Sequence record: PP496439.1
Direction: 5' to 3' (one strand)
DNA length: 64,000 nucleotides
Shown in pieces: positions 1 through 64,000 of the stretch; positions within the stretch are counted from its first letter, which is position 1, and every line of letters begins with the position of its first letter. The notes beneath the pieces are model-generated. The model ran no database searches. It was not told the origin of the DNA and was given only the letters and a program-made list of their open reading frames with translations. Made by a program: the position numbers and the translations under genes.

Positions 1-144
1 CTGCTCGGAAGTCGTCAACTTCGCTTCTTCCTGCGACCCTCGCGGGGCACCTGGAAGTACGATTGCGCCGTAGACACCCGGCGAACTCGCAACCGAAGTC
101 GCGAGATTGATTTCCGAGAGGGTTACCTTTGCTGCACCACTCAT
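1..144 (-). CDS. Contractile tail sheath protein, N-terminus (runs off the window edge)
   Basis: Not in the ORF track. ATG at 144 with a GAGGG SD. Translates MSGAAKVTLSEINLATSVASSPGVYGAIVLPGAPRGSQEEAKLTTSEQ, a typical sheath N-terminal pattern. Lies downstream of the capsid genes. Confidence 0.65.
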   Translation of the reverse strand, partial: MSGAAKVTLSEINLATSVASSPGVYGAIVLPGAPRGSQEEAKLTTSEQ

Positions 145-165
145 AGTGATTCCCTCGATGGAGTG

Positions 166-354
166 TTAAGCCTGGACTTGTTCAGTAACCTTGCCCGGCA
201 ACGGGTAGGTCAACTGATCACGATCCAGACGTTTCAGGACGCCGAGCGGCGGCAGGGTAACGGAATCTTTTCCCTCTGGACCATAGGCCAGCTGGATGGG
301 GTGCTTCGCCGTCGAATACAGATTGACGTAAACTTTTTCTTGATCAGACATCAC
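166..354 (-). CDS. Small hypothetical protein in the structural operon
   Basis: 62-aa ORF packed between co-oriented structural genes. Confidence 0.6.
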   Translation of the reverse strand: MMSDQEKVYVNLYSTAKHPIQLAYGPEGKDSVTLPPLGVLKRLDRDQLTYPLPGKVTEQVQA

Positions 355-369
355 ATCGTCTCCTAACCG

Positions 370-1056
370 TTATGGCGTCGGGGTCAGATCTATTTCCTTG
401 CGGAACAGTACCTCGCCCTTACCGTTTTCACCTTCATCAAGCTGGGCAACGAAGATAATCTTCGAGCTGTTCTTGAGCTTCGTGTCGTACTTGCCCCCAT
501 CACTGGAGACATAACCGTGGACAGTGATGTCTACGTTGAACACGAACGCCGATACGTCCTGACCCGCCTTCGACTTGGGAGGCAATGTCAGTTCACCACC
601 GACTTGAGACTCAATCGTGAACGGGATACCTCGGTACTCCAGCGTGAAATCCAGCAGGCTGAAATGCTGCATGAACTTCGCGTCACTGATGAACTTTAGC
701 GCCTTCAGGTAATCGTCGGTAGCGAACTCCAGAACCATACCCATTGTAACCGGGATGATACTGATTGCGTACTCTCGATCCCCCTCGTTGATGGCAAAGC
801 GATTAACAATCCCTCGCGCTGTCACATTGGGGCGGTGTCGATTGGAATCACCTACGGTGCCGTAAGTCAGATAAGCGAAAGGGAACGTGGGTGCCTTTTC
901 CCTTTTCTGAACGAACACATCGTAAGCTTCTTCCCGCGTTCGAATCATGACGCTGCCTTTAGCTAGGTCCAGCCCTTCTTCGACACGACGGCATACACCC
1001 GCCAAGACGAACACCTCGATGGGCTTGATCCTTGTACTTGCTGAAGACTTAGCCAT
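370..1056 (-). CDS. Putative neck/tail-completion virion protein
   Basis: 228 aa with a GAGG SD, between capsid and sheath genes. Function inferred from synteny only. Confidence 0.5.
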   Translation of the reverse strand: MAKSSASTRIKPIEVFVLAGVCRRVEEGLDLAKGSVMIRTREEAYDVFVQKREKAPTFPFAYLTYGTVGDSNRHRPNVTARGIVNRFAINEGDREYAISIIPVTMGMVLEFATDDYLKALKFISDAKFMQHFSLLDFTLEYRGIPFTIESQVGGELTLPPKSKAGQDVSAFVFNVDITVHGYVSSDGGKYDTKLKNSSKIIFVAQLDEGENGKGEVLFRKEIDLTPTP

Positions 1057-1067
1057 TTTCTACCTCG

Positions 1068-1103
1068 AAAAAAGGGTGGGTGGGCGGTAACACCCACCCA
1101 CCC
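1068..1103 (-). terminator. Intrinsic terminator after the major capsid gene
   Basis: GGGTGGGTG/CACCCACCC stem followed by a T-tract on the minus strand. Confidence 0.8.
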
Positions 1104-1125
1104 TATATCACCTGACGTGCTGTGG

Positions 1126-2214
1126 TTACTGGCGGATAGCCTTGGTCACAGTGCGAGAGTTGATGATGGACATCGCGGTCAGCTGGCTCATGGTCCAACC
1201 ACGACCTGGGAAGCGCTCGGTGGTCTCGTCGATAGGGCGAGCCTCGATGCCATCACGGTCGGAGTACACACCATGGTTCTCTGGCGAGGAAACCACGTAC
1301 ATCTCGCCACGGCCCAGCACCTTGTGCTGCGAATGACGGAACTGGTCAGTGATCACTTCCAGGCCGTACACGTTGCCGATGTTGCCGGTTTGAATCAGCT
1401 CTTCGGCGTACGAGGTGGCGTTGAAAGTGTTGACCCAGCTTTCTTCGCTGATGATGTCGGTCAGGATGTCCGACGAGATCAACCAGAATGCCGCTGGCAG
1501 GCCCCACTGGGTGATGTTACTCACCATGTTGGCCAGAGCGCGGGTGGTCACTTGACCGGCGAGGATGGTCTGCTCGTTGGCTACGCCGACCGACGCATCG
1601 GCCAGACGTTTCCACAGGCGGTCTTCCGCAACCATGAACGCTTCCAGCGTGGAGATGTACGTACGGTCGAGCAGAGTGGCCGGGCCGCGAGCCAGGTCTT
1701 TCTGTTCGATGTACGGACGCGCTTGGAGGTAAAACTCTTGCGGGTAGTACACGTTGTCGCGAACCAGGTGGGTCGCAACTTGGGCAGGACCAGTCGAGAG
1801 GACAGCGACGGACTGCTTCATGTCCACGGTGACTTTCGGCTCTTGGCCTTGTTCCAGTTCCATGCGTTGCAGCAGACGACGTGCGAAGCCGTCACGGTTG
1901 CCGGTCACTTGCATCTCGGCGGCGAAAACTTCGCCCAGTGCAACCAGCTCTTCCTTGCTGGCGAATGCGGCTTCAACCATCTCACGCTTGCGAGCGGCAG
2001 CAGCCGAAGCAGTTTCAACCTGCTTCTCGGTGGTCAGCTGGTGGCCGCTCTTGGCCGCAGCTGCGAGGGTCTGGAGCATGCCGAACAGCTCTTTGTTCGA
2101 ACTGGCGTTGAACTCGCCGTTCTGGCCAACCAGCTTACCGCCGCCTGCCATGGACAGTTCGGTGATGATGCTCGGACGGCTGACGGACAGCCCTTTAAGT
2201 TGCAATGCTTTCAT
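1126..2214 (-). CDS. Major capsid protein (HK97-like fold)
   Basis: 362 aa with strong codon bias, a GAGG SD and its own terminator. GFARRLLQ and GNIGNVYGLEVITD segments are HK97-like. Follows the scaffold and decoration genes. Confidence 0.75.
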   Translation of the reverse strand: MKALQLKGLSVSRPSIITELSMAGGGKLVGQNGEFNASSNKELFGMLQTLAAAAKSGHQLTTEKQVETASAAAARKREMVEAAFASKEELVALGEVFAAEMQVTGNRDGFARRLLQRMELEQGQEPKVTVDMKQSVAVLSTGPAQVATHLVRDNVYYPQEFYLQARPYIEQKDLARGPATLLDRTYISTLEAFMVAEDRLWKRLADASVGVANEQTILAGQVTTRALANMVSNITQWGLPAAFWLISSDILTDIISEESWVNTFNATSYAEELIQTGNIGNVYGLEVITDQFRHSQHKVLGRGEMYVVSSPENHGVYSDRDGIEARPIDETTERFPGRGWTMSQLTAMSIINSRTVTKAIRQ

Positions 2215-2277
2215 GAGGTTTTAATCCTGTGCAGGAAAATCAGAAGACCTTGTCTGTATTGATAAGGCTAACTAGCC

Positions 2278-2985
2278 TTACAGCAGGACCAGTTTCAGGA
2301 ACGGATAGCCTTCATCCGGGCCTTTCAGAACAGCGACGCCTTGCAGCACGGTGCCGTTGCCACCGCTGGTGAACAGGCCGTTCGCGCCGAGGGTGACCAC
2401 GGTCTCAGGGGACCAGTCAACGTTGGTGTCGAATTCGGAAGTCGCCAGTTCGCCTTTGGTGATGGCGGTGGTAATCCCGAGGAAAGCGGCGGCGGTGCGA
2501 CCGGCAGACTGTTCGCCTTGCAGCGAAGCAGCTTCTACGACGGTCGGGGTGTAGCGATAGCCAGCCTGAATCGCTTGGTCTTTCTGTGCAGCGTTCAGCG
2601 TGACGGTCTTGCCGTCCGAAGCGAGGCTGAACTTGCCAGCGGTGGCAGCATCACCAGCGGCCAGAGTGGTCTTGGTGCCGTTGGCAGCAGTAGCTACCAG
2701 ACGCAGCGAACCGGCGTCGGCGACAGCCTTGTCCAGCACCAGAGTAGTGCTGTTACGGTTGGCTTCGAAACCTTGCAGCTTCGGCAGGAAGTCCGGGAAC
2801 TGGGTCTGATTGATGTTGATGCCGAAGAAGCGCTCACCGGCAACACCAGTGGAGGGCTTGACTGCCAACTCACCGTCAGCGCCGGTAGTGATAACCAGAG
2901 CGCAACCTTCGTTGGTCAATTCGATCCCTTCCGCCACTTGGACAGGTTGGGATTCGCGCAGATGAACGACGTCGAAACTGAGCAT
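2278..2985 (-). CDS. Putative head decoration/structural protein
   Basis: 235 aa, Ala/Gly/Thr-rich, directly upstream of the capsid gene. Confidence 0.55.
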   Translation of the reverse strand: MLSFDVVHLRESQPVQVAEGIELTNEGCALVITTGADGELAVKPSTGVAGERFFGININQTQFPDFLPKLQGFEANRNSTTLVLDKAVADAGSLRLVATAANGTKTTLAAGDAATAGKFSLASDGKTVTLNAAQKDQAIQAGYRYTPTVVEAASLQGEQSAGRTAAAFLGITTAITKGELATSEFDTNVDWSPETVVTLGANGLFTSGGNGTVLQGVAVLKGPDEGYPFLKLVLL

Positions 2986-3046
2986 GGTACGTTCCTCAAA
3001 GGAAGGATAGATAAAAACGGATGACTGTCTCGGGTTGAATCAACCC

Positions 3047-4576
3047 TTAACTGATGCGGAACAGTCCGCCTTGAGCGAGTTCACGCACACGCGAGTTACC
3101 CTTCTGAACAGGTTCATTCAGGAAGGAAGCGGTGGTTACCTGGCGCAACGGGGTCTCGAGTTGGTTTTCCAGCTGCGCAGTAGAAGCCTGACGGCCATTG
3201 CTGCGAGTCGAGGAACCTACCGGAGTGGTGGAAGCGATGGTTTCCGCCAGATCATTCAGGCTGCTCGGGTCACGGGCTGCCAGTGTCTGAGCCAGCGCGA
3301 GGACGTTTTGGTTATGTTCGTCTTCGGTTTCGGCCAAAGCGCTCTCAACCATGGCTTGCGCGTTCTGTACACCGGCGGTGGTCAGATCGGCAATCAGGCG
3401 TTCCTTCACTTTGTGTGGGGTGTTGCGGAAGAACCCACGGGTCATACCAGCTGTCGCCAGCTGAAGGCCATGCAGCAGTCGTTCGGTCTGATCGCCAACG
3501 GTGTCGGCGACTTCGGCGGCAGCGACAGCCTTAGCCTTTTCTTGCACGAATGCCATTGCCATCGCGGCAGGGGCCTTGAAGCTGTTACGCTGGAAGCCGT
3601 AGCTGGCCAGAGTTGCGTCCAAGCCGTCCTTGTTGAACGTCTGCGCGATTGCTTCCATGTACGCTGGCTCGCCGAAGATATCGGCGTTGGCGGTTTCTGC
3701 GGTCTTGTGCAGGACAGCCACGGTCTGATCGTTGACGTTAGCCAAGATCTTGCCGTTCAGCGGGATGAATTCAGCAGTCGCGTCTTCACTCAGGCCAACC
3801 GAGGACAGCGCTTCGAGAACGTCGATGTTCATATCTTCGGGCTCGTCACATTGGTCGGGATTCTGCGTGGACTGGATGACTTCGGCTTCTTCAACCGGTT
3901 CGTCTTCCGACTCCTCTTCTTCCTCGTCATCAGCTTCGGCGGATGCAACCACCGGCTTCTGCTTCGGCATGATGATCATCGGATTGTCCTCGGCGGAAGC
4001 TTCTTCCTCCAAGTCCTCGTCAGACTCATTCGATTCGTCGTCTTCCAGTTCTTCGTCGTCGGCGCTGGTGTCGTCATCGCTGAGATCCGAATCGTCTTCC
4101 GACTCTTCTTCCTCGGCGCTGGCTTCCTCGGCGGGTTGATCGCCGTCCCATGCCCAATCGGCGTTCGCATCTTCTTCGTCGGTGGCAGTGGTATCATCAT
4201 CTGCACCAGCGAGAGTTACGTTGGGGTTCAATACCATTCCCGTACCGCATTCAACACAGCAGATCTCTACGTGGCCTTCTTTGTTCACTGGCATTTGCGC
4301 CAGCTCTTCATCGAACATCACGTTAGCCACGGTGCACTGACGGCACTGCGCGCTGGTGAGACTATCTTCTGCTTCCGTCTGGTTAAAGACGGAAGCAGTG
4401 ATTGCCTCGGCACGCTGTTTCATGGCTGGACTGCCGCAGTGACCGCAGAACGGATCGCACCCCGCCAACGCTACCGTTTCCTCTTTGCAGTGACCGCACT
4501 GGTATGAAGCCAGTACAGCCTGCTTGAGGCTACGCATGGTTGGGGCGTGAGAAGCGATCATGGTGAGCTTCGGCAT
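3047..4576 (-). CDS. Putative prohead scaffold/core protein with Cys-rich N-terminus and acidic linker
   Basis: Start revised to ATG 4576 (GAGGAG SD). Has CxxC pairs, a long Asp/Glu tract and a helical C-terminus. Lies upstream of the decoration and capsid genes. Confidence 0.55.
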   Translation of the reverse strand: MPKLTMIASHAPTMRSLKQAVLASYQCGHCKEETVALAGCDPFCGHCGSPAMKQRAEAITASVFNQTEAEDSLTSAQCRQCTVANVMFDEELAQMPVNKEGHVEICCVECGTGMVLNPNVTLAGADDDTTATDEEDANADWAWDGDQPAEEASAEEEESEDDSDLSDDDTSADDEELEDDESNESDEDLEEEASAEDNPMIIMPKQKPVVASAEADDEEEEESEDEPVEEAEVIQSTQNPDQCDEPEDMNIDVLEALSSVGLSEDATAEFIPLNGKILANVNDQTVAVLHKTAETANADIFGEPAYMEAIAQTFNKDGLDATLASYGFQRNSFKAPAAMAMAFVQEKAKAVAAAEVADTVGDQTERLLHGLQLATAGMTRGFFRNTPHKVKERLIADLTTAGVQNAQAMVESALAETEDEHNQNVLALAQTLAARDPSSLNDLAETIASTTPVGSSTRSNGRQASTAQLENQLETPLRQVTTASFLNEPVQKGNSRVRELAQGGLFRIS

Positions 4577-4903
4577 GCGAAGTGCTCCTCTTGCTGTCAA
4601 TGGGCTGCTACACACTATAAGCATGAGCAGATCTTCGAGCAGGCCACCTCGACGGCCCCTGCTACGGTAAACTCGGATTCACCCCTCCACGCGTATATAA
4701 CGTTTTGGGAACAATTCAAATTACATACGACCAGAGTGCCATGGTGTCCATACCTGCGTCAAAACGCCCGTTTGCCATCATGTCGGGATATGCCCAGCCA
4801 TATGAGTGCTAAGTCATTGATTACCTTGACAATTAATTAGGGGGTATGTGGCCCCCTAATTCATGGAAATTAAGGTATTTTGGCTATATCTGCGTCAAAG
4901 TGC

Positions 4904-4932
4904 TTGACAAACGCCGCCAGGCACCGTATACT
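4904..4932 (+). promoter_or_regulatory. Consensus-like sigma70 promoter
   Basis: TTGACA (4904-4909), 17-bp spacer, TATACT (4927-4932). Confidence 0.85.
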
Positions 4933-4995
4933 GCACGGGCGGGCTACTATTCCAGCCCGCTACGTCCATGCCCACGGGGGCACCAAGGAACCAAC

Positions 4996-5472
4996 ATGAA
5001 GAGTATGATTCGCCGCAAAGATGGGTTTTACACGGAGTTGTTAGCCGGTGCAAAAGACCCTGTTGCCCTGTCCAAGACTGCATTCAACCGTGGACTGACC
5101 CGGATCGTTGCATCTATTACGAGCAGTGTTAAGCTGCGGTACGTAGTAGATTCCGAAACCGGTGATGCGGAATACCGGGTACGAGTGAAGTTCCAGAAAA
5201 GCCAGATGACCCGCAAGGGTACTCCGGCTATCAAGGTGGGAAGGGTACTGGTTCCCGTTGATCTCGACAGCATTGCAGTGCATTGCACGTGTCAGGACTT
5301 TCGATTCACCTGGTACACCTATTTGAAGAACTCGGGGCACGCTGCCGGTTGGTTCAAGCAGGTGGAGTTGAAAGGGTCGGGCCGCACTCGGGAAGCTGAC
5401 CATGCAGGTTGCTGCAAACACGTCGCCGGTGTACTGGCAATGGTTGAGCAGAACGTTATCGTCAAGCTGTGA
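4996..5472 (+). CDS. SWIM-type zinc-finger protein
   Basis: HCTCQDF...CCKH motif. Start revised to ATG 4996 (AAGGA SD). Confidence 0.7.
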   Translation: MKSMIRRKDGFYTELLAGAKDPVALSKTAFNRGLTRIVASITSSVKLRYVVDSETGDAEYRVRVKFQKSQMTRKGTPAIKVGRVLVPVDLDSIAVHCTCQDFRFTWYTYLKNSGHAAGWFKQVELKGSGRTREADHAGCCKHVAGVLAMVEQNVIVKL

Positions 5473-5506
5473 CCCAGATGCAGTGAGTGTTACATGATAG
5501 AGAAAA

Positions 5507-5542
5507 TAAAACCCCACCGGTTCGCGCCGTGTGGGGTTTTTT
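5507..5542. terminator. Bidirectional intrinsic terminator
   Basis: AAAACCCCAC...GTGGGGTTTTTT between convergent genes. Confidence 0.8.
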
Positions 5543-5559
5543 GTGTCTTCGATTCAATC

Positions 5560-8346
5560 TTAGGCAAAGTCTTTCTGTGCCAGCACCAATGGTACGCCGA
5601 CAGTATTCAGTGCTATCTGGGTGAACTCCTTCAATTCTGATCTGGTCAGCTTCCGGCTCAGCATCACCCCATCGTGCTCTTGTGCCACTACGATGTCTTT
5701 GTGTCGCATGTTGAACTCTATCATCACCGCTTGCTCCATACCGCAGGTGATGAAGTGCAGCAGCTTCGACTTCTCCTTTTGTGTCGTCCACCCATTCAGC
5801 ATCTTGTCCGTATAGAAGAAGGCCACTGACCCCAGCGCATTGCGAACGCTCACTGCGCTGGCGGTAGCATTGTCTGGATCAAGTCCAGCATCCTTGATTG
5901 ATCTGGACAGCGACTTGTACAGGAAGTAGTTCTGCTTGGCGATCAGGTCTCGATTGACCGGCAGCTTGACGTGTTCAGTTACCTTGTAGTCAGGGTGCGC
6001 AAGGATCATGCTGGGCAATGCCTGCATCGTCCTAATCACGGGGAAGATCAACCGGTTGGTGGTGTAGATCAAAGCGATTGCCAGTTCCATCATCTTAATC
6101 TTGAGGGCTTGCACGTGGCTCTCATTCAACTCCAGTTCAATCGGCGCAACCAGACCACGGATCAGTTTGTCTATGGTGTCGGGCACCACGGAAGATTTCA
6201 GGATGGACTCATGCGATGTCTTGAGGCTGGACCCGTACATGACGGACAGGAACATCAGCTTGCAGACTCCATCGATAACCCGGATGAACTCCCTCTCCTT
6301 GCGCCACGTTTGACCCATCGTCTGCCCCGCGCTTTTCCATACCTGATGCAGCGCCAGTCGGTCATTCCATCTTGACTCACTTCCAGACCACTTCGGTGCG
6401 CCGTATACCCCAGCTCTCCATGGGTTCCGTACCATGACCAGCGCCGACTCCAGCAGTCCTTTGAATCCAGAATCCTCCATCTCAGTCAGCACATGATCCG
6501 TCCACGTCTTGGATTCGTACATTCCGAAGATGGTCAACGCACTATCCACGTCCCGGTCCGTGAGAAACACCTTCCCGTATTCGTCTATCGTCTGGACCAG
6601 TTCCTTGCGATACTTCTTGACCAGCCCACCGATCAGCATCGGGTGGCAAGACTTGACATCGTAGTTGACGTACCCACTCTTGGTGAGGATCACCTGCTTG
6701 AGTTGGTTGGGCAGTGAACCAAAGCCCACCGGGGAGTTTATCCGGGGCGAGCGCAAGGTGGTGAAGTGATGTGCACGGTGCATTACTATCTGGTTGTGGC
6801 GGTCGCTGCTTCCTTGCTGACACCCCAAGTTCTCCGGGTTGATCATGCGGGCCAGCGTACGGAAGGCGCCGGAGGATATGGCATCACCTGACGTGTGGTG
6901 CATCCAGCTCAGCTCCGCAAGCAGGTCGTTGACGGGTAAGCGCACACTCTTGGTGGACAACATGCGTATGTATGCCTTCACATTGACCGGAACAACTGGC
7001 CGGGTGGACAGGTTTATGTTGTCGCTGATCTCCTTGTACGTCGGGTTGTTCACCACACAAGATTGCACCATGGAGACACGGCGTAACATCGTGCACGCCT
7101 TGATCGGCACGTTCTTATCATGGAACATGTACAGCTTGCCCGGCTGGCCGGTCAGGTTATCGTTCGCCACCAGAGACTCACTGTAGGGCAGCTGAGAACT
7201 GAATACCATGACAGCCTGCCCTCGTTCCGCGAACGCGTAGATCGCATTGGGCAGTACCCGGTTGCTACCCTTCAGATTGGTTAGCCAGCGGCCCAGCGGT
7301 TTAACGTCACGAGGCCGGCCCATCAAACGCCCATGCAGGTAGGCATCAACCTTATCCATGTACGAGTCAACGAACTGGGTGACCACAGGACCAGGTTCGA
7401 ACGTGAACGTCTTGTGCTTCCAGTAATCTGCTTCCGTGGTTACGGCCATCAGCCCCATGGTCTCCAGCACAGCGCGCACGGTATCCCAGTGATACGTCAT
7501 CTGACCTTTCTTCGATCCTTCGATGTTCCGCCAGTTGATCAGATTGTTGAACCGTTTTTCACCTTGATGCGAGCCGAGCCCGTAGCCTTCCTTGACCTGA
7601 TCCTTCTTGATCGCGAACTGGGTATCGTGGCTATGATCCAGATCAACGTGAAGGAACCGGGAAACAGACCGAGCGTGGTTCAGTTCCATGGGGAACGCCA
7701 GCTTGTTGGTCAGGTCCTTGGGGTTGAACGCAGGGTTCCATTGAAAGCCGTCCTTCGAGGTTCCCTTGTGTACGGCGGACACTAGATGCCGGGCCATTGA
7801 GTCGCGGGAGTCGAAGTGGCCTTTGTCGTTCACCTTATCCAGCAGCATGGGATATGCCACGACAAGGCGGGCGATCAGGAAGGCGAAGCAGTAGGCAGCA
7901 GACGGACCGGGCGCACAGTTGCGCTCCGCCATCTTCTGGAGGAAGGTTTCGTATTGATCAAGGATGAAGTAGCCCAGACCGGGGGTGACCGCTACCGGCA
8001 GGCCGACGACGCGGCTGTCCAGCCAGCTTTTGCCGCTAGGGTACAGGTTATGCTTGGGGTTCAGCGAAGGTTCAACCACCATCATCCGCACATAGGGGAC
8101 GTAGGACTGCACCCATTCAACGTTGGATTGATCTTTAGCTTCGGGGAAGTCACGGGTTACCTTTCCCACTTTGGCAATGAGATCAGTATTGAAGCGCCCT
8201 ACATCCTTTACCTCAGGGGCCAGTGCGGGGTTTAGTCGAGCCGTAGCCTTGATGATGGGTATTTGGTCATACACGGGATACAAGTCTAGGGGCTTGGACA
8301 GTATGCCTGCATATTCCTTTTCCGAGAGTGGGGTATAGTCAGCCAT
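5560..8346 (-). CDS. Divergent family-A-like (DNA/RNA polymerase superfamily) protein
   Basis: 928 aa. C-terminal motif A-like NYDVKSCHP, motif B-like KLMFLSVMYG (K-x7-YG), motif C-like QEHDG. No 3'-5' exonuclease motifs recognised. Confidence 0.65.
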   Translation of the reverse strand: MADYTPLSEKEYAGILSKPLDLYPVYDQIPIIKATARLNPALAPEVKDVGRFNTDLIAKVGKVTRDFPEAKDQSNVEWVQSYVPYVRMMVVEPSLNPKHNLYPSGKSWLDSRVVGLPVAVTPGLGYFILDQYETFLQKMAERNCAPGPSAAYCFAFLIARLVVAYPMLLDKVNDKGHFDSRDSMARHLVSAVHKGTSKDGFQWNPAFNPKDLTNKLAFPMELNHARSVSRFLHVDLDHSHDTQFAIKKDQVKEGYGLGSHQGEKRFNNLINWRNIEGSKKGQMTYHWDTVRAVLETMGLMAVTTEADYWKHKTFTFEPGPVVTQFVDSYMDKVDAYLHGRLMGRPRDVKPLGRWLTNLKGSNRVLPNAIYAFAERGQAVMVFSSQLPYSESLVANDNLTGQPGKLYMFHDKNVPIKACTMLRRVSMVQSCVVNNPTYKEISDNINLSTRPVVPVNVKAYIRMLSTKSVRLPVNDLLAELSWMHHTSGDAISSGAFRTLARMINPENLGCQQGSSDRHNQIVMHRAHHFTTLRSPRINSPVGFGSLPNQLKQVILTKSGYVNYDVKSCHPMLIGGLVKKYRKELVQTIDEYGKVFLTDRDVDSALTIFGMYESKTWTDHVLTEMEDSGFKGLLESALVMVRNPWRAGVYGAPKWSGSESRWNDRLALHQVWKSAGQTMGQTWRKEREFIRVIDGVCKLMFLSVMYGSSLKTSHESILKSSVVPDTIDKLIRGLVAPIELELNESHVQALKIKMMELAIALIYTTNRLIFPVIRTMQALPSMILAHPDYKVTEHVKLPVNRDLIAKQNYFLYKSLSRSIKDAGLDPDNATASAVSVRNALGSVAFFYTDKMLNGWTTQKEKSKLLHFITCGMEQAVMIEFNMRHKDIVVAQEHDGVMLSRKLTRSELKEFTQIALNTVGVPLVLAQKDFA

Positions 8347-8395
8347 TGGATAGCTCGCGTATTACCGGAGTGAATGGAATTGGACGTTATCAGCC

Positions 8396-8402
8396 CATTT
8401 AC
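8396..8402 (-). promoter_or_regulatory. GTAAATR putative phage promoter element
   Basis: GTAAATG about 50 nt upstream of the ATG at 8346. Confidence 0.5.
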
Positions 8403-8810
8403 CAGACTATATACAGAGTATCTTATGGGGGTTAAAAAGGACCATCTTGCAATTATTTGGGTCATTAATTCCCTTCCAGGCCATAAACCTCTATCTGTGG
8501 ATACGGGGGTAGTTAGCCCTAGATACATCCCTATTACCTGTGTATATTGCCCATGTAGACTCTATTCCCCTATCGGGAAGTATAACCTCGAAAAAGGTTC
8601 CTAGCTTGCATGGGCTGGCCCACCCACCCCGTGGCCCACCCGACCGCCCGGTTAAGGCCATACCTAGGGATTCCTTTCTCCCAGAGGGACCCCCAGCTGC
8701 CCATCCTTCCCCTGCTCCTTCCTTTCCTTCATCATCTACACCCACCCAGCTATTGACTTACCATCTAGTGATCCTCCTTCCTCCAGCTTCTACATAGGCA
8801 GTTAGCTTCC

Positions 8811-9072
8811 CCATGCCTCTAAGCTCCTCCGCTTCATCATGCACTTATGCTCTGTAGTACTGATTCCCCACATGCCCGTGACTTATGCTCTGGTGTCAGT
8901 ATTCCCAGCCTCCCAGGTGAAAAGGGTGTCCATGCGCTGGGGAGTTGTCCGGGGAATAGCGCCCGTGAATAGGGCTTCCAGGCGTGCGATATGGGGAGTT
9001 TTTCGGGGATGGATGAGTCAGTATGGCGGGGAATGGGGAATGAAGCGCCTGCGAGCTTGTAGGAGCCCATGG
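8811..9072. repeat. Degenerate inverted repeat (~70-nt arms) in the largest non-coding region
   Basis: Blocks CCATG, AAGCTC, GCTTCAT, TACTGAYTC and CATSCCCG at 8811-8879 recur in order on the reverse complement of ~9004-9072. Confidence 0.55.
8843..8892 (+). repeat. 12-bp direct repeat ACTTATGCTCTG, two copies
   Basis: Copies at 8843-8854 and 8881-8892, each followed by ATTCCC. Confidence 0.7.
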
Positions 9073-9119
9073 TTATTGACTGGATATGCGGGACTGGGGC
9101 GGGGTTTCCTGCGGAGGTG

Positions 9120-9153
9120 AAAAAGCCCGCACGGCTTGGGACCGATACGGGCT
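9120..9153 (-). terminator. Intrinsic terminator
   Basis: AGCCCG/CGGGCT stem with a T-tract on the minus strand, just past the stop at 9160. Confidence 0.7.
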
Positions 9154-9159
9154 CTGGTA

Positions 9160-9684
9160 TTACTTGACGTACTCGGGATTCGGACGTTGCCTATCCACAC
9201 CTGCCGTACAGAACCTGCGGGTGTCCGACTGATCCTCTGGTACGTCCGGCGTACCTTTCATCCTCATGCGATACATGCGGATCATCTCATGCAGTTCGCC
9301 ACCGGGCTTCAATGCGTCTGGGTCATCCGCGTGAATGAAGCCCAGCATGTCGATAGCGTCTATCTCAAAGCCCAGTTCCTCAGACGGTATCAGCTGGAAC
9401 TCCTGATACACGCCGGGGATCGGAGCTTGCGGTCGGTACAGCGCCACCACTCTGCCTTTGCCCGGCTCGACGCCGAGTGCGCTTTCGTCCCGGCCCACCC
9501 ACATCTCACGGGAGCCCGGCACACTAGCTGGCACGTATTCGATAGAACCTTCAGGGTAATGCGCGGAGAACGTGGCAACGAACCACCGCGAACTGCCCTT
9601 GTAGCAGCGGAACGGTTTGGTCTCTCTGGCGTGGCGGGTCAGTGGGTTGTTCAACGGTGTAGATTGTTCGACGATCAGTGACAT
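9160..9684 (-). CDS. Hypothetical protein
   Basis: 174 aa with a GAGG SD, in the minus-strand gene run. Confidence 0.7.
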   Translation of the reverse strand: MSLIVEQSTPLNNPLTRHARETKPFRCYKGSSRWFVATFSAHYPEGSIEYVPASVPGSREMWVGRDESALGVEPGKGRVVALYRPQAPIPGVYQEFQLIPSEELGFEIDAIDMLGFIHADDPDALKPGGELHEMIRMYRMRMKGTPDVPEDQSDTRRFCTAGVDRQRPNPEYVK

Positions 9685-9718
9685 GATGTGTTCCTCTTCG
9701 GGGTAGTGGGTGCTGCGG

Positions 9719-10045
9719 TTAGTCGTTGAATTCTTTGGGATCGAAGCCGTGCCGTTCGCACCAATCTCGGCGCTCCACGCTCAAGTCGCGGCCCTGATCT
9801 TTTTGCAATGCGCCCCGGCGGACCCACTCGACCAGGTCCCCCATACGCTCCCAGCGCTGGAAGCCTTGGTAGAAGTCCTCCAGATCCGCAGTGTTGTCCT
9901 TGATCAGTTGCGCGATGTGGACGGAAGGAGATGTCAGCGTCATCAGCTCGGCGTGGTCTTTCGCGAACTGGGCCAGCTTGTCGCCCACCCACTTGTCAGC
10001 TTTGATCTGCAATTCGGTTGGGCCAAGTTCTGCTTCGTCGATCAT
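9719..10045 (-). CDS. Hypothetical protein
   Basis: 108 aa with a GAGG SD. Confidence 0.7.
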   Translation of the reverse strand: MIDEAELGPTELQIKADKWVGDKLAQFAKDHAELMTLTSPSVHIAQLIKDNTADLEDFYQGFQRWERMGDLVEWVRRGALQKDQGRDLSVERRDWCERHGFDPKEFND

Positions 10046-10057
10046 GGTGTGTTCCTC

Positions 10058-10594
10058 TTAGTATTTCTTGCTGGCTTGCCGCACGAACGTGAGCGGCTCG
10101 AAGGGTGGTCTCTCAAACCACGATACCGGATTTCCGCGCTGCAATCCCTGCGACCACCCGGCGTAGAAGTCTTCCTTCACCGAAGACTGGCGGCGGTTGG
10201 TGATCTCAATGCGTCCGGTTGTCATCAAAGTCTTGATGTCCACGAAACCCGCACGCTCAACCTCGATGTCAACTTTGCTCCAGTGCTCTTTCGTCTTGGC
10301 GAAGTCGGACACGGCTTTCGGCTTGAACAGTTTCTTGTCGGTGAAGTACACAGCGGGGTTGTTGATCTTTCCCAGCTTCCTGTCGGCTTTGCGGGTTTGG
10401 TACACGGCCTCTCTAACTACACTGCCGATATCTGCTGCACCAATACGTGCACCCAGACATTGCCATACGGTCGGGGAGAAACACACGCGCAGCGTCTCGG
10501 CGCATTCATCGTGATTCCTCCCGGATGGCACCTTGGCTTTCAGGGTGACGTGCTTGCCAATGTCTTTTTCAGACACGTGATAAAAGCGTGGCAT
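10058..10594 (-). CDS. Hypothetical protein, possible ADP-ribosyltransferase-like fold
   Basis: N-terminal FYHVS and RVCFSPTVWQCL segments. Confidence 0.35.
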   Translation of the reverse strand: MPRFYHVSEKDIGKHVTLKAKVPSGRNHDECAETLRVCFSPTVWQCLGARIGAADIGSVVREAVYQTRKADRKLGKINNPAVYFTDKKLFKPKAVSDFAKTKEHWSKVDIEVERAGFVDIKTLMTTGRIEITNRRQSSVKEDFYAGWSQGLQRGNPVSWFERPPFEPLTFVRQASKKY

Positions 10595-10603
10595 GGGGAC
10601 TCC

Positions 10604-10828
10604 TTACTCTTGGCGCAGTTTAGCGTTGAGTGTGGCGGTCCCTCTGCTGAGAATTTTCACTCGATCAACGTGGTCTAGACCTTGCTCCACCCGACTGAGT
10701 GACTTGGGGTCTATGTCGATCAGGGTCGCTAACTGGCCGGAGCTTACGCCAGCCTTGATACGCAGCGCACGCAGTGCAGCACCATGGGCAATCTGACGCA
10801 TGCGGGCTGGGGTTTGGATAGATGGCAT
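10604..10828 (-). CDS. XRE/Cro-family helix-turn-helix protein
   Basis: LRALRIKAGVSSGQLATLIDIDPKSLSRVEQG matches the HTH_3 pattern. Confidence 0.75.
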   Translation of the reverse strand: MPSIQTPARMRQIAHGAALRALRIKAGVSSGQLATLIDIDPKSLSRVEQGLDHVDRVKILSRGTATLNAKLRQE

Positions 10829-10877
10829 ATTGCATTCCTCTCGGGATAGGGGTGCGCCGTCCGTGGCGCGTTGTCGC

Positions 10878-11039
10878 TTAGTTGATGGCCGGGAATTCGA
10901 TCAGCAAATCCTTCACCTCTTGCACCGACAGCGGCAAGCCGGTGATGGGGTGAACTCTCTCGTCCCGGATTATGTCGCGCAGCCGCTGGCGCTGCTCACG
11001 GGGCGATTGGGCCTTACTGGGGGTTTTGCGTGACGGCAT
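10878..11039 (-). CDS. Small hypothetical protein (53 aa, below the ORF-track cutoff)
   Basis: Hand-translated MPSRKTPSKAQSPREQRQRLRDIIRDERVHPITGLPLSVQEVKDLLIEFPAIN, with a GGAAG SD. Confidence 0.6.
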   Translation of the reverse strand: MPSRKTPSKAQSPREQRQRLRDIIRDERVHPITGLPLSVQEVKDLLIEFPAIN

Positions 11040-11135
11040 GGTGTGGCTTCCTATTGGACAGTGGGGCGGCAGTGTGCCGCACGTGCATGATATCAGACGG
11101 GAACTATGGGTGTCAACACCCGACCGCCGCAGGTG

Positions 11136-11170
11136 AAAAAGCCCACGCAGCGGTTAGGCAGGTGGGCTTT
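11136..11170 (-). terminator. Intrinsic terminator with CTAACC loop
   Basis: GCCCAC/GTGGGC stem plus TTTTT on the minus strand. Confidence 0.75.
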
Positions 11171-11172
11171 GG

Positions 11173-11463
11173 TCAAACTAATCTCAATACCGGCTTGGGT
11201 TTTTCACCTAAATCAACGGACGCGTGCAGTTCCAGATCAAGTGCGAGCCGTATCACGTCTGAGTAGGGTTCACGCGAATGCGCCCAAACGTCTGGCAGTG
11301 TCGTACGATAGATGTGGACAATCGTGTGAAGCTCTTCCTTGGCATAGACACCTGCCCGCATCAACTGAGTAACCCGTGCACGCACCTTGGGTGTGATCCA
11401 CGTGATAAGATCCTCATACGTTCCGGTCCAGATCATCACCTGATGATTAACGCGCTTCGCCAC
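11173..11463 (-). CDS. Hypothetical protein
   Basis: 96 aa with a GGAGG SD, overlapping the upstream gene. Confidence 0.65.
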   Translation of the reverse strand: MAKRVNHQVMIWTGTYEDLITWITPKVRARVTQLMRAGVYAKEELHTIVHIYRTTLPDVWAHSREPYSDVIRLALDLELHASVDLGEKPKPVLRLV

Positions 11464-11788
11464 TTGGCACCTCCTTGTCGGTCAGTACCCAGCCGATGCT
11501 CAGGACCAGACGTGGCCCATGGCAAAGAACTCGGTGTCGGTTGATGTCCGGTCGGAACAGGTTGAAGCGCCCCTTGATCTTGGCTTCGGGACATTGGAAT
11601 GCGGACGTTGATCCCTTGAGCACGATGTTCAGACGCCAGTGCAGTTTACCTTCCACTGGATCAACGTGCCACGCGATGCCTTGCTTGTCCATGTACCGGA
11701 TAAGATAGCAGTCACCTGAACGCCATTGGAACAGCAGCATCTTGCGGTATTGCCCGGCACGACCTTGAACCCACTTGGGCCAGTTCAT
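11447..11788 (-). CDS. Hypothetical protein
   Basis: 113 aa with an ATGA overlap. Confidence 0.65.
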   Translation of the reverse strand: MNWPKWVQGRAGQYRKMLLFQWRSGDCYLIRYMDKQGIAWHVDPVEGKLHWRLNIVLKGSTSAFQCPEAKIKGRFNLFRPDINRHRVLCHGPRLVLSIGWVLTDKEVPSGEAR

Positions 11789-12141
11789 TCCGAAGACTCA
11801 GTACATGACTGGGCGATTGCCTCTTCGCTTCGCGCATACTCATCTTCACCGCGTTCGAACGACTTGGCCGGACGAGGCTTGGGTAGGGACGTCCTCTTAC
11901 CTTTGGACACACGATTCATGAAGGTGGAGTAACGAACAGTACCCCGTGGGTCCCAACCTGCGTCCTTGGCCTTTTTAGTTTCGGCACGGAACGCCTCCAT
12001 TTCCTTTTCCGTGACCTCGACGAAGCCGTCGCGTTTGGCGTCGCGAATGTTCTTAAGATGATCCTCACCGTTCTCAGGGCCGGACAACATCTGAACTATG
12101 CGGGTCTTGGAGTTGACGAAATAAAGAATCTTGGCTGGCAT
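11785..12141 (-). CDS. Hypothetical protein
   Basis: Start revised to 12141 (MPAKIL), a TAATG overlap. Confidence 0.6.
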   Translation of the reverse strand: MPAKILYFVNSKTRIVQMLSGPENGEDHLKNIRDAKRDGFVEVTEKEMEAFRAETKKAKDAGWDPRGTVRYSTFMNRVSKGKRTSLPKPRPAKSFERGEDEYARSEEAIAQSCTESSE

Positions 12142-12464
12142 TACTTGATGCCTCCGGATACTGATTCGATGGCAATTATCTCGGCACCGATGAGCAGGCT
12201 CTTCAGCCATTCCTCACCACGCTCGTCTCCGTCTTCTACCCGAGTGTCTCCCATCATAATGAATGGGCAGTCGTTGTGCACCTCGAGCCGGTCGTAGACT
12301 ATACCCACGGCAGAATCGATGACATCCCAGCCAGTACAATTGCCGCCGATCTTCACTTCCATGACAGCGCGGAGCAACCCACATGCGAAGGTAAGCTGTA
12401 CGGTCTGGAGGCAATTGCCCATAGTGTAGAACTTACCCATCTGTTCGTGATCATAGTTCAACAT
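12141..12464 (-). CDS. Hypothetical protein
   Basis: Start revised to 12464 (MLNYDH), a TAATG overlap. Confidence 0.6.
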   Translation of the reverse strand: MLNYDHEQMGKFYTMGNCLQTVQLTFACGLLRAVMEVKIGGNCTGWDVIDSAVGIVYDRLEVHNDCPFIMMGDTRVEDGDERGEEWLKSLLIGAEIIAIESVSGGIK

Positions 12465-13288
12465 TAGTCTGTCCTCTTGATGTTGCCGGGTAGGGTGTAG
12501 GACCACGGCTTGACATAATCTGCCGGGCGGGTGTAACCGATCAGGTCGGTACCTTCGTACGGGCCGTGCTTCCACGGGTCGGTAATCTCTGCGCGTTCGA
12601 ACCCGATGGACTCGTACAGCTTGATCGCACCTTCGTTGTCCGGATCCACGTTGAGATGGTGTGGCAGTCCTTGGGTCAGTTCCCAAGACAGCAGGAAGTC
12701 CAGCATGCCGGTGGCGACACCGCGACGGCGGTAGTCTGGATCAACACTGATCTCCTTGACGAAGCACGCGTCCACCTTCTCGCTGTCTTCGTCTTCCTTG
12801 AACATCACAACGTCCATCAGCCCAACTACCTTGTTGTGCGCGGTAACTGACACCCTTATCTCTTCCTGATCCGGTATATCCCCGCTCCAGCCATTCCATC
12901 GAGCCATGGTCACCGTGTACAGATGGTGTTGCCCGTCGTGCTTGGGACTGTGCACCTGATGCAGTGCCCGTGCATTCTTCAACTCCATCTTGGCGCCGGG
13001 CTTGATGACCGGGAATTCCAGATGCTTAATTTCCTTTTCAAGCATGATACCAATCTCGGAGTCTTTCGCTTTCTTGTCTTTGATGGTGGCTCGGTACACT
13101 GTGTCTGTGTCCGTGTTGTAAACACCCACCTTATCCGTCATCACCGTAATAGACGGCACAGCGGACCAGATGTACTCTTTGCAATGAGCTTTATCTGGGA
13201 ATGCGAAGCCAACGGACTTTCCGTCTACAATGACCAGCCACGGGCAATGGCCGGGATGCGGAAACCGAAGGATCTTTTGTGTGGGCAT
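12464..13288 (-). CDS. GNAT acetyltransferase with unknown N-terminal domain
   Basis: ISVDPDYRRRGVATGML (acyl-CoA motif A) and NEGAIKLYESIGF (motif B). Confidence 0.85.
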   Translation of the reverse strand: MPTQKILRFPHPGHCPWLVIVDGKSVGFAFPDKAHCKEYIWSAVPSITVMTDKVGVYNTDTDTVYRATIKDKKAKDSEIGIMLEKEIKHLEFPVIKPGAKMELKNARALHQVHSPKHDGQHHLYTVTMARWNGWSGDIPDQEEIRVSVTAHNKVVGLMDVVMFKEDEDSEKVDACFVKEISVDPDYRRRGVATGMLDFLLSWELTQGLPHHLNVDPDNEGAIKLYESIGFERAEITDPWKHGPYEGTDLIGYTRPADYVKPWSYTLPGNIKRTD

Positions 13289-13293
13289 GACAC

Positions 13294-13626
13294 TTACCTC
13301 GAAGGGGCAGGGGATTTGATTGGTGTCACCAGCTTAAGACCGGGCGAACTGGCATTCAGACGTGGGACCGGGTTGATGGTCATCTTGGTCAACGGTGTCA
13401 ATCCCAGCACACGGACTACTTCTTCCGGCAGCTCGGCACGCGTCCACACAACTACGTCTGGAGACACAGTGGACATCACGTAGATGGGCAAGTCATTGAT
13501 CGCCCGTGCTTCCACTCGGTGCACGGTCTTCAGCCGGTCCAGTGCTTCCTTGGTCAGAAAGGTGGTGAGTGACTCGACGCTACCCATCCAGGTCATGATG
13601 GGGATGTTGCGGCTAGCAGAATTCAT
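13294..13626 (-). CDS. Hypothetical protein
   Basis: 110 aa in a coupled operon. Confidence 0.6.
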   Translation of the reverse strand: MNSASRNIPIMTWMGSVESLTTFLTKEALDRLKTVHRVEARAINDLPIYVMSTVSPDVVVWTRAELPEEVVRVLGLTPLTKMTINPVPRLNASSPGLKLVTPIKSPAPSR

Positions 13627-13832
13627 TGTTCAATCCCTTGATCGAGTGGAGTTTCAAGTCTGGCGATAACCGAGTTCAACCAGATGATGCGGTTGTTATA
13701 GCGCTGTTTCAGACGGCCTACCGGTGGATTATTCCCTTGCAGCACCCCGCACATTCTTTGCAGCTCAAGGCGAAGGGAAGCAATAGCCTGCTCGACGTGA
13801 TTGCGGTCAGGATTAGAGTTCTCAGTGCTCAT
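13623..13832 (-). CDS. Hypothetical protein
   Basis: 69 aa with an AAGGA SD and an ATGA overlap. Confidence 0.6.
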   Translation of the reverse strand: MSTENSNPDRNHVEQAIASLRLELQRMCGVLQGNNPPVGRLKQRYNNRIIWLNSVIARLETPLDQGIEQ

Positions 13833-13846
13833 GTATCTTTCCTTTA

Positions 13847-14188
13847 TTACGGTTGGGTCAATGCAGATTCAAGTTTCTTGTAGCATGCTGCGACGATGCC
13901 TCTGGACATGCGGTCAGCCGCCCAAGAGTTTTGTAGCAGCAAGTGACTGTAGTGGAACAGATCACCTTGGAGCAACAAGTCGGACAGTTCCATCCGGTTA
14001 GCCAGATGAATAGAATAGTCCTCGTCTGCCAGATCTGCCACCTTCGGACCCCATGTGGCAATCACAGCATCGAGATTGGTTGGAACGACGGCCAGTGTCA
14101 GCACCGTCTCTCCCTTCACAACACGCAGCCCCGCCAGCGTCTTGCTCACATACCGTTCAATGGTGATGCTCATATCAGATGTCCGCAA
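13847..14188 (-). CDS. Hypothetical protein
   Basis: 113 aa in an operon. Confidence 0.6.
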   Translation of the reverse strand: MRTSDMSITIERYVSKTLAGLRVVKGETVLTLAVVPTNLDAVIATWGPKVADLADEDYSIHLANRMELSDLLLQGDLFHYSHLLLQNSWAADRMSRGIVAACYKKLESALTQP

Positions 14189-14813
14189 TGATCTTCAGGA
14201 TGAACGAACGTGCTGCTTCGTTCAGTGTCTCGATACCCTCCAGTGCTTTCTTCTTGGCTGGCTTATACGGTGACAGACGTTGCTCGTCTACGTGTTCTAT
14301 TGCACCGTCATAGTCGAAGTCGATGAACTCTGCTGACAGCAACCAATAGGCACACGCACGAGACGCAGCGAAGTGGAACTCCAAGAGTCCAGCGGGGTAT
14401 TCTCTCATAACACCCTGACCCTCATCATCGTGAAGACAGTACAGGGTGTTGTAATCTTTGGGACCGCCAGTGGTGAACTGGTAAGTGCGTTCGCCGATGT
14501 CCATCTTCTCGAACTCAGCAAAGTCTGCTTCGTTGAACGGCCAGTCAACAGCCTCGATGGATTGAACGACGCCACCAATCGTCCAGGTGTAGGTGATTAT
14601 TGGAGAGTCACCCATCTTATTTATGCTGCCCTTGGAAACGGTAAGGACAGATACGTCTGGGTGCTGCATGGTCAGGAACAGGTTGCCGGTTTGCACATGA
14701 GACGGAACAAGTCCGATCTGCATGGCACGCTGATATTCGTGGCGGCAGTCCAACCTGATGTGCAGTTTCGGTTTGGGTTTGCTTACGGTTGACCTGGATA
14801 ACTTTGTGGGCAT
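14175..14813 (-). CDS. Hypothetical protein
   Basis: 212 aa with a GAGG SD. Confidence 0.7.
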   Translation of the reverse strand: MPTKLSRSTVSKPKPKLHIRLDCRHEYQRAMQIGLVPSHVQTGNLFLTMQHPDVSVLTVSKGSINKMGDSPIITYTWTIGGVVQSIEAVDWPFNEADFAEFEKMDIGERTYQFTTGGPKDYNTLYCLHDDEGQGVMREYPAGLLEFHFAASRACAYWLLSAEFIDFDYDGAIEHVDEQRLSPYKPAKKKALEGIETLNEAARSFILKIIADI

Positions 14814-14875
14814 GGTGTCTTCCTCGTTGGGTCAGTGGGCGGCTGCTTAGTGGCGCCGTGCTACCAGTATGGACT

Positions 14876-14882
14876 CATTTAC
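14876..14882 (-). promoter_or_regulatory. GTAAATR putative phage promoter element
   Basis: Lies between the terminator at 14904 and the gene start at 14813. Confidence 0.5.
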
Positions 14883-14903
14883 CCAGTCTGTCAAGCGCCC
14901 ACG

Positions 14904-14936
14904 AAAAAGCCCACCGCCGGTTAGGGTCAGTGGGCT
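14904..14936 (-). terminator. Intrinsic terminator with CTAACC loop
   Basis: AGCCCAC/GTGGGCT stem plus a T-tract after the RNase H gene. Confidence 0.75.
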
Positions 14937-14940
14937 CAGG

Positions 14941-15603
14941 TCAAAACAAACTATTCTTCGGTACACGTTGGGTCAATGCCTGTAACTCGTCAAACGTGAA
15001 CTGGAACCACTCATGGTCTCCGGACACCAGACTATCCGTAGGCTTGGCCTTCTTAGCCTGCTTCAAGATCAGCTTTCGCTGCTCCCCGGCCAGCACGTCT
15101 GCCCGTTCATTCCCCACGTTGCCTTTGTGACCTCTTACCCATGACACCTTGGCGTTGGTTTTCTCTTTCAACGCTTTGGCGCATAACCACAGATCAAAAT
15201 TGGCGACTGCTTCCCCGTTAGCCTTGAGTCCACCTCGACGCATCCAGCCATCCAGATGCTCGGTGAATCCCTTCTGCACGTATTGGCTGTCGGTGATCAC
15301 CTGAACGGGTCGTGGCACTTGCCCGAAGATCTGTCGGTGCAACATGTTGTAGCGGAAGGCGTCAGCCATGGCTGCGATAACACCTGACAGTTCCATGCGT
15401 GAGATCGTGGTGTCGTTGTACCCGGCGGCACGGTGACTGACCTCCAGTACATTGATCAGGTCATTGAACTGTGCACGCAGTGGAGAGAACACGGAGGCAT
15501 TCAGATCCACCATGCGGACAGCAGCCCAACCGCCGATACGATCTTTCGATCCACAAGACCCATCGGTGTAGTACGTCAACGGTATGTTCTTCTTGCCACG
15601 CAT
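14941..15603 (-). CDS. rnhA: Ribonuclease HI
   Basis: YTDGSC, RMELSGVI, TDSQYV and WVRGHKGNVGNERADVLA motifs. Confidence 0.92.
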   Translation of the reverse strand: MRGKKNIPLTYYTDGSCGSKDRIGGWAAVRMVDLNASVFSPLRAQFNDLINVLEVSHRAAGYNDTTISRMELSGVIAAMADAFRYNMLHRQIFGQVPRPVQVITDSQYVQKGFTEHLDGWMRRGGLKANGEAVANFDLWLCAKALKEKTNAKVSWVRGHKGNVGNERADVLAGEQRKLILKQAKKAKPTDSLVSGDHEWFQFTFDELQALTQRVPKNSLF

Positions 15604-15612
15604 GGTAGGACC

Positions 15613-16347
15613 TTACTTGGTGATTATCTTGTAGGTGAACAACGCGTCGGACAAGATGCGGTGAACCCCGTCGGCTTTGGTTACGAACAGGTCGGCAATA
15701 GCTTCCGCGTTGAGTGCGGGGTCGATCTGCCGAACGGCGCCGTCACCCATTACGTAGCCTTGATCCTGATCGCGAGTGCGTTCCTTGTCTTTCAGGATCG
15801 ACAGGTGTATTGTGCTGCCGTACCGAAACATGATCTGTGCACGTCCGTGTGTGGTGCTCTGGATACGATCAACGCTGTCCACTACCACCTGGCCGTACGT
15901 TTGTGCAGCTTCCATGACGTGGGCGATCATCGGAGACGCATAACCGGGAGTGCACGCATAGCTAGAACATTTCTGCCCCAAGGTATGTTTCAGTGGATTG
16001 AACAACTGGAGGACTGGCACGGTCTTGCTCATCGAGTGTAGACCGTTGTGGACATCAGTCTTGTCCGCCATCACATGCCAGTTGCGCAGGAAAATCTGGC
16101 TACTGGAATGGACAAGATACGGTAGTCGCATCAAGTCTTCCATCTGATCCACGAACAGGTGAATATCTATGAGGAACTTGTTCTCAATCTTAGTCCACCG
16201 ACCGGGGTTGGTACGCTCGATCTCGAGGAACCCAGTTAGGGTCAGGGCCTCTAGGATTACACCCTTGGCAAGCAGTGCGTCCCGGTCGGTCAGGTTGAAC
16301 AAAGATTCGGAATGATCCCTGTCGGTGATTAAGGTAATGTAATTCAT
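15613..16347 (-). CDS. Hypothetical protein
   Basis: 244 aa in an operon. Confidence 0.7.
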   Translation of the reverse strand: MNYITLITDRDHSESLFNLTDRDALLAKGVILEALTLTGFLEIERTNPGRWTKIENKFLIDIHLFVDQMEDLMRLPYLVHSSSQIFLRNWHVMADKTDVHNGLHSMSKTVPVLQLFNPLKHTLGQKCSSYACTPGYASPMIAHVMEAAQTYGQVVVDSVDRIQSTTHGRAQIMFRYGSTIHLSILKDKERTRDQDQGYVMGDGAVRQIDPALNAEAIADLFVTKADGVHRILSDALFTYKIITK

Positions 16348-16365
16348 GGTAGGGTACCTGGGTGT

Positions 16366-16674
16366 TTACAACTTCTGAGGGCTGACGGTGACGACGCGGA
16401 TGTCGGCCACGCCCGCACTGATCTGCAGCTCGACTTTGATGAACAGGCTCTTGTCCTCGTTGGTGTAGTAGAACACCCCGTTGGTGCGCTTGAGGAAGAA
16501 CTTGCCTTTGTTCTCACTGCGATACACAGTGAAGTCTTCCATGTTGTCTTTCTTGAACCGGGTGTAGATCATTTCACTGGTGATCTTGGCGACGGCTTTG
16601 GTGCCGAGGTCATCCAAGTCCCACTTGATGCCTACACCGGCGGACTGTTGCACGAAACTGGCGAGGGTAGTCAT
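16366..16674 (-). CDS. Hypothetical protein
   Basis: Start revised to 16674 (MTTLASF) with a GGAG SD. Confidence 0.6.
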   Translation of the reverse strand: MTTLASFVQQSAGVGIKWDLDDLGTKAVAKITSEMIYTRFKKDNMEDFTVYRSENKGKFFLKRTNGVFYYTNEDKSLFIKVELQISAGVADIRVVTVSPQKL

Positions 16675-16706
16675 TTGGTCTCCAATGGATCTTAGTTGGG
16701 AAGTGG

Positions 16707-16859
16707 TTAGCGAACCAACATCCACAGGCAGGTTGAAAAGCTGAAGGTATCCCGGCATTCAGCCCACGTGAAGTACTCCCAGGTGAAGGCGGTGATGATG
16801 ATCACCGCGATTGCGAGTAACCCGAGATTAGTAGTTAGCGCGGTATCTTTCTTACTCAT
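16707..16859 (-). CDS. Small membrane protein (50 aa, not in the ORF track)
   Basis: MSKKDTALTTNLGLLAIAVIIITAFTWEYFTWAECRDTFSFSTCLWMLVR, with an ATGA overlap at 16856-16859. Confidence 0.55.
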   Translation of the reverse strand: MSKKDTALTTNLGLLAIAVIIITAFTWEYFTWAECRDTFSFSTCLWMLVR

Positions 16860-17062
16860 GTTCGTCTCTCCACGCATTGGCTGAATGTTTCCTTACCTGT
16901 GTATTGAATGGCGGACCGTCCCTTGTTCTTAACAATGCGCTGCATTGCCTTGTCGATGGCTCGGTTGAAGAGTGCATAGGTTATACGCTGCCTCATCTCG
17001 TCCCGCAACTTGGGAGTGGCCCGCGCGGGTAGTGTCAACGTGTATCTGTCTGCCAGTTTCAT
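16856..17062 (-). CDS. Small basic hypothetical protein
   Basis: 68 aa with a GGAG SD and ATGA overlaps. Confidence 0.6.
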   Translation of the reverse strand: MKLADRYTLTLPARATPKLRDEMRQRITYALFNRAIDKAMQRIVKNKGRSAIQYTGKETFSQCVERRT

Positions 17063-17277
17063 AGTCTATCTCCAGTCATGGGTGTGACCCCAAGATAACG
17101 ACCGAGTGCCGGGATGAACAATGGGCAAGCGCTGACACAGACCCAAGCAACGGACATGGGAAGTGATACCTCGTTTAGCATCTGCCAACCACATGCGAAC
17201 AGGATGATCAGGCTGAGTATTGCGTAGTACGCGGACCAGATGATCAACCACCAAGCCTTACGGGACACGTTCTTCAT
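17059..17277 (-). CDS. Small membrane protein (about 2 TM segments)
   Basis: Start revised to 17277 (MKNVSRKAWW), overlapping the helicase stop. Hydrophobic. Confidence 0.6.
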   Translation of the reverse strand: MKNVSRKAWWLIIWSAYYAILSLIILFACGWQMLNEVSLPMSVAWVCVSACPLFIPALGRYLGVTPMTGDRL

Positions 17278-18881
17278 TTGTTCCACTCCTTGCGAGCCTT
17301 CAACTGGGCTTCGGTAGGGGCCACCCGAAACCGTGTGTTCTGGGGTGACAAGTTCTTGAGCAGTGTGGTGGTCACGCATTCGTGCGGCGTGATATGCAGC
17401 AGCAGGTCACTGGCTCGGGTGTACGAGACGTATTGCACGTGGGGCAACTGACCGTCTTCACAGTCGAACCAGTCATCGATCACCGCGACCCGTTCGCTCT
17501 CCATACCCTTCGCACCCCATGAGGTGTTCAGCTCCACACCTTTGCCATGGTCGTTGGCAATGATCTTGGTGATGAACGTCTTCACTTCGGCGGCGCTACC
17601 CAGGTCCCAGTTGGTGACGATGTACAGCGCAGCGTCTGCGGCATCCTTGATCAGTGGTTCCTTTGCCTCCTTACGCAAATCATCCAACGCTTTAACGAAG
17701 TCAAGAGTGGACTTGCGACCACAACGCATGGCGACACCGATCACTTGTTCCAGCACCTTGGCTTTCTTGAAGGTAACCTCCAGCCCCCGATCCATGTACT
17801 CCAGTGCGATACGGATCAGATGCTTGTTGCGAGCGCTGACCACACGTTGCACGTCGAACTTTATCATGCTCTTGATGCGGTACGGATCTTTCTTGGTGTG
17901 CGCCGTCAGCATCTTGACTTGCCCACCCTCGGCGAAGGCTTCCAGCGGCACATTGGGGAAGCGACCTTTGACGAATTCAACTATCTTCGACTTGGACCGG
18001 TATGTGGTGGTCGATGGCAGGCGCTTGGCGTTGAACTCTTTGAACATGTCAGCCATGCCCGCGCTCAACCCACCTCGGAACGCATAGATGGCCTGCCATG
18101 GATCACCAACGAAGACGAACAACATGCCCGGCTTCAATCGGCGGAATAGGCGAAGCGTGTCGTGCTGCACAAGGTTGAAGTCTTGGAACTCATCGACGAA
18201 CAACACGTCCGGCAGGATCTTCGCCAGCTTGGCGTACTGCGTGCGGATAAAGCTGTTGGCCAGAACCATGCGGCTCATATCGTTGAAGTCTACCGACGAC
18301 GTGGTCTCGTCACTGGCTTCCAGCGCCTCACAGATTTCAGGAAGCAGCGGCACCACCTTCTCATGTGGGATCAGGAAACGATACTTGCCGGTGATCAGTT
18401 CCCTGATCTGCTTCGCGTCGCTGTAGGGAATGCCCAATTCACGGATACGCTCTCCGTGCCAACGGATGTCCTTGTTCTTCCGGGGTCCATCTTGGGGGAA
18501 CAGTGCATCCACCACCTGGAACCACTTGTCGAACATGATCGGTACGGCCTTGGAACCCGTCAAGGTCTTGAACAACTCCAGGCCGTAGCTGTGCATGGTG
18601 GAACTGGAGACTGCCCGATCCTTAATACGCTGATCGAACACCTTGGCGTTGTCCGTGTTGAACACGATGGCGCGCATGGTCAGCTTCGGGCACTCCTTAC
18701 GAATGCGGCGGATAGTCTCGATGATCAGGGTGGTCTTACCCGATCCCGCACCGGCATCGATGCCCACTGCGTCTTGTGGCTTGCCAGTGTACAAGTCTTT
18801 AGGCATCGACTTGGCTTTCTTCAAGATCTCGTTGAAGATGTCATTCTGTTGCTTGGACCAAACTCTTTCAGTAGTGGACAT
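17274..18881 (-). CDS. SF1 UvrD/Rep-like DNA helicase
   Basis: AGAGSGKTT, VDEFQD, VGDPWQAIYAFRGG, YRS, AKGMESE and YVSYTRA motifs. Confidence 0.9.
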   Translation of the reverse strand: MSTTERVWSKQQNDIFNEILKKAKSMPKDLYTGKPQDAVGIDAGAGSGKTTLIIETIRRIRKECPKLTMRAIVFNTDNAKVFDQRIKDRAVSSSTMHSYGLELFKTLTGSKAVPIMFDKWFQVVDALFPQDGPRKNKDIRWHGERIRELGIPYSDAKQIRELITGKYRFLIPHEKVVPLLPEICEALEASDETTSSVDFNDMSRMVLANSFIRTQYAKLAKILPDVLFVDEFQDFNLVQHDTLRLFRRLKPGMLFVFVGDPWQAIYAFRGGLSAGMADMFKEFNAKRLPSTTTYRSKSKIVEFVKGRFPNVPLEAFAEGGQVKMLTAHTKKDPYRIKSMIKFDVQRVVSARNKHLIRIALEYMDRGLEVTFKKAKVLEQVIGVAMRCGRKSTLDFVKALDDLRKEAKEPLIKDAADAALYIVTNWDLGSAAEVKTFITKIIANDHGKGVELNTSWGAKGMESERVAVIDDWFDCEDGQLPHVQYVSYTRASDLLLHITPHECVTTTLLKNLSPQNTRFRVAPTEAQLKARKEWNK

Positions 18882-18912
18882 TGGTTTACCTTAACGCTTC
18901 ACGGTTTCCATC

Positions 18913-18946
18913 CATTTACACGAGGCCTATGCGCGTGGGGTAAATG
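18913..18946. promoter_or_regulatory. Divergent pair of GTAAATG elements at the strand switch
   Basis: 18913-18919 (minus) faces the helicase. 18940-18946 (plus) faces the ligase-like gene. Confidence 0.55.
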
Positions 18947-19008
18947 AGCGTATAGCAATCGAATGCGTGGAATTAGCCCTTAACGGCGTCCCCACTAGTG
19001 GAGAACAC

Positions 19009-20487
19009 ATGAAATCTGTAGCCGTTGACTACCAAAAGATAGCCAAGGAATGCCAGTGCACCGAGCTGCCTTCCAAGGTAAGAGTTACTCGTGCACGGGT
19101 CTATCCAAACTTGAGGACGTGCCTACTCTTCCTCAAGTACGATGCCAAAGGTGAACTGGTACAAGCCGAGATCACTGCGCCGTACGACACGTCCACCGAG
19201 CCAAAGGTGAGGGTGCTCAAACATCCTGACAAGAAGTCCGACTTCCTTTCATTATATAGGGCGCTGATCCGCCACCAGATCATACCCGAGTCTATTCCGA
19301 AGAAAGGTAACGGGATTGCACCAACGCTGGAGGTCATCGGCACACTGGTGAGCCTGCTGCCGGAACGGGATGTCGAAACCTTCCGTACGCTGACCCCGGC
19401 CATCCAGACTGGCAGCGTCATGTACGTCCCGCTGGTCACGTCCCGGCCAATGCCCATGGTGCAACACTGGATACCTGTTGACCAGCATTCAGAGCTGGGC
19501 ATGATCGAGCTGGTCGATACGGATAGCAAGCCTTTCCTTAATCAGTGGGTCAACAGGTTGAGCAACACCGCCACTGGTTATGTGATCTACACCCCCGAAG
19601 GCTCACACGGTCAGGAACTAGCCTGCTTCCGGGTGCCCAATGTGCAAGGGGAGGAACTGTGTGTGGTCAAGAAGGTTGACTTCACCCTGACTGTTGCTCG
19701 CACGCTCAAGCCGGTACTGACTGTATCCACCAAGAGTACTCGGGCAGTGTCCCGCATTCCCCTACCCCACTATCTGATGCTGCGCAATCACCACATAAAG
19801 GTGGGCACGGTTATTTCCCTGCGTCGTAACGACCGAGGTGGGTTGGTGTACCATGAGACGGTGGCCGAGGAAGGCATGACGCCCCTGCCACTGTGCCCAC
19901 ACTGCCACAGTGGCTCTGTGCTGAGAGGTAGTAGCAATGACGTGTACTGCAATAACGATTCATGCCGAGGCCTAGCCATCGTGCGACTTCGCTACATCTT
20001 GAACAACAAGCTGGACGTCAAGTACCTGAGCGACAATAAGGTAACAGCGCTGATCAATGACAAGCAGGACCTGTTCAGCTTGCTTAAGACACCGACTCAC
20101 CTATTGCGGCACAGAGCGGGCTTCGGTGCACGTACGGTGGATGCGCTGGAAGAGAAGCTGAACACTATCGCCGGTCTTCCACTGCACACGCTGGCCGAGA
20201 TGTCCTGCGCTTTCTACAACGTGGGTGTGCCCCCGCTGGATGAGATGGTGTTCAAGAAGATCTTTTCCGTTATGTCGATTGACTACCTGAAAGCACTGCC
20301 CTCCACCGGTAAGATGTACAGCCAGTTGCTCGACATCGAAGGTATCCGCAACAACCGCGCAGTGGCTTTCCTTGCTGGCTGGCCTGCATTTCAACAGTGG
20401 ATGATAGACCTGAACGCTGCCCTACAGTCTCGCAGCGCAATCTCCTCCACGGTAAATAACCCGAAACAAATTCGAGGTGTGAAATGA
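19009..20487 (+). CDS. NAD-dependent DNA ligase homolog, probably catalytically inactive
   Basis: OB-fold segment (LKPVL...IKVGTVISLRR), CPHC...CNNDSC zinc finger and HhH (AGFGARTV) are present. No KxDG adenylation motif. Start revised to ATG 19009. Confidence 0.65.
   Translation: MKSVAVDYQKIAKECQCTELPSKVRVTRARVYPNLRTCLLFLKYDAKGELVQAEITAPYDTSTEPKVRVLKHPDKKSDFLSLYRALIRHQIIPESIPKKGNGIAPTLEVIGTLVSLLPERDVETFRTLTPAIQTGSVMYVPLVTSRPMPMVQHWIPVDQHSELGMIELVDTDSKPFLNQWVNRLSNTATGYVIYTPEGSHGQELACFRVPNVQGEELCVVKKVDFTLTVARTLKPVLTVSTKSTRAVSRIPLPHYLMLRNHHIKVGTVISLRRNDRGGLVYHETVAEEGMTPLPLCPHCHSGSVLRGSSNDVYCNNDSCRGLAIVRLRYILNNKLDVKYLSDNKVTALINDKQDLFSLLKTPTHLLRHRAGFGARTVDALEEKLNTIAGLPLHTLAEMSCAFYNVGVPPLDEMVFKKIFSVMSIDYLKALPSTGKMYSQLLDIEGIRNNRAVAFLAGWPAFQQWMIDLNAALQSRSAISSTVNNPKQIRGVK
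20452..20458 (+). promoter_or_regulatory. GTAAATR element upstream of queC-1
   Basis: GTAAATA about 25 nt before the ATG at 20484. Confidence 0.45.
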
Positions 20488-21248
20488 ACAATCAAAACAG
20501 AACTCGTATCGCTGTGCTTGTCGGCGGCGGTCTGGACTCACATGCGTACATGGTATTGAAAGCCGACCAGCCTCAGACAGACTTCATTCATGTGGACTAC
20601 GGCCAGCGGGTTGCAGTAGCCGAGAGAAACGCCGTGTTGCAAATGGCTGAGAAGCTGGGCATTGCCCGCAGCCGGGTGTACACGCTGATCTGCAACAAGA
20701 AGAATCACATGCGCAAGGTCAATGACGGTGTGGGTGTGTTGTTTGGCACCGGCCCGGTCGAGATGGACAATGCGTTTGTTAAGGGACGTAACCTGTTCCT
20801 GATTCAGAAGGCCATCGAGCTGGGCTACGGTCACGTGCACTTGACGCTGACCCAAGAGCGTGGCCGGATGTTCCCCGATGCCGATCTGGCATTCGTCCAG
20901 CTGGTTGACAACCTGATGCACCGCAGTTATGACGTGAGGGTATCCGCCCCCTACATCATGGAAGACAAGCATCGGGTGATGTTCAAGGCGTATCGGCATT
21001 GCCCCGAGTTCCTCGATATGTCTTTCACGTGCTGGGTAGGTCCTTATGTGGAATGTGGCACGTGCCCGCACTGCGTCAAGAAGGAAAAGATTCGAGCCGA
21101 GATGATCGTTGAGAAGATTGAATACGATCTCAGCAAGGATGAACGTGAGGCGCAGTGGGAGCAAGTCAAGGCAGGCTACGGCGACGCGTTGAAGCCCGCT
21201 GAGACCATCAACATGAACATTCAGGTTGTTGACGGAGGACTGAAATGA
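20484..21248 (+). CDS. queC: QueC-family ATP pyrophosphatase (paralog 1)
   Basis: GGGLDS PP-loop, DYGQR, FVKGRNL, FPD and TC...CGTCPHC zinc motif. Confidence 0.8.
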   Translation: MNNQNRTRIAVLVGGGLDSHAYMVLKADQPQTDFIHVDYGQRVAVAERNAVLQMAEKLGIARSRVYTLICNKKNHMRKVNDGVGVLFGTGPVEMDNAFVKGRNLFLIQKAIELGYGHVHLTLTQERGRMFPDADLAFVQLVDNLMHRSYDVRVSAPYIMEDKHRVMFKAYRHCPEFLDMSFTCWVGPYVECGTCPHCVKKEKIRAEMIVEKIEYDLSKDEREAQWEQVKAGYGDALKPAETINMNIQVVDGGLK

Positions 21249-21955
21249 ACAAGTTCTTAGGTTGGTTCAAGCGTCTGCTGGATAAGAAGCACAAGTCGAT
21301 CACGATGACGTTGACCGACGCCGAAGGTAAGTTGGTCACCATCCACATACCGCAAGGTGCGGGTGTCGAATACACGCTCTCGAAGTCGGGCACCCACTTG
21401 AACGTCTCAGTTAAAGACGACGTCTTCATGTTGCGCACGAATGGCGCTGGAGTCGGTGGCAGTGGAAGTTCCAAGCCCGGTCTCAACGGTGGCCCCGGCC
21501 ATACACCTATCCCCCGGTCCCCAAGCTTCACGGGCGCTGGTACGCCGAACTACGGTCACGCAGGCGACCCGCCTGTTGGTGCTCAAGCTTCGTTCCCTAT
21601 CGGCGCCCGAGCAACTGTTTCTGGTGGTGGGCGCGTTGGTGGCCTGTCAGGTGGAAGCGCAAACGGCACAATGGCTGGTGGTGGAGATGGCTTCGTTCCC
21701 TCTCCAATCCGTAGCTCTGATCGAGCTTACCTGATTAGAGGTTTGTATTACGTCATCACGACGAAGAAGATAACGGGAGAGCAATACCCGATCCATGAGC
21801 TTCTGCATTGGGGTAAGAAGTCAATCGAACTCATGGGCAAGTTCTCCACCGTCCGAGACGCTATCGACGAACTCAAATTGAAGACGGGTATCCCATTCGA
21901 AGACCTGACGGACTATCAGGTTGATTCCCTTCCCAAACGACTGTGCAAGCCTTGA
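21245..21955 (+). CDS. Gly/Pro-rich hypothetical protein
   Basis: 236 aa with an ATGA overlap and a central low-complexity linker. Confidence 0.65.
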   Translation: MNKFLGWFKRLLDKKHKSITMTLTDAEGKLVTIHIPQGAGVEYTLSKSGTHLNVSVKDDVFMLRTNGAGVGGSGSSKPGLNGGPGHTPIPRSPSFTGAGTPNYGHAGDPPVGAQASFPIGARATVSGGGRVGGLSGGSANGTMAGGGDGFVPSPIRSSDRAYLIRGLYYVITTKKITGEQYPIHELLHWGKKSIELMGKFSTVRDAIDELKLKTGIPFEDLTDYQVDSLPKRLCKP

Positions 21956-21959
21956 TCGG

Positions 21960-21966
21960 GTAAATG
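21960..21966 (+). promoter_or_regulatory. GTAAATR element upstream of the second QueC-like gene
   Basis: GTAAATGGTCCGTAACT, about 27 nt before the ATG at 21994. Confidence 0.55.
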
Positions 21967-21993
21967 GTCCGTAACTAATCCGGAGACACCAGC

Positions 21994-22812
21994 ATGACCA
22001 CTGCGCCCCCAAAGATTATCGTTGCATTCAGCGCCGGTACAGATTCAACTACAGCGGCCTACTACTATCGCAAGCTCGGCTATCAGGTAACGCTGGCCGT
22101 GTTCGATGACGGCGCATGCAACGATCCACTTGGCCCTCTGTACGATCCGAACAAGCCGAAGGACTTGACCAACTTCTCGGATGAGTTCTACGATTACGTA
22201 CGGATTCACCAAGAGCACACGGAAGGCCATCTTCAGTTCGACTTCGTGGAGATTCGTTATCCGCAACTCGCATTGCTGGAAGCCAACAAGACAGCCAAGC
22301 CCGGTCGGGACAATGCAGCAGCAGCAGAGGCTGACGGCTTGGGCTTCTGGGTCGGCTTCAAGGGCCTGATGGCAATGTTGCTGATGAGCCACGGCGCCGC
22401 CAATGGTTACGAGGCAGTAGTCTTCGGCCACATGCCGTACAACAACCATTACGAAGATGAGCTGCCCCAGAACTTCGAGCTGCTGCGTCAGTACATGGTT
22501 ACGGCCTATGGCAGCCGAGTGGAAATTCCTCAGATCTACCACCCATTCTATCGACCGAATTTCGATACCAAGGAAAAGGTTATTGAGCTGGCTCAGGCAA
22601 TCGGCGTGCCCTTGCGAGATACCTATTCGTGCCGCCGAGGTGAAGTAGAAACCCGAGGTATCCTCCTGCCACTTCTGCGTGGCGGTAACTCCAACTACGT
22701 GAGCCCCACCTACCGTTGGAAGCATTGTGGTACGTGTGAGAACTGTGTCGAACGCAAGCGAGCCTTCGCGGCGCTGGGCATGAAAGATCCTGCCCCTTAT
22801 ATGGAACATTGA
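21994..22812 (+). CDS. QueC-like ATP pyrophosphatase (paralog 2, divergent)
   Basis: FSAGTDS PP-loop, TKEKVIELAQAIGVPLRDTYSC, and HCGTCENCVERKRAF. Confidence 0.75.
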   Translation: MTTAPPKIIVAFSAGTDSTTAAYYYRKLGYQVTLAVFDDGACNDPLGPLYDPNKPKDLTNFSDEFYDYVRIHQEHTEGHLQFDFVEIRYPQLALLEANKTAKPGRDNAAAAEADGLGFWVGFKGLMAMLLMSHGAANGYEAVVFGHMPYNNHYEDELPQNFELLRQYMVTAYGSRVEIPQIYHPFYRPNFDTKEKVIELAQAIGVPLRDTYSCRRGEVETRGILLPLLRGGNSNYVSPTYRWKHCGTCENCVERKRAFAALGMKDPAPYMEH

Positions 22813-22813
22813 T

Positions 22814-23830
22814 ATGGCCCTTTCAATCTGGCCGCTGACCGAAGGTGAACTCGGTCAGGGCCTCGTCAACGAACTGAATCGTACCAGCAAGGCGCTGGTG
22901 AACCGGAGTATGTGGTCTTTGCCATTGCTCCGGCGTTTGTTTTATCGGCGCACCGAGATTGGTGTCCCGGAGCTACTCCACGTCTGTACCAGCATTCATC
23001 GGGGCAAGACTTACTTCTGCCTGTTGGTGAACTTCCGAGATGTGGTGATGGGCAACCCCGAGCAATACGGATGGGACCTAGCTGGCCGGTGGTTGTTCTA
23101 CGATGTGGATCTGCTGGATACCCCGGAGTTTAAACAGGTAAACGCGGCTATTCGTAAGGTGGCTACGGTCAACACGGTTACCTACGGTCAAGCATTCGTT
23201 CCGGATGAAGGTGGTATGGGGGAGGAGCACTGGATCAAGAAACTGAAAGGTAACTACCGCCCCCACATCTTCGGCGAAAAGTCAAAACAGGTTATCGTCA
23301 GTCAGACCTGCGGACACGCGGCTACTCACGTTCTGACCGAGGCAGTGATGTCATTCGGTATCCAGCGCGCTGAGAGATTTCTCGCGGAAGGTCAGTCGGA
23401 TGTCATGCCGGAGTTGTATGACCTACCCATGCAGCTAGCCGGTCTAGGCTCGATCCCTGGAACCCGGATTGGCACCGTGTCGCTCACCTGCCGGGATACC
23501 CGTGCGCTGATCGGTACCCTGTCGTTCTACGTTGTGGCAGGCTTGGGTCACAGTGATATCTTGTATATGCACGAGATGCTGATTGATCCGGATCCGAAGT
23601 GGAAGCCTCTATCGGTGGCCGTCAACTTGCACATTCAGGCAATCATGTATGTGCGCTATCTAAACAGCCGATCTGATCGGGCTTCGGACTTGGTTATCAA
23701 CCTCGGATTCAACTTGGACGAGAAGTACAACACATACAAAGAGGTGTTCCGTCCGAACAAGTCCGAAATGGAAATCTATACCGGCATGCACACCGAGCCC
23801 GGCGTCCCACTGTCCTGTTTCAAGGGGTAA
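22814..23830 (+). CDS. FemABX/GNAT-like (putative aminoacyl/acyl transferase) protein 1
   Basis: WIKKLKGNYRPHI segment and C-terminal INLGFNLDEKYNTYKEVF, a Fem-like (D/N)LG...YK..F pattern. Confidence 0.5.
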   Translation: MALSIWPLTEGELGQGLVNELNRTSKALVNRSMWSLPLLRRLFYRRTEIGVPELLHVCTSIHRGKTYFCLLVNFRDVVMGNPEQYGWDLAGRWLFYDVDLLDTPEFKQVNAAIRKVATVNTVTYGQAFVPDEGGMGEEHWIKKLKGNYRPHIFGEKSKQVIVSQTCGHAATHVLTEAVMSFGIQRAERFLAEGQSDVMPELYDLPMQLAGLGSIPGTRIGTVSLTCRDTRALIGTLSFYVVAGLGHSDILYMHEMLIDPDPKWKPLSVAVNLHIQAIMYVRYLNSRSDRASDLVINLGFNLDEKYNTYKEVFRPNKSEMEIYTGMHTEPGVPLSCFKG

Positions 23831-23833
23831 GAC

Positions 23834-24835
23834 ATGTACACTCCGTATTCCCAAAACAGTCTGATGCAATCGATCCCGTTGGATGACCAAGGTACATTCG
23901 CCCATCCGCCGTATACGATGGAAGGAGAGTTAACCGACGTGTGGACGAACCCCAACCTATATGGGTTCGTCAGCCTGTTGAACGGCCAGAGCAATAGCCG
24001 GGCCTATCGAGACTGGATGACCACCCACAATCTTCCAGCACTGTTCCTCGGTCCGCATCATGAAGACAACTTCTGGTTTGAATTCAGCACTGGTCTCTAT
24101 TCCAACTGCACGCTGGATTACAACGAGATCAACGTCCAAGGCAACCTGCAGGACTTCCTTGGGAGATTGACGTCATCTCGCCGTCGCTCCGTGCTCAAGG
24201 CAAAGGAAACGGATACAATGATCCACAAGGCAGGCTCGGTAGCCAACTTCAACCTGTATCATCCGGTGGAGGGTAGGCTGTATAGTCTTACCGCGATTCA
24301 CGAACGCCGGGTGATGAAAGATATTTCAGAGTTTATCGAATCGAAACTTTGGAGTATGAAGCAGACGCCTACTGACCTCACGTACGGGGCATTCACCACT
24401 CTGATGGACTACATCCGGTTGAAGCAGCGAGAGGATACGCCACTCGGCCACCTACTGCGCGCCGTTCATCTATTGGTCATTCGAGACGAACGTTCAGGGT
24501 TTATCGTGTCGGTACACCTGGTGGCGATCAACACGTTGAAAGATGATCGCCATAATCCTATCAAGACCTACTTGCACTCCTTTGCGCGCATCACTGTTCT
24601 CCCTGCACGTATCGCCCTACTCGCGTTGATCAAGGTGGTTCAAGAGTTAAACGTCACTAGTCAGTACGCGTCCCGTACACTGGCGAAGATTGACTATCTT
24701 GACGTGAGCAACGTGGTGCTGTCCGAGCGAGAGCAGTACAAGTCGGACTTCTTCACCGGCAAATGCCAAGTGCGTGCGTGGGCATCCCCGGCGCTGCTGG
24801 AACGACAGTTACCTTTCGTTACGCCGATCCCGTAA
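23834..24835 (+). CDS. FemABX/GNAT-like protein 2
   Basis: LQDFLGRLTSSRRRSVLKA and C-terminal YLDVSNVVLSEREQYKSDFF. Confidence 0.55.
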   Translation: MYTPYSQNSLMQSIPLDDQGTFAHPPYTMEGELTDVWTNPNLYGFVSLLNGQSNSRAYRDWMTTHNLPALFLGPHHEDNFWFEFSTGLYSNCTLDYNEINVQGNLQDFLGRLTSSRRRSVLKAKETDTMIHKAGSVANFNLYHPVEGRLYSLTAIHERRVMKDISEFIESKLWSMKQTPTDLTYGAFTTLMDYIRLKQREDTPLGHLLRAVHLLVIRDERSGFIVSVHLVAINTLKDDRHNPIKTYLHSFARITVLPARIALLALIKVVQELNVTSQYASRTLAKIDYLDVSNVVLSEREQYKSDFFTGKCQVRAWASPALLERQLPFVTPIP

Positions 24836-24839
24836 CTCT

Positions 24840-24846
24840 GTAAATG
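24840..24846 (+). promoter_or_regulatory. GTAAATR element
   Basis: Intergenic, about 43 nt before the ATG at 24890. Confidence 0.5.
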
Positions 24847-24889
24847 ATGGGAACAGCCCCACCATCACTTCATCTCTAGGGTAGTTCCC

Positions 24890-25942
24890 ATGCAAGACTT
24901 CGATAAGATAATGATCGATAGTAGTTTGACATCCAATCTGGTGTACGCAGGGTTGGGTAACTTGATCACGCCCCGCGCACTTGACCTGCTGATCGAACAT
25001 CAGGCTGCACTGGAAAACGTATACGCCAATCTGGAAACAGCGTATCAGATTACCCCACCCTTCCCCTGTGAAGCTGCATTCAATTACCCTGACAAAGATC
25101 CTGTGCTGGTCGCCGACTATCTGAATGCTACTCCCGCCATCCGTTGCGGAGAGCTGGCTGGATTCGAGGCAAAGCCCGGCAGTTACTACCATGCGCCCGC
25201 CGCTGGTATCTCCCCGGAACATCGCATCGACGTACGTGGTATGTCTTTGCGTGAGTTCGACCACTATCTGGTTGAGCGTAAGGAAGTATCCCGTATCACT
25301 ACCAATCTGGTGGCCGACAAGTTCCGCTGTGAGACGCATGTGTACAAAGTGGATGAAGATCATATCCTGATCCATGACGCCGAACGAGTTGGGATCAGCC
25401 AGACGGACTTCCGCCGCATGTGGGCGCAGACCCGCCGCCGGGAAATCGCTGAAAACTATCTGCAGTACATGCCCATCGAAGACTCCGCCAAGGATGATCA
25501 GGTGGTGCGACTGATCAACGAAGACGTAGCACGGGTGTTAGCCCAGAACGTCGACTACGACCGCATGATTCCGCCCGAGCTGATCTTCGATGGTCAGGGC
25601 AAGCCGGTGCTGACCGTGCTGAAAGATTGCAACGCCAAGGTGTTGGGCATTGGTGTGTACGTCATCTACAAGTCAGCTGACCCAGAGCATGACAGCGAAC
25701 TGCACTGGCGTGGCGCTTTCTACGATCACGAAGATCCTCGCGTAGCATCCATGGGCATTGAACACGCTCTGGTTGCCAGCGCACTGCACACAGCGTACGC
25801 CTGCAACGCGGTCCTCTATCTGACCAAGGCACCTAAGTCCGTGTGTGACGCATGGAAGACGGAAGTGCACCAAGGTTACGGGCTGGTCCGTAATGCGATG
25901 CCGGAACTGTCTGACACCCCTTACATTCTGGCTATCCAGTAA
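24890..25942 (+). CDS. FemABX/GNAT-like protein 3 (weakest match)
   Basis: SLREFDHYLVERKE segment, and a C-terminal GNAT-like strand/helix pattern ending LYLTKAPKSVCDAWK. Confidence 0.4.
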   Translation: MQDFDKIMIDSSLTSNLVYAGLGNLITPRALDLLIEHQAALENVYANLETAYQITPPFPCEAAFNYPDKDPVLVADYLNATPAIRCGELAGFEAKPGSYYHAPAAGISPEHRIDVRGMSLREFDHYLVERKEVSRITTNLVADKFRCETHVYKVDEDHILIHDAERVGISQTDFRRMWAQTRRREIAENYLQYMPIEDSAKDDQVVRLINEDVARVLAQNVDYDRMIPPELIFDGQGKPVLTVLKDCNAKVLGIGVYVIYKSADPEHDSELHWRGAFYDHEDPRVASMGIEHALVASALHTAYACNAVLYLTKAPKSVCDAWKTEVHQGYGLVRNAMPELSDTPYILAIQ

Positions 25943-25955
25943 ATAGCCGGTAACT
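25939..25955 (+). promoter_or_regulatory. Extended GTAAATR element
   Basis: GTAAATAGCCGGTAACT, 16/17 identical to the copy at 55744. Confidence 0.6.
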
Positions 25956-25975
25956 CCATCCATTGAGGTACTTCC

Positions 25976-28060
25976 ATGAAATCCGTGAACCCCATCTTCA
26001 AACACGTTCCCCAGTTCGACTGGCCTGTCATTCCCCGTGCGCAGTGGGAAGAGATCGTCAAGGGAAAAGAGCATGTGATGTTCGACTCCTTCTCGCAGCT
26101 CGCTCAAGTGTTGGCTATCCCGGTGAGCAGTTACCAGTTCTACTTCGAAGATGGGTCCACGTTGTTCGCCGGTCCCGAAGCAACCTTCACCGCCGCGCCG
26201 TACCCGCTGTATCAGGACCTTGAATTCGTCCTGACCCCTGACGAGACGTTGGTGCCGGGTCTTGCACTGGATACCAAACCGTGGGGCCTGTACACCGACG
26301 AATGGGTGGACAACTACGAAGGTGCGGACAAGGAAGACATCGGCAACAAGACCGGGTTCGAATTCATTCCGCTGTCGGACGCCTTGAAACTGGTGGTCCT
26401 CAACACGGAGACCATGCAGCTCCAGTACACTGCAATCGAGAGCTTCACGTACGACGGCGTGACTTACGTATACCTGCTGGCCGATGGCGTGTGCTGGGTA
26501 CTGGCGGGCAAGTCCGGTGGTCTGGTTGCCAGCGAGCATGACAAAGGTGCTGCGTTCATCATGGTGTCCCATCCCGAGTTCGCCGGGTGCAGCGTAGACA
26601 ACATGTACCCAAGTGAGTTCGGTGAAGCGGAAGCGACGTTCTACGTTCAAGACGAGGAACACAATTACCTGGACGCGGCTAACCGCATCTTCGAGGAAGC
26701 CAAGGACGTAGGCGCTGGCACTTTCCTGACCATTGAGACCGGGGATGGACTGCCGACGGCACTGGCCTACAACCTGCGTTACAGTGACGTGGCCCACGTT
26801 AACCTGCCGATGCACAACATCCACCAGTTCACGTCTCTTCACGTACGACTGGGCGAGACGCCTAACTTCTCCGAGGCCCCGGAAGCGTGCCGCATGAAAG
26901 AGGTGATGGAGTACCTGGCGGACCCCGAGTCCCCGGTAGACCATTACTGGTCTGCCATCATGGTACTGGAGAAGAACTTCCCCGGTTTCGCCGACGCCCT
27001 GAAAGACTCCAGTGTCCCAACCCGTGACATCGTGCACTCCAAACAGGCGTTCAGCTTGGAGATCGATCGCCAGTTCGGCAAGGAAGTGGCAAGCAAGATC
27101 GGCCTGAACACTGGCGTATTCGCCCAAGTGAAAGACCGTGATGAGTGGCTGACCCGTCAAGACGATTTTCCTACCGACAAGGTGGCCGTCAAGTACAACA
27201 CCAAACACTTCATCGGCATCTTCGACAAGGACGAGGTATCGAATTCCATCAACATGTGGCTGGCCGGTCAACCCGGAGAGTCGCTGATGATCGAAGAGTA
27301 CTTCGGTGAGGGCAATCAGGAATTCAACCTGTGCTATGTGATCAACGAAGAGTTCGTGCAGCCGACGCTGTTCCTGTGCGAAGTCAACAAGATCCTCGGT
27401 AATGACACCGGCGGCAAAGGTGGCAACACGCTGGCCTGCCATGATGCTCGTATTAACAAGTACCCTGAGTTCTTTGAGCCGGTCAATGCTGCGCTTGCTA
27501 ACCTGCATGAGCACGTGGAAGGTGTGAAGGGCTGGGTTGACCTGAGCTTCATGGTCCGCGACGGCATCCCTTACTTCACAGAGTGGTGCATTCGAATTGG
27601 CTGCTCCAACAACGCCACCATCGTGCGCCAGATGGAGACCCCGCTCGACGTTCTGCTGACCAACGTGGTTAACAAGGTGCATACCGAGCTGTCTTGGAAG
27701 CACTCCATGTCTGTCAGCGTGGACATCTACAGCATGCCGCTGTCCGCAGGCAATGATGCCAACATGCAGTTCACCGAGTCGCTGACCACGCCGGTCGAGA
27801 TGGTGTCCCCGCTCAATCTGGAACTGGCGGCGGAGAGTTTCTTCGACCCGATTGATTCGGCCTGGAACGCGGTGTACGACGGCTACATTGTCGAGGCGTA
27901 CAACCGATATGGCACCGTCTCGGGGTATTCCACCAACTGGAACTTCGCCTGCAATGCGGCGTACAATCACTTGAAAGATCAGTCGGTGTTGTACGGGGCA
28001 TACCGCGAAGCGCCTGCCCACCACGACCCACTGACTCTGTTCCCTTTCCTCAAGGCGTAA
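25976..28060 (+). CDS. ATP-grasp amide ligase, PurD (GAR synthetase)-like C-terminal half, with unknown N-terminal domain
   Basis: VAVK, LMIEEYFGEGNQEF, NKILGNDTGGKGGNT, and GWVDLSFMVRDGIPYFTEWCIRIG (compare PurD V.EFN.RFG). Confidence 0.65.
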   Translation: MKSVNPIFKHVPQFDWPVIPRAQWEEIVKGKEHVMFDSFSQLAQVLAIPVSSYQFYFEDGSTLFAGPEATFTAAPYPLYQDLEFVLTPDETLVPGLALDTKPWGLYTDEWVDNYEGADKEDIGNKTGFEFIPLSDALKLVVLNTETMQLQYTAIESFTYDGVTYVYLLADGVCWVLAGKSGGLVASEHDKGAAFIMVSHPEFAGCSVDNMYPSEFGEAEATFYVQDEEHNYLDAANRIFEEAKDVGAGTFLTIETGDGLPTALAYNLRYSDVAHVNLPMHNIHQFTSLHVRLGETPNFSEAPEACRMKEVMEYLADPESPVDHYWSAIMVLEKNFPGFADALKDSSVPTRDIVHSKQAFSLEIDRQFGKEVASKIGLNTGVFAQVKDRDEWLTRQDDFPTDKVAVKYNTKHFIGIFDKDEVSNSINMWLAGQPGESLMIEEYFGEGNQEFNLCYVINEEFVQPTLFLCEVNKILGNDTGGKGGNTLACHDARINKYPEFFEPVNAALANLHEHVEGVKGWVDLSFMVRDGIPYFTEWCIRIGCSNNATIVRQMETPLDVLLTNVVNKVHTELSWKHSMSVSVDIYSMPLSAGNDANMQFTESLTTPVEMVSPLNLELAAESFFDPIDSAWNAVYDGYIVEAYNRYGTVSGYSTNWNFACNAAYNHLKDQSVLYGAYREAPAHHDPLTLFPFLKA

Positions 28061-28063
28061 TCC

Positions 28064-29227
28064 ATGAGCACTCCATTCCAAGAGTTCACCCTAGAAGGGT
28101 GGATTCGCTACATGAGAGATGAAAGCATCATCTGGCGCGCGTACGCTGATGGTCATCCGGATAAGGTCGAGTTCAGCCCGGAGTGGCGTGACGAGATGTA
28201 TCGGTTGATGGTGCAGTTCAAAGATCTGCTGCCGATGTCGTTTTCCAATCCGGTGTACGGCTTCACTGAAGGTTGGCTGGAAGGGCTCGGACTCCAGCCC
28301 TTTTATGGCGATGATCCGTTCAATCCGATGGTGCAACCGCTTAGCCACCCTCTGGTGCATGTGGGGCTTCCGTTTACTCTGAGCGAGCTGACGGCGGGCG
28401 TATGGGACTGTCAGTCCCTGAGCGCTCACCTGGAGCGTCCGCTGCTGGTCGATACATTCGAACCGATCCCAGTGCCATCTATTAGCCTGGACGCTTACAA
28501 AGCCGTCCTGACCGTACGGGACCGGGAAGAGATCGTGATGAGTGCGGGAACCCCGGTGAACTACTTCCTCTGGTTGAATAGTCCGATCACCGAACTCAAA
28601 GACGACTTCGACGTTTATCTGGCCAGCCTGACCAAGAAGCGCCGCTACAAAGTGAAGCAGGCACTGGCGACAGTGGGCACCGAAGAGAACCCGGCTATCA
28701 GCGTCAGTACTGGATCTCGTTTCGGCGAAGGGTTGTTGTCCGATCAGGTGAACAGCATCCTCGCGACTTTCGAAGATCCGGTGGACATCGAGTGCATGCT
28801 TCTTCAGCTGCTGTTCGGGGTGGCAACCTGCAATACCCATCCGCATCTTGTCGATCTGGTTTGTGCAGACCAGCAGTTGGGGATCTTCATCAAGCGCAAC
28901 GGCCACACGATGAATTTCCTCTACAACCGTGACCCGGACAACCGCGCTGACTCAGGCATCAACCTGCTGACCCAGTACGTGCGCCATCTGCACATGAACC
29001 GCCCGGAAGGTGTGATGTACGTGGACCCGACATGTCGATATCGGCCTGACGAGGACAGTATGAACACCTACAAGCGGGTGATCACCAACGAGAACCGGTA
29101 TCACCCAATGCCGTTCGTCTCGGCTGACCCTGCGCATATTGAAGGTGTGATTACCCCGGCGTTCATTGCAGGTCATTGGCAGATGTCGGCGTCCAATGGC
29201 CCGGCCAATCCTGAGATGATGGAGTAA
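28064..29227 (+). CDS. FemABX/GNAT-like protein 4
   Basis: DDFDVYLASLTKKRRYKVKQA is the clearest Fem-like motif. C-terminal YVDP...NTYKRVI. Confidence 0.6.
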   Translation: MSTPFQEFTLEGWIRYMRDESIIWRAYADGHPDKVEFSPEWRDEMYRLMVQFKDLLPMSFSNPVYGFTEGWLEGLGLQPFYGDDPFNPMVQPLSHPLVHVGLPFTLSELTAGVWDCQSLSAHLERPLLVDTFEPIPVPSISLDAYKAVLTVRDREEIVMSAGTPVNYFLWLNSPITELKDDFDVYLASLTKKRRYKVKQALATVGTEENPAISVSTGSRFGEGLLSDQVNSILATFEDPVDIECMLLQLLFGVATCNTHPHLVDLVCADQQLGIFIKRNGHTMNFLYNRDPDNRADSGINLLTQYVRHLHMNRPEGVMYVDPTCRYRPDEDSMNTYKRVITNENRYHPMPFVSADPAHIEGVITPAFIAGHWQMSASNGPANPEMME

Positions 29228-29229
29228 CC

Positions 29230-30177
29230 ATGGCAAAGCACAAGGTCAAAAGGTTGGAAATCAACCACATCTACGACTTCTACCCGTTGTATCAGGTGAT
29301 GTACGGGCGTGGCATGGAGACCAAAGCGTTCGAGGTCTCCAAGTTCGCCAAGATGGTGCTGGACTTCGAAGCATCAACCAGTACTCGCCGGAAGTGGGAC
29401 GTGCTGGAACCTTTCAGCGGTATCAGCGAGCATGAACACTTCTTCGCTGCGACCGGCCTGAACATCGAGCATTACACCGGCATGGACATCGTGGTTCCAG
29501 ATGGAGCCAAAAACGTCATTCAAGGCGACATCATCACCGACACCCTTCCGTTTCACGTCAACGCGGTGTTCGCCTTCTACTACAGCTTGCAGAATGTACG
29601 GGACGCCAAGACTGGCATGCACACGCGGGAAAAGCTGGTGGAGTTCTTCGACAACATCCTCGGCCATCTGCAAGTCAATGCGAACAAGAGCCGTATGCCC
29701 GCAGTGTTCGCTTTCCACCTTGACCAGCCTGAAGACCCTAATTACTATCTGACGTCCCGTGCCGACGTTGGAGGTGAACAGTCATGGACCGCACCCGCGT
29801 GTGGTCTGCTGGGGCAGTGGGTCAAGTGCAAACCGACTGACACTCTGGAAGTGAAGTGCAATCTGGACACCTGGTACAACCGTGTGCAGTGCACCGCGTA
29901 CGATCAGGCGGAGGATATCCAGATTCTGGTAAATGGGCGAGTAGTGGCGACCGTTGAGATCGAACAGCCGTTCACTCATCGGGTCTGGACCGAGCATGAG
30001 GTGATCGACATCCTGCGGGGTCTGGACTACAATCTGCACTTCCACATGTACAACGGCACCATCTCCAATTACGACTTCTTGATGACCCGTTTGGAAGACA
30101 AGCCCGTTCCCGGCTATGAAGAGGCTAATACTAATCAGATGACAACTGATATGCTGGTTGTCGTTAATCCGAGGTAA
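29230..30177 (+). CDS. Class I SAM-dependent methyltransferase-like protein A
   Basis: VLEPFSG (motif I), GMDI, IQGDI and AVFAFYYSL. Confidence 0.65.
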   Translation: MAKHKVKRLEINHIYDFYPLYQVMYGRGMETKAFEVSKFAKMVLDFEASTSTRRKWDVLEPFSGISEHEHFFAATGLNIEHYTGMDIVVPDGAKNVIQGDIITDTLPFHVNAVFAFYYSLQNVRDAKTGMHTREKLVEFFDNILGHLQVNANKSRMPAVFAFHLDQPEDPNYYLTSRADVGGEQSWTAPACGLLGQWVKCKPTDTLEVKCNLDTWYNRVQCTAYDQAEDIQILVNGRVVATVEIEQPFTHRVWTEHEVIDILRGLDYNLHFHMYNGTISNYDFLMTRLEDKPVPGYEEANTNQMTTDMLVVVNPR

Positions 30178-30179
30178 TA

Positions 30180-31097
30180 ATGGCTAAGCCCAAGATCCCT
30201 ACACGAACCATCCCCACGTTGTACCAAGACTGGGGGTTGTACAGCGCCATCTGCGAACTGCCGCAGGAGACGATGCTGATGATGTCGCGCTTCGTGGCAG
30301 ACCGGACCATCGAACATGCCGAGCGCCATGACCTGGAAAGTGTGGCGATCATGGAGCCCTTTAGCGGGCCGATCCCGTATTACGAGCCAGACATCCGAAG
30401 CTTCCTGACTCGCGCCCGTGTTGACCTGGATACGTACGATCATGTCGAGTACCTTGATCATGGTGGATTGTCGGAAGACAACAATATCATCATCGGTGAC
30501 ATCACCACCATCGACCTGAAACAGAAATACGACGTCATCTACGGCAGTTACGGCAGCTTGGCCTGCCTGCTGCTGGATCACACGCACAACAAAGCTTACG
30601 AGAAGTCGCACGCGGCGCTGGTCAACATTCGCGAGCACCTGAAACCCAACGGCATCTTCGTCCTGAACGCCAACGGATCCAGCGAAAGCCTGCTGAATAA
30701 CCTGTTGAACTCCGATGAGCCGGATCAAGAGATTCGCGTCCGTCCGGGATCGCAGTTGGGCAAGGCGTTCCGAATCAAACCAGACAGTAACGCGCTGCTT
30801 CGTTTCTCCTACAACGTGGAGTACGACCGACGCACCACCTGCACCATGTGCCACTACAGCGATATGGTGCTGTCTGTAAATGGAGTTGACATCCAGCGCT
30901 GGGAGGTGGAATCCCCGACGTATCTTGCGCCGCTGGATGAACCCGAACTAATTCGAATGGCAGGTATGGCTGGTTTCAATCTGGAAAACACTGAGTTCTA
31001 CGGATTGGACACCACCGGTTATCCTGCCTTCTTCAAAATGGATACGGTCTGCGACGGGTCATGGTCACCCGCCGAGTTCGTAGTCTTTCGCACCTAA
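30180..31097 (+). CDS. Class I SAM-dependent methyltransferase-like protein B
   Basis: IMEPFSG, IIGDI, YDVIYGSYGSL and HLKPNGIFVLN. Confidence 0.7.
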   Translation: MAKPKIPTRTIPTLYQDWGLYSAICELPQETMLMMSRFVADRTIEHAERHDLESVAIMEPFSGPIPYYEPDIRSFLTRARVDLDTYDHVEYLDHGGLSEDNNIIIGDITTIDLKQKYDVIYGSYGSLACLLLDHTHNKAYEKSHAALVNIREHLKPNGIFVLNANGSSESLLNNLLNSDEPDQEIRVRPGSQLGKAFRIKPDSNALLRFSYNVEYDRRTTCTMCHYSDMVLSVNGVDIQRWEVESPTYLAPLDEPELIRMAGMAGFNLENTEFYGLDTTGYPAFFKMDTVCDGSWSPAEFVVFRT

Positions 31098-31107
31098 CGA
31101 GGTTCCT

Positions 31108-32343
31108 ATGAGCGTTATCATCCCCACCGTAGCGATGGAGAGTGGTCAGCCAGACATGATCATTCAAGGCTGTTCCACGGGTCGCCTCTCTATGGCCGAG
31201 CCTAACGAGAGCGCCAAACCTAAGTCTTCCAAGAAGCTGTACGAACGTGAAGACCTGATGGCGTACGACAGCGAGTCGGAGCACTGGCAGAAGCAGTTGG
31301 CCCGCCGCTACGCTCACCACGGTGAGATGGTCGGTGTGTTGAACAACGTCGAGGTGGTGCCGGAAGCCACCTATCAGAACTTCGACATGAAGATCACCCC
31401 GTACACCGCGCAGTTGATGGACCAGAACGACCCCAACTGCCCGATCCGTTTGCAGTACATGCCGACCAATAAAGAGCTGGAGTCGATTCAGCGCGAAGAG
31501 ACCATGCACAACGAGCTGGGCGAGGAAGAGGACACCATCCCCGGTACCTCGGTCGTGCATCGCTACCCGCGTCGTGTCTTGTTCCTGACCACTACCCAAT
31601 GCGCCAGCTTCTGCCGTTACTGCACCCGTGCACGCATAGTCTCCCACGGCGGCGAAGCGGCGATCACCAAGAAGCACCTTGACGCCAGCATCGACTACAT
31701 CGCCGGGAACAAGGACATCGAAGACGTGCTGCTGTCCGGCGGTGACCCGTTCATCCTCCCAGACAACAAGCTCGACGAGATCCTCGGTCGTATCCGTGCT
31801 GAAGCACCTCACGTTCGCTTCCTGCGTATTGGTAGCCGACTGCCGGTCCAGATGCCGACTCGTATCACTCCAGAGCTGTGCGAGATTCTGGAACGCCACA
31901 ATGTCAACATGGTCAACATCCATGTGAACCATCCGAAAGAAGTAACCCCTCTGCTGGCCTCCCGGATGAAGATGTTGCGCAAAGCTGGCGTGATGATCGG
32001 CAATCAGGCCGTCATGCTGAAAGGCGTGAACGACTCCATCCAGGTGATGACCGAGCTGTGCTTGCGTATGGTCGAGATGGGCGTCCGTCCGTACTACGTC
32101 TACTCCAACGATCCGGTGGCCCAGGCCGCACACTTCACCGTGTCGCTGAAAGAGATGCTGAATATCAACGAGGGTATGCGTGGCTTCCTGTCTGGCCCGG
32201 CTATGCCAACCTTCGTGGTAGACGGCGTGGGTGGCTTGGGCAAGATGCCGGTGCAGAAAGAGTACGTCGGCTTCGATAAGAACGGCGGTATCTTCGCCCA
32301 GAACTTCGAAGGGAAAACGGCCCGCATGCCCCATCTGGAATAA
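31108..32343 (+). CDS. kamA: Lysine 2,3-aminomutase (radical SAM/PLP)
   Basis: HRYPRRV, CASFCRYCTR, SGGDP, RIGSR, NHPKE, NQAVMLKGVND, PYYVYSND and FVVDGVGGLGK. Confidence 0.92.
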   Translation: MSVIIPTVAMESGQPDMIIQGCSTGRLSMAEPNESAKPKSSKKLYEREDLMAYDSESEHWQKQLARRYAHHGEMVGVLNNVEVVPEATYQNFDMKITPYTAQLMDQNDPNCPIRLQYMPTNKELESIQREETMHNELGEEEDTIPGTSVVHRYPRRVLFLTTTQCASFCRYCTRARIVSHGGEAAITKKHLDASIDYIAGNKDIEDVLLSGGDPFILPDNKLDEILGRIRAEAPHVRFLRIGSRLPVQMPTRITPELCEILERHNVNMVNIHVNHPKEVTPLLASRMKMLRKAGVMIGNQAVMLKGVNDSIQVMTELCLRMVEMGVRPYYVYSNDPVAQAAHFTVSLKEMLNINEGMRGFLSGPAMPTFVVDGVGGLGKMPVQKEYVGFDKNGGIFAQNFEGKTARMPHLE

Positions 32344-32407
32344 GCGTTCCCAGACACTCCCTAGTTCCATTGTACAAGCTTCAAATGCCCCATTTGCGCT
32401 AGGTCCT

Positions 32408-32414
32408 GTAAATG
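32408..32414 (+). promoter_or_regulatory. GTAAATR element (within a CCCCATTT/AAATGGGG hairpin)
   Basis: Intergenic after kamA, about 80 nt before 32495. Confidence 0.35.
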
Positions 32415-32494
32415 GGGTTGCTTATCAGCGTTGCAATGTGTTACGCTGGATTGGACCCATATTATTCCGATAACCGAACCACCGAGGTATCACC

Positions 32495-32926
32495 ATGAGC
32501 TTCTCCGTAACCGTAGCTGCACAGACCATCGCTGCCCCCGAGTCGCTGGGTAGCCCGAAAGGCATCAGCGTCCTCGAAGCCAACGAAGGCTTTGCTGTCA
32601 TCGAATTCCAACGTCCTCGCGCCTCGAAGCGTGACCAGATTGCCGTCCCTCGCGTCCAGATCCTTTCCCTGAGCCACGGCAGCGCCGACGGCGACAGCGG
32701 TTACCTGATCGCTCAAGGCATGGCCGGTGTGGCCGACGAATTCGAAGCCGCAAGCTTCACCATCGAAGGCAACGTTGCCACGTTCGTGACCGCTGAAGGC
32801 GCCACTATCGAAACCGACGCACGTCTGACCCGTATCCTCGCTTACGGCGTGGAAGAGGGCGAAAACAGCCTGCTGGGTAAGCCGGAAAAGAAAGTAAAAC
32901 CGAAAGCAAGCACCAAGAAGAAGTAA
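32495..32926 (+). CDS. Hypothetical protein, likely abundant
   Basis: 143 aa with a GAGG SD, strong codon bias, a basic tail and its own terminator. Confidence 0.75.
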   Translation: MSFSVTVAAQTIAAPESLGSPKGISVLEANEGFAVIEFQRPRASKRDQIAVPRVQILSLSHGSADGDSGYLIAQGMAGVADEFEAASFTIEGNVATFVTAEGATIETDARLTRILAYGVEEGENSLLGKPEKKVKPKASTKKK

Positions 32927-32955
32927 TCAACACGGCCCGCGCCGGTTGAACTAAG

Positions 32956-32987
32956 AAAAAGCCCCTTCCGTTTGGTTGGGGCTTTTT
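32956..32987 (+). terminator. Intrinsic terminator (bidirectional form)
   Basis: AAAAAGCCCC...GGGGCTTTTT. Confidence 0.8.
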
Positions 32988-33006
32988 CGTTATACCGAGG
33001 TGTCCC

Positions 33007-33327
33007 ATGGCTAAAGACAGATTCCTGATCTACTCCAAAAACTGCTTAGGGTGTAAACACCTCGTTGATGGAGCCAAGAAGACCTACACTGCGTGTCACT
33101 ACAGTGAAGGCAACGAACGCTGCCCCGCGCAGTACGTCCAGATTATTACGGGTGTGGATATCCATGCCTTGGCTACTGAGTTGGCAGACGCCATCAGGGC
33201 TAACAATTCCAAGAAGTACGATCGGGTGAATGCCAAGATCGGTAAATTGGACACTGTGATTGCCAGCAGCGTGAAGCTGGCCGCAGACAACCTAATAGCA
33301 GGGGCCGGTGATGGCGAAGGTAAATAG
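33007..33327 (+). CDS. Small Cys/His-rich hypothetical protein
   Basis: CLGCKH...CHY...CP, with a GAGG SD. Confidence 0.65.
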   Translation: MAKDRFLIYSKNCLGCKHLVDGAKKTYTACHYSEGNERCPAQYVQIITGVDIHALATELADAIRANNSKKYDRVNAKIGKLDTVIASSVKLAADNLIAGAGDGEGK

Positions 33328-35281
33328 TAAGCAGGAAGGTTACAGCGCGGATAGCGTTCGGGCGCTGACCGGTCTGGAAGTAATCCGCAACAACATCTCG
33401 ATGTACATCGGGTCCACTGACTCTGACGCACTGTTCACTCTGGCTCGCGAACCGTTGGATAACGCGGTGGACGAGGCGCTGGCTGGTCGTAACGATGAAG
33501 TGTTCTTCCGTGCACACGGCACATGGAAAGGTTCAGCGTTCACGCCGACCGTCATGCTGATCGCAGACAATGGCACCGGTATCCCGATTGAGAAGCCGAA
33601 GGGTGAGACGCGTTCCGCACTGGAGATCGTGACCAGTCACGTGCACGGCGGCGGCAAGTTCAAAGACGCAGGCGCATACGCTGCATCGATTGGTACGCAC
33701 GGCGTTGGTATCAAGGCAACCAACGCCCTGTCCTCCTCGTTCTCGGCGTACACGTTCCGCAACAAGAAGTGGCACGTGATTCACTACAAAGATTCCAAGT
33801 TGGTCAAGCCGCCAGCGGAAGCCAGCGCACTAGAACTGAAGTCGCTGTGGGGTGAGCTGGGTGAGACCCGGAAGCGCGGCACCGTCATTCGCTTCTCTCC
33901 AGACTACAGCTTCTTCGACAAGGGCTCGTTCCTGTCCATTGCAGACCTGACCCACTGGTTCGAGCTGCGCGCCTACTTCAACTCAGGCATCAAGTTCCGC
34001 ATGGAGTATTCCCAGTCCAAGAAGGAAGACTTCAAGGTACTGGAGTTCTACCACGATGATGGTCTGAACGACTACATGAAGATGCGCTTGAAGGAACTCA
34101 AGTGTGAGCTGATGACCGACAACCACTTCTCGGTCCACACGCCGCATCTTGACGTGATCCTCGCATTCAGTGACGCCGATGGCTGCAAGGTGGACAGCTA
34201 CACCAACACCATGTACAACTCTGTAGGCGGCAACCACCAGCGCTCCACGTTCAACATGATCTCCGACGCGCTGGCGCCGTACGCAGGCAAGCACGACTTC
34301 CACAAGGACGACATTCGGGAAGGTGTGGTCGGCCTGATCAACTTCAAGATCGACACGCCGAAGTTCGCCAGTCAGACCAAGGAACGTTTGGCTGACCCCC
34401 GCTTTGAGATCCTGTGCACCGAGGAACTGGAGCAAGCACTCGCCAAGTTCTTCAAGAAGAACAAGGAGCTGGCACAGCAACTCTGTGAGCGTGCGGCTCG
34501 ACTGCGTAGTCTCAAGGAGCAGTTCAGCCTGACCAAGAAGGCAGCTGGCGCCCTCAAGAAGATGCGCACTGGTTCCAACCTCCTGCCGGGTAAGCTGACC
34601 GAGGTGAAGGAATGCCCGGTAGCTGAACGTGAACTGTTCACAGTGGAAGGTGACTCCGCTGCAGGTACTGCCAAGTCCGCCCGGATGAAGAGCCCGTATC
34701 GCTATCAGGAGACGTTGGCCCTCAAGGGTAAGATCCTGAACGTGATCAAGGAAGTCCAGAAGGGTAAGGGTGACGCTATCTGGGATTCCGTGGAGGTGCA
34801 GTGCATCTTGGTGTCCATGGGCTACAAGCCGGAATCCAAAGATCCTCTCAAGGACTTGCGCATCGGCAAGTTCATCATCATGGCAGACGCCGACGATGAC
34901 GGTGCCCACATCGCCATGCTGCAGATCGCCCTGATCGCCAAGTTCTTGCCCGCCATGTTCGACATGGGCATGGTGTACATCGCTGACCTGCCGAAGCGCA
35001 TGGTGACAATCAAGGAGAAGGGTCGGGACAAGATGTACTTCGGCAACACGGTCGATGAAATCCAAAAGCAGATCCCTCATATCAAGAACCCACCTATCGT
35101 GTACCTGAAAGGGCTGGGTGAGATGAGTGAAAACGCTTTGCGTGAGACGGCGTTCGACCCGGCCACCCGCAAGCTGATCAAGATCATGCCCGCGTCTGCC
35201 AGTGAACTGCTGGACATCGACCGACTCATGGGCGTAGATACGAGCGAGCGTAAGCGCTTGCTGGGCATCGAGTCGGAATAA
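33311..35281 (+). CDS. gyrB: Type IIA topoisomerase, GyrB/ParE-type subunit
   Basis: EPLDNAVDE, DNGTGIP, HGGGKF, GTHGVGIKATNALS, VEGDSA, LKGKILNV, ADADDDG and YLKGLGEM. Confidence 0.93.
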   Translation: MAKVNSKQEGYSADSVRALTGLEVIRNNISMYIGSTDSDALFTLAREPLDNAVDEALAGRNDEVFFRAHGTWKGSAFTPTVMLIADNGTGIPIEKPKGETRSALEIVTSHVHGGGKFKDAGAYAASIGTHGVGIKATNALSSSFSAYTFRNKKWHVIHYKDSKLVKPPAEASALELKSLWGELGETRKRGTVIRFSPDYSFFDKGSFLSIADLTHWFELRAYFNSGIKFRMEYSQSKKEDFKVLEFYHDDGLNDYMKMRLKELKCELMTDNHFSVHTPHLDVILAFSDADGCKVDSYTNTMYNSVGGNHQRSTFNMISDALAPYAGKHDFHKDDIREGVVGLINFKIDTPKFASQTKERLADPRFEILCTEELEQALAKFFKKNKELAQQLCERAARLRSLKEQFSLTKKAAGALKKMRTGSNLLPGKLTEVKECPVAERELFTVEGDSAAGTAKSARMKSPYRYQETLALKGKILNVIKEVQKGKGDAIWDSVEVQCILVSMGYKPESKDPLKDLRIGKFIIMADADDDGAHIAMLQIALIAKFLPAMFDMGMVYIADLPKRMVTIKEKGRDKMYFGNTVDEIQKQIPHIKNPPIVYLKGLGEMSENALRETAFDPATRKLIKIMPASASELLDIDRLMGVDTSERKRLLGIESE

Positions 35282-35340
35282 TCCGCCCCATTGCATACCC
35301 CGATCCGTTGCGCCCCGCCTGGAGCGTTATACGCGGTCGG

Positions 35341-35347
35341 GTAAATG
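35341..35347 (+). promoter_or_regulatory. GTAAATR element
   Basis: Intergenic, about 20 nt before 35367. Confidence 0.5.
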
Positions 35348-35366
35348 CTGGGTAGTGAGGTGAGTC

Positions 35367-35582
35367 TTGCGCAATACAACGATGAAGTCGGTCAAGTGCA
35401 CGACGTGCAAAGGTGAGGGATTCACGGTGGACACGTCTCGGTCCAAAGGATCGATGGATGAACAGATCAACAAGTGCTACACGTGCAAAGGCGAGAAAGT
35501 AGTAATCGTCAAGATTGTTGATCCGTCCCCGGAAGATCAAGTCAATCCGTACGCTGCCCTATACGAACAGGATAAGAAGTAA
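35367..35582 (+). CDS. DnaJ-type zinc-finger-like small protein
   Basis: CTTCKGEG and CYTCKGEK (CxxCxGxG repeats), with a GAGGTG SD. Confidence 0.6.
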   Translation: MRNTTMKSVKCTTCKGEGFTVDTSRSKGSMDEQINKCYTCKGEKVVIVKIVDPSPEDQVNPYAALYEQDKK

Positions 35583-37090
35583 TGGCGAAGGTAATCAGCA
35601 AGACGAAACTGGCCAAGGCTAAAAGTGGTATCGCGGCAGACCTGAACATCCGGGAAGTACCGCTTCTGGAATGGTCCATTGATGCCTACATCGGCACGTA
35701 CGCCACCATGACGTTGGCAGACCGAGCCATCCCGGATATGTACGATGGTCTGATGCCATCCGAGCGTCGAGCCATCTGGGCTGCTCACGTAGTAGGGGCC
35801 ACCCCGGATAAGAAGTTCATGAAGTCTGCCCGTGTGGTAGGTGACATGATCGGTAAGTTCCACCCGCATGGTGATACCTCAGCGTACGGCACCGTGGTCA
35901 AGAGCGTGAAGCATGTGAGCAATCCGTACTTCCTCGGCCAAGGTAACTGGGGCACGTTCGAAGATCCGAAGGGTTTCGCCGCAATGCGATACACCGAGAC
36001 TAAGTTGTCCAAGTACGCCATGCAGGTGTTGCTGGACAGTGACTATCTCGCGGTCACCGAGATGATCCCCAACTATGACGGATCGCTGGAAGAGCCATTC
36101 ATCCTGCCCGCACTGCTCCCCAACCTGCTGCTCAATGGTTCCTATGGCGTGGCTACCGGGGCCACCACCTACTGTCCGTCGTTCGAAGCGGAAGGCGTAA
36201 TCACGCTGATCCAGAAGCTGCTCAAAGGTCGTAAGCTCAAAGCCCGCGACTGCATGGCTAGCCTGGTGTTCGATAATCCGTACGGCGGCTACGCGGTCAT
36301 TGACGAAGATGACGAAGAGAGTACGGAGGAACTGGTCGCCCTGTTCGAAGGTGGGCAAGGACGGGTCTACTACTCTTGCGATTACGAGTTGCTGGAGGAT
36401 GAGCATGCCGCGTACATCCGAGGCTTCGTCCCCTACCAGTCGATCCTCAAGGGTGTTGAGAAGATCGCGGAGGACGAACGGGTAGCCAGCATCATCGATG
36501 ATTCAGATATCGATGACAACGGGAAAGGGTTCATCGCCTACAAGATCATTTTCAAGCGCAGCGTCAGCAAGATGATGTTGCAGGAAGTGGCGGATGATGT
36601 TCTGAGTGTCTTCGACAAGATGCAGAACTTCAAGATGAACGTCAACGAACGGGCCTGGAACGAGTACGAAGGAAAGGCCGACTGTAAATTCGGGATGATG
36701 GGCGTCGTCGGTATCCTCGAGAAGTGGGTCGCATGGCGACTGGCGTTGGAACAACGCTATCTGGAGTACAAGACCACAAGGCTGGAACAACGTAACTGGT
36801 CGCTTGACCTGTTGATCCTCGCGGGCAACTCCATTGACATCATCGCTGCTGGCCTGAAGCGTGACGACACCGAAGACTACATCAAGTCCAAGTTGAAGAT
36901 CGATGACGATCAGGTGGCCTACATCCTTGAACGTAAGGTGGCCCAACTCAAGAAGCTTAATCAGGACAAGTTGAAGGCAGAGCACAAAGCCAACTTGGCC
37001 CAGATGAAGCTGAACAAGGAGTGGATCAAGACTCCAGAGGTTCCTGTGGCGGCACAACTAAAAGACTTCGCCAAGACACTGGCTGAGTAA
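35582..37090 (+). CDS. gyrA: Type IIA topoisomerase, GyrA/ParC-type subunit lacking the C-terminal pinwheel
   Basis: DRAIPDMYDGL, KSARVVGDMIGKFHPHGD, AAMRYTE (catalytic Tyr) and PNYDG. Confidence 0.93.
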   Translation: MAKVISKTKLAKAKSGIAADLNIREVPLLEWSIDAYIGTYATMTLADRAIPDMYDGLMPSERRAIWAAHVVGATPDKKFMKSARVVGDMIGKFHPHGDTSAYGTVVKSVKHVSNPYFLGQGNWGTFEDPKGFAAMRYTETKLSKYAMQVLLDSDYLAVTEMIPNYDGSLEEPFILPALLPNLLLNGSYGVATGATTYCPSFEAEGVITLIQKLLKGRKLKARDCMASLVFDNPYGGYAVIDEDDEESTEELVALFEGGQGRVYYSCDYELLEDEHAAYIRGFVPYQSILKGVEKIAEDERVASIIDDSDIDDNGKGFIAYKIIFKRSVSKMMLQEVADDVLSVFDKMQNFKMNVNERAWNEYEGKADCKFGMMGVVGILEKWVAWRLALEQRYLEYKTTRLEQRNWSLDLLILAGNSIDIIAAGLKRDDTEDYIKSKLKIDDDQVAYILERKVAQLKKLNQDKLKAEHKANLAQMKLNKEWIKTPEVPVAAQLKDFAKTLAE

Positions 37091-37117
37091 CCCAATCCGA
37101 AACATGAGGCACATCCC

Positions 37118-37810
37118 ATGGCGAGCACGCTGGGCATTAAAGAAGCACAAGACATACTGGGGCTGGAACCGGGCGCTGACCTTGCCGATGTCAAAAAGGC
37201 CGTACGCAAGCTGTGTCAGAAGTTCCACCCGGACAAGGAAGGCGGCGACCCTGAGATGTTCCGGCGTGTGCGGGAAGCCGGGGAAGTGCTGGAGGAAATT
37301 CTGGCGGATCACGACATCATCCCAAATGAAGAATACCTGGACGCGCTCAGCTACGTCATCACCATGCTTGGCCAGAAGTACGTGGCGGCTGAGATGAACG
37401 GGATGAATGCCCGGCGTCGTGTCGCGATCAAGATGACCAACGACGTGTTCAGCTTCCACAACCTGCAGCAAGCGGCTTTCGCAGCGGCAGCACCACCCAG
37501 TGCAGAGTCCTACGTGTTGAACGAACTCGAACAAGAGATCAAAGTCAACATCGATGAGTTCGACGCCTCAATCGAACGGCACTCCGTTCAGGGTAAAGGG
37601 CTACGAATGCTGATGCAGAACATGCGGGCGCCTAAGATGGCGTACTCCGTGTGGCAAGACGCTCGGGACTCCTTGGCGCAGGCCATTCGCCAGCAACGCA
37701 ACAACATCCGCATGGCTAAGCTCAGGTTGCAAGCACTGCAAGAGTTCGAAGCCATCCAGCACAAGCGTAAGCAGGAAGCCATTCGTCTGGCTCACGGGGT
37801 GCGTTCATGA
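37118..37810 (+). CDS. J-domain protein
   Basis: ILGLEPGADLADVKKAVRKLCQKFHPDKEGG with an intact HPD motif, and a helical C-terminus. Confidence 0.85.
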   Translation: MASTLGIKEAQDILGLEPGADLADVKKAVRKLCQKFHPDKEGGDPEMFRRVREAGEVLEEILADHDIIPNEEYLDALSYVITMLGQKYVAAEMNGMNARRRVAIKMTNDVFSFHNLQQAAFAAAAPPSAESYVLNELEQEIKVNIDEFDASIERHSVQGKGLRMLMQNMRAPKMAYSVWQDARDSLAQAIRQQRNNIRMAKLRLQALQEFEAIQHKRKQEAIRLAHGVRS

Positions 37811-38418
37811 TCTCGGAACAGATGCTGCATTGGTTGAAGACCTCAGCCCCATGGAGACCTGTGCTGATCGTGGATATCGACGGTGTGATCTTGAACAACG
37901 AACATCGTCTGCATCATATCGTGCACACGGTGGACGGCGTTCAGGTTAACCGTACGGATGCGGACTGGGAAGCCTTCCACGCCAAAGGTTCCATGGATAC
38001 GCCGGGTGCGGCAGCAGCATTCATCGAGGCATGTTCCACTACATTCACTCCGATCTTCGTTACCGCCCGTGTGGCCTTTGGTGAGCAGCGCAAGCACGTG
38101 CACGATATGCTGGTTAAGACGTTGCCCAAGATCAAGGACAACAACTGGCGTACGGGTTGCCCGTCCAAGGATGAGATCTTCCCGTTGTTCATGCGGGCGC
38201 CCAACGAGAACTGGGACACGCAGAAGGTGGGCGGTGGGGACGCCATCGTGCACCACTCTGATTACAAGCGAGTGGCAATCCAGTGGCTTCGGACTCAAGG
38301 TATTAACCCCATGGCGGGTCTGGATGACTCCCTTACCATTTGCAAGATGTTCGCGGAGGAAGGCCTCCTGAGCTTGCGAGTTCACAACCACGTAGCAGAC
38401 GCGGCGCTGATGCGCTGA
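37807..38418 (+). CDS. HAD-family phosphatase (polynucleotide kinase phosphatase-like)
   Basis: DIDG, VTAR and LDD motifs. Confidence 0.8.
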   Translation: MISEQMLHWLKTSAPWRPVLIVDIDGVILNNEHRLHHIVHTVDGVQVNRTDADWEAFHAKGSMDTPGAAAAFIEACSTTFTPIFVTARVAFGEQRKHVHDMLVKTLPKIKDNNWRTGCPSKDEIFPLFMRAPNENWDTQKVGGGDAIVHHSDYKRVAIQWLRTQGINPMAGLDDSLTICKMFAEEGLLSLRVHNHVADAALMR

Positions 38419-38428
38419 GGATAAGAAC

Positions 38429-38710
38429 ATGAAGACTGAACAAGAAATGCAGCGCACCAAGGTTTCCCAATCAATGGCCGCTCTTCTGAACGATGCCGTC
38501 GGTGGATCGATAGGACCTTCGTTGCGTGACCTGGGCAATGCGGTCATGGGTAAACCGAAACACAAGCGCAAGGTGATGAACCGAGCGATCAAGCGGGTCA
38601 ATGCCATCGTCTCCAAACACGGCGTGTGCCCAAAGGTTCTGGCGCCGGTCCGCTTCGTGTCGTCCAAGAAGGACGTGTTCAAACTGGCTAAGATCAAATC
38701 GATCTGCTAA
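38429..38710 (+). CDS. Basic hypothetical protein
   Basis: 93 aa with a GAGGA SD. Confidence 0.65.
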   Translation: MKTEQEMQRTKVSQSMAALLNDAVGGSIGPSLRDLGNAVMGKPKHKRKVMNRAIKRVNAIVSKHGVCPKVLAPVRFVSSKKDVFKLAKIKSIC

Positions 38711-38724
38711 TCGAGGGCAAGACC

Positions 38725-38865
38725 ATGAATGACTATCCCGTGTATCCGTACCACTCTGCACAGGCAAAAGATTTTCGTAAGAACTTCGCAGAGGCACGTG
38801 CCGCTGGACTCCCTGAGTTCACGTGGGAAGGTCGACGTTACACCACCAAACGAGCAGACGATTAA
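38725..38865 (+). CDS. Small protein (46 aa, not in the ORF track)
   Basis: MNDYPVYPYHSAQAKDFRKNFAEARAAGLPEFTWEGRRYTTKRADD, with a GAGGG SD. Confidence 0.6.
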   Translation: MNDYPVYPYHSAQAKDFRKNFAEARAAGLPEFTWEGRRYTTKRADD

Positions 38866-38902
38866 ACCAATGCCCGGCCTAACCGTCGGGCATTGTCGCC
38901 TG

Positions 38903-38932
38903 TTGACATCCCGCTTCGACGTGTGGCATACT
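38903..38932 (+). promoter_or_regulatory. Sigma70-type promoter
   Basis: TTGACA, 18-bp spacer, extended -10 TGG-CATACT. Confidence 0.65.
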
Positions 38933-39001
38933 GGCACCATGGGGCTACCATGGCCCCGGAAATGCTGGACCGACCAGCCACTGTCCTAAGAGGAATGCAC
39001 C

Positions 39002-39424
39002 ATGCCCAAGCCCGTACCGACCCTGTTCATGAAGGCCCCGTTCGAACTCGTCTGGGGTAAACCGGAGGATGGCAACGAACTGCCGGGATCTCCGTTTGAC
39101 GGCATCAACGTCAAAGGCAATGACTACGCTGCCAGCGCACAAGATCTGATGCTGCTGCACACGATGGTCGATGACTGGGCCTTCGTTCGCTTCACCGTGT
39201 TCGGCTTCGAGTTGACTCTGGATCAGATGCTGATGCTTTGCTGGTGGGAAGACAAGTGCCCGGCACACTGGTCAATGGCAGAGCATGTGGACAATCCCCA
39301 GGTTAATACTGCCAGTCATAATGAGGCAACTCTCGCCCAGCGCTGTGCCCAGATTCTTTCAGTGGCATTGGGTAGCGCGGGAAATTGCATTCTTGATATC
39401 GAGTCAAATCCCAGCAAGGTCTAA
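39002..39424 (+). CDS. Hypothetical early protein
   Basis: 140 aa with a GAGGA SD. Confidence 0.6.
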   Translation: MPKPVPTLFMKAPFELVWGKPEDGNELPGSPFDGINVKGNDYAASAQDLMLLHTMVDDWAFVRFTVFGFELTLDQMLMLCWWEDKCPAHWSMAEHVDNPQVNTASHNEATLAQRCAQILSVALGSAGNCILDIESNPSKV

Positions 39425-39480
39425 TTCACACACGGACCTTTCGGGGTCCGTTCACTTTCTGTCCCAAAGAGGAATGCAAC

Positions 39481-39837
39481 ATGAGCAGAGCACCCGTCCG
39501 CAATAAGGTCTACACGTATGGCGAAATCATCGACGATCTGTTCCTGCGTGACACCCCGTGTCTTATGGTGTACGTCGGTGATGGGGGTAGCCCGATCAAG
39601 AGCTACTATCCCGTCAACTCTGATCTCACTTACGAGGAACTGCGTAAGCTGCCGGGCTGGGAAGACAGCCGCTGGACGTTCGTTCGTGAGACCAGTGAAT
39701 GGATTCCAGTCTTCCACTGGGACAATGATCAAGGTAGCCCGACGCAACTGGTGCAGGTGAACCGTAGTGAGTACTACGATCTGGAGCACACGTCCATGGA
39801 TCGTCTTATCGTAACACCGAAAGAGGCAGCTCGATGA
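39481..39837 (+). CDS. Hypothetical early protein
   Basis: 118 aa, with the same AGAGGAATGCA leader as 39002. Confidence 0.7.
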   Translation: MSRAPVRNKVYTYGEIIDDLFLRDTPCLMVYVGDGGSPIKSYYPVNSDLTYEELRKLPGWEDSRWTFVRETSEWIPVFHWDNDQGSPTQLVQVNRSEYYDLEHTSMDRLIVTPKEAAR

Positions 39838-40328
39838 AGATCCAACGGATTGAAAAGACTACAGTAACTGATCTGATGCTCCGTGCGTTGGATCAAGGGT
39901 TCTTAGTCAGCTCGTATCACGACAAGAAGAAACGTCCTGTGGTCATGGTGGTGCGTATCCATGAGGACAAGATGAAACTGGTCAGTCATACGACGGGCAA
40001 GAGCTACGTCCACATGCTGGTTCAGTCGCTCGCTGATTCGCACGCCCTGTTCCCCGGCGTTCGGGACGTAGATGCACCCGTGGCTAAGAAAGACCTTACC
40101 CCACTGCTGGTGCAGGCAATGGAACGCGGATTCCGTGTTCACGGCGGCGGTCCATGGGAGAAAGGTGACACCACCTATTCAGTGATGATCTCACGGGATA
40201 CTGACACCGAGGTCCTTATCCTCGCAGCTGCGACGGAACCAGATCACTGCGACGCGCTGGAGACGGCGTTGACACGGGCGCTGGAGCGCTTCGGCCAGGT
40301 AGTCCCGATCACCAAAAATAAAGTTTGA
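39834..40328 (+). CDS. Hypothetical protein
   Basis: 164 aa with an ATGA overlap. Confidence 0.7.
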   Translation: MKIQRIEKTTVTDLMLRALDQGFLVSSYHDKKKRPVVMVVRIHEDKMKLVSHTTGKSYVHMLVQSLADSHALFPGVRDVDAPVAKKDLTPLLVQAMERGFRVHGGGPWEKGDTTYSVMISRDTDTEVLILAAATEPDHCDALETALTRALERFGQVVPITKNKV

Positions 40329-40353
40329 CAGCCAAAACTGTCTCTGGTACAAT
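40325..40353 (+). promoter_or_regulatory. Sigma70-type promoter
   Basis: TTGACA, 17-bp spacer, TACAAT. Confidence 0.8.
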
Positions 40354-40403
40354 GTATGTGCCGCGCCGTAAAGCGGCACACTACCCGAAGTGAAGGAACC
40401 GAG

Positions 40404-41306
40404 ATGACCAAAACATTAGCGCTGGCTCCTATGGAGAAAGCAAACCTGATACAGGACGCTGAGTTCGCCGCGACCGCCATCAAAGAGTTGCTCACCCTGC
40501 TGATCGAGACCACTACCGAGTTGAAGAAAGAGCACGAAGACCCAATGTCTGCGGCCAAAGCTCGGTGTGATGAGTTGAATAAGACGGTGACCAAGATTGT
40601 GTCGTCGCACAACGCCAAGAACCCTGAATTCATGTTGGCTATCGAGTCTGTGACCCGAGTGATCAACCATACCGTCTCAATCATGGACTTGACCAAACGT
40701 CGAGGATTGAGAGTCGGTAAACCCTATCTCCTAAGCTACAAGAAAGAGCTGGCTGGCAAGCTAGTTCAACTCGTAGACTTTCATCAGTTCTCTAAAGGAC
40801 TGCCCGTAAAAGGGACGAAAGACGCCTTGTCTGATACCGTGGTAGCACTCGCCGCCGATGCCGACAGCATCGATGCAAAGGTGAAGGCTAGCTCGGACAA
40901 CTCCAAGAACCCTGTGTTCATGATGGAGATGAATATCGTCCCGCCGTTCAACTACTTCTACGTACAACCCCGCAAGTTCCTGCTCCACAAGCTCGCCTTC
41001 GACCGCATCGGCAAAGGTGACAACAGCGACTTCATCGTGCTGAAGAAGCAAAAGGTTCTGGTGGTGGACAACGTTGCCGCCGAGAACTACAAGATGGAAC
41101 CGCTGGAGCTGGCCGCTACGCTGATCGAAGCCATCAATCTGAAACGCCCCGCTGGCACATCAGAGCTGGCGATGGTGATGGAAGAACATGCGTCACTCAA
41201 AGGCAGTTCAGGCTACACGTTCTACTGGGTGGTTCCTCTGCCCACGCTTCACGTGCTGCAACCCATCATCGGCCAAGGTACCCTCGCTTGGGGCTTGGCA
41301 GTCTAA
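40404..41306 (+). CDS. Hypothetical protein
   Basis: Start revised to ATG 40404 (AAGGA SD). Helical N-terminus. Confidence 0.7.
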   Translation: MTKTLALAPMEKANLIQDAEFAATAIKELLTLLIETTTELKKEHEDPMSAAKARCDELNKTVTKIVSSHNAKNPEFMLAIESVTRVINHTVSIMDLTKRRGLRVGKPYLLSYKKELAGKLVQLVDFHQFSKGLPVKGTKDALSDTVVALAADADSIDAKVKASSDNSKNPVFMMEMNIVPPFNYFYVQPRKFLLHKLAFDRIGKGDNSDFIVLKKQKVLVVDNVAAENYKMEPLELAATLIEAINLKRPAGTSELAMVMEEHASLKGSSGYTFYWVVPLPTLHVLQPIIGQGTLAWGLAV

Positions 41307-41336
41307 TCCGTTCACCCACCATAAAGAGTAATTGAA

Positions 41337-41843
41337 ATGGCAAAAGGTAAAACCCCGCTGTATCTGAGCTACATTGACACCATCAATGGTCTGCTCAACT
41401 CCATCAAGTTCTCCGCAGAACTGCCGGTGCACAAGAAGTCCATCGACCGCTCGGGCCGTAACGTCGAGTGGTTGCGCAAGGGTATCAAACGTGGTAAGCT
41501 GACTATCCCCGGCGTCGATATCGGCAACGAGTTCTGGAAGCTGGCCCAACTGCTCGAGGTGGAAGCTCCGGTCTACGGCACAGACGTTGTTCCTGTGATG
41601 ACTGCTGTAGACCTTGGTAAGAAAGAGAGCGGTGGGTTGAAGCCTGGTGAGTTCGCCACCGTCTCGGCAACCACGGACCCGTCCAAGTCTGAAGTAGCTC
41701 TGAGCAGTATCGAGCAACGTGAAGGTCGTATCCCTGCGCATAAGCGTTCGATCAGCAAGAGCCGTCACTTCGCCGAGAACTACGGCACCAATGCAGACGT
41801 GACGGCTAGCACCAAGACCCTCGACAAGTATGAAACCCGCTAA
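41337..41843 (+). CDS. Hypothetical protein
   Basis: 168 aa with strong codon bias. Confidence 0.7.
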   Translation: MAKGKTPLYLSYIDTINGLLNSIKFSAELPVHKKSIDRSGRNVEWLRKGIKRGKLTIPGVDIGNEFWKLAQLLEVEAPVYGTDVVPVMTAVDLGKKESGGLKPGEFATVSATTDPSKSEVALSSIEQREGRIPAHKRSISKSRHFAENYGTNADVTASTKTLDKYETR

Positions 41844-42321
41844 TCTCAAAGCTCTCGGGATTGACACCCGACCCGGAGCGATGAACATTCCAGATGGAAC
41901 GTGCTGGGTGTGCCCGGCGGTAGCGGGGCTGGAAGACCATCACATCATTCCGCGACACTGTGGGGGTGAAGGTGGGCCACAAGTCAGATTGTGCGGCGTG
42001 TGCCATACGTCGATCCACAATCTGGCCAACAACAAGAAAGTGCTGGCGCAAGAGATTGAACCGCTGGAGATCCATGAGTACAACAAGGCTTGGTCCGACG
42101 CGCTGATGTTGCGTAAAGGTCATGCACTGGCGTATGTCATTGCGAAGTCCAACAAGGTGACGAAGGGGGACGCCAACAGGAAGGTTAAGTTCGCCACCAC
42201 GTTCGACGGACTCACCAGCAGGCAGTTGAAGCAACTCAAGAAGAGCATGGGCTGCACAAGCCTTGACCAAACAATAGTGACGTTGATAAAACAGGCCCAC
42301 GGGCGACTGTTTAGGGGATAG
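41830..42321 (+). CDS. HNH endonuclease-like protein with C-terminal DNA-binding-like extension
   Basis: CWVC...EDHHIIPRHCGG...LCGVCHTSIH. Confidence 0.75.
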   Translation: MKPANLKALGIDTRPGAMNIPDGTCWVCPAVAGLEDHHIIPRHCGGEGGPQVRLCGVCHTSIHNLANNKKVLAQEIEPLEIHEYNKAWSDALMLRKGHALAYVIAKSNKVTKGDANRKVKFATTFDGLTSRQLKQLKKSMGCTSLDQTIVTLIKQAHGRLFRG

Positions 42322-42323
42322 AG

Positions 42324-43247
42324 ATGACCAAAAGTACTTCAGCTAACCAGAAGCAATTGAAAGACGTAGTTAGCTCACCGAAGCCATTCAATACAAAGCT
42401 AGAGCTGTATGTAGAAGATCATTTGTATTTCGATACGAAGAAGCCGTCGATCAAGGCGTCTTTCTCCGAGCTGGGGTTACAGCCGTTCGCCAAGGCACCG
42501 TCCAAAGGGTTCATCCCTAATCTGTCCAAGCTGGCCCGCTCCACCAACGGACCCGAACTGTTCCAGCATCTGGGCTCCCTCACCCAGAACCTAGATGCCA
42601 GCCAACTACGGCTGCTGTCCGTGGTGTTCAACAACATGGCGAAGATGGAAGCCCATGGCTTGAATTTCGGCCAGAAGGTTTACGTCAACGTCTCAAGCCC
42701 GCGCATCGAGTTCGTCGAGTGCTACGTCGAGGCCATCGTGATCGGCGTCGAGTCGGAACATCCAGAGTCTCCGGTGTTCCTGAGCGTAGCCTTCGAGAAG
42801 ATGGCGGCAGATGCTCCGATGTGTTGGTCAATGCCCACCAGTTCTTTCCTGACCGAACGCCAGTTCCGGCTGCTACGTAAGAGGCTGCGTGCGGAAGGCA
42901 AGACCAGTGTACCGGACAAGATTCGCAAGGAACACTTGTGCTGGGAACGCGAGAACTTCGGTAAGCCGTCGAACCGGTTGTCCGTTGACGAGACTGTTCA
43001 AACCATCGACACCGTCTCGGAGGACTGGCTCAACAGCAACGTCCTCTCCCTGCTTGATCCGTATGTGGATCCGACAGCACTGGAAGAGACCGAAGTGGCC
43101 GATGTCGAAGTGGTTGAAGAGAAGAAGACGCGAACCCGTGGTCCACGGAATCGTCGTGCAGAAGATAAGCAGACGCTTAGCCAAACTAAGGTCAAGTCGT
43201 CTGGTTCAGTGAAGATGAGCAACAACAGCATCTCCATCGTTCACTGA
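42324..43247 (+). CDS. Hypothetical protein
   Basis: 307 aa in an operon. Confidence 0.7.
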   Translation: MTKSTSANQKQLKDVVSSPKPFNTKLELYVEDHLYFDTKKPSIKASFSELGLQPFAKAPSKGFIPNLSKLARSTNGPELFQHLGSLTQNLDASQLRLLSVVFNNMAKMEAHGLNFGQKVYVNVSSPRIEFVECYVEAIVIGVESEHPESPVFLSVAFEKMAADAPMCWSMPTSSFLTERQFRLLRKRLRAEGKTSVPDKIRKEHLCWERENFGKPSNRLSVDETVQTIDTVSEDWLNSNVLSLLDPYVDPTALEETEVADVEVVEEKKTRTRGPRNRRAEDKQTLSQTKVKSSGSVKMSNNSISIVH

Positions 43248-43311
43248 TACCGATCCGCTGTATACCTTAAGTTGCTTATACCTTCAATACAACGAACCGA
43301 GATTCTGATAC

Positions 43312-44391
43312 ATGAAGATTACAAATGTGCATTCCACCCTACTCAATCTTGGAGTTAACCGATCACTGCTGGAGCAAGCAGTTCAGGTTACATTGAGTGC
43401 GTTGATGCGACTGATCTCAGTTGACGCATACTGTAAGAAGATGAAGAAAGACTTCGGCATCGTGATGAACACTCAAGTGTTCAACGACACCTTCGACAAC
43501 GGCTACTATCTGAAACATGTCAAGCTTTATCTGGCGTGGTGTGTCGGCAAGAAGCTGACGGACAGCATCGACATCCGCCGGGCAGGTCGCCAGTTCGAAC
43601 TGGACGCCAAAGATCGTCAGCTGGTCAACCTGATGAAACCCGCCGACCACAAGATGGTACTGAGCAAGATCAATCCGGAAGTCGAACTGTACGCGTCACC
43701 CAAGGTGATGGACATCAAGATTGGTGCGGCCATCGACTCGCTGACAGATCACATCGGCAAGTTCACCAACAAGAAGTTGACCTTCACCACGAAGGGTACT
43801 GGCCGGGATAAGGATGACGTGCACAGTGATCTTCGTATCGCCGCGTTGCGTGCCGCCTACAAGACCTACCCGTTCCAGCTGTGTGACTTGCATCTCATCA
43901 ACTCGATGAAGTCTGCCATCCACAACGTCGGCATCAACCTGATCCAGTCCGCCACGACCAAGAGTCGTCAAGTGATGGTCAAGGAAGATGATGAGTTCAT
44001 CATGCTGCGCGAGAACTTCGACTTCTACGGCAGCCATAACGACGTGGCGTCGGTCGTGAGCAGTTGCGGGCTGGACGGGGGCGCCGCTATGGGCTCAGGC
44101 GGGTGTTCCACCACTGACAGCATTACGTATCAGCAGTTGGTGTCCCAAGTCAAAGGCCGGGCAGCACAGTTCCTCGTAATGCTGGCCGGTCACTACTCGG
44201 AAAGGTTCTCCGCGTACTTGCGACAGATCGGCATCAACAAAGACAATGATGAATGGTCCCAAGCAGTTCTCACCGGTCGGCGCACGTCCATCCAGCGCTA
44301 CTGTGAGATCATCGCAGACTATTGCAAAGTCCCCCACGAGATTGCCAACAAACTGCTAGCAGGTTATCGCCAGCAGATGGCCGTAATGTAA
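43312..44391 (+). CDS. Putative phage RNA polymerase sigma factor-like protein
   Basis: DKDDVHSDLRIAALRA...LINSMKSAIHNVGINLIQ resembles sigma region 2. Confidence 0.45.
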   Translation: MKITNVHSTLLNLGVNRSLLEQAVQVTLSALMRLISVDAYCKKMKKDFGIVMNTQVFNDTFDNGYYLKHVKLYLAWCVGKKLTDSIDIRRAGRQFELDAKDRQLVNLMKPADHKMVLSKINPEVELYASPKVMDIKIGAAIDSLTDHIGKFTNKKLTFTTKGTGRDKDDVHSDLRIAALRAAYKTYPFQLCDLHLINSMKSAIHNVGINLIQSATTKSRQVMVKEDDEFIMLRENFDFYGSHNDVASVVSSCGLDGGAAMGSGGCSTTDSITYQQLVSQVKGRAAQFLVMLAGHYSERFSAYLRQIGINKDNDEWSQAVLTGRRTSIQRYCEIIADYCKVPHEIANKLLAGYRQQMAVM

Positions 44392-44402
44392 GGAGAGCTG
44401 TC

Positions 44403-44618
44403 ATGCCCCGTATCGTAGTCCATCCCTCTGAGAGTCACTGGTTCAGGGGGTTAAAGTTCGCCGAGAAGTTGTATCTAAAAGATGGACTCACTTTAGAAGA
44501 AGTTGAGACGTGTCTGAATATCAACCGACGCGCCCTTCTCCGAGATGAAGAATACCTACGGGGCGTTGATGACTATCTGGGGTATGCCCGTGAGAAGCTC
44601 CGGGCTGTCCATCACTAA
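44403..44618 (+). CDS. Small hypothetical protein
   Basis: Start revised to 44403 (MPRIVV) with an AAGGAG SD. Confidence 0.6.
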   Translation: MPRIVVHPSESHWFRGLKFAEKLYLKDGLTLEEVETCLNINRRALLRDEEYLRGVDDYLGYAREKLRAVHH

Positions 44619-44635
44619 TAAAAGAGGAAACGACC

Positions 44636-44773
44636 ATGCGTCGAGCCCAACGTACATCGCAAGGTTTCAAGAATGGTTCCCACAATCGTAAGATGAAGGA
44701 CCACCGTAAACAACTCAACCAACCTCAGACCGAAGTACCGAAGGTTTGGGAAGCACTGGCGGAACTGGCATGA
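44636..44773 (+). CDS. Small basic protein (45 aa, not in the ORF track)
   Basis: AGAGG SD. Stop overlaps the kinase start (ATGA). Confidence 0.5.
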   Translation: MRRAQRTSQGFKNGSHNRKMKDHRKQLNQPQTEVPKVWEALAELA

Positions 44774-45459
44774 AAGACTACACACTGATCGTAATCTCCG
44801 GCACGCATCGCACCGGTAAGACCACCATGATGCAGGAGTTCGTCAAACAGAACCCTGAGTTCCAGATACTGCCGTTCACTGTGACCAACATCTGGCACAA
44901 TGTGTTCGGCGACCGTCCGTACACCATGGATCTGGAACCCTATGATCGTCTGCTGCTCCAGTTCGGTCTGCTTAATGCGTGGATTATGTGTGTTACAGAT
45001 CACGTTGCCAAAGGTGGAAAGTGGATCGTTGATCGAGGTCCACTTGACTTCGCCACATACATGCGTCTCGGATTGATCGACTGCATGAACCACGATGTCA
45101 ATCTGCAAGCCGAACAGTTCGTGCTCAACTGCATCCAGGCCACGGCGGGGCTTGTCAGTTACGAAATCTTGGTCAGTCCTGTTCTGCACCGGATCAACGG
45201 TGATATGGTAGAGGATGATGTCACGAAGCTCACCGGCAAGGTGGGGCTGATGAATCAGACGGTGTTCCATTCCATCCTGCGTGACGTGGCCCAAGACACC
45301 CTCCGGTCCAGCATCTGCAGCGGGTACTCGGTTGGGCAACTGATCAATCTGCAGGAGCTACCTACCGAGATCATTCATCTTGATGCTCGTGTCAATTGGC
45401 TTCGGGAGGTGATAGATGCCAAACAGAAAGGAAAGGCCCGCCTACAGCCAACCCGCTAA
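44770..45459 (+). CDS. P-loop nucleotide kinase (NadR/AAA_28-like, possible dNMP kinase)
   Basis: ISGTHRTGKTT Walker A and IVDRGPLD. Confidence 0.75.
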   Translation: MKDYTLIVISGTHRTGKTTMMQEFVKQNPEFQILPFTVTNIWHNVFGDRPYTMDLEPYDRLLLQFGLLNAWIMCVTDHVAKGGKWIVDRGPLDFATYMRLGLIDCMNHDVNLQAEQFVLNCIQATAGLVSYEILVSPVLHRINGDMVEDDVTKLTGKVGLMNQTVFHSILRDVAQDTLRSSICSGYSVGQLINLQELPTEIIHLDARVNWLREVIDAKQKGKARLQPTR

Positions 45460-46948
45460 GGCGTTCTCCGTCGGCGTACGGTTACTGGGGCGCCTGTGGT
45501 GGGAGCCTGCCAGCGGCAAGCATCGGCGGTTCGCCACGGTCAATCTGCCCCACGCCGCGCTCACGCTGTACATGGCAGATAGTGCGGGTGGTACGCAACT
45601 GAGTGTGACCACCCGTCTGAGCCGCCGCACATCCAAGAAAGAGAAGAAGCCCAAGTCCGCGTATATAGACCTTGGACACTATCTCGACTACCAACATGCC
45701 AGCAAGGCAGCGCTTGGGAAGCTCAAAGAGTTTCTCGACAATAATCCGGAGCACTGTGTCATGCCTGAAGTCAACACCGCAACAAAGCTGGACATCACGC
45801 TGGATCAGATGAAGTCGTTACTCGACGCTGCCGGGGTGAAAGAACATACTGCTGACACCCTGTGCCGCGTGTTCATGCCGGTCCCAATCAAAGGTGATCC
45901 TACCGATGGTCAGTCCAAACTCTCCATTGCGCTGGCAAAGCTGACCGACGACATCGACGCGATCTCCGGGATGTTCGACGCGGCAGAAGGTTTTACCGCC
46001 ATGGACTTCTGTCAGGCGGACGTGGCCTTCCAGAAGTTAATGCGACTGATCAACATCAAACCCCATGACCTGGACTCGGGTGGCGAAGAGATCAGCAAGT
46101 CGATCAATCGTTTGGTCACCAGCATGTGGCGGTTCAAGATTGATCCGGCGCCCTATCTGCTGGAACTGGGTTTGGACCCAGATCAGTCCACTGTGCTTGC
46201 CATGGAGAAGAAGCTGGTGGAAGTGTACGATGTTGAACCTGAGTTCACGCAGATGATGGAGTCCCAGTTGTCTAAGGCAGACATAGTTCGGGCTAACCAG
46301 CTTCGGTGGGGTTCAACAGACCTGAAACGTTACTTGCGAGACAACGGGTTACATATCCGTATGATCTTTAGCGACCCCGACAAAACCCCCTACGTAAAAC
46401 GGTCCGTGTTCGTGTGCGATCTTGATGTCGTCAGCGTGGACGCGTTGGTAGATTCAGGTATTCTTTCGGCCAGTACCACTGAGCCTGATCTCATGTACCG
46501 AGCTTTCAACAGTCAGACGTGGAACCGTAAGCAAGCTCGTTACCTAGTCATCCAGAAAGAGACGTGGGATTTCCTTGATGCCAAAGGGTTAGAGTCCTTG
46601 GAAATTGAGGTAGCAGGATTACAACCGCATGTACTGGAAGGGTATGTTACACCGGAAAATGGAGAGTGGCCGGAAGATGTTGCCAACTATTTGGTAGACC
46701 TGGGATTCCGGAAACACGGGCATGCAGGTAGTGAATGTTACGTCATGCGACAACCATCTGGGATTAGCAAGAACGATTTCATTCGTAATCTGATCGACGC
46801 CCGTGTACTTCGGGTCGACGGTACAGGGCACTATGCCAAAGTACGAGCCTTCACCGACGGTTTCAAGTCGAAGATTTACAAGTCCGACATCGATGAGTAT
46901 CTGATCCTCCACGTTGACAACTGGCAGACGTCGTCCACGGCGCGCTGA
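45416..46948 (+). CDS. Hypothetical protein
   Basis: 510 aa followed by a terminator. Confidence 0.7.
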   Translation: MPNRKERPAYSQPAKAFSVGVRLLGRLWWEPASGKHRRFATVNLPHAALTLYMADSAGGTQLSVTTRLSRRTSKKEKKPKSAYIDLGHYLDYQHASKAALGKLKEFLDNNPEHCVMPEVNTATKLDITLDQMKSLLDAAGVKEHTADTLCRVFMPVPIKGDPTDGQSKLSIALAKLTDDIDAISGMFDAAEGFTAMDFCQADVAFQKLMRLINIKPHDLDSGGEEISKSINRLVTSMWRFKIDPAPYLLELGLDPDQSTVLAMEKKLVEVYDVEPEFTQMMESQLSKADIVRANQLRWGSTDLKRYLRDNGLHIRMIFSDPDKTPYVKRSVFVCDLDVVSVDALVDSGILSASTTEPDLMYRAFNSQTWNRKQARYLVIQKETWDFLDAKGLESLEIEVAGLQPHVLEGYVTPENGEWPEDVANYLVDLGFRKHGHAGSECYVMRQPSGISKNDFIRNLIDARVLRVDGTGHYAKVRAFTDGFKSKIYKSDIDEYLILHVDNWQTSSTAR

Positions 46949-46961
46949 CCGAGTGACCAAG

Positions 46962-46992
46962 AGCCCTGTGCCAGTACGGACGGGGCTTTTTT
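46962..46992 (+). terminator. Intrinsic terminator
   Basis: AGCCC...GGGCT plus a T-tract. Confidence 0.7.
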
Positions 46993-47009
46993 GCATCTGA
47001 AAATAAATG

Positions 47010-47039
47010 TTGCACGCCGTAATGCCCATGTGCTATACT
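47010..47039 (+). promoter_or_regulatory. Sigma70-type promoter with extended -10
   Basis: TTGCAC, 18-bp spacer, TG-c-TATACT, preceded by A-rich UP-like AAAATAAA. Confidence 0.7.
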
Positions 47040-47084
47040 GGAATCACGGGAACTCCCCGCCACTATCCCACTGAGGAAAACGCC

Positions 47085-47348
47085 ATGACTACTACCCAGA
47101 TGAAAGCCCCAGCCCGCCCGGTCCAGTATCAGGTCGCTGTCGCCATTTTCATTACGTGCACCGCAATCTCCGTCGTGATCGGTTTGCACCACTTGTTCTG
47201 GATGATGGTGTTCGGCTTCACCCCGGCAGGTGTGGTTGACTTTTCTTCACCGATCATCTTCGGCCATGCCAACGTCACCGCCCCACTCCTGATCGTCACG
47301 GCTCTGGTTGCCGTGTTCACTTGGCAGCTCGTTGACGTGGAGGCTTGA
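47085..47348 (+). CDS. Small membrane protein
   Basis: Start revised to 47085 (GAGGA SD). Two hydrophobic segments. Confidence 0.65.
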   Translation: MTTTQMKAPARPVQYQVAVAIFITCTAISVVIGLHHLFWMMVFGFTPAGVVDFSSPIIFGHANVTAPLLIVTALVAVFTWQLVDVEA

Positions 47349-47350
47349 TC

Positions 47351-47692
47351 ATGGGCCATCGCAGCAAGTTCCCATCGCTGGACAAGCAGGCCCGTGAACT
47401 GGAAGCCATGCGCAAGTATCTGGGCTTGGGTACATCGGTCGTCACCCCGCTAGTCGAACAGAATCTGGTTCCAGTCACCACTGTCAAGCGGGCAGGTTGG
47501 AACGTGAGCATGTGGATCATGCCGAAAGATGGATACGTCCCCGAGTTTCTGGAAGTGTTCATTACCCTCATGGACAGACAGCTCGCTTGGGACTCGGCGA
47601 TTCAGTCGATCCCTAAGACCCACAAGCTGCACTTCATCGTTGACTGCATCTACGTTTACGAAGTCAAAGAATGGCACCCGGAGAACAACTGA
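47351..47692 (+). CDS. Hypothetical protein
   Basis: GGAGG SD, coupled to neighbours. Confidence 0.65.
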   Translation: MGHRSKFPSLDKQARELEAMRKYLGLGTSVVTPLVEQNLVPVTTVKRAGWNVSMWIMPKDGYVPEFLEVFITLMDRQLAWDSAIQSIPKTHKLHFIVDCIYVYEVKEWHPENN

Positions 47693-47949
47693 TGAATGCC
47701 CAAGAAAGAGCTGCACCCAAGTTCGTGATCAAGAAAGACGGAAAGTATCACGCCGGTTCTTCTTACGCCACGGGGTACGGCTACCGCAACAGCTGGAGCA
47801 AGACGATCGAGGGTGCACGAATCTTCGTCCCGGCAAACTCCCGTGTTAATAGTGACGCCGGTGCGCTTGAGAATATCACCGCCCGGTTGAAAGGCAAGAT
47901 CATTCAAGTTACCCTCAATGCAGCTAACCGATACGTAGAGGTACTCTGA
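47692..47949 (+). CDS. Hypothetical protein
   Basis: Start revised to 47692 (TGATG overlap). Confidence 0.65.
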   Translation: MNAQERAAPKFVIKKDGKYHAGSSYATGYGYRNSWSKTIEGARIFVPANSRVNSDAGALENITARLKGKIIQVTLNAANRYVEVL

Positions 47950-47950
47950 C

Positions 47951-48379
47951 ATGCAACTGACCAATCAGCAACTGACCGCCCGTGAAAAAGAGTACTGTGT
48001 GAACCGCTTGAAAGGTTACCGCAATGAGATCAAGACGCTGCGCAACTGGGAGCATCGGGACAAGGTCAAGCGGCCGCATCGCGTCCCTAGTCTTCGTGCA
48101 CAGCGCATCAATGACATCCGCCGGGCGGTGTTCTACCGAGGCATCCTGCGCGGCACCGTTGAACTGCCGCTTGCCAATCTGGGCCACAACCGATTCATCA
48201 CGCCCGCCGTGCCACTCGGATACACCATCACCCAGAACCGAGACGGCGTGTGGGGATGGGAGTCCGCCACTGCCCCCGAGTCGCATCGCAAGTCTGGCTT
48301 CGATATGTATCTAGTGGCGCTAATGGATTGCGTCCGGGCACAAGGTCCGACCTACGCCGCTGCCGCCGTATCGTACTAA
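47951..48379 (+). CDS. Hypothetical protein
   Basis: 142 aa with a GAGG SD. Confidence 0.65.
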   Translation: MQLTNQQLTAREKEYCVNRLKGYRNEIKTLRNWEHRDKVKRPHRVPSLRAQRINDIRRAVFYRGILRGTVELPLANLGHNRFITPAVPLGYTITQNRDGVWGWESATAPESHRKSGFDMYLVALMDCVRAQGPTYAAAAVSY

Positions 48380-48384
48380 CAGAC

Positions 48385-48415
48385 AGCCCATGTGGTTTCG
48401 GCCCATGGGCTTTTT
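48385..48415 (+). terminator. Intrinsic terminator
   Basis: AGCCCATG...CATGGGC plus TTTTT. Confidence 0.8.
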
Positions 48416-48422
48416 CCTCTTT

Positions 48423-48429
48423 GTAAATA
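48423..48429 (+). promoter_or_regulatory. GTAAATR element
   Basis: GTAAATAGTCCG right after the terminator, about 28 nt before 48458. Confidence 0.55.
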
Positions 48430-48457
48430 GTCCGCATAACCCAACGAGGTACCTGCT

Positions 48458-48949
48458 ATGAAATTTCCAACGACTAACGATGTGGTAGAGATGTTGACCA
48501 ACTCTGAATGGTATGTGATGACCATCGGATGGATACTTGTCTTCGTGATCGCCATGCAGTTCTCATGGATCCTCTGGAACGTGGTGCTCCGCTTCCTCAA
48601 GTGTTATGCTAGAGGGTTCAGCTTTGGGCTGATGACTACCTACGTGGCTATCCGTTCTGGCGCGCCGATCCAGTACGTCCTGTTCTATCTCTTGGTTGAG
48701 ACGATATTACTTGCACCTTTCCATTTTATACGAGAGGAGATGTTCTCTGGTGTTCATTACTCCAGTATGACTCTGGCCAACGGCGGTACATGGTCCGGGA
48801 CCTTCCAGTGGTACATCCGTAAGGAGATAACCCGCAAAAGCTGGAACCAATGGGAAGCAGAGACGCTGGAGGAAAAAGCCAAGCGGGCAGAGATCGCTAA
48901 GCGTAACCGTGAAGACTATCTGCGTGACCCTGACAACTTCGACGTGTGA
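48458..48949 (+). CDS. Membrane protein
   Basis: 163 aa with hydrophobic N-terminal segments and a GAGG SD. Confidence 0.7.
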   Translation: MKFPTTNDVVEMLTNSEWYVMTIGWILVFVIAMQFSWILWNVVLRFLKCYARGFSFGLMTTYVAIRSGAPIQYVLFYLLVETILLAPFHFIREEMFSGVHYSSMTLANGGTWSGTFQWYIRKEITRKSWNQWEAETLEEKAKRAEIAKRNREDYLRDPDNFDV

Positions 48950-48958
48950 GATCCCCGA

Positions 48959-49636
48959 GTGAATATATTCTTCGTCCACGCTGATCCTGTTATTGCCGCA
49001 AGCATGCTCTGCGACCAGCATGTGACTAAGATGATAACCGAGTCAATCCAGATGCTGTGTACGGCGCACCGATGGTTCGGTAACGAAGATATGCCGTATG
49101 CCTCGATGAACCCGAACCATCGGTGCAACATCTGGGTCCGGGAGTCCACTGAGAACTATCGGTGGTTATGGCGGCACGCCCATGCGCTGGCGCTGGTGGC
49201 AGCGTCCCGATACGGGGCTGTACGCTCGCAGGCGGTGACTTTGTTGTCCCGACTGATCGATGCCCCGGCTGGCGTCGAACGCGGCGCCTTGACGATCCCA
49301 GCGGCTGCTATAAGTGAGCCGCCCGGTTCCCCAATCCCACCGGAGTACTTGCAAGCATGGCGGGAGAGTGTGGTGTGCTTCGAGTCTGCCGTCGTTGCTT
49401 ATCGCCAATTCTATGTTCAACAGAAGTCGGTGTTTGCTCGTTGGTCTGGTTCGGCACCCGCATGGTATATCCAAGGTTTGCGGCAGTACAGACTCATGCA
49501 CCGACTTCGTGAACGAGACCCTAAACGACCGTGGCCGCGAGGCATGACCAAACCTGATACCTCAGTGCAATTTCGGTCGCACCCTACCCTAAGTGATTGG
49601 AAGCACTTCCCTAATGAACAAGAGGACCTTGTATGA
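48959..49636 (+). CDS. Pyrimidine-dimer DNA glycosylase (DenV/Pyr_excise-like family)
   Basis: MNIFFVHADP...LCDQHVTKMITESIQML...NHRCNIWVRES..NYRWL...AYRQFY..K. Confidence 0.75.
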   Translation: MNIFFVHADPVIAASMLCDQHVTKMITESIQMLCTAHRWFGNEDMPYASMNPNHRCNIWVRESTENYRWLWRHAHALALVAASRYGAVRSQAVTLLSRLIDAPAGVERGALTIPAAAISEPPGSPIPPEYLQAWRESVVCFESAVVAYRQFYVQQKSVFARWSGSAPAWYIQGLRQYRLMHRLRERDPKRPWPRGMTKPDTSVQFRSHPTLSDWKHFPNEQEDLV

Positions 49637-49908
49637 CGACCCCATTGACTGACGCCGAACTTCAGATGCTGGTTACGGCTGCACGTGATCAGATGGCTGA
49701 CGTGATCACCCGACACTTGCGCACCGTACTGCTACCCCAGCATACCGGAACAGAGGCGGAACAAGCTCGTATCGTGGCAGAGGACTCCGGGATCGATCTG
49801 ATCCAGCTGGTGTTTCTGCTGAATGGAGATTCGGCCAAGCTGTCCACGCACAAGCTGCTTGAGATCGCCATCCGCTTGCGGCTGCGTCCCGTGTTCACCC
49901 TGACCTGA
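49633..49908 (+). CDS. Degenerate XRE-like HTH protein
   Basis: SGIDLIQLVFLLNGDSAKLSTHKLLEIAIRL resembles the HigA/HTH_37 pattern. Confidence 0.45.
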   Translation: MTTPLTDAELQMLVTAARDQMADVITRHLRTVLLPQHTGTEAEQARIVAEDSGIDLIQLVFLLNGDSAKLSTHKLLEIAIRLRLRPVFTLT

Positions 49909-49922
49909 TCTAGCGTCACCCT

Positions 49923-49959
49923 AACCCCGCCCGGCCATTGTGCTGCGCGGGGTTTTCTT
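49923..49959 (+). terminator. Intrinsic terminator
   Basis: AACCCCGC...GCGGGGTT plus TTCTT. Confidence 0.7.
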
Positions 49960-50014
49960 GCCTCTAATCGCCTAATTATGGATACACTCAGGTAAGTTTA
50001 CTAGGAGTTTAATT

Positions 50015-51649
50015 ATGGCAACCCTTGGATTCAAAAGGACAGTGTCTGCCCCCGTAGGACTGGAACTTTCAGGCAACAAACTCAGTTACAACTGGTATTA
50101 CCCGGATGAAGATTATATCCGGGCTAATTTCCGTAGTCTGCAGGACATCGTGAAGAAAGGTTGGGCAGTTTGTTCCAATGCTTACCTAGTAAACTTCCCT
50201 TCGTTCGGGGAACTGGATGCGTACCATCCTACCTTGGGTGTATCTACAACACCCGTAGTGTCTATGGTAGAACTTACCACCACCCATCTGGCTGGGGATC
50301 ATAAGTACCTGCAAGCCGTCCTGCTAGGTAATATCCCGGTTCTTCTTCTTAGCGATGGCGTGAACTGGCGTAACATCTCGGCCAACAACGCCATTGTCGC
50401 CACGGACCCCGGCGGTGAAGTAACCCCGCCAGCCCCGTTGAACGCACTCAAGATGGCAACCCAGTGGAATGCTATTCACTGGTACGTCGAGACACCTACT
50501 GATATCGTTCCAGGTGCAACTGAAGCAAGGTACGTGTCCAACATGGTTCACTTCGTCGGCGGCGGCGCCCTGAAGACCATTGCGCTGAGTTTCCCGAACT
50601 GGTATCTGTACACGGGTGACGGTCCGGTTGCTAACGGAGGCAGCGCGTTGCCACTGGACAAGGCAGTTATCGAATACAACAGCATCGTTGTCCCCGTAAC
50701 CTTCAACGGTGCGCGGTCGAAGCTGATTCCAGACGGAGCTAGTGACGTAGTGTGCGATGAGATTCCTGCCAGTGCATTCGGCTTGGAAGAGATTCCTAAT
50801 CTGTCCAAGTTGCTGGTGCGAACACAGTTCACCTTTGCGGCGGGTGGAAAGATTGTATTCTCGGATCGGAAAGTAAGCGCGGTACCGGGAACTCAGGTAA
50901 TGGTCGGCAATACGGCCAATACCCAGTTCTCTGATATTGATTTGCCGGGTCAGATTACTTATAGTGGTACCTACCCTGAGATGCGGGTCTCAGGTTACTG
51001 TCCTTTCGTTATCGGACGGCATACCGATCCAGACGCAGTTGCCATCGCGGCCATTGGCGATTCGATCACCGTAGGCGTAGGTGATTATGAGGCCAACCCT
51101 TCCGGGACAGGCTGGTTCCAACGTGTCATTGGCAAGTTGCCGGGCAAACCCGCAGCAATCAACCTGTCAGTGGCCGGTACTATCTCACTGGCGGGTAGCA
51201 CGGATGATCGCCTTCAGGATTACTTCAAATACTGCAACAAGGGTATCGCGTTCTACGGGACCAACGATATGTCCTTTGGTGCAACCCCTGACGGAACCCG
51301 TGACCGTCTGAAGAATCGTGTACTGCAGATGAAATCTAAGGGCATTCAGACCGTAGGGGTTGCCAAGTGCCTGATGAAAACCACGTCTACCGACGCGTGG
51401 GCTACCGAGGATAACCAGACGCTGGAATCAGCTATCTGGGGTGCGGGTAACACCATCGAACAGTTCAATGACCTGTTGCCGTTGTCTGGCTTCGACTTCG
51501 TTATCCCTTTCCTCAGTGTTCGAGGCGTAACCGACAAATACAAGTGGAGACCAATGGGCACCGCTGATGGTATTCACCCCGCTGTTCAAGCGAACAAAGA
51601 CATGTGCGACGAAGCGCTTCCTCTTATGCAGTCAGCCTTCTATCCGTAA
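50015..51649 (+). CDS. SGNH/GDSL esterase-domain protein (possible virion-associated carbohydrate esterase)
   Basis: IGDSITVG (block I), NLSVAG (II), GTND (III) and DGIHP (V). Confidence 0.8.
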   Translation: MATLGFKRTVSAPVGLELSGNKLSYNWYYPDEDYIRANFRSLQDIVKKGWAVCSNAYLVNFPSFGELDAYHPTLGVSTTPVVSMVELTTTHLAGDHKYLQAVLLGNIPVLLLSDGVNWRNISANNAIVATDPGGEVTPPAPLNALKMATQWNAIHWYVETPTDIVPGATEARYVSNMVHFVGGGALKTIALSFPNWYLYTGDGPVANGGSALPLDKAVIEYNSIVVPVTFNGARSKLIPDGASDVVCDEIPASAFGLEEIPNLSKLLVRTQFTFAAGGKIVFSDRKVSAVPGTQVMVGNTANTQFSDIDLPGQITYSGTYPEMRVSGYCPFVIGRHTDPDAVAIAAIGDSITVGVGDYEANPSGTGWFQRVIGKLPGKPAAINLSVAGTISLAGSTDDRLQDYFKYCNKGIAFYGTNDMSFGATPDGTRDRLKNRVLQMKSKGIQTVGVAKCLMKTTSTDAWATEDNQTLESAIWGAGNTIEQFNDLLPLSGFDFVIPFLSVRGVTDKYKWRPMGTADGIHPAVQANKDMCDEALPLMQSAFYP

Positions 51650-51653
51650 AACC

Positions 51654-51686
51654 AACCCACTTCGGCTTCGGCTGGGGTGGGTTTTT
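51654..51686 (+). terminator. Intrinsic terminator with TTCG tetraloop
   Basis: AACCCAC...GC TTCG GC...GTGGGTTTTT. Confidence 0.8.
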
Positions 51687-51712
51687 CATCTTCGTCATTC
51701 GCTTTCGCTCTG

Positions 51713-51719
51713 GTAAATA
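51713..51719 (+). promoter_or_regulatory. GTAAATR element upstream of the DNA polymerase
   Basis: Follows the terminator, about 40 nt before GTG 51760. Confidence 0.55.
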
Positions 51720-51759
51720 GCACGCATGAAAGTCCCCGTTTTTGAAGAGGGTAACCTGT

Positions 51760-54700
51760 GTGTTAATATCCAGAGCGTCATTAGAGAAGTTTGATTTCGG
51801 AAGTCTGTTTGATGATCACGTCAACAACGTCGGCAAACCGTACAAGGTACAGTCAGTAAGATCCACCGATTGGTTCCAGTCCAAGGAACGTCTGCTGGTG
51901 ATCATGGGTCGTCCCAACTACCGGGATGCCAAAGACGAAGTGCGCTGCATGATGGGCGCAGATGAAACCCGCATGGTGTTCGATAACCTGCTGGACTTGG
52001 CTGCGTCCAACGCTGAGGTTTATGCGAAGAAGGCAGGAATCAAGCTACGGTCCCGTAACAAGCACGCGATCATGGTCACCAACTTCCAGATTGCTGACCT
52101 GAGTTCAGCGTCGGAGGAAACAGAGTCCATCGCCAACCACGCGGCAGCTAACCGCGTCTCCATGCTGATCCACGTTACCCGGCCCACCAAGGTATTGATC
52201 GTCGGGCTGTACGCCGAGTCGTACCTTATGGAACGCTCGGGAATCGAGTACCCGGCCAAGAAGCGCGGCAACCCGCATCAGGTTGAGTTCAAGGTTGAGT
52301 TCAAGCCCAACGAGAAAGAACTCAAGCGCATGCAGTCACTGGAAAAGATGCGCTCTAAGGCTTTGGTACGGGAACTGGAGAGCAACGAGTATCACCCATG
52401 GGTAAACTTCTTCCTTGAGGAAGTGGCGCACGAAGGTGCCAAGCTGGCTGACTTCGCCAAGAAGGGTGGCACGTACTCGCTGAGCAACACGGTCCAGACG
52501 TTCTCCACTATCGACTATGACCGGGCGTTCACCAGTGGTTCCGGCGAGAGCGACCTCGATGATGACGCGGTGGTAGAAGCCAACCTGCTCGGGTACGTGA
52601 GCCGTAACATCGCTAACTGCCTGCTGGGCTGCAATCCATTCAGCCTGCGTCATCTGTTCAGTGAGAAGCAACCGTCCGGGCCAAAGGGTAAGCCCACGAT
52701 TCAGTGCCACTATGTCGATACGCTGAAGAAGTTCGACACCCTGTGGGATAAAGTGATGGAAGCGGACCTGGTGTCCCTCGACGTTGAGACGACCGGCTTC
52801 TACCCGCACACTAACCGGTTGCTGTCACTTCAGGTAGCCACTCGTAAGGAGGAAGGTTTCTTCGTCCCGCTCTATCACAAGGACACCCCGTTCACCAAGA
52901 AGGAACTGGAGCACATCCGTCTGCGCGTCAAAGCGTTGCTGGAACTCAAGGTTACCTATCACAAGAACCAGCGCCGCAAGCGCATGATGCTCGGCCAGAA
53001 CTTCGGCTTCGACAAGAAGTGGCTGATGCACTGGTGCGACGTACGCTATCTGTACTGGCCGGTGTGGGACACTATCGCCGGTGAGTTCTGCCTCGACGAC
53101 AACCTCAAGGGTCTGGTGGGTAAAGCCCTCGGCTACAAGTACACCCCGTTCTCGTTGGACTCCATTGTGGCGTCGTACGAGAACTACCACTATTTGGAAT
53201 CGGAGTTCGGTAAGGAAGATCGGACGACCATTGAACATGTCAAGTTTGGTCCAGGTGAACCAGTGGTAACCTATGGTTGCATGGACGTTGTCTTCCCCAT
53301 CGCCGCCATGGAACAGCAACTGAACCGTGCAGAGTGTGAGCACTGGCCGACCGGTAACTACCGAGACACCATGTTCAACTTCATGCTGGCCCAGATGTCG
53401 AACATGATCAAGGTGCAGTCGGGTATGTCGCACCGAGGCATCATGATGGACCAAGGTTACATGGAGTTCCAGCTGAGCGAAGAAGGTGTGTTTGCCAAGG
53501 ACGTGGAACGCCTGACTCGCGAGTTGTACGCGTCCAAGAACGTGAAGAAAGCATCCGAGATGCTCAGGGGAAAGAAAGGTATCCCTCAAGGTTCCCTGTT
53601 CGGTAATGCGGGTGGTGACGCTGCGGGCTTCAACCACGCCAAGCAGGAACACTTGGAGATCCTCTTCTTCGACGTGCTCAAGCTGGCACCGGTCAACGTC
53701 AAGAAGGAGACCGATAAGCGCTCGCTGGACGATGACTTCAAGAAGGCGTACAAAGCCGTACCAGAGGTTGCGTGCTGGGCGCAGATGGGTAAGATGCAGC
53801 GGTTGCTCGATACGTTCATTCGCGCCATCTACAACCACATGAACAACGACCCAGACTACTCGGTGCACAACAGGCTCCATCCCGGCTACGGGTTCAAGGA
53901 GGTTGTGACCGGTCGATCCAACAGTAGCAAGCCGTCGCTCCAGCAGATCCCGGTGCACAGTGCCGAGGCCAAGTACGTCAAGCGGCAGTTCGTGGCCCCG
54001 ATGTGGACCTTGTTCGATGACGCTGACTATAGCTCTCACGAGGTTCGCTGCGCGGGTATCACGGCGTTCGACGAAGCTTCATGCTCGGGCTTCCGCAAGA
54101 TTCACAACATCGTACTGGATCACAGGCTGTATCCATCGAAGGACAACAAGATCGTCCTGCTCACAGCGGGCGACAGCCACAAGCAGAACTACTCCCGCTT
54201 CACCGGTCTGGATATCAAGGAATGGATCACCTTCGACTTGACCGAGGAAGGCAAGAAGAAGGCAAAGGCACTGCGACAAATCGCCAAGACCATCGTGTTC
54301 GGTGCGATCTATGGTAAGTCGGCACCCTCGCTGGCCGCAGAACTGGGTATCAGCGTCGAGGAAGCAGAAGAGCTGCTGTTCAACTTCTTCAAGGAGTTCG
54401 CGGACCTCAAGGACTGGCTGGAGTGGACCAAAGACTATTCCAACAAGCACTTGTACACCTTCGGCCCCCACGGTCGCAAGCGCCGTCTGTTCGGCTACAT
54501 CACCGGCATCAAGCGTACCCAGTCTGCGATGGAACGTCGTGCGCAGAACTCGCCAATTCAAGGCTTCGCATCGGACGTTATGTTCGACGCCGCTGAGATG
54601 TATGCGCAAAAGCAGCATGAGGTGTACGCACTGATCGAAGCCAACCGTAGCCTGCGCAAGATGCTGAGCAAGGAGCTGGAGATTGTCAATCAGTTCCCTA

Positions 54701-55161
54701 CTGGCGCCAACGTTCTGGTTCACGACTCCAGCAAGTCAGAGTCTCCGTTCAACTTCCTGCTGATGAACATGCACATCAAAGAGTGGTGTATGACCACGGG
54801 CGTCCAGAACTATCTTGAGTCCAACTTTGACATGCAGTTCTTGACCCCGTTCGGTATCGACTTCGACATCGGCGCATCGTGGGCAGACATGGAAGGCTGG
54901 GACTTCAACCCGACCACCCTGATCGGACCTCAGCCCAAGGACAAAGATGGTAAGCCGGGTATGGGCATCATTGAGACGGCACTGGAGAACAGTCAGAAGA
55001 TTCACAACTACTCGTTCAACACCGACAAGGTGGCGCAGGGTATGTTCACCAGCTACCACATGCTGCGAGACGAGCTGAAGCTGGATGAACTCTTCCCGTT
55101 GAACATGAAGTACTGCGTGGACAAGGACTGGCAGGTGCCTACTCCGAAACTTCCAAAGTGA
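51760..55161 (+). CDS. polA: Replicative family A DNA polymerase with 3'-5' exonuclease and N-terminal UDG-like domain
   Basis: LDVETTG (ExoI), QNFGFD (ExoII), YGCMD (ExoIII), TGRSNSSKPSLQQIP, DADYSSHEVR, AKTIVFGAIYG, NSPIQG and VHD. Likely start is GTG 51760 after an AAGAGG SD. Confidence 0.92.
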   Translation: MLISRASLEKFDFGSLFDDHVNNVGKPYKVQSVRSTDWFQSKERLLVIMGRPNYRDAKDEVRCMMGADETRMVFDNLLDLAASNAEVYAKKAGIKLRSRNKHAIMVTNFQIADLSSASEETESIANHAAANRVSMLIHVTRPTKVLIVGLYAESYLMERSGIEYPAKKRGNPHQVEFKVEFKPNEKELKRMQSLEKMRSKALVRELESNEYHPWVNFFLEEVAHEGAKLADFAKKGGTYSLSNTVQTFSTIDYDRAFTSGSGESDLDDDAVVEANLLGYVSRNIANCLLGCNPFSLRHLFSEKQPSGPKGKPTIQCHYVDTLKKFDTLWDKVMEADLVSLDVETTGFYPHTNRLLSLQVATRKEEGFFVPLYHKDTPFTKKELEHIRLRVKALLELKVTYHKNQRRKRMMLGQNFGFDKKWLMHWCDVRYLYWPVWDTIAGEFCLDDNLKGLVGKALGYKYTPFSLDSIVASYENYHYLESEFGKEDRTTIEHVKFGPGEPVVTYGCMDVVFPIAAMEQQLNRAECEHWPTGNYRDTMFNFMLAQMSNMIKVQSGMSHRGIMMDQGYMEFQLSEEGVFAKDVERLTRELYASKNVKKASEMLRGKKGIPQGSLFGNAGGDAAGFNHAKQEHLEILFFDVLKLAPVNVKKETDKRSLDDDFKKAYKAVPEVACWAQMGKMQRLLDTFIRAIYNHMNNDPDYSVHNRLHPGYGFKEVVTGRSNSSKPSLQQIPVHSAEAKYVKRQFVAPMWTLFDDADYSSHEVRCAGITAFDEASCSGFRKIHNIVLDHRLYPSKDNKIVLLTAGDSHKQNYSRFTGLDIKEWITFDLTEEGKKKAKALRQIAKTIVFGAIYGKSAPSLAAELGISVEEAEELLFNFFKEFADLKDWLEWTKDYSNKHLYTFGPHGRKRRLFGYITGIKRTQSAMERRAQNSPIQGFASDVMFDAAEMYAQKQHEVYALIEANRSLRKMLSKELEIVNQFPTGANVLVHDSSKSESPFNFLLMNMHIKEWCMTTGVQNYLESNFDMQFLTPFGIDFDIGASWADMEGWDFNPTTLIGPQPKDKDGKPGMGIIETALENSQKIHNYSFNTDKVAQGMFTSYHMLRDELKLDELFPLNMKYCVDKDWQVPTPKLPK

Positions 55162-55168
55162 GACAACC

Positions 55169-55420
55169 ATGACTCAGATTACCAAGATGGACTTCGAGCA
55201 GGACCTGCTGGTGTTCTACCATTTCGTCAAGACAACGCAGGATAGTGAAAGCGCATCTTCCGTATGGGACAGCTTCCGTTACGCCTATCTTCGTCTAATC
55301 CTCCTGAAGGGTATGACATTGCCACCGGCCACGAACTGGACCGAGCAGGGGATCGACAGCGCAGTTGATCTGCAGCTGGAAAGGATCCTCGGCGTGTACC
55401 GGCCACCAAAGGAGGCGTGA
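55169..55420 (+). CDS. Hypothetical protein (paralog of the next gene)
   Basis: Shares W..RY and ID.A.DL.LE..LGV.RP.K with 55425. Confidence 0.65.
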   Translation: MTQITKMDFEQDLLVFYHFVKTTQDSESASSVWDSFRYAYLRLILLKGMTLPPATNWTEQGIDSAVDLQLERILGVYRPPKEA

Positions 55421-55424
55421 CGCC

Positions 55425-55751
55425 ATGATAGGTAACGGACAAGCCTTCAATGTAAGTCAGGAACTTAAAGACGCTACTTCCAAGTATCTAGCTAGCCGGG
55501 GTCATGGCACGTCGCAAGACTGTGAGACTTCGTGGGGTGTGATGCGCTACGAGTTCCTCAAGGCTCAAGTAAAGTTCGAAGGGGAGGCACTAATAACGGA
55601 GATTACCCCGAATACCCGAATGCATCGGGGCGCCAACTTCTGGTACGACTTGACGATGCGTATTCCCGCAGCTCACCCCGGTGAGACGATTGATGACGCT
55701 ATTGACCTGTGGCTGGAAACGCTGCTAGGCGTCAAGCGACCGGGTAAATAG
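55425..55751 (+). CDS. Hypothetical protein (paralog of the previous gene)
   Basis: Start revised to 55425 (GGAGG SD). Confidence 0.65.
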   Translation: MIGNGQAFNVSQELKDATSKYLASRGHGTSQDCETSWGVMRYEFLKAQVKFEGEALITEITPNTRMHRGANFWYDLTMRIPAAHPGETIDDAIDLWLETLLGVKRPGK

Positions 55752-55760
55752 CCGGTGACT
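55744..55760 (+). promoter_or_regulatory. Extended GTAAATR element upstream of queE
   Basis: GTAAATAGCCGGTGACT. Confidence 0.6.
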
Positions 55761-55789
55761 AACTACGTATCTATAGGGATACCGCAAAC

Positions 55790-56761
55790 ATGAAAGATAT
55801 GCGCTATACCGAACTGTTCTATTCCCTCCAAGGTGAGGGGTTGCGCGTTGGGGTGCCTTCGGTATTCTTCCGCATGTTCGGTTGCAACTTCGAGTGCAAG
55901 GGATTCTCCAATCCTGAAATGAAAGATCCCAACGTGATCCCGGCCATCAATCTGCTGGCAATCAACGACGCCGATCTGGAACTGGGCTGTGACTCTCGTT
56001 ACAGCTGGCACAAGGACTATCGCAACCTGGCCATCAAAGCTGCTCCCCATGAGGTGGCCAACACTTTGATCGACTTCACGAAAGAGAAGCACTTGGCGGC
56101 GGTGGCTCGCTGGCCCAAGCGCAATCGAGCAGGTAATGTCGTCCGCTTGATCCCCGGACTTCCTATAGATGGAGTCCTTCAGATTGCCACGATGGCTCAT
56201 GTGCCTGACTGGGTCTTCACCGGCGGTGAACCGTTCATGCAGCAAGAGCAGCTGGAAGGTCTGCTGCGTCACGCCATGTACGTTGTGGAAGAGGAGGACG
56301 TTAACTTTGGCCTGCTTGGCCTGCCAATGCTGACTTTCGAGACCAACGCCAGTATTTCGATGAGAGACTCCATGCTGGATTGTCTCAAAGATTACAACGA
56401 TGGCTTCGGCGACGTGCACTTCTCTAACAGCCCCAAGCTGTCATTCACGGGAGAGCATCGCAACGCGGCTCTGAAGCCCTACGTTATCGAGCAACAATGC
56501 TCTATCGGGGGCTCCAGTTCGTTCAAATTCGTGGTGCGCCCTGCTCGCGAAGACTTCGATGAGCTGATGGAGTTCATGCAAGAGTATCAACCCTACATGG
56601 ATGAAGGTAGTATCGAGAACATATACGTCATGCCGGTCGGTGCCAGCCTACATCAACAGCAGGCCATCGCCACACAGGTTGCCGAGCTGGCACTGGAATA
56701 CGGCCTGTCCTACAGCCCCCGACTCCAGTGTGACCTGTGGGCCAACAAGATAGGGACGTGA
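55790..56761 (+). CDS. queE: 7-carboxy-7-deazaguanine synthase (radical SAM)
   Basis: ELFYSLQGEG...FFRMFGCNFEC...CDS, TGGEP, ETN, SPK, KFVV and SPRLQ. Confidence 0.9.
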   Translation: MKDMRYTELFYSLQGEGLRVGVPSVFFRMFGCNFECKGFSNPEMKDPNVIPAINLLAINDADLELGCDSRYSWHKDYRNLAIKAAPHEVANTLIDFTKEKHLAAVARWPKRNRAGNVVRLIPGLPIDGVLQIATMAHVPDWVFTGGEPFMQQEQLEGLLRHAMYVVEEEDVNFGLLGLPMLTFETNASISMRDSMLDCLKDYNDGFGDVHFSNSPKLSFTGEHRNAALKPYVIEQQCSIGGSSSFKFVVRPAREDFDELMEFMQEYQPYMDEGSIENIYVMPVGASLHQQQAIATQVAELALEYGLSYSPRLQCDLWANKIGT

Positions 56762-56763
56762 TC

Positions 56764-57108
56764 ATGGATTCCTTTCAAGAGTGGTTCATTTACGACGTGA
56801 TGTTTTGGGTGACGACAGGTGCCATGTTACTCGGTGCCTTGATGAGCTTACTGGTGACACTGGTACTGGTCAAGATGGACCAGCGCAGGGTAAATAAAGG
56901 TTACTGGAGTGCACCCCAAAATCGGGGTGATCCGGCCTTCCTGTGGTTCCACATAACCATGACCGTGATCTTCTTTCTCCTTGTCATCACGGACCTCATA
57001 AACGCCAGACTTTTCACTATCATCGGAACCCTTGGGTACTGCGCTATCTCTATATACGCGCTGATCCTCAGGTTCCCCACAACTACCAACAAGGACACCC
57101 CGCAATGA
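56764..57108 (+). CDS. Membrane protein (about 3 TM segments)
   Basis: Start revised to 56764. Hydrophobic segments. Confidence 0.65.
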   Translation: MDSFQEWFIYDVMFWVTTGAMLLGALMSLLVTLVLVKMDQRRVNKGYWSAPQNRGDPAFLWFHITMTVIFFLLVITDLINARLFTIIGTLGYCAISIYALILRFPTTTNKDTPQ

Positions 57109-58331
57109 CGATCAAAGACCGTAAACGCCGTGAGAAGCGCAGCAACCGCGACAGCCGACTGGTTAAGTCTGCCAAATCCCGCACCTCCAGCTGGAAGTTG
57201 CACATCAACCCCGGCACGCTGGTCAAGAGCATGCAGAACGCCCTGACCATGACCAAGAGTGAGCACGTGCTGCTGACCGTCGAGACGTCGCCGGAGGGTA
57301 ATGCCCAGATCGTCATCGTCGCCACGGGTAACGACGTGCAATTCAAGCAGGTGGTAGTTGGCACCATCGATCAGCTCGGCCCAGAGCCGGGGCTGGGGCT
57401 GGACGTCAATGTTCTTACCGGTATCGCCCGTGGCCGGAAAGAGATGTGTCTGTTTACCGAGCCAGATGACACCCGCATCCACTTCTCGTCGAAGGGCGCC
57501 AATGGCCGTGCCTACTCCGGAGATGTGTGTTCGGTCCCTGATATAGCCTTCGCCGTGGACAGCATCGCCCCGAGTAAAGACGATGTGATCCTCGATCAGA
57601 GCATCCGTACCGCGCTACAGACGGCCGTCAACCGTGTGGGACTGACCGACGTGGTGGAGGGCAAGGAACTCGACCTGTGGGTACAAGCCAACATGAAGGG
57701 CTTGACCGTGGCGTGCTTCGACACTCTGCACGTAGCAACCCTGCATTTCTCTGAACTCAAGGTTAAGCGTGACTTCAACCTTAACTTGCCGCTGTCCACG
57801 TTCACTACCATTCAAGGCCTTACCGAGAGCGGTGAGTTCACCATCGGCATTGCAGACAACACCATCACGGCGTATAGCGACGAGTTCTTCGTGAGCATGC
57901 CACTGCTGCAAGAGACGGCGCGTACCCAATCGCTGGCCGACGTGTTGAGCCTGCTGCAAACCATCACCAGCAACGGCAGTCCGGAAGCCAGCTTCACGTG
58001 TTCGGTGGAAGATCTGAACACCGCGCTAGGCTCGACCAACGCGGTCTTTGAAACGGGTGCCAAGACCCGACTGACCGTCGAGAAGAAAACCGGGGTAACG
58101 ATCAACATCAAGACCAGCTACGGTCAAGTAAATGACCAAGTGGCGAACGACAACTTCACAGGCAGCGGCGAGTTCGTAATCTCGCAACCGTTGCTGGAAG
58201 ATATCCTGCGGGTGTACAGCGACGACAAGATCACCCTCAAGCTGTATAACGATAAGCCGGCCTCGCTGCTGTCGGCCACGGGTAAGGTAAAGGACTATAC
58301 CTATACCTACATCGCACTGTTGATGGATTGA
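57105..58331 (+). CDS. dnaN: DNA sliding clamp, beta-clamp-like
   Basis: 408 aa with a repeated beta-alpha pattern of clamp size, in the replication module. Start ATG 57105 with an AAGGA SD. Confidence 0.6.
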   Translation: MTIKDRKRREKRSNRDSRLVKSAKSRTSSWKLHINPGTLVKSMQNALTMTKSEHVLLTVETSPEGNAQIVIVATGNDVQFKQVVVGTIDQLGPEPGLGLDVNVLTGIARGRKEMCLFTEPDDTRIHFSSKGANGRAYSGDVCSVPDIAFAVDSIAPSKDDVILDQSIRTALQTAVNRVGLTDVVEGKELDLWVQANMKGLTVACFDTLHVATLHFSELKVKRDFNLNLPLSTFTTIQGLTESGEFTIGIADNTITAYSDEFFVSMPLLQETARTQSLADVLSLLQTITSNGSPEASFTCSVEDLNTALGSTNAVFETGAKTRLTVEKKTGVTINIKTSYGQVNDQVANDNFTGSGEFVISQPLLEDILRVYSDDKITLKLYNDKPASLLSATGKVKDYTYTYIALLMD

Positions 58332-58720
58332 TGAAACCCTCGGACATCAAGCACATACCGTTGCATACGTTCGTCAAGGTGGGAGTGGCCGAATACCTGT
58401 TCCTGAACCGCAGCGCAGTTTCAGGTATCAAGCTGACCACCACCAAGATGGCGTTGGATGAGATTCCGAGCATCCATGTCCACGAGATTACCATGGGTAA
58501 AGACGGCATCCACGTAGGGTATCTGTTCAAGACACCCAAGCGAGTTGCCCACTCGGCGAAGTCGCTGATCTTCGCCCCCGCTATTTCCATAGATGCAGCC
58601 AAGCGGTGTGAGGCTGTGTTCCAAGAATTCTTTGTCGGCTTAGACTGCTGGGTGACTTCCGAAGGGGGTACGTTGTTCAACGCCCAGAAGTACGATGCCT
58701 CATTACTCAAACCATTATAA
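58331..58720 (+). CDS. Hypothetical protein
   Basis: TGATG overlap with the clamp stop. Confidence 0.6.
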   Translation: MKPSDIKHIPLHTFVKVGVAEYLFLNRSAVSGIKLTTTKMALDEIPSIHVHEITMGKDGIHVGYLFKTPKRVAHSAKSLIFAPAISIDAAKRCEAVFQEFFVGLDCWVTSEGGTLFNAQKYDASLLKPL

Positions 58721-58729
58721 GGGCCTACC

Positions 58730-59470
58730 ATGGCTATTGATGCACATAAGTATCCGTTGTTGGCGGCGGCTCAAGACCGACTCATCGAGTCTGGTCAGCG
58801 CTATTTTGCGAATGACAATATCCATCCGGTATTTGAATACCTGGACAACATGGCATTGCCTATGCCAGTCGGGGCTCAGACACTGGAGCAGATGAAGGAG
58901 GCTGTTCAAGAGAAGTACGGCGAGCTGCTGGAACTCCTCTTGATCGATTGGGCTGCGGATCATAACTCCGAAGGTACCCCGCGCCGTGTCGCCAAGATGC
59001 TGGTCGAGGAAACCTACAAGGGTCGCTATCAGCCGACGCCGAAGATCACCGCGTTCCCCAACGACAGCAAGCGTACCCAGATGATCGTGATCGGGCCGCT
59101 GCGCGTTGAGAGCCAGTGCAGCCATCACCATCAGAACATCCGGGGCTGGGCATGGGTCGGTGTTATGCCGTCGGAAGATGGTACACTGATCGGTCTGTCG
59201 AAGTTCAGCCGCCTACTTGATCATATCTGCCGCCGTCCTCAGATCCAAGAGGAAATGGTTGCTCAGGTGTGTCACCAGTTGAACGATCTGGTCAAGGACA
59301 ACCTCGGTGTCGCGGTCGTGATCAACGCAGAGCACCAGTGCATGGCCGTTCGGGGCGTGCAAGAGCCGTGTGCCCAAACCGTTACGTCGGAGATGCTGGG
59401 TGCGTTCCTCGAACCTGGTGTTCGTCAGGAGTTCCTGACCTACGTGCAAATGAACCCAGCCCCGTGCTAA
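58730..59470 (+). CDS. folE: GTP cyclohydrolase I
   Basis: TPRRVAKM, SQCSHHH, GLSKFSR, RRPQIQEE and AEHQCMAVRGV. Confidence 0.93.
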   Translation: MAIDAHKYPLLAAAQDRLIESGQRYFANDNIHPVFEYLDNMALPMPVGAQTLEQMKEAVQEKYGELLELLLIDWAADHNSEGTPRRVAKMLVEETYKGRYQPTPKITAFPNDSKRTQMIVIGPLRVESQCSHHHQNIRGWAWVGVMPSEDGTLIGLSKFSRLLDHICRRPQIQEEMVAQVCHQLNDLVKDNLGVAVVINAEHQCMAVRGVQEPCAQTVTSEMLGAFLEPGVRQEFLTYVQMNPAPC

Positions 59471-59479
59471 GGTGACATC

Positions 59480-60061
59480 ATGGCAGTCAAGTCCACACCA
59501 AAGAAACCGGAGAGGCCACCCAAGACGGATCGGGTAGCTCGGGGCTTCTCCGCCAAGACGGAAGATCCGTACAAGGACATTAACTACATCTCCCTCGGGA
59601 AGATCCTCAAGTCGGTGCGGATCGATCCTGCTGGAATGAAAGTGGAAATCCGCCGGATCCACAAGGACCGTAGTTCTCGAAAACTGGTCAGTATCAACGT
59701 GACAGGTGATGAGTTGTCCGCAACGGGTCGTCGGGATAACTCTCGCCGGTCCCGACTGGTGGAGATTGCCAGTGACTGCCGTGAAGCGCGCAACGAAGTG
59801 GCTAAGGCCTACGACGCCGTGCACATGCACATCGCGGTCACCTACGGCAAGACGTACTTCACGGAGTTCAAGGCCATTGCATCGCTCAACTCGGCGGTGT
59901 ACAACATGGAGAACTTCGTGAAGGCGGCGGATCTGCTGGGAACGCTGGACTCGGTTATCCAGATGGCAACCTTCGCCATTGAGGACATCGACAAGTCCGG
60001 CATGAACCTGACCATGGCATTGAAAGCGCTTGAACTGAAAGCGCGAGGGAAGGACTTCTAA
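59480..60061 (+). CDS. Hypothetical helical protein
   Basis: 193 aa with an AAGGTG SD. Confidence 0.7.
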   Translation: MAVKSTPKKPERPPKTDRVARGFSAKTEDPYKDINYISLGKILKSVRIDPAGMKVEIRRIHKDRSSRKLVSINVTGDELSATGRRDNSRRSRLVEIASDCREARNEVAKAYDAVHMHIAVTYGKTYFTEFKAIASLNSAVYNMENFVKAADLLGTLDSVIQMATFAIEDIDKSGMNLTMALKALELKARGKDF

Positions 60062-61650
60062 TGAGGCGTACTCGGCGGCGGGTGTTCAAGCCGTTCATTG
60101 AGTGCAATGCCATCTGGCTGCCGAAAAGCCAGGTGTACATGAGCACCGTGAAGCGGCTCTTCACGCTGGAGCTGGAGGACAAGCAAGTCAAGTCCAAGAA
60201 GCGTGAAGACCGGATGTACGAAGTGCAGGTGTTCCGTACGAGGAACTGGCACGGGGAAGAGATCGTCGGCCTGCCACTGGGTGACAAGAAGCGTGTGCGT
60301 CAGTGTCTGATGGACAAGCACGCGGTCAACGACGCGATAGATATGCGTCCGAAGTTCGACGATGTAAGAATCAAGGCGTGCTCAACCAGTATCGTGCTGC
60401 GGGACTACCAAGATCCCGCCGTTCGCACCTTCACGACAAAGGAAATGGTCAGCGGCGTACTGCGTGCACGCCCTCGTTCCGGCAAGACGGTGATGGGTGT
60501 CGAGATCGCCATCCGTAACCGGGTGAAGACTCTGGTGCTGGTTCACCAGTCCGATCTGCTCAAGCAGTTCAAGCGTGACACCTTCGACGCACTGACTGCT
60601 GCGGGTATGCGTTCCAAGATCTGCAAGACGTGGAAAGACTTTCGGGAAACCGATTTCTGTCTGGCCACGTATCAGTCGTTCCTGAGTCCCGGCGGCAAGA
60701 AGCTACTGCGCCGGATCGCGAACATGTTCGGCCTCGTCCTGACCGATGAGATTCACCGAGCGGCATCCAAGGAATACAACAACGTTCTCTGCCAGCTGAA
60801 CGCACTCCAGTACATCGGTCTGACCGGTACCCCGGATCGTAAAGACGGCAAGTACGACATGATCAACGTGTGCGTAGGTCCTATTCGGATCACGTGCAAG
60901 GCTCCGGCACTCAAGCCGAAAGTCCAGATGGTGTACACCGATCTTCCACAGCGGCACTTCGGCGGCAACGGCTGGACCTACATGGTCAAGTACATCGCCA
61001 CCAACAAGGCTCGCAACGAACTGATCGCAGACCATGCGGTCCGGGATATGCTGGCAGGTCATCACGTGGTTATTCCGATCACCATGATCGAACATGGCAA
61101 CCTGTTGGAAGCGCTGATCAGCAAGAAATGGGAGGCCCTTGGCAAGCAATTGCCTGTGGCTGCACGCTTCGATGGACGACTGCAAGGCAACAAGCGTGAC
61201 GCCGTGCTGGACGACATCCGAGACGGTAAATATGGTTGCACCATTGCCATGCGTTCGATGCTCACAGGCGTAAACGTTCCGCGCTGGTCTATGATCTATA
61301 CGGTCATTCCTATTGCCAACGCCCCGACGTACACTCAGGAGGTAACCCGAGTCGGTACTCCAATGGAAGGTAAGAACCGTCCAGTGGTCAAGTGCTTCCT
61401 CGATACCGAGATGACTGCGTGCGTGGCGTGCTTCCGCAAGATGTTCTTTGCGGTCCTCAACATTCGGTCTGACTTCACCGTGTCGTACGGTGTTCTCAAG
61501 TACTTTCACATGTCCGGTCGCACGATTGAGCAGGTGGCGTCAACCCCGGCGTCCAGTGCCCGTGACCCAAGCTATACCAGAAGCTCGCAGGCCATTACCC
61601 GGACAGCCACTGCTCGGGGTGGGAAGATGCGTGGCTTCGGTGGGAGATAG
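60061..61650 (+). CDS. SF2 DExH helicase (UvsW-like)
   Basis: RPRSGKT, LVLVH, TDEIHR and GLTGTPDRKDG. Confidence 0.88.
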   Translation: MRRTRRRVFKPFIECNAIWLPKSQVYMSTVKRLFTLELEDKQVKSKKREDRMYEVQVFRTRNWHGEEIVGLPLGDKKRVRQCLMDKHAVNDAIDMRPKFDDVRIKACSTSIVLRDYQDPAVRTFTTKEMVSGVLRARPRSGKTVMGVEIAIRNRVKTLVLVHQSDLLKQFKRDTFDALTAAGMRSKICKTWKDFRETDFCLATYQSFLSPGGKKLLRRIANMFGLVLTDEIHRAASKEYNNVLCQLNALQYIGLTGTPDRKDGKYDMINVCVGPIRITCKAPALKPKVQMVYTDLPQRHFGGNGWTYMVKYIATNKARNELIADHAVRDMLAGHHVVIPITMIEHGNLLEALISKKWEALGKQLPVAARFDGRLQGNKRDAVLDDIRDGKYGCTIAMRSMLTGVNVPRWSMIYTVIPIANAPTYTQEVTRVGTPMEGKNRPVVKCFLDTEMTACVACFRKMFFAVLNIRSDFTVSYGVLKYFHMSGRTIEQVASTPASSARDPSYTRSSQAITRTATARGGKMRGFGGR

Positions 61651-61652
61651 TT

Positions 61653-61916
61653 ATGCGTATGCTCGTTGTCAAAGGTTACAAGGTTGAACGTGACTTAGTG
61701 CAGGTGGGACCCGTTGGTCAAGAGTTCGGAGCTAACGACGTATACGCCTATTCGTCGGGTCATCCCGGAGATAGCAATATCGAAGCCACGATAAAGGCGG
61801 CCGTTGAGACCCTTGGCTTGACCGAAGCCGACATCATCTCGATCAGCATGGTGCCATGGCAGGTTAACGGACGTGATCGCGGCAGCAACGACTATCACAT
61901 CTTCCTTCGGGGATAA
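61653..61916 (+). CDS. Small hypothetical protein
   Basis: 87 aa with a GGGAG SD. Confidence 0.6.
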   Translation: MRMLVVKGYKVERDLVQVGPVGQEFGANDVYAYSSGHPGDSNIEATIKAAVETLGLTEADIISISMVPWQVNGRDRGSNDYHIFLRG

Positions 61917-61928
61917 GGAAAGCAGGCC

Positions 61929-62576
61929 ATGGCTGTCAATAGCAGTATGATCAAACTCCCCAAGATGGGGAGTGTCACGTTCAAGAAGATGCAAGCGGTT
62001 AACGTGCCGATCCATCGTCTGGCCCAGTCCAACATTCAGTTTAACCTGCGAGAGAACTTGCAGGAAGATGTGTTCGTTGAACGAAACAAGGCCAAGGAAG
62101 TAAAAGACATCGTTCGACACACTGCTGCGTCTCAACTCCGGGCGTGGCAGTTGTTGATGCAAGAACCCTTTGGTGAGCCGTACAGCATGTGCGTGTCCAC
62201 CTACGAGTCCGATTTCCTGCCCAAGATGGTAGCCGCCACACTGGTTGCTGCTGCCTTCGATCAGGGCGCCACCGTCAATCAGGTGGCTTGGCACACGATC
62301 ACCGGAGACGCGGTTGACTACATGCTGGTAGATCATCACGCACGGAAGAAAGACCTGAAGCTGATCGTGCTTGCCAACCTGCCAACGTCCTACGACCACA
62401 CGACCCGGATGGACAGCTCTTTGCTGAAGTATGAGAAGGTGCGGGACATCATCGAGGTGTTCCCCAATGCGGCGGTGTGCGTGGTGTCAACAGGCACCAG
62501 CCCGTCGGACCTGTTCCATAAACTTCAACTTCCTCTGGACATCGCCATCCGCCTGATGGATAAGAGACAACTATGA
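61929..62576 (+). CDS. Hypothetical protein, possibly a degenerate DnaC/IstB-like helicase loader
   Basis: Alpha/beta pattern (DLKLIVLANL) and coupled to dnaB. No Walker A. Confidence 0.35.
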   Translation: MAVNSSMIKLPKMGSVTFKKMQAVNVPIHRLAQSNIQFNLRENLQEDVFVERNKAKEVKDIVRHTAASQLRAWQLLMQEPFGEPYSMCVSTYESDFLPKMVAATLVAAAFDQGATVNQVAWHTITGDAVDYMLVDHHARKKDLKLIVLANLPTSYDHTTRMDSSLLKYEKVRDIIEVFPNAAVCVVSTGTSPSDLFHKLQLPLDIAIRLMDKRQL

Positions 62577-64000
62577 AACTGGTTAACCAACCCGCAGAAG
62601 TACGTGCAGTTGTGTCCATCTGTAAGAGCCCAACAAAGCTTCGCTACAAGCTGTTGGCTAACCTCAATGAAACTCACTTCGACTCAGACATCGCCAGCCG
62701 GGCATTCAGTCGTATCTCCACACTGGCCCGGAAGCGCGCTACACTGGTGAGCTGGGAAGACCTGTGTGAAGACCCTACGCTGCCGGACGCTACCAAGGCT
62801 GCGCTGCGGAATGCCAAAGTCAGGCCGATCAAGACCGACAAGGATATGTCCTCGCTGGTAGAGAACCTGACTTACTATCGCAAGTGCCGACTGACCTTCG
62901 AAGCAGCGCAAGCGGCCATCACCTCTTTTCAGACTGATGCGCCGAACGTAGACAACATCGTGGTAAGTCTGGCCAACGCTGTGACTGCTGCGAACACCTC
63001 CATGGCCGTGGACAGCGAACTGCTCGTCTTTGGTAAGGGTTCCAACTCCAAGGAGATGATCGACGAACTGCTGGACGGTGAAGCACCCGAGGTTATTCCG
63101 TTGGGATTCTCCGGGTTCGATGACCGCAACGGTGGCCTGTTCCCCGGCTCGCTGGTAATCGTGGCCGGTCCATCTGGTGGGGGTAAGTCGCTGACGGCTG
63201 GTCAGATGGCGATCAACTTCACGGAAGGTGGGTATTCAACCGCTATCGTGCCGTTGGAGATGACCAAGCGTGAGCAGACTGCGCGTATCGTCGCCAACCT
63301 TGCGGACATCCCGGTCAACAAGATTCTCACGGGCAAGCTGACGCTCAACGAGAAGAAAAAGATTCGCAAGGCGATGAAGGACTACGAGCGCCGCTGCAAG
63401 AAGCTCGGTTCCTCGTACGCCATCTACGAGCCGGAAGAAGACGTCACCATCGAAAACGTGTTGGGCAACCTTCGCCCGTTCGGCCATCGCGTTGTTATCA
63501 TCGACTACGTGGGTCTGCTGGATGGTGTCGACGGCGATGATTCTTGGAGACAGCTGGGTAAAGCGGCACGCTACGCCAAGATCTGGGCCAAGCAGAACAA
63601 CGTGCTGGTCATCCTGCTGGCGCAAGCGGCAGAAGATGGTACGCTGCGTTACTCCAAGGTAATGACCGACCATGCCAACAACGCCTTCGTGTGGGTGACC
63701 ACGGAAGAGATGAAGGATCACGGCATCATTCGCGTCATGCAGCCTAAGGCACGTAACCATGACCCGGCGCCGTTCTACATCAAGATGCATTGGGGCAGTA
63801 TGAAGTGCGTCGGCCTCACGGATCAGGAAGCCGAGGAACAGATGTCGGCCAGCGGGCATCGCAACGTGGTCAATACGGAACGGCGAGGTGCACGACAAGG
63901 CGGGGATAATTCCGGGAAAGCTGGACGGACCAATAACTTGCGCCGTGAACTGCAAAACCGCAGGCAGCAAATGGGCGGCGGACAGAGACGCGCCGCGTAA
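62573..64000 (+). CDS. dnaB: DnaB-like replicative helicase
   Basis: LVIVAGPSGGGKS, LEMT, IIDYVGLL and ILLAQ. The stop codon ends at 64000. Confidence 0.9.
   Translation: MKLVNQPAEVRAVVSICKSPTKLRYKLLANLNETHFDSDIASRAFSRISTLARKRATLVSWEDLCEDPTLPDATKAALRNAKVRPIKTDKDMSSLVENLTYYRKCRLTFEAAQAAITSFQTDAPNVDNIVVSLANAVTAANTSMAVDSELLVFGKGSNSKEMIDELLDGEAPEVIPLGFSGFDDRNGGLFPGSLVIVAGPSGGGKSLTAGQMAINFTEGGYSTAIVPLEMTKREQTARIVANLADIPVNKILTGKLTLNEKKKIRKAMKDYERRCKKLGSSYAIYEPEEDVTIENVLGNLRPFGHRVVIIDYVGLLDGVDGDDSWRQLGKAARYAKIWAKQNNVLVILLAQAAEDGTLRYSKVMTDHANNAFVWVTTEEMKDHGIIRVMQPKARNHDPAPFYIKMHWGSMKCVGLTDQEAEEQMSASGHRNVVNTERRGARQGGDNSGKAGRTNNLRRELQNRRQQMGGGQRRAA

Follow-up and report, generated by a model that had tools for sequence, protein, structure and literature searches.

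A PurD-like ATP-grasp ligase of a Pseudomonas putida jumbo phage that travels with lysine-aminomutase-like and 7-deazaguanine genes

Amme1_00196, a protein of the Pseudomonas putida jumbo phage vB_PpuM-Amme-1 (Pseudomonas phage vB_PpuM-Amme-1), is most probably not a GAR synthetase, although PurD is its closest structural relative. It is predicted to be an active ATP-grasp amide ligase of the PurD lineage that has lost the GAR-synthetase specificity. Since the ligase travels with a lysine-rearranging enzyme and with 7-deazaguanine genes, it most likely adds a beta-lysine-type side chain to an undescribed modified DNA base. To the reading that Amme1_00196 is an ATP-dependent amide ligase by which a beta-lysine-type diamino acid is built into the side chain of a 7-deazaguanine, we assign a probability of about 45%. 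The features of the window, which is the whole 64,000-nucleotide stretch of record PP496439.1 analysed here, are collected in Table 1.

Table 1. Positions of Amme1_00196, its parts and its partner genes in the window
Feature	Coordinates	Strand	Basis or remark
Whole ORF, PurD-like ATP-grasp ligase Amme1_00196	25976..28060	+	694 aa; annotated 'hypothetical protein'
N-terminal extension, aa 1-245, acidic, without recognised fold or family	25976..26710	+	AlphaFold, atlas, BLAST, hhalign
PurD-like core, aa 246-694, N+B+A+C domains	26711..28057	+	VIA-align and profile
Approximate core domains: N 246-381, B 382-444, A 445-585, C 586-694			boundaries inferred from the 2xcl alignment
K406, invariant; aligns with the ATP-phosphate-binding Lys of the PurD V-I-K strand	27191..27193	+	family alignment
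Glycine-rich loop, aa 476-485, NDTGGKGGNT ('PNTGGMG-like')	27401..27430	+	G479 invariant, K481 and G483 nearly so
D522, nearly invariant; candidate first Mg ligand	27539..27541	+	role inferred; PurD equivalent is Tyr
A-domain catalytic motif, aa 536-542, EWCIRIG	27581..27601	+	E536 and R540 invariant
R644, nearly invariant; aligns with the Arg of the PurD C-domain G-R-I/V-L motif	27905..27907	+	
Two divergent QueC-like PP-loop ATPases, 254 aa (20484-21248) and 272 aa (21994-22812)	20484..22812	+	flank a 236-aa orphan
Orphan, 338 aa; language-model features like Mig-14, Acetyltransf_6 and LPG_synthase_C	22814..23830	+	lead only
Candidate Fem-like aminoacyl-tRNA-dependent transferase, 387 aa, GNAT fold, immediately downstream	28064..29227	+	Foldseek
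Two paralogous class-I SAM methyltransferase-like genes, 315 and 305 aa	29230..31097	+	resemble amino-sugar N,N-dimethyltransferases
KamA-like radical-SAM/PLP lysine 2,3-aminomutase homologue, 411 aa	31108..32343	+	TIGR03820 E 8e-93; KamA subfamily above cutoff
QueE-like protein, 323 aa	55790..56761	+	match confined to N-terminal cluster-binding region
FolE (GTP cyclohydrolase I), 7-deazaguanine synthesis step 1	58730..59470	+	PF01227 E 3.8e-39

The ligase gene runs from an ATG to a stop codon and is preceded by a Shine-Dalgarno sequence (GAGGT, 25965-25969), in agreement with the gene called in the initial annotation. On the opposite strand, a reading frame of 802 aa (25673-28081) was rejected as a mechanical artefact; homologues and a confident fold were found only in the + frame. 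Scanning the operon for promoters and terminators gave no signal above chance. With a pI of ~4.2-4.8, the protein as a whole is acidic, and a small-molecule substrate suits this better than DNA does.

PurD was the best match of Amme1_00196 by profile, by Foldseek and by VIA-align alike. The protein matched NCBIfam TIGR00877 with an E value of 3.7e-7, the family profile matched PDB PurD (5vev, residues 16-426) with 3.2e-22, and a Foldseek search with the AlphaFold model gave 1.4e-19 against PurD. In VIA-align, residues 248-693 of the model were superposed on residues 1-421 of PurD 2xcl with a Z score of 29.0 and an rmsd of 3.2 Å over 395 of the 421 residues, so that the model displays the four-domain N-B-A-C fold of PurD; the next enzyme classes, including PylC structures, followed at Z ~21. 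The B-domain lid is present, and at least 500 ATP-grasp-type structures in the PDB were matched at E<=1e-3, among them PurD, biotin carboxylase, PurK, PurT, PylC and L-amino-acid ligases. The amino acid identity with PurD is only 14-18%. Scans of the protein against Pfam (E<=0.01) and PHROG gave no match, and a PDB search with the single sequence was borderline only (E 0.06). The initial annotation had placed the PurD-like region in the C-terminal ~300 aa. The similarity proved significant and the two motifs lie in that part (aa 476-485 and 536-542), but the region is longer (aa ~246-694) because it includes the PurD-type N domain. The core is under purifying selection (omega 0.11).

The Lys, Asp, Glu and Arg expected around ATP and Mg are retained in the family. 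Across 28 relatives, which are 20-40% identical, E362, R365, K406, E469, G479, K481, D522, E536, R540 and R644 are invariant or nearly invariant. The phosphate-binding Lys (K406) and the catalytic Arg (R540) are invariant and align with the corresponding residues of PurD. E536 and D522 are candidate Mg ligands, the former invariant and the latter nearly so. The canonical Asn of the A domain is absent from the whole family; it is replaced with Cys in Amme1_00196 and with Met in most relatives. The glycine-rich B-loop of PurD is also missing family-wide, and thus the catalysis may differ. PurK and PurT function without that Asn, an Asp plus a Glu being sufficient there. Other PurD signatures have been lost as well. 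Only E536, R540 and G542 remain of the E-F-N-x-R-F-G-D-P-E motif, in which D-P-E is changed to C-S-N. The GGREHA motif in the N domain of PurD has a role in substrate binding; the aligned segment in Amme1_00196 is G-D-G-L-P-T-A and varies across the family.

These departures bear on two readings in which the protein would not be a repurposed ligase. If it were an ordinary GAR synthetase, serving the phage as an auxiliary purine gene that raises the nucleotide supply, its best structural and profile match would be explained. We regard this as extremely improbable. The TIGR00877 score is 29.3 bits against a curated cutoff of 288, and GARS_A is touched by only three of the 28 relatives (best E 2e-4). 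The entire family lacks GGREHA, the A-domain Asn with D-P-E, and the B-loop; no bona fide PurD was found among the 31 relatives, and the linkage with KamA-like genes is strict. Annotated pur genes are absent from the 12 kb on either side of Amme1_00196, in line with the initial annotation, and none were found in the locus of any relative. The same losses of the Asn and the B-loop might instead mark a catalytically dead scaffold that holds other pathway enzymes together, with the variable N-terminal extension as a possible docking module. This also appears highly unlikely, given that the Lys, Asp, Glu and Arg of the expected ATP/Mg site are kept in such distant relatives and that PurK and PurT work without the Asn. 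The earlier proposal of a repurposed amide ligase, and not a plain PurD, is thus well supported by the retained PurD fold and ATP-grasp residues, the lost N-domain motif, the scores below curated thresholds and the non-purine cassette.

The part preceding the core is acidic and unrecognised, as had been noted in the initial annotation (pI 4.2; 34 D+E against 11 K+R). Its length was overestimated there as ~380 aa; the PurD-like region begins at aa ~246 and the extension is therefore ~245 aa. The AlphaFold confidence is low in this part (pLDDT <50 for aa 27-225), and an atlas search with aa 1-226 gave no usable match. In the two closest metagenomic relatives the conservation is limited to aa 1-~100. 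Comparison with the Peetri orthologue indicates purifying selection (omega 0.10 for the whole extension and 0.02 for aa 1-100). About half of the family lacks the extension (short forms of 416-480 aa), BLAST and hhalign detected no homology between the extensions of different subgroups, and no homology to the other proteins of the operon was found. Although the extension is constrained, its absence from or unrelatedness in many relatives makes it an unlikely selector of the substrate, the role it had initially been given.

The family is small. A total of 1.84 billion proteins yielded only 31 representatives, which are confined to phages; a word-index protein search returned only three relatives of Amme1_00196, and a scan of IMG/VR with the family alignment returned none. 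The most conserved and most constant partner of the ligase is the KamA-like protein. A KamA-like gene lies within ~5 kb of the ligase in all nine loci of 9.9 kb or more, and a screen of 50,697 phage records for such genes (at least 50% identity) turned up no phages other than the 11 in which the ligase is encoded. The KamA-like protein aligns with the lysine 2,3-aminomutase 2A5H (E 7.5e-79), with R134, D293, D330 and K337 conserved; Asp293 and Asp330 are the lysine-binding residues. In one locus (L019), a lysine 5,6-aminomutase alpha subunit, scoring above the curated cutoff, and a beta subunit directly follow the ligase. Together, the constant KamA-like partner, the retained lysine-binding residues and the lysine 5,6-aminomutase strengthen the case for beta-lysine, which had been named initially among the amino acids to be tried. 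The radical-SAM enzyme of the thymidine hypermodification of phage M6 was considered as a further KamA-like protein and was rejected, being spore-photoproduct-lyase-like on checking.

The other usual partners of the ligase are QueC-like enzymes, amine N-methyltransferase-like proteins and Fem-like proteins. In every genome seen, the cassette is located in the DNA replication/nucleotide module, next to topoisomerase II. The cassette includes QueC-like genes at eight loci, and methyltransferase-like genes are present in seven. One methyltransferase-like profile (A2) matched DesVI (3bxo, E 6.9e-6) and TylM1 (E 6e-3). GNAT acetyltransferases adjoin the KamA-like genes in the loci of several relatives. 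The ligase is accompanied by amine-capping enzymes of one kind or the other, N,N-dimethyltransferase-like proteins or GNAT acetyltransferases. The model of the 387-aa protein (pLDDT 65) gave Sbb17/Sba18, FemX and MprF as its best Foldseek matches (E 1.3e-4 to 3e-3, TMt ~0.39), and with moderate confidence we consider it to be a Fem-like transferase.

The phage also carries genes resembling those for 7-deazaguanine synthesis and insertion. Among the preQ0 pathway genes, FolE is identified clearly. The two QueC-like proteins matched PF06508 (E 6.9e-19 and 2.8e-12), both scoring far below the cutoff of the equivalog model TIGR00364. The QueE-like protein matched Fer4_12 (E 1.7e-6); its match to the QueE models (E 2.9e-9) is limited to aa 4-37. 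A DpdA-like (TGT-family) ORF of 456 aa, at 81781-83151 of the record, showed a weak match to PF01702 (29.3 bits summed against a cutoff of 26.3) and an E value of 6.5e-7 with TIGR00449. The assignment of a QueD in the phage is doubtful. QueF was not found in the phage, and an aminomethyl (preQ1) acceptor would thus have to come from the host. The paper describing the phage is silent on DNA modification, and full-text searches of a literature library returned no report of modified DNA in these phages, or of KamA or ATP-grasp enzymes with deazaguanine or DNA modification.

These partners suggest how the pathway may proceed. The KamA-like aminomutase would make the beta-lysine-type substrate, and the substrate of the ligase would most likely be beta-lysine itself or a derivative altered by methylation, acetylation or 5,6-rearrangement. 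With ATP, the ligase would convert a carboxylate into an acyl-phosphate, and attack by an amine would then yield the amide, as in PurD. Through this amide, the diamino acid would become part of a side chain carried by a 7-deazaguanine base. Most likely, the diamino acid would provide the carboxylate and the base or the growing chain would provide the amine, comparable to glycine and phosphoribosylamine in PurD. The remaining steps may be carried out by the QueC-like, Fem-like transferase and N-methyltransferase-like enzymes of the operon, and the DpdA-like transglycosylase would insert the base into DNA. A more specific form of this scheme can be offered only tentatively: the ligase might attach beta-lysine to a 7-deazaguanine precursor (N-acetyl-beta-lysine or 3,5-diaminohexanoate in relatives), with the Fem-like and N-methyltransferase-like enzymes extending and capping the chain. 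In that case the product would be the first 7-deazaguanine bearing an amino acid or a peptide in any DNA, and ATP-grasp and KamA-type enzymes would appear for the first time in a DNA hypermodification pathway.

The product of the same ligase chemistry may not be a DNA base. A free small molecule is one possibility, for instance an N-acyl or N-methyl conjugate of beta-lysine, or an inhibitor resembling a nucleoside; a modified protein or tRNA is another, as in the beta-lysylation of EF-P by EpmA and EpmB. KamA-type enzymes occur in pathways for compatible solutes, antibiotics and EF-P, which is a point in favour of such a product, as are the acidity of the ligase and the resemblance of the methyltransferase-like proteins to small-molecule amino-sugar N-methyltransferases. 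In addition, the best folds for the 387-aa neighbour are streptothricin-type aminoacyl-tRNA-dependent peptide synthases, which act on a small amino-sugar molecule. We nevertheless judge a product other than a DNA base to be rather unlikely, in view of the placement of the cassette among replication and nucleotide genes in every genome seen and of the QueC-like genes within it; FolE and DpdA-like genes are likewise found in these phages. Moreover, a small-molecule intermediate is fully compatible with modification of DNA if DpdA later inserts the finished base.

The roles of the two partners in the amide could also be exchanged, and the gene neighbourhood cannot decide which of them brings the carboxylate and which the amine. 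In the exchanged arrangement, the ligase would activate 7-carboxy-7-deazaguanine, or a different acid, at its carboxylate, and an amine of beta-lysine would attack. Many carboxylates are open to activation by ATP-grasp enzymes, the pathway passes through 7-carboxy-7-deazaguanine, whose carboxylate is free, and the N-domain motif of PurD for the amine substrate has been lost. We consider this arrangement improbable, since activation of that carboxylate falls naturally to the QueC-like PP-loop enzymes of the cassette, and CmoY, a known DNA-base carboxylate ligase, is a PP-loop enzyme as well (PMC12783734). The amine-capping enzymes at the ligase loci further suggest that the amines of beta-lysine are decorated, with its carboxylate left for the link.

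Comparison with known systems places the preferred reading, a beta-lysine-type diamino acid amide on 7-deazaguanine, among related chemistries. The ligase shares with PurD the four-domain ATP-grasp architecture, the order of the motifs with their Lys, Glu, Arg and C-domain Arg and, presumably, the path from an amino-acid carboxylate through an acyl-phosphate to an amide. It differs in the ~245-aa extension, in the linkage with KamA-like and QueC-like genes and in the lack of a purine context. In pyrrolysine biosynthesis, the radical-SAM lysine mutase PylB makes an unusual diamino acid and the ATP-grasp ligase PylC joins its carboxylate to an amine. The logic of a mutase and an ATP-grasp ligase matches that of the phage cassette; PylB, however, is not KamA-like, PylC is smaller and is not the closest fold, and the acceptor there is free lysine. 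EpmB/EpmA carry out the beta-lysylation of EF-P, and AblA/AblB make N-epsilon-acetyl-beta-lysine. Both systems pair a KamA-family aminomutase with a dedicated beta-lysine-consuming enzyme, as is proposed for the phage, but EpmA is a lysyl-tRNA-synthetase paralogue and not an ATP-grasp enzyme, and the targets are a protein or a free osmolyte.

A phage precedent for the formation of an amino-acid amide in DNA base hypermodification is CmoY of phage S-B43, an amide ligase that uses ATP to form a 5-carboxymethylcytosine-glycine amide on DNA (PMC12783734). Unlike the ligase described here, CmoY is an asparagine-synthetase-like, AMP-forming PP-loop enzyme that acts on cytosine, nearer to the QueC-like genes of the operon than to ATP-grasp enzymes. 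The known 7-deazaguanine pathways of phages comprise DpdA, FolE, QueD, QueE and QueC together with DpdL, DpdM and DpdN, and none of the eight derivatives described carries an amino acid (PMC10516641, PMC6884629). The phage shares with them FolE and the QueE-like, QueC-like and DpdA-like proteins; they have no ATP-grasp, KamA-like or Fem-like enzyme, in contrast to the phage cassette.

If the preferred reading is correct, the product would be a ninth and chemically much larger member of the known set of 7-deazaguanines. A purine-biosynthesis enzyme would have been recruited by large phages for a new class of DNA base decoration, lysine-derived and amide-linked on 7-deazaguanine. The enzymes known from DNA hypermodification would then include ATP-grasp ligases and KamA-type aminomutases, and perhaps transferases that depend on tRNA. 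The adduct would be cationic and likely relevant to the evasion of restriction, CRISPR and glycosylase defences. Cultures of the phage and of P. putida KT2440/PaW85, its host, can be grown, and the prediction is therefore directly testable.

The operon may hold further transferases of the Fem type. Sequence-level paralogy among its 338-, 333-, 350- and 387-aa proteins was unsupported by hhalign, and the 338-aa orphan showed no sequence-level link to the 387-aa family. The three families that the orphan resembles in its language-model features are all Fem/MprF-like GNATs.

The likeness of the ligase, the 694-residue Amme1_00196 protein, to PurD is real. The protein has no match in Pfam or PHROGs, both of which were scanned, and the NCBIfam purD model TIGR00877 aligns to residues 354–586 (E 3.7e-7). 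A profile of 28 family members matched ten PurD crystal structures, with 5vev at the top (E 3.2e-22, its residues 16–426). The AlphaFold2 model is confident over about residues 226–694, and the first 14 Foldseek matches listed for it were all PurD (E about 1e-19). The ATP-grasp fold, for which the initial annotation had proposed a structural check, was found in its PurD form: VIA-align superposed 395 of 421 residues of B. subtilis PurD (Z 29.0, rmsd 3.2 Å), and the next fold matches, biotin carboxylase, PurK, and PylC, were clearly lower (Z about 21). Because model residues 248–693 pair with PurD residues 1–421, the PurD-like core spans about 450 residues and includes the N domain of PurD, rather than the C-terminal 300 residues or so initially assigned to it.

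GAR synthetase activity is very unlikely for the ligase, given its score against TIGR00877 (29 bits; curated cutoff, 288), the loss of PurD motifs, and the absence of pur genes from its neighborhood, which had been noted at the outset. Compared with PurD, the family retains the L-E..K/R motif (E362 and R365), the strand lysine (K406), the D-H-K-R-like E-x-N-K/R segment (E469), the glycine-rich loop (G479, K481, and G483), the catalytic glutamate and arginine (E536 and R540), and the C-domain arginine (R644). Missing from the family are the N-domain G-G-R-E-H-A motif, the glycine-rich loop of the B domain and, within the A-domain motif, the asparagine (replaced by cysteine in Amme-1 and by methionine in the majority of relatives) and the terminal D-P-E. 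The nearly invariant D522, one strand earlier than E536, replaces a tyrosine of PurD. PurK and PurT have two acidic Mg ligands, and D522 and E536 could be a comparable pair. The conserved and lost residues agree with the early view of a repurposed amide ligase.

Only 31 relatives, none of them a bona fide PurD, emerged when 1.84 billion representative proteins were searched exhaustively with HMMER (E ≤ 1e-3). The ligase is a genuine, rare, phage-restricted PurD offshoot with a new role. The relatives fall into a long class (about 650–745 residues) and a short class (about 416–480 residues), the latter devoid of the N-terminal extension. The extension of the Amme-1 protein is acidic (pI 4.2) and unrecognized, as first described, but comprises about 245 residues and not 380. 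Only residues 1 to about 100 are conserved, with 41–45% identity and in the two closest metagenomic relatives only; no similarity was detectable between the extensions of different subgroups. Comparison with the orthologue of phage Peetri gave omega values of 0.10 for the extension, 0.02 for residues 1–100, and 0.11 for the core, indicating purifying selection. This selection and the conservation confined to close relatives identify the extension as a real, lineage-specific module. Its absence from the short forms and its divergence among subgroups do not support the proposal that it selects the substrate; a docking or regulatory part is more likely than a determinant of chemistry common to the whole family. 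Two PurD-like genes (478 and about 328 residues) stand apparently in tandem on one metagenomic contig, L011.

The gene belongs to a densely packed operon of the 202-kb genome of vB_PpuM-Amme-1, a jumbo myovirus infecting P. putida; the window covers the final 64 kb of this genome. A ribosome-binding site (GAGGT) lies 6 nt upstream of the ATG, and 33 bp separate the gene from the preceding one. An antisense open frame spanning the whole gene was rejected as a mechanical artefact, since relatives and a confident fold exist for the plus frame only; it probably arises from the codon and GC structure of the region. The counterpart of the operon's first gene in Vibrio phage GR11A, which also carries a ligase relative, is annotated as DNA ligase.

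Coordinates of the features in the window, unless another record or contig is named
Feature	Position	Strand	Remarks
Operon	18967-32343	+	twelve genes including the ligase; helicase on one side, topoisomerase II on the other
First operon gene	18967-20487		506 aa; resembles LigA, an NAD-dependent DNA ligase, only weakly and in part (aa 309-408, E 4.8e-6)
Ligase	25976-28060	+	annotated 'hypothetical protein'
Antisense frame	25673-28081	-	802 aa
387-aa protein	28064-29227	+	moderate-confidence model; best matches aminoacyl-tRNA-dependent transferases
Two methyltransferase-like paralogues	29230-31097	+	profile matches amino-sugar N,N-dimethyltransferases, e.g. DesVI (E 6.9e-6)
DnaJ-domain protein	37118-37810		230 aa; PF00226 E 7e-11; adjoins polynucleotide kinase, downstream of topoisomerase II
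QueE-like protein	55790-56761		away from operon
FolE	58730-59470		away from operon
TGT/DpdA-like ORF	PP496439.1:81781-83151		weak match; away from operon
PurD-like tandem	L011:192-2548		metagenomic contig
Thymidylate-synthase-family genes	L013:1835-3394		a few kb upstream of cassette
Lysine 5,6-aminomutase alpha and beta	L019:13090-15377		B12-dependent; after ligase and one further gene

Gene contexts were assembled from GR11A and twelve metagenomic contigs and tabulated by iterative HMM searches. Every one of the nine loci that reach at least 9.9 kb has a KamA-like radical-SAM aminomutase gene no more than about 5 kb from the ligase gene. No other gene of the cassette is as well conserved (50–60% identity). 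In the collection of phage genomes, KamA-like genes sharing at least 50% identity were confined to eleven phages, the same ones that encode the ligase. The protein matches lysine 2,3-aminomutase 2A5H (E 7.5e-79) and keeps the PLP lysine K337 as well as R134, D293, and D330, residues that bind the carboxylate and epsilon-ammonium groups of lysine and that differ in glutamate 2,3-aminomutase. The metagenomic phage contig L019 carries, beside its KamA-like, GNAT, and PurD-like genes, a lysine 5,6-aminomutase alpha gene (607.8 bits; curated cutoff, 600) followed by the beta gene. In lysine fermentation, lysine 5,6-aminomutase uses beta-lysine as substrate. These genes are independent evidence for a lysine-derived diamino acid as the pathway building block, and suggest that it is 3,5-diaminohexanoate at this locus. 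The topoisomerase II gene of the same contig is interrupted by an intein.

The ligase has the PurD type of ATP-grasp fold; its catalytic residues are conserved, its substrate site is changed, and its linkage to a lysine aminomutase is near-obligate. We consider it likely (probability about 0.7) that the protein is catalytically active as an amide ligase distinct from PurD and acts in concert with the aminomutase. The ligase would convert a carboxylate to an acyl-phosphate with ATP and couple it to an amine, one partner presumably being beta-lysine or a derivative. The initial annotation had an amino acid carboxyl joined to an amine; the KamA-like linkage favors a beta-lysine-type partner, and both this partner and the orientation of the amide we infer. 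The activated carboxylate could belong to the diamino acid or to a deazaguanine. The former is favored because PurD treats glycine likewise, because the cassettes hold amine-capping enzymes, and because QueC-like PP-loop ATPases, of which the Amme-1 operon has two and whose family is present in eight loci, are the natural activators of deazaguanine carboxylate. GNAT acetyltransferases are present in the loci of several relatives, and the methyltransferase-like and 387-aa families likewise recur as partners of the ligase. The acidity of the ligase suggests that it acts on a free base or another small intermediate, not on DNA. Its product may form part of a side chain on 7-deazaguanine, the finished base entering phage DNA via a DpdA-like enzyme; this whole chain from beta-lysine-type partner to DNA we put a little short of even odds.

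The 387-aa model matches Sbb17/Sba18, FemX, and MprF (E 1.3e-4 to 3e-3). No paralogy with this Fem-like protein was visible by sequence in the 338-, 333-, and 350-aa operon proteins, among which only the 338-aa protein gave Fem/MprF-like language-model matches. GR11A carries the same set of 7-deazaguanine genes as Amme-1. QueF was not found in Amme-1 and the QueD match is doubtful, and the phage may thus rely on host steps.

The hypermodification pathway in which the ligase is proposed to act is probably not yet described. None of the eight described phage 7-deazaguanines bears an amino acid (PMC10516641), and thymidine hypermodification employs amino-acid:DNA transferases and a spore-photoproduct-lyase-like radical-SAM enzyme, neither ATP-grasp nor KamA-type (PMC8989533). 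CmoY, a PP-loop ligase, is the closest precedent for an enzyme that forms an amide on a base of phage DNA (PMC12783734). The pairing of the ligase with a KamA-like enzyme would follow a logic akin to that of PylB/PylC and EpmB/EpmA. DNA modification is not mentioned in the Amme-1 source paper. For these G3 jumbo phages, an unusually low DNA yield with the standard phage DNA kit is reported (PMC7616413), which may or may not be related to modified DNA. The thymidylate-synthase-family genes on contig L013 possibly encode a pyrimidine hydroxymethylase, and this phage may have a second base modification.
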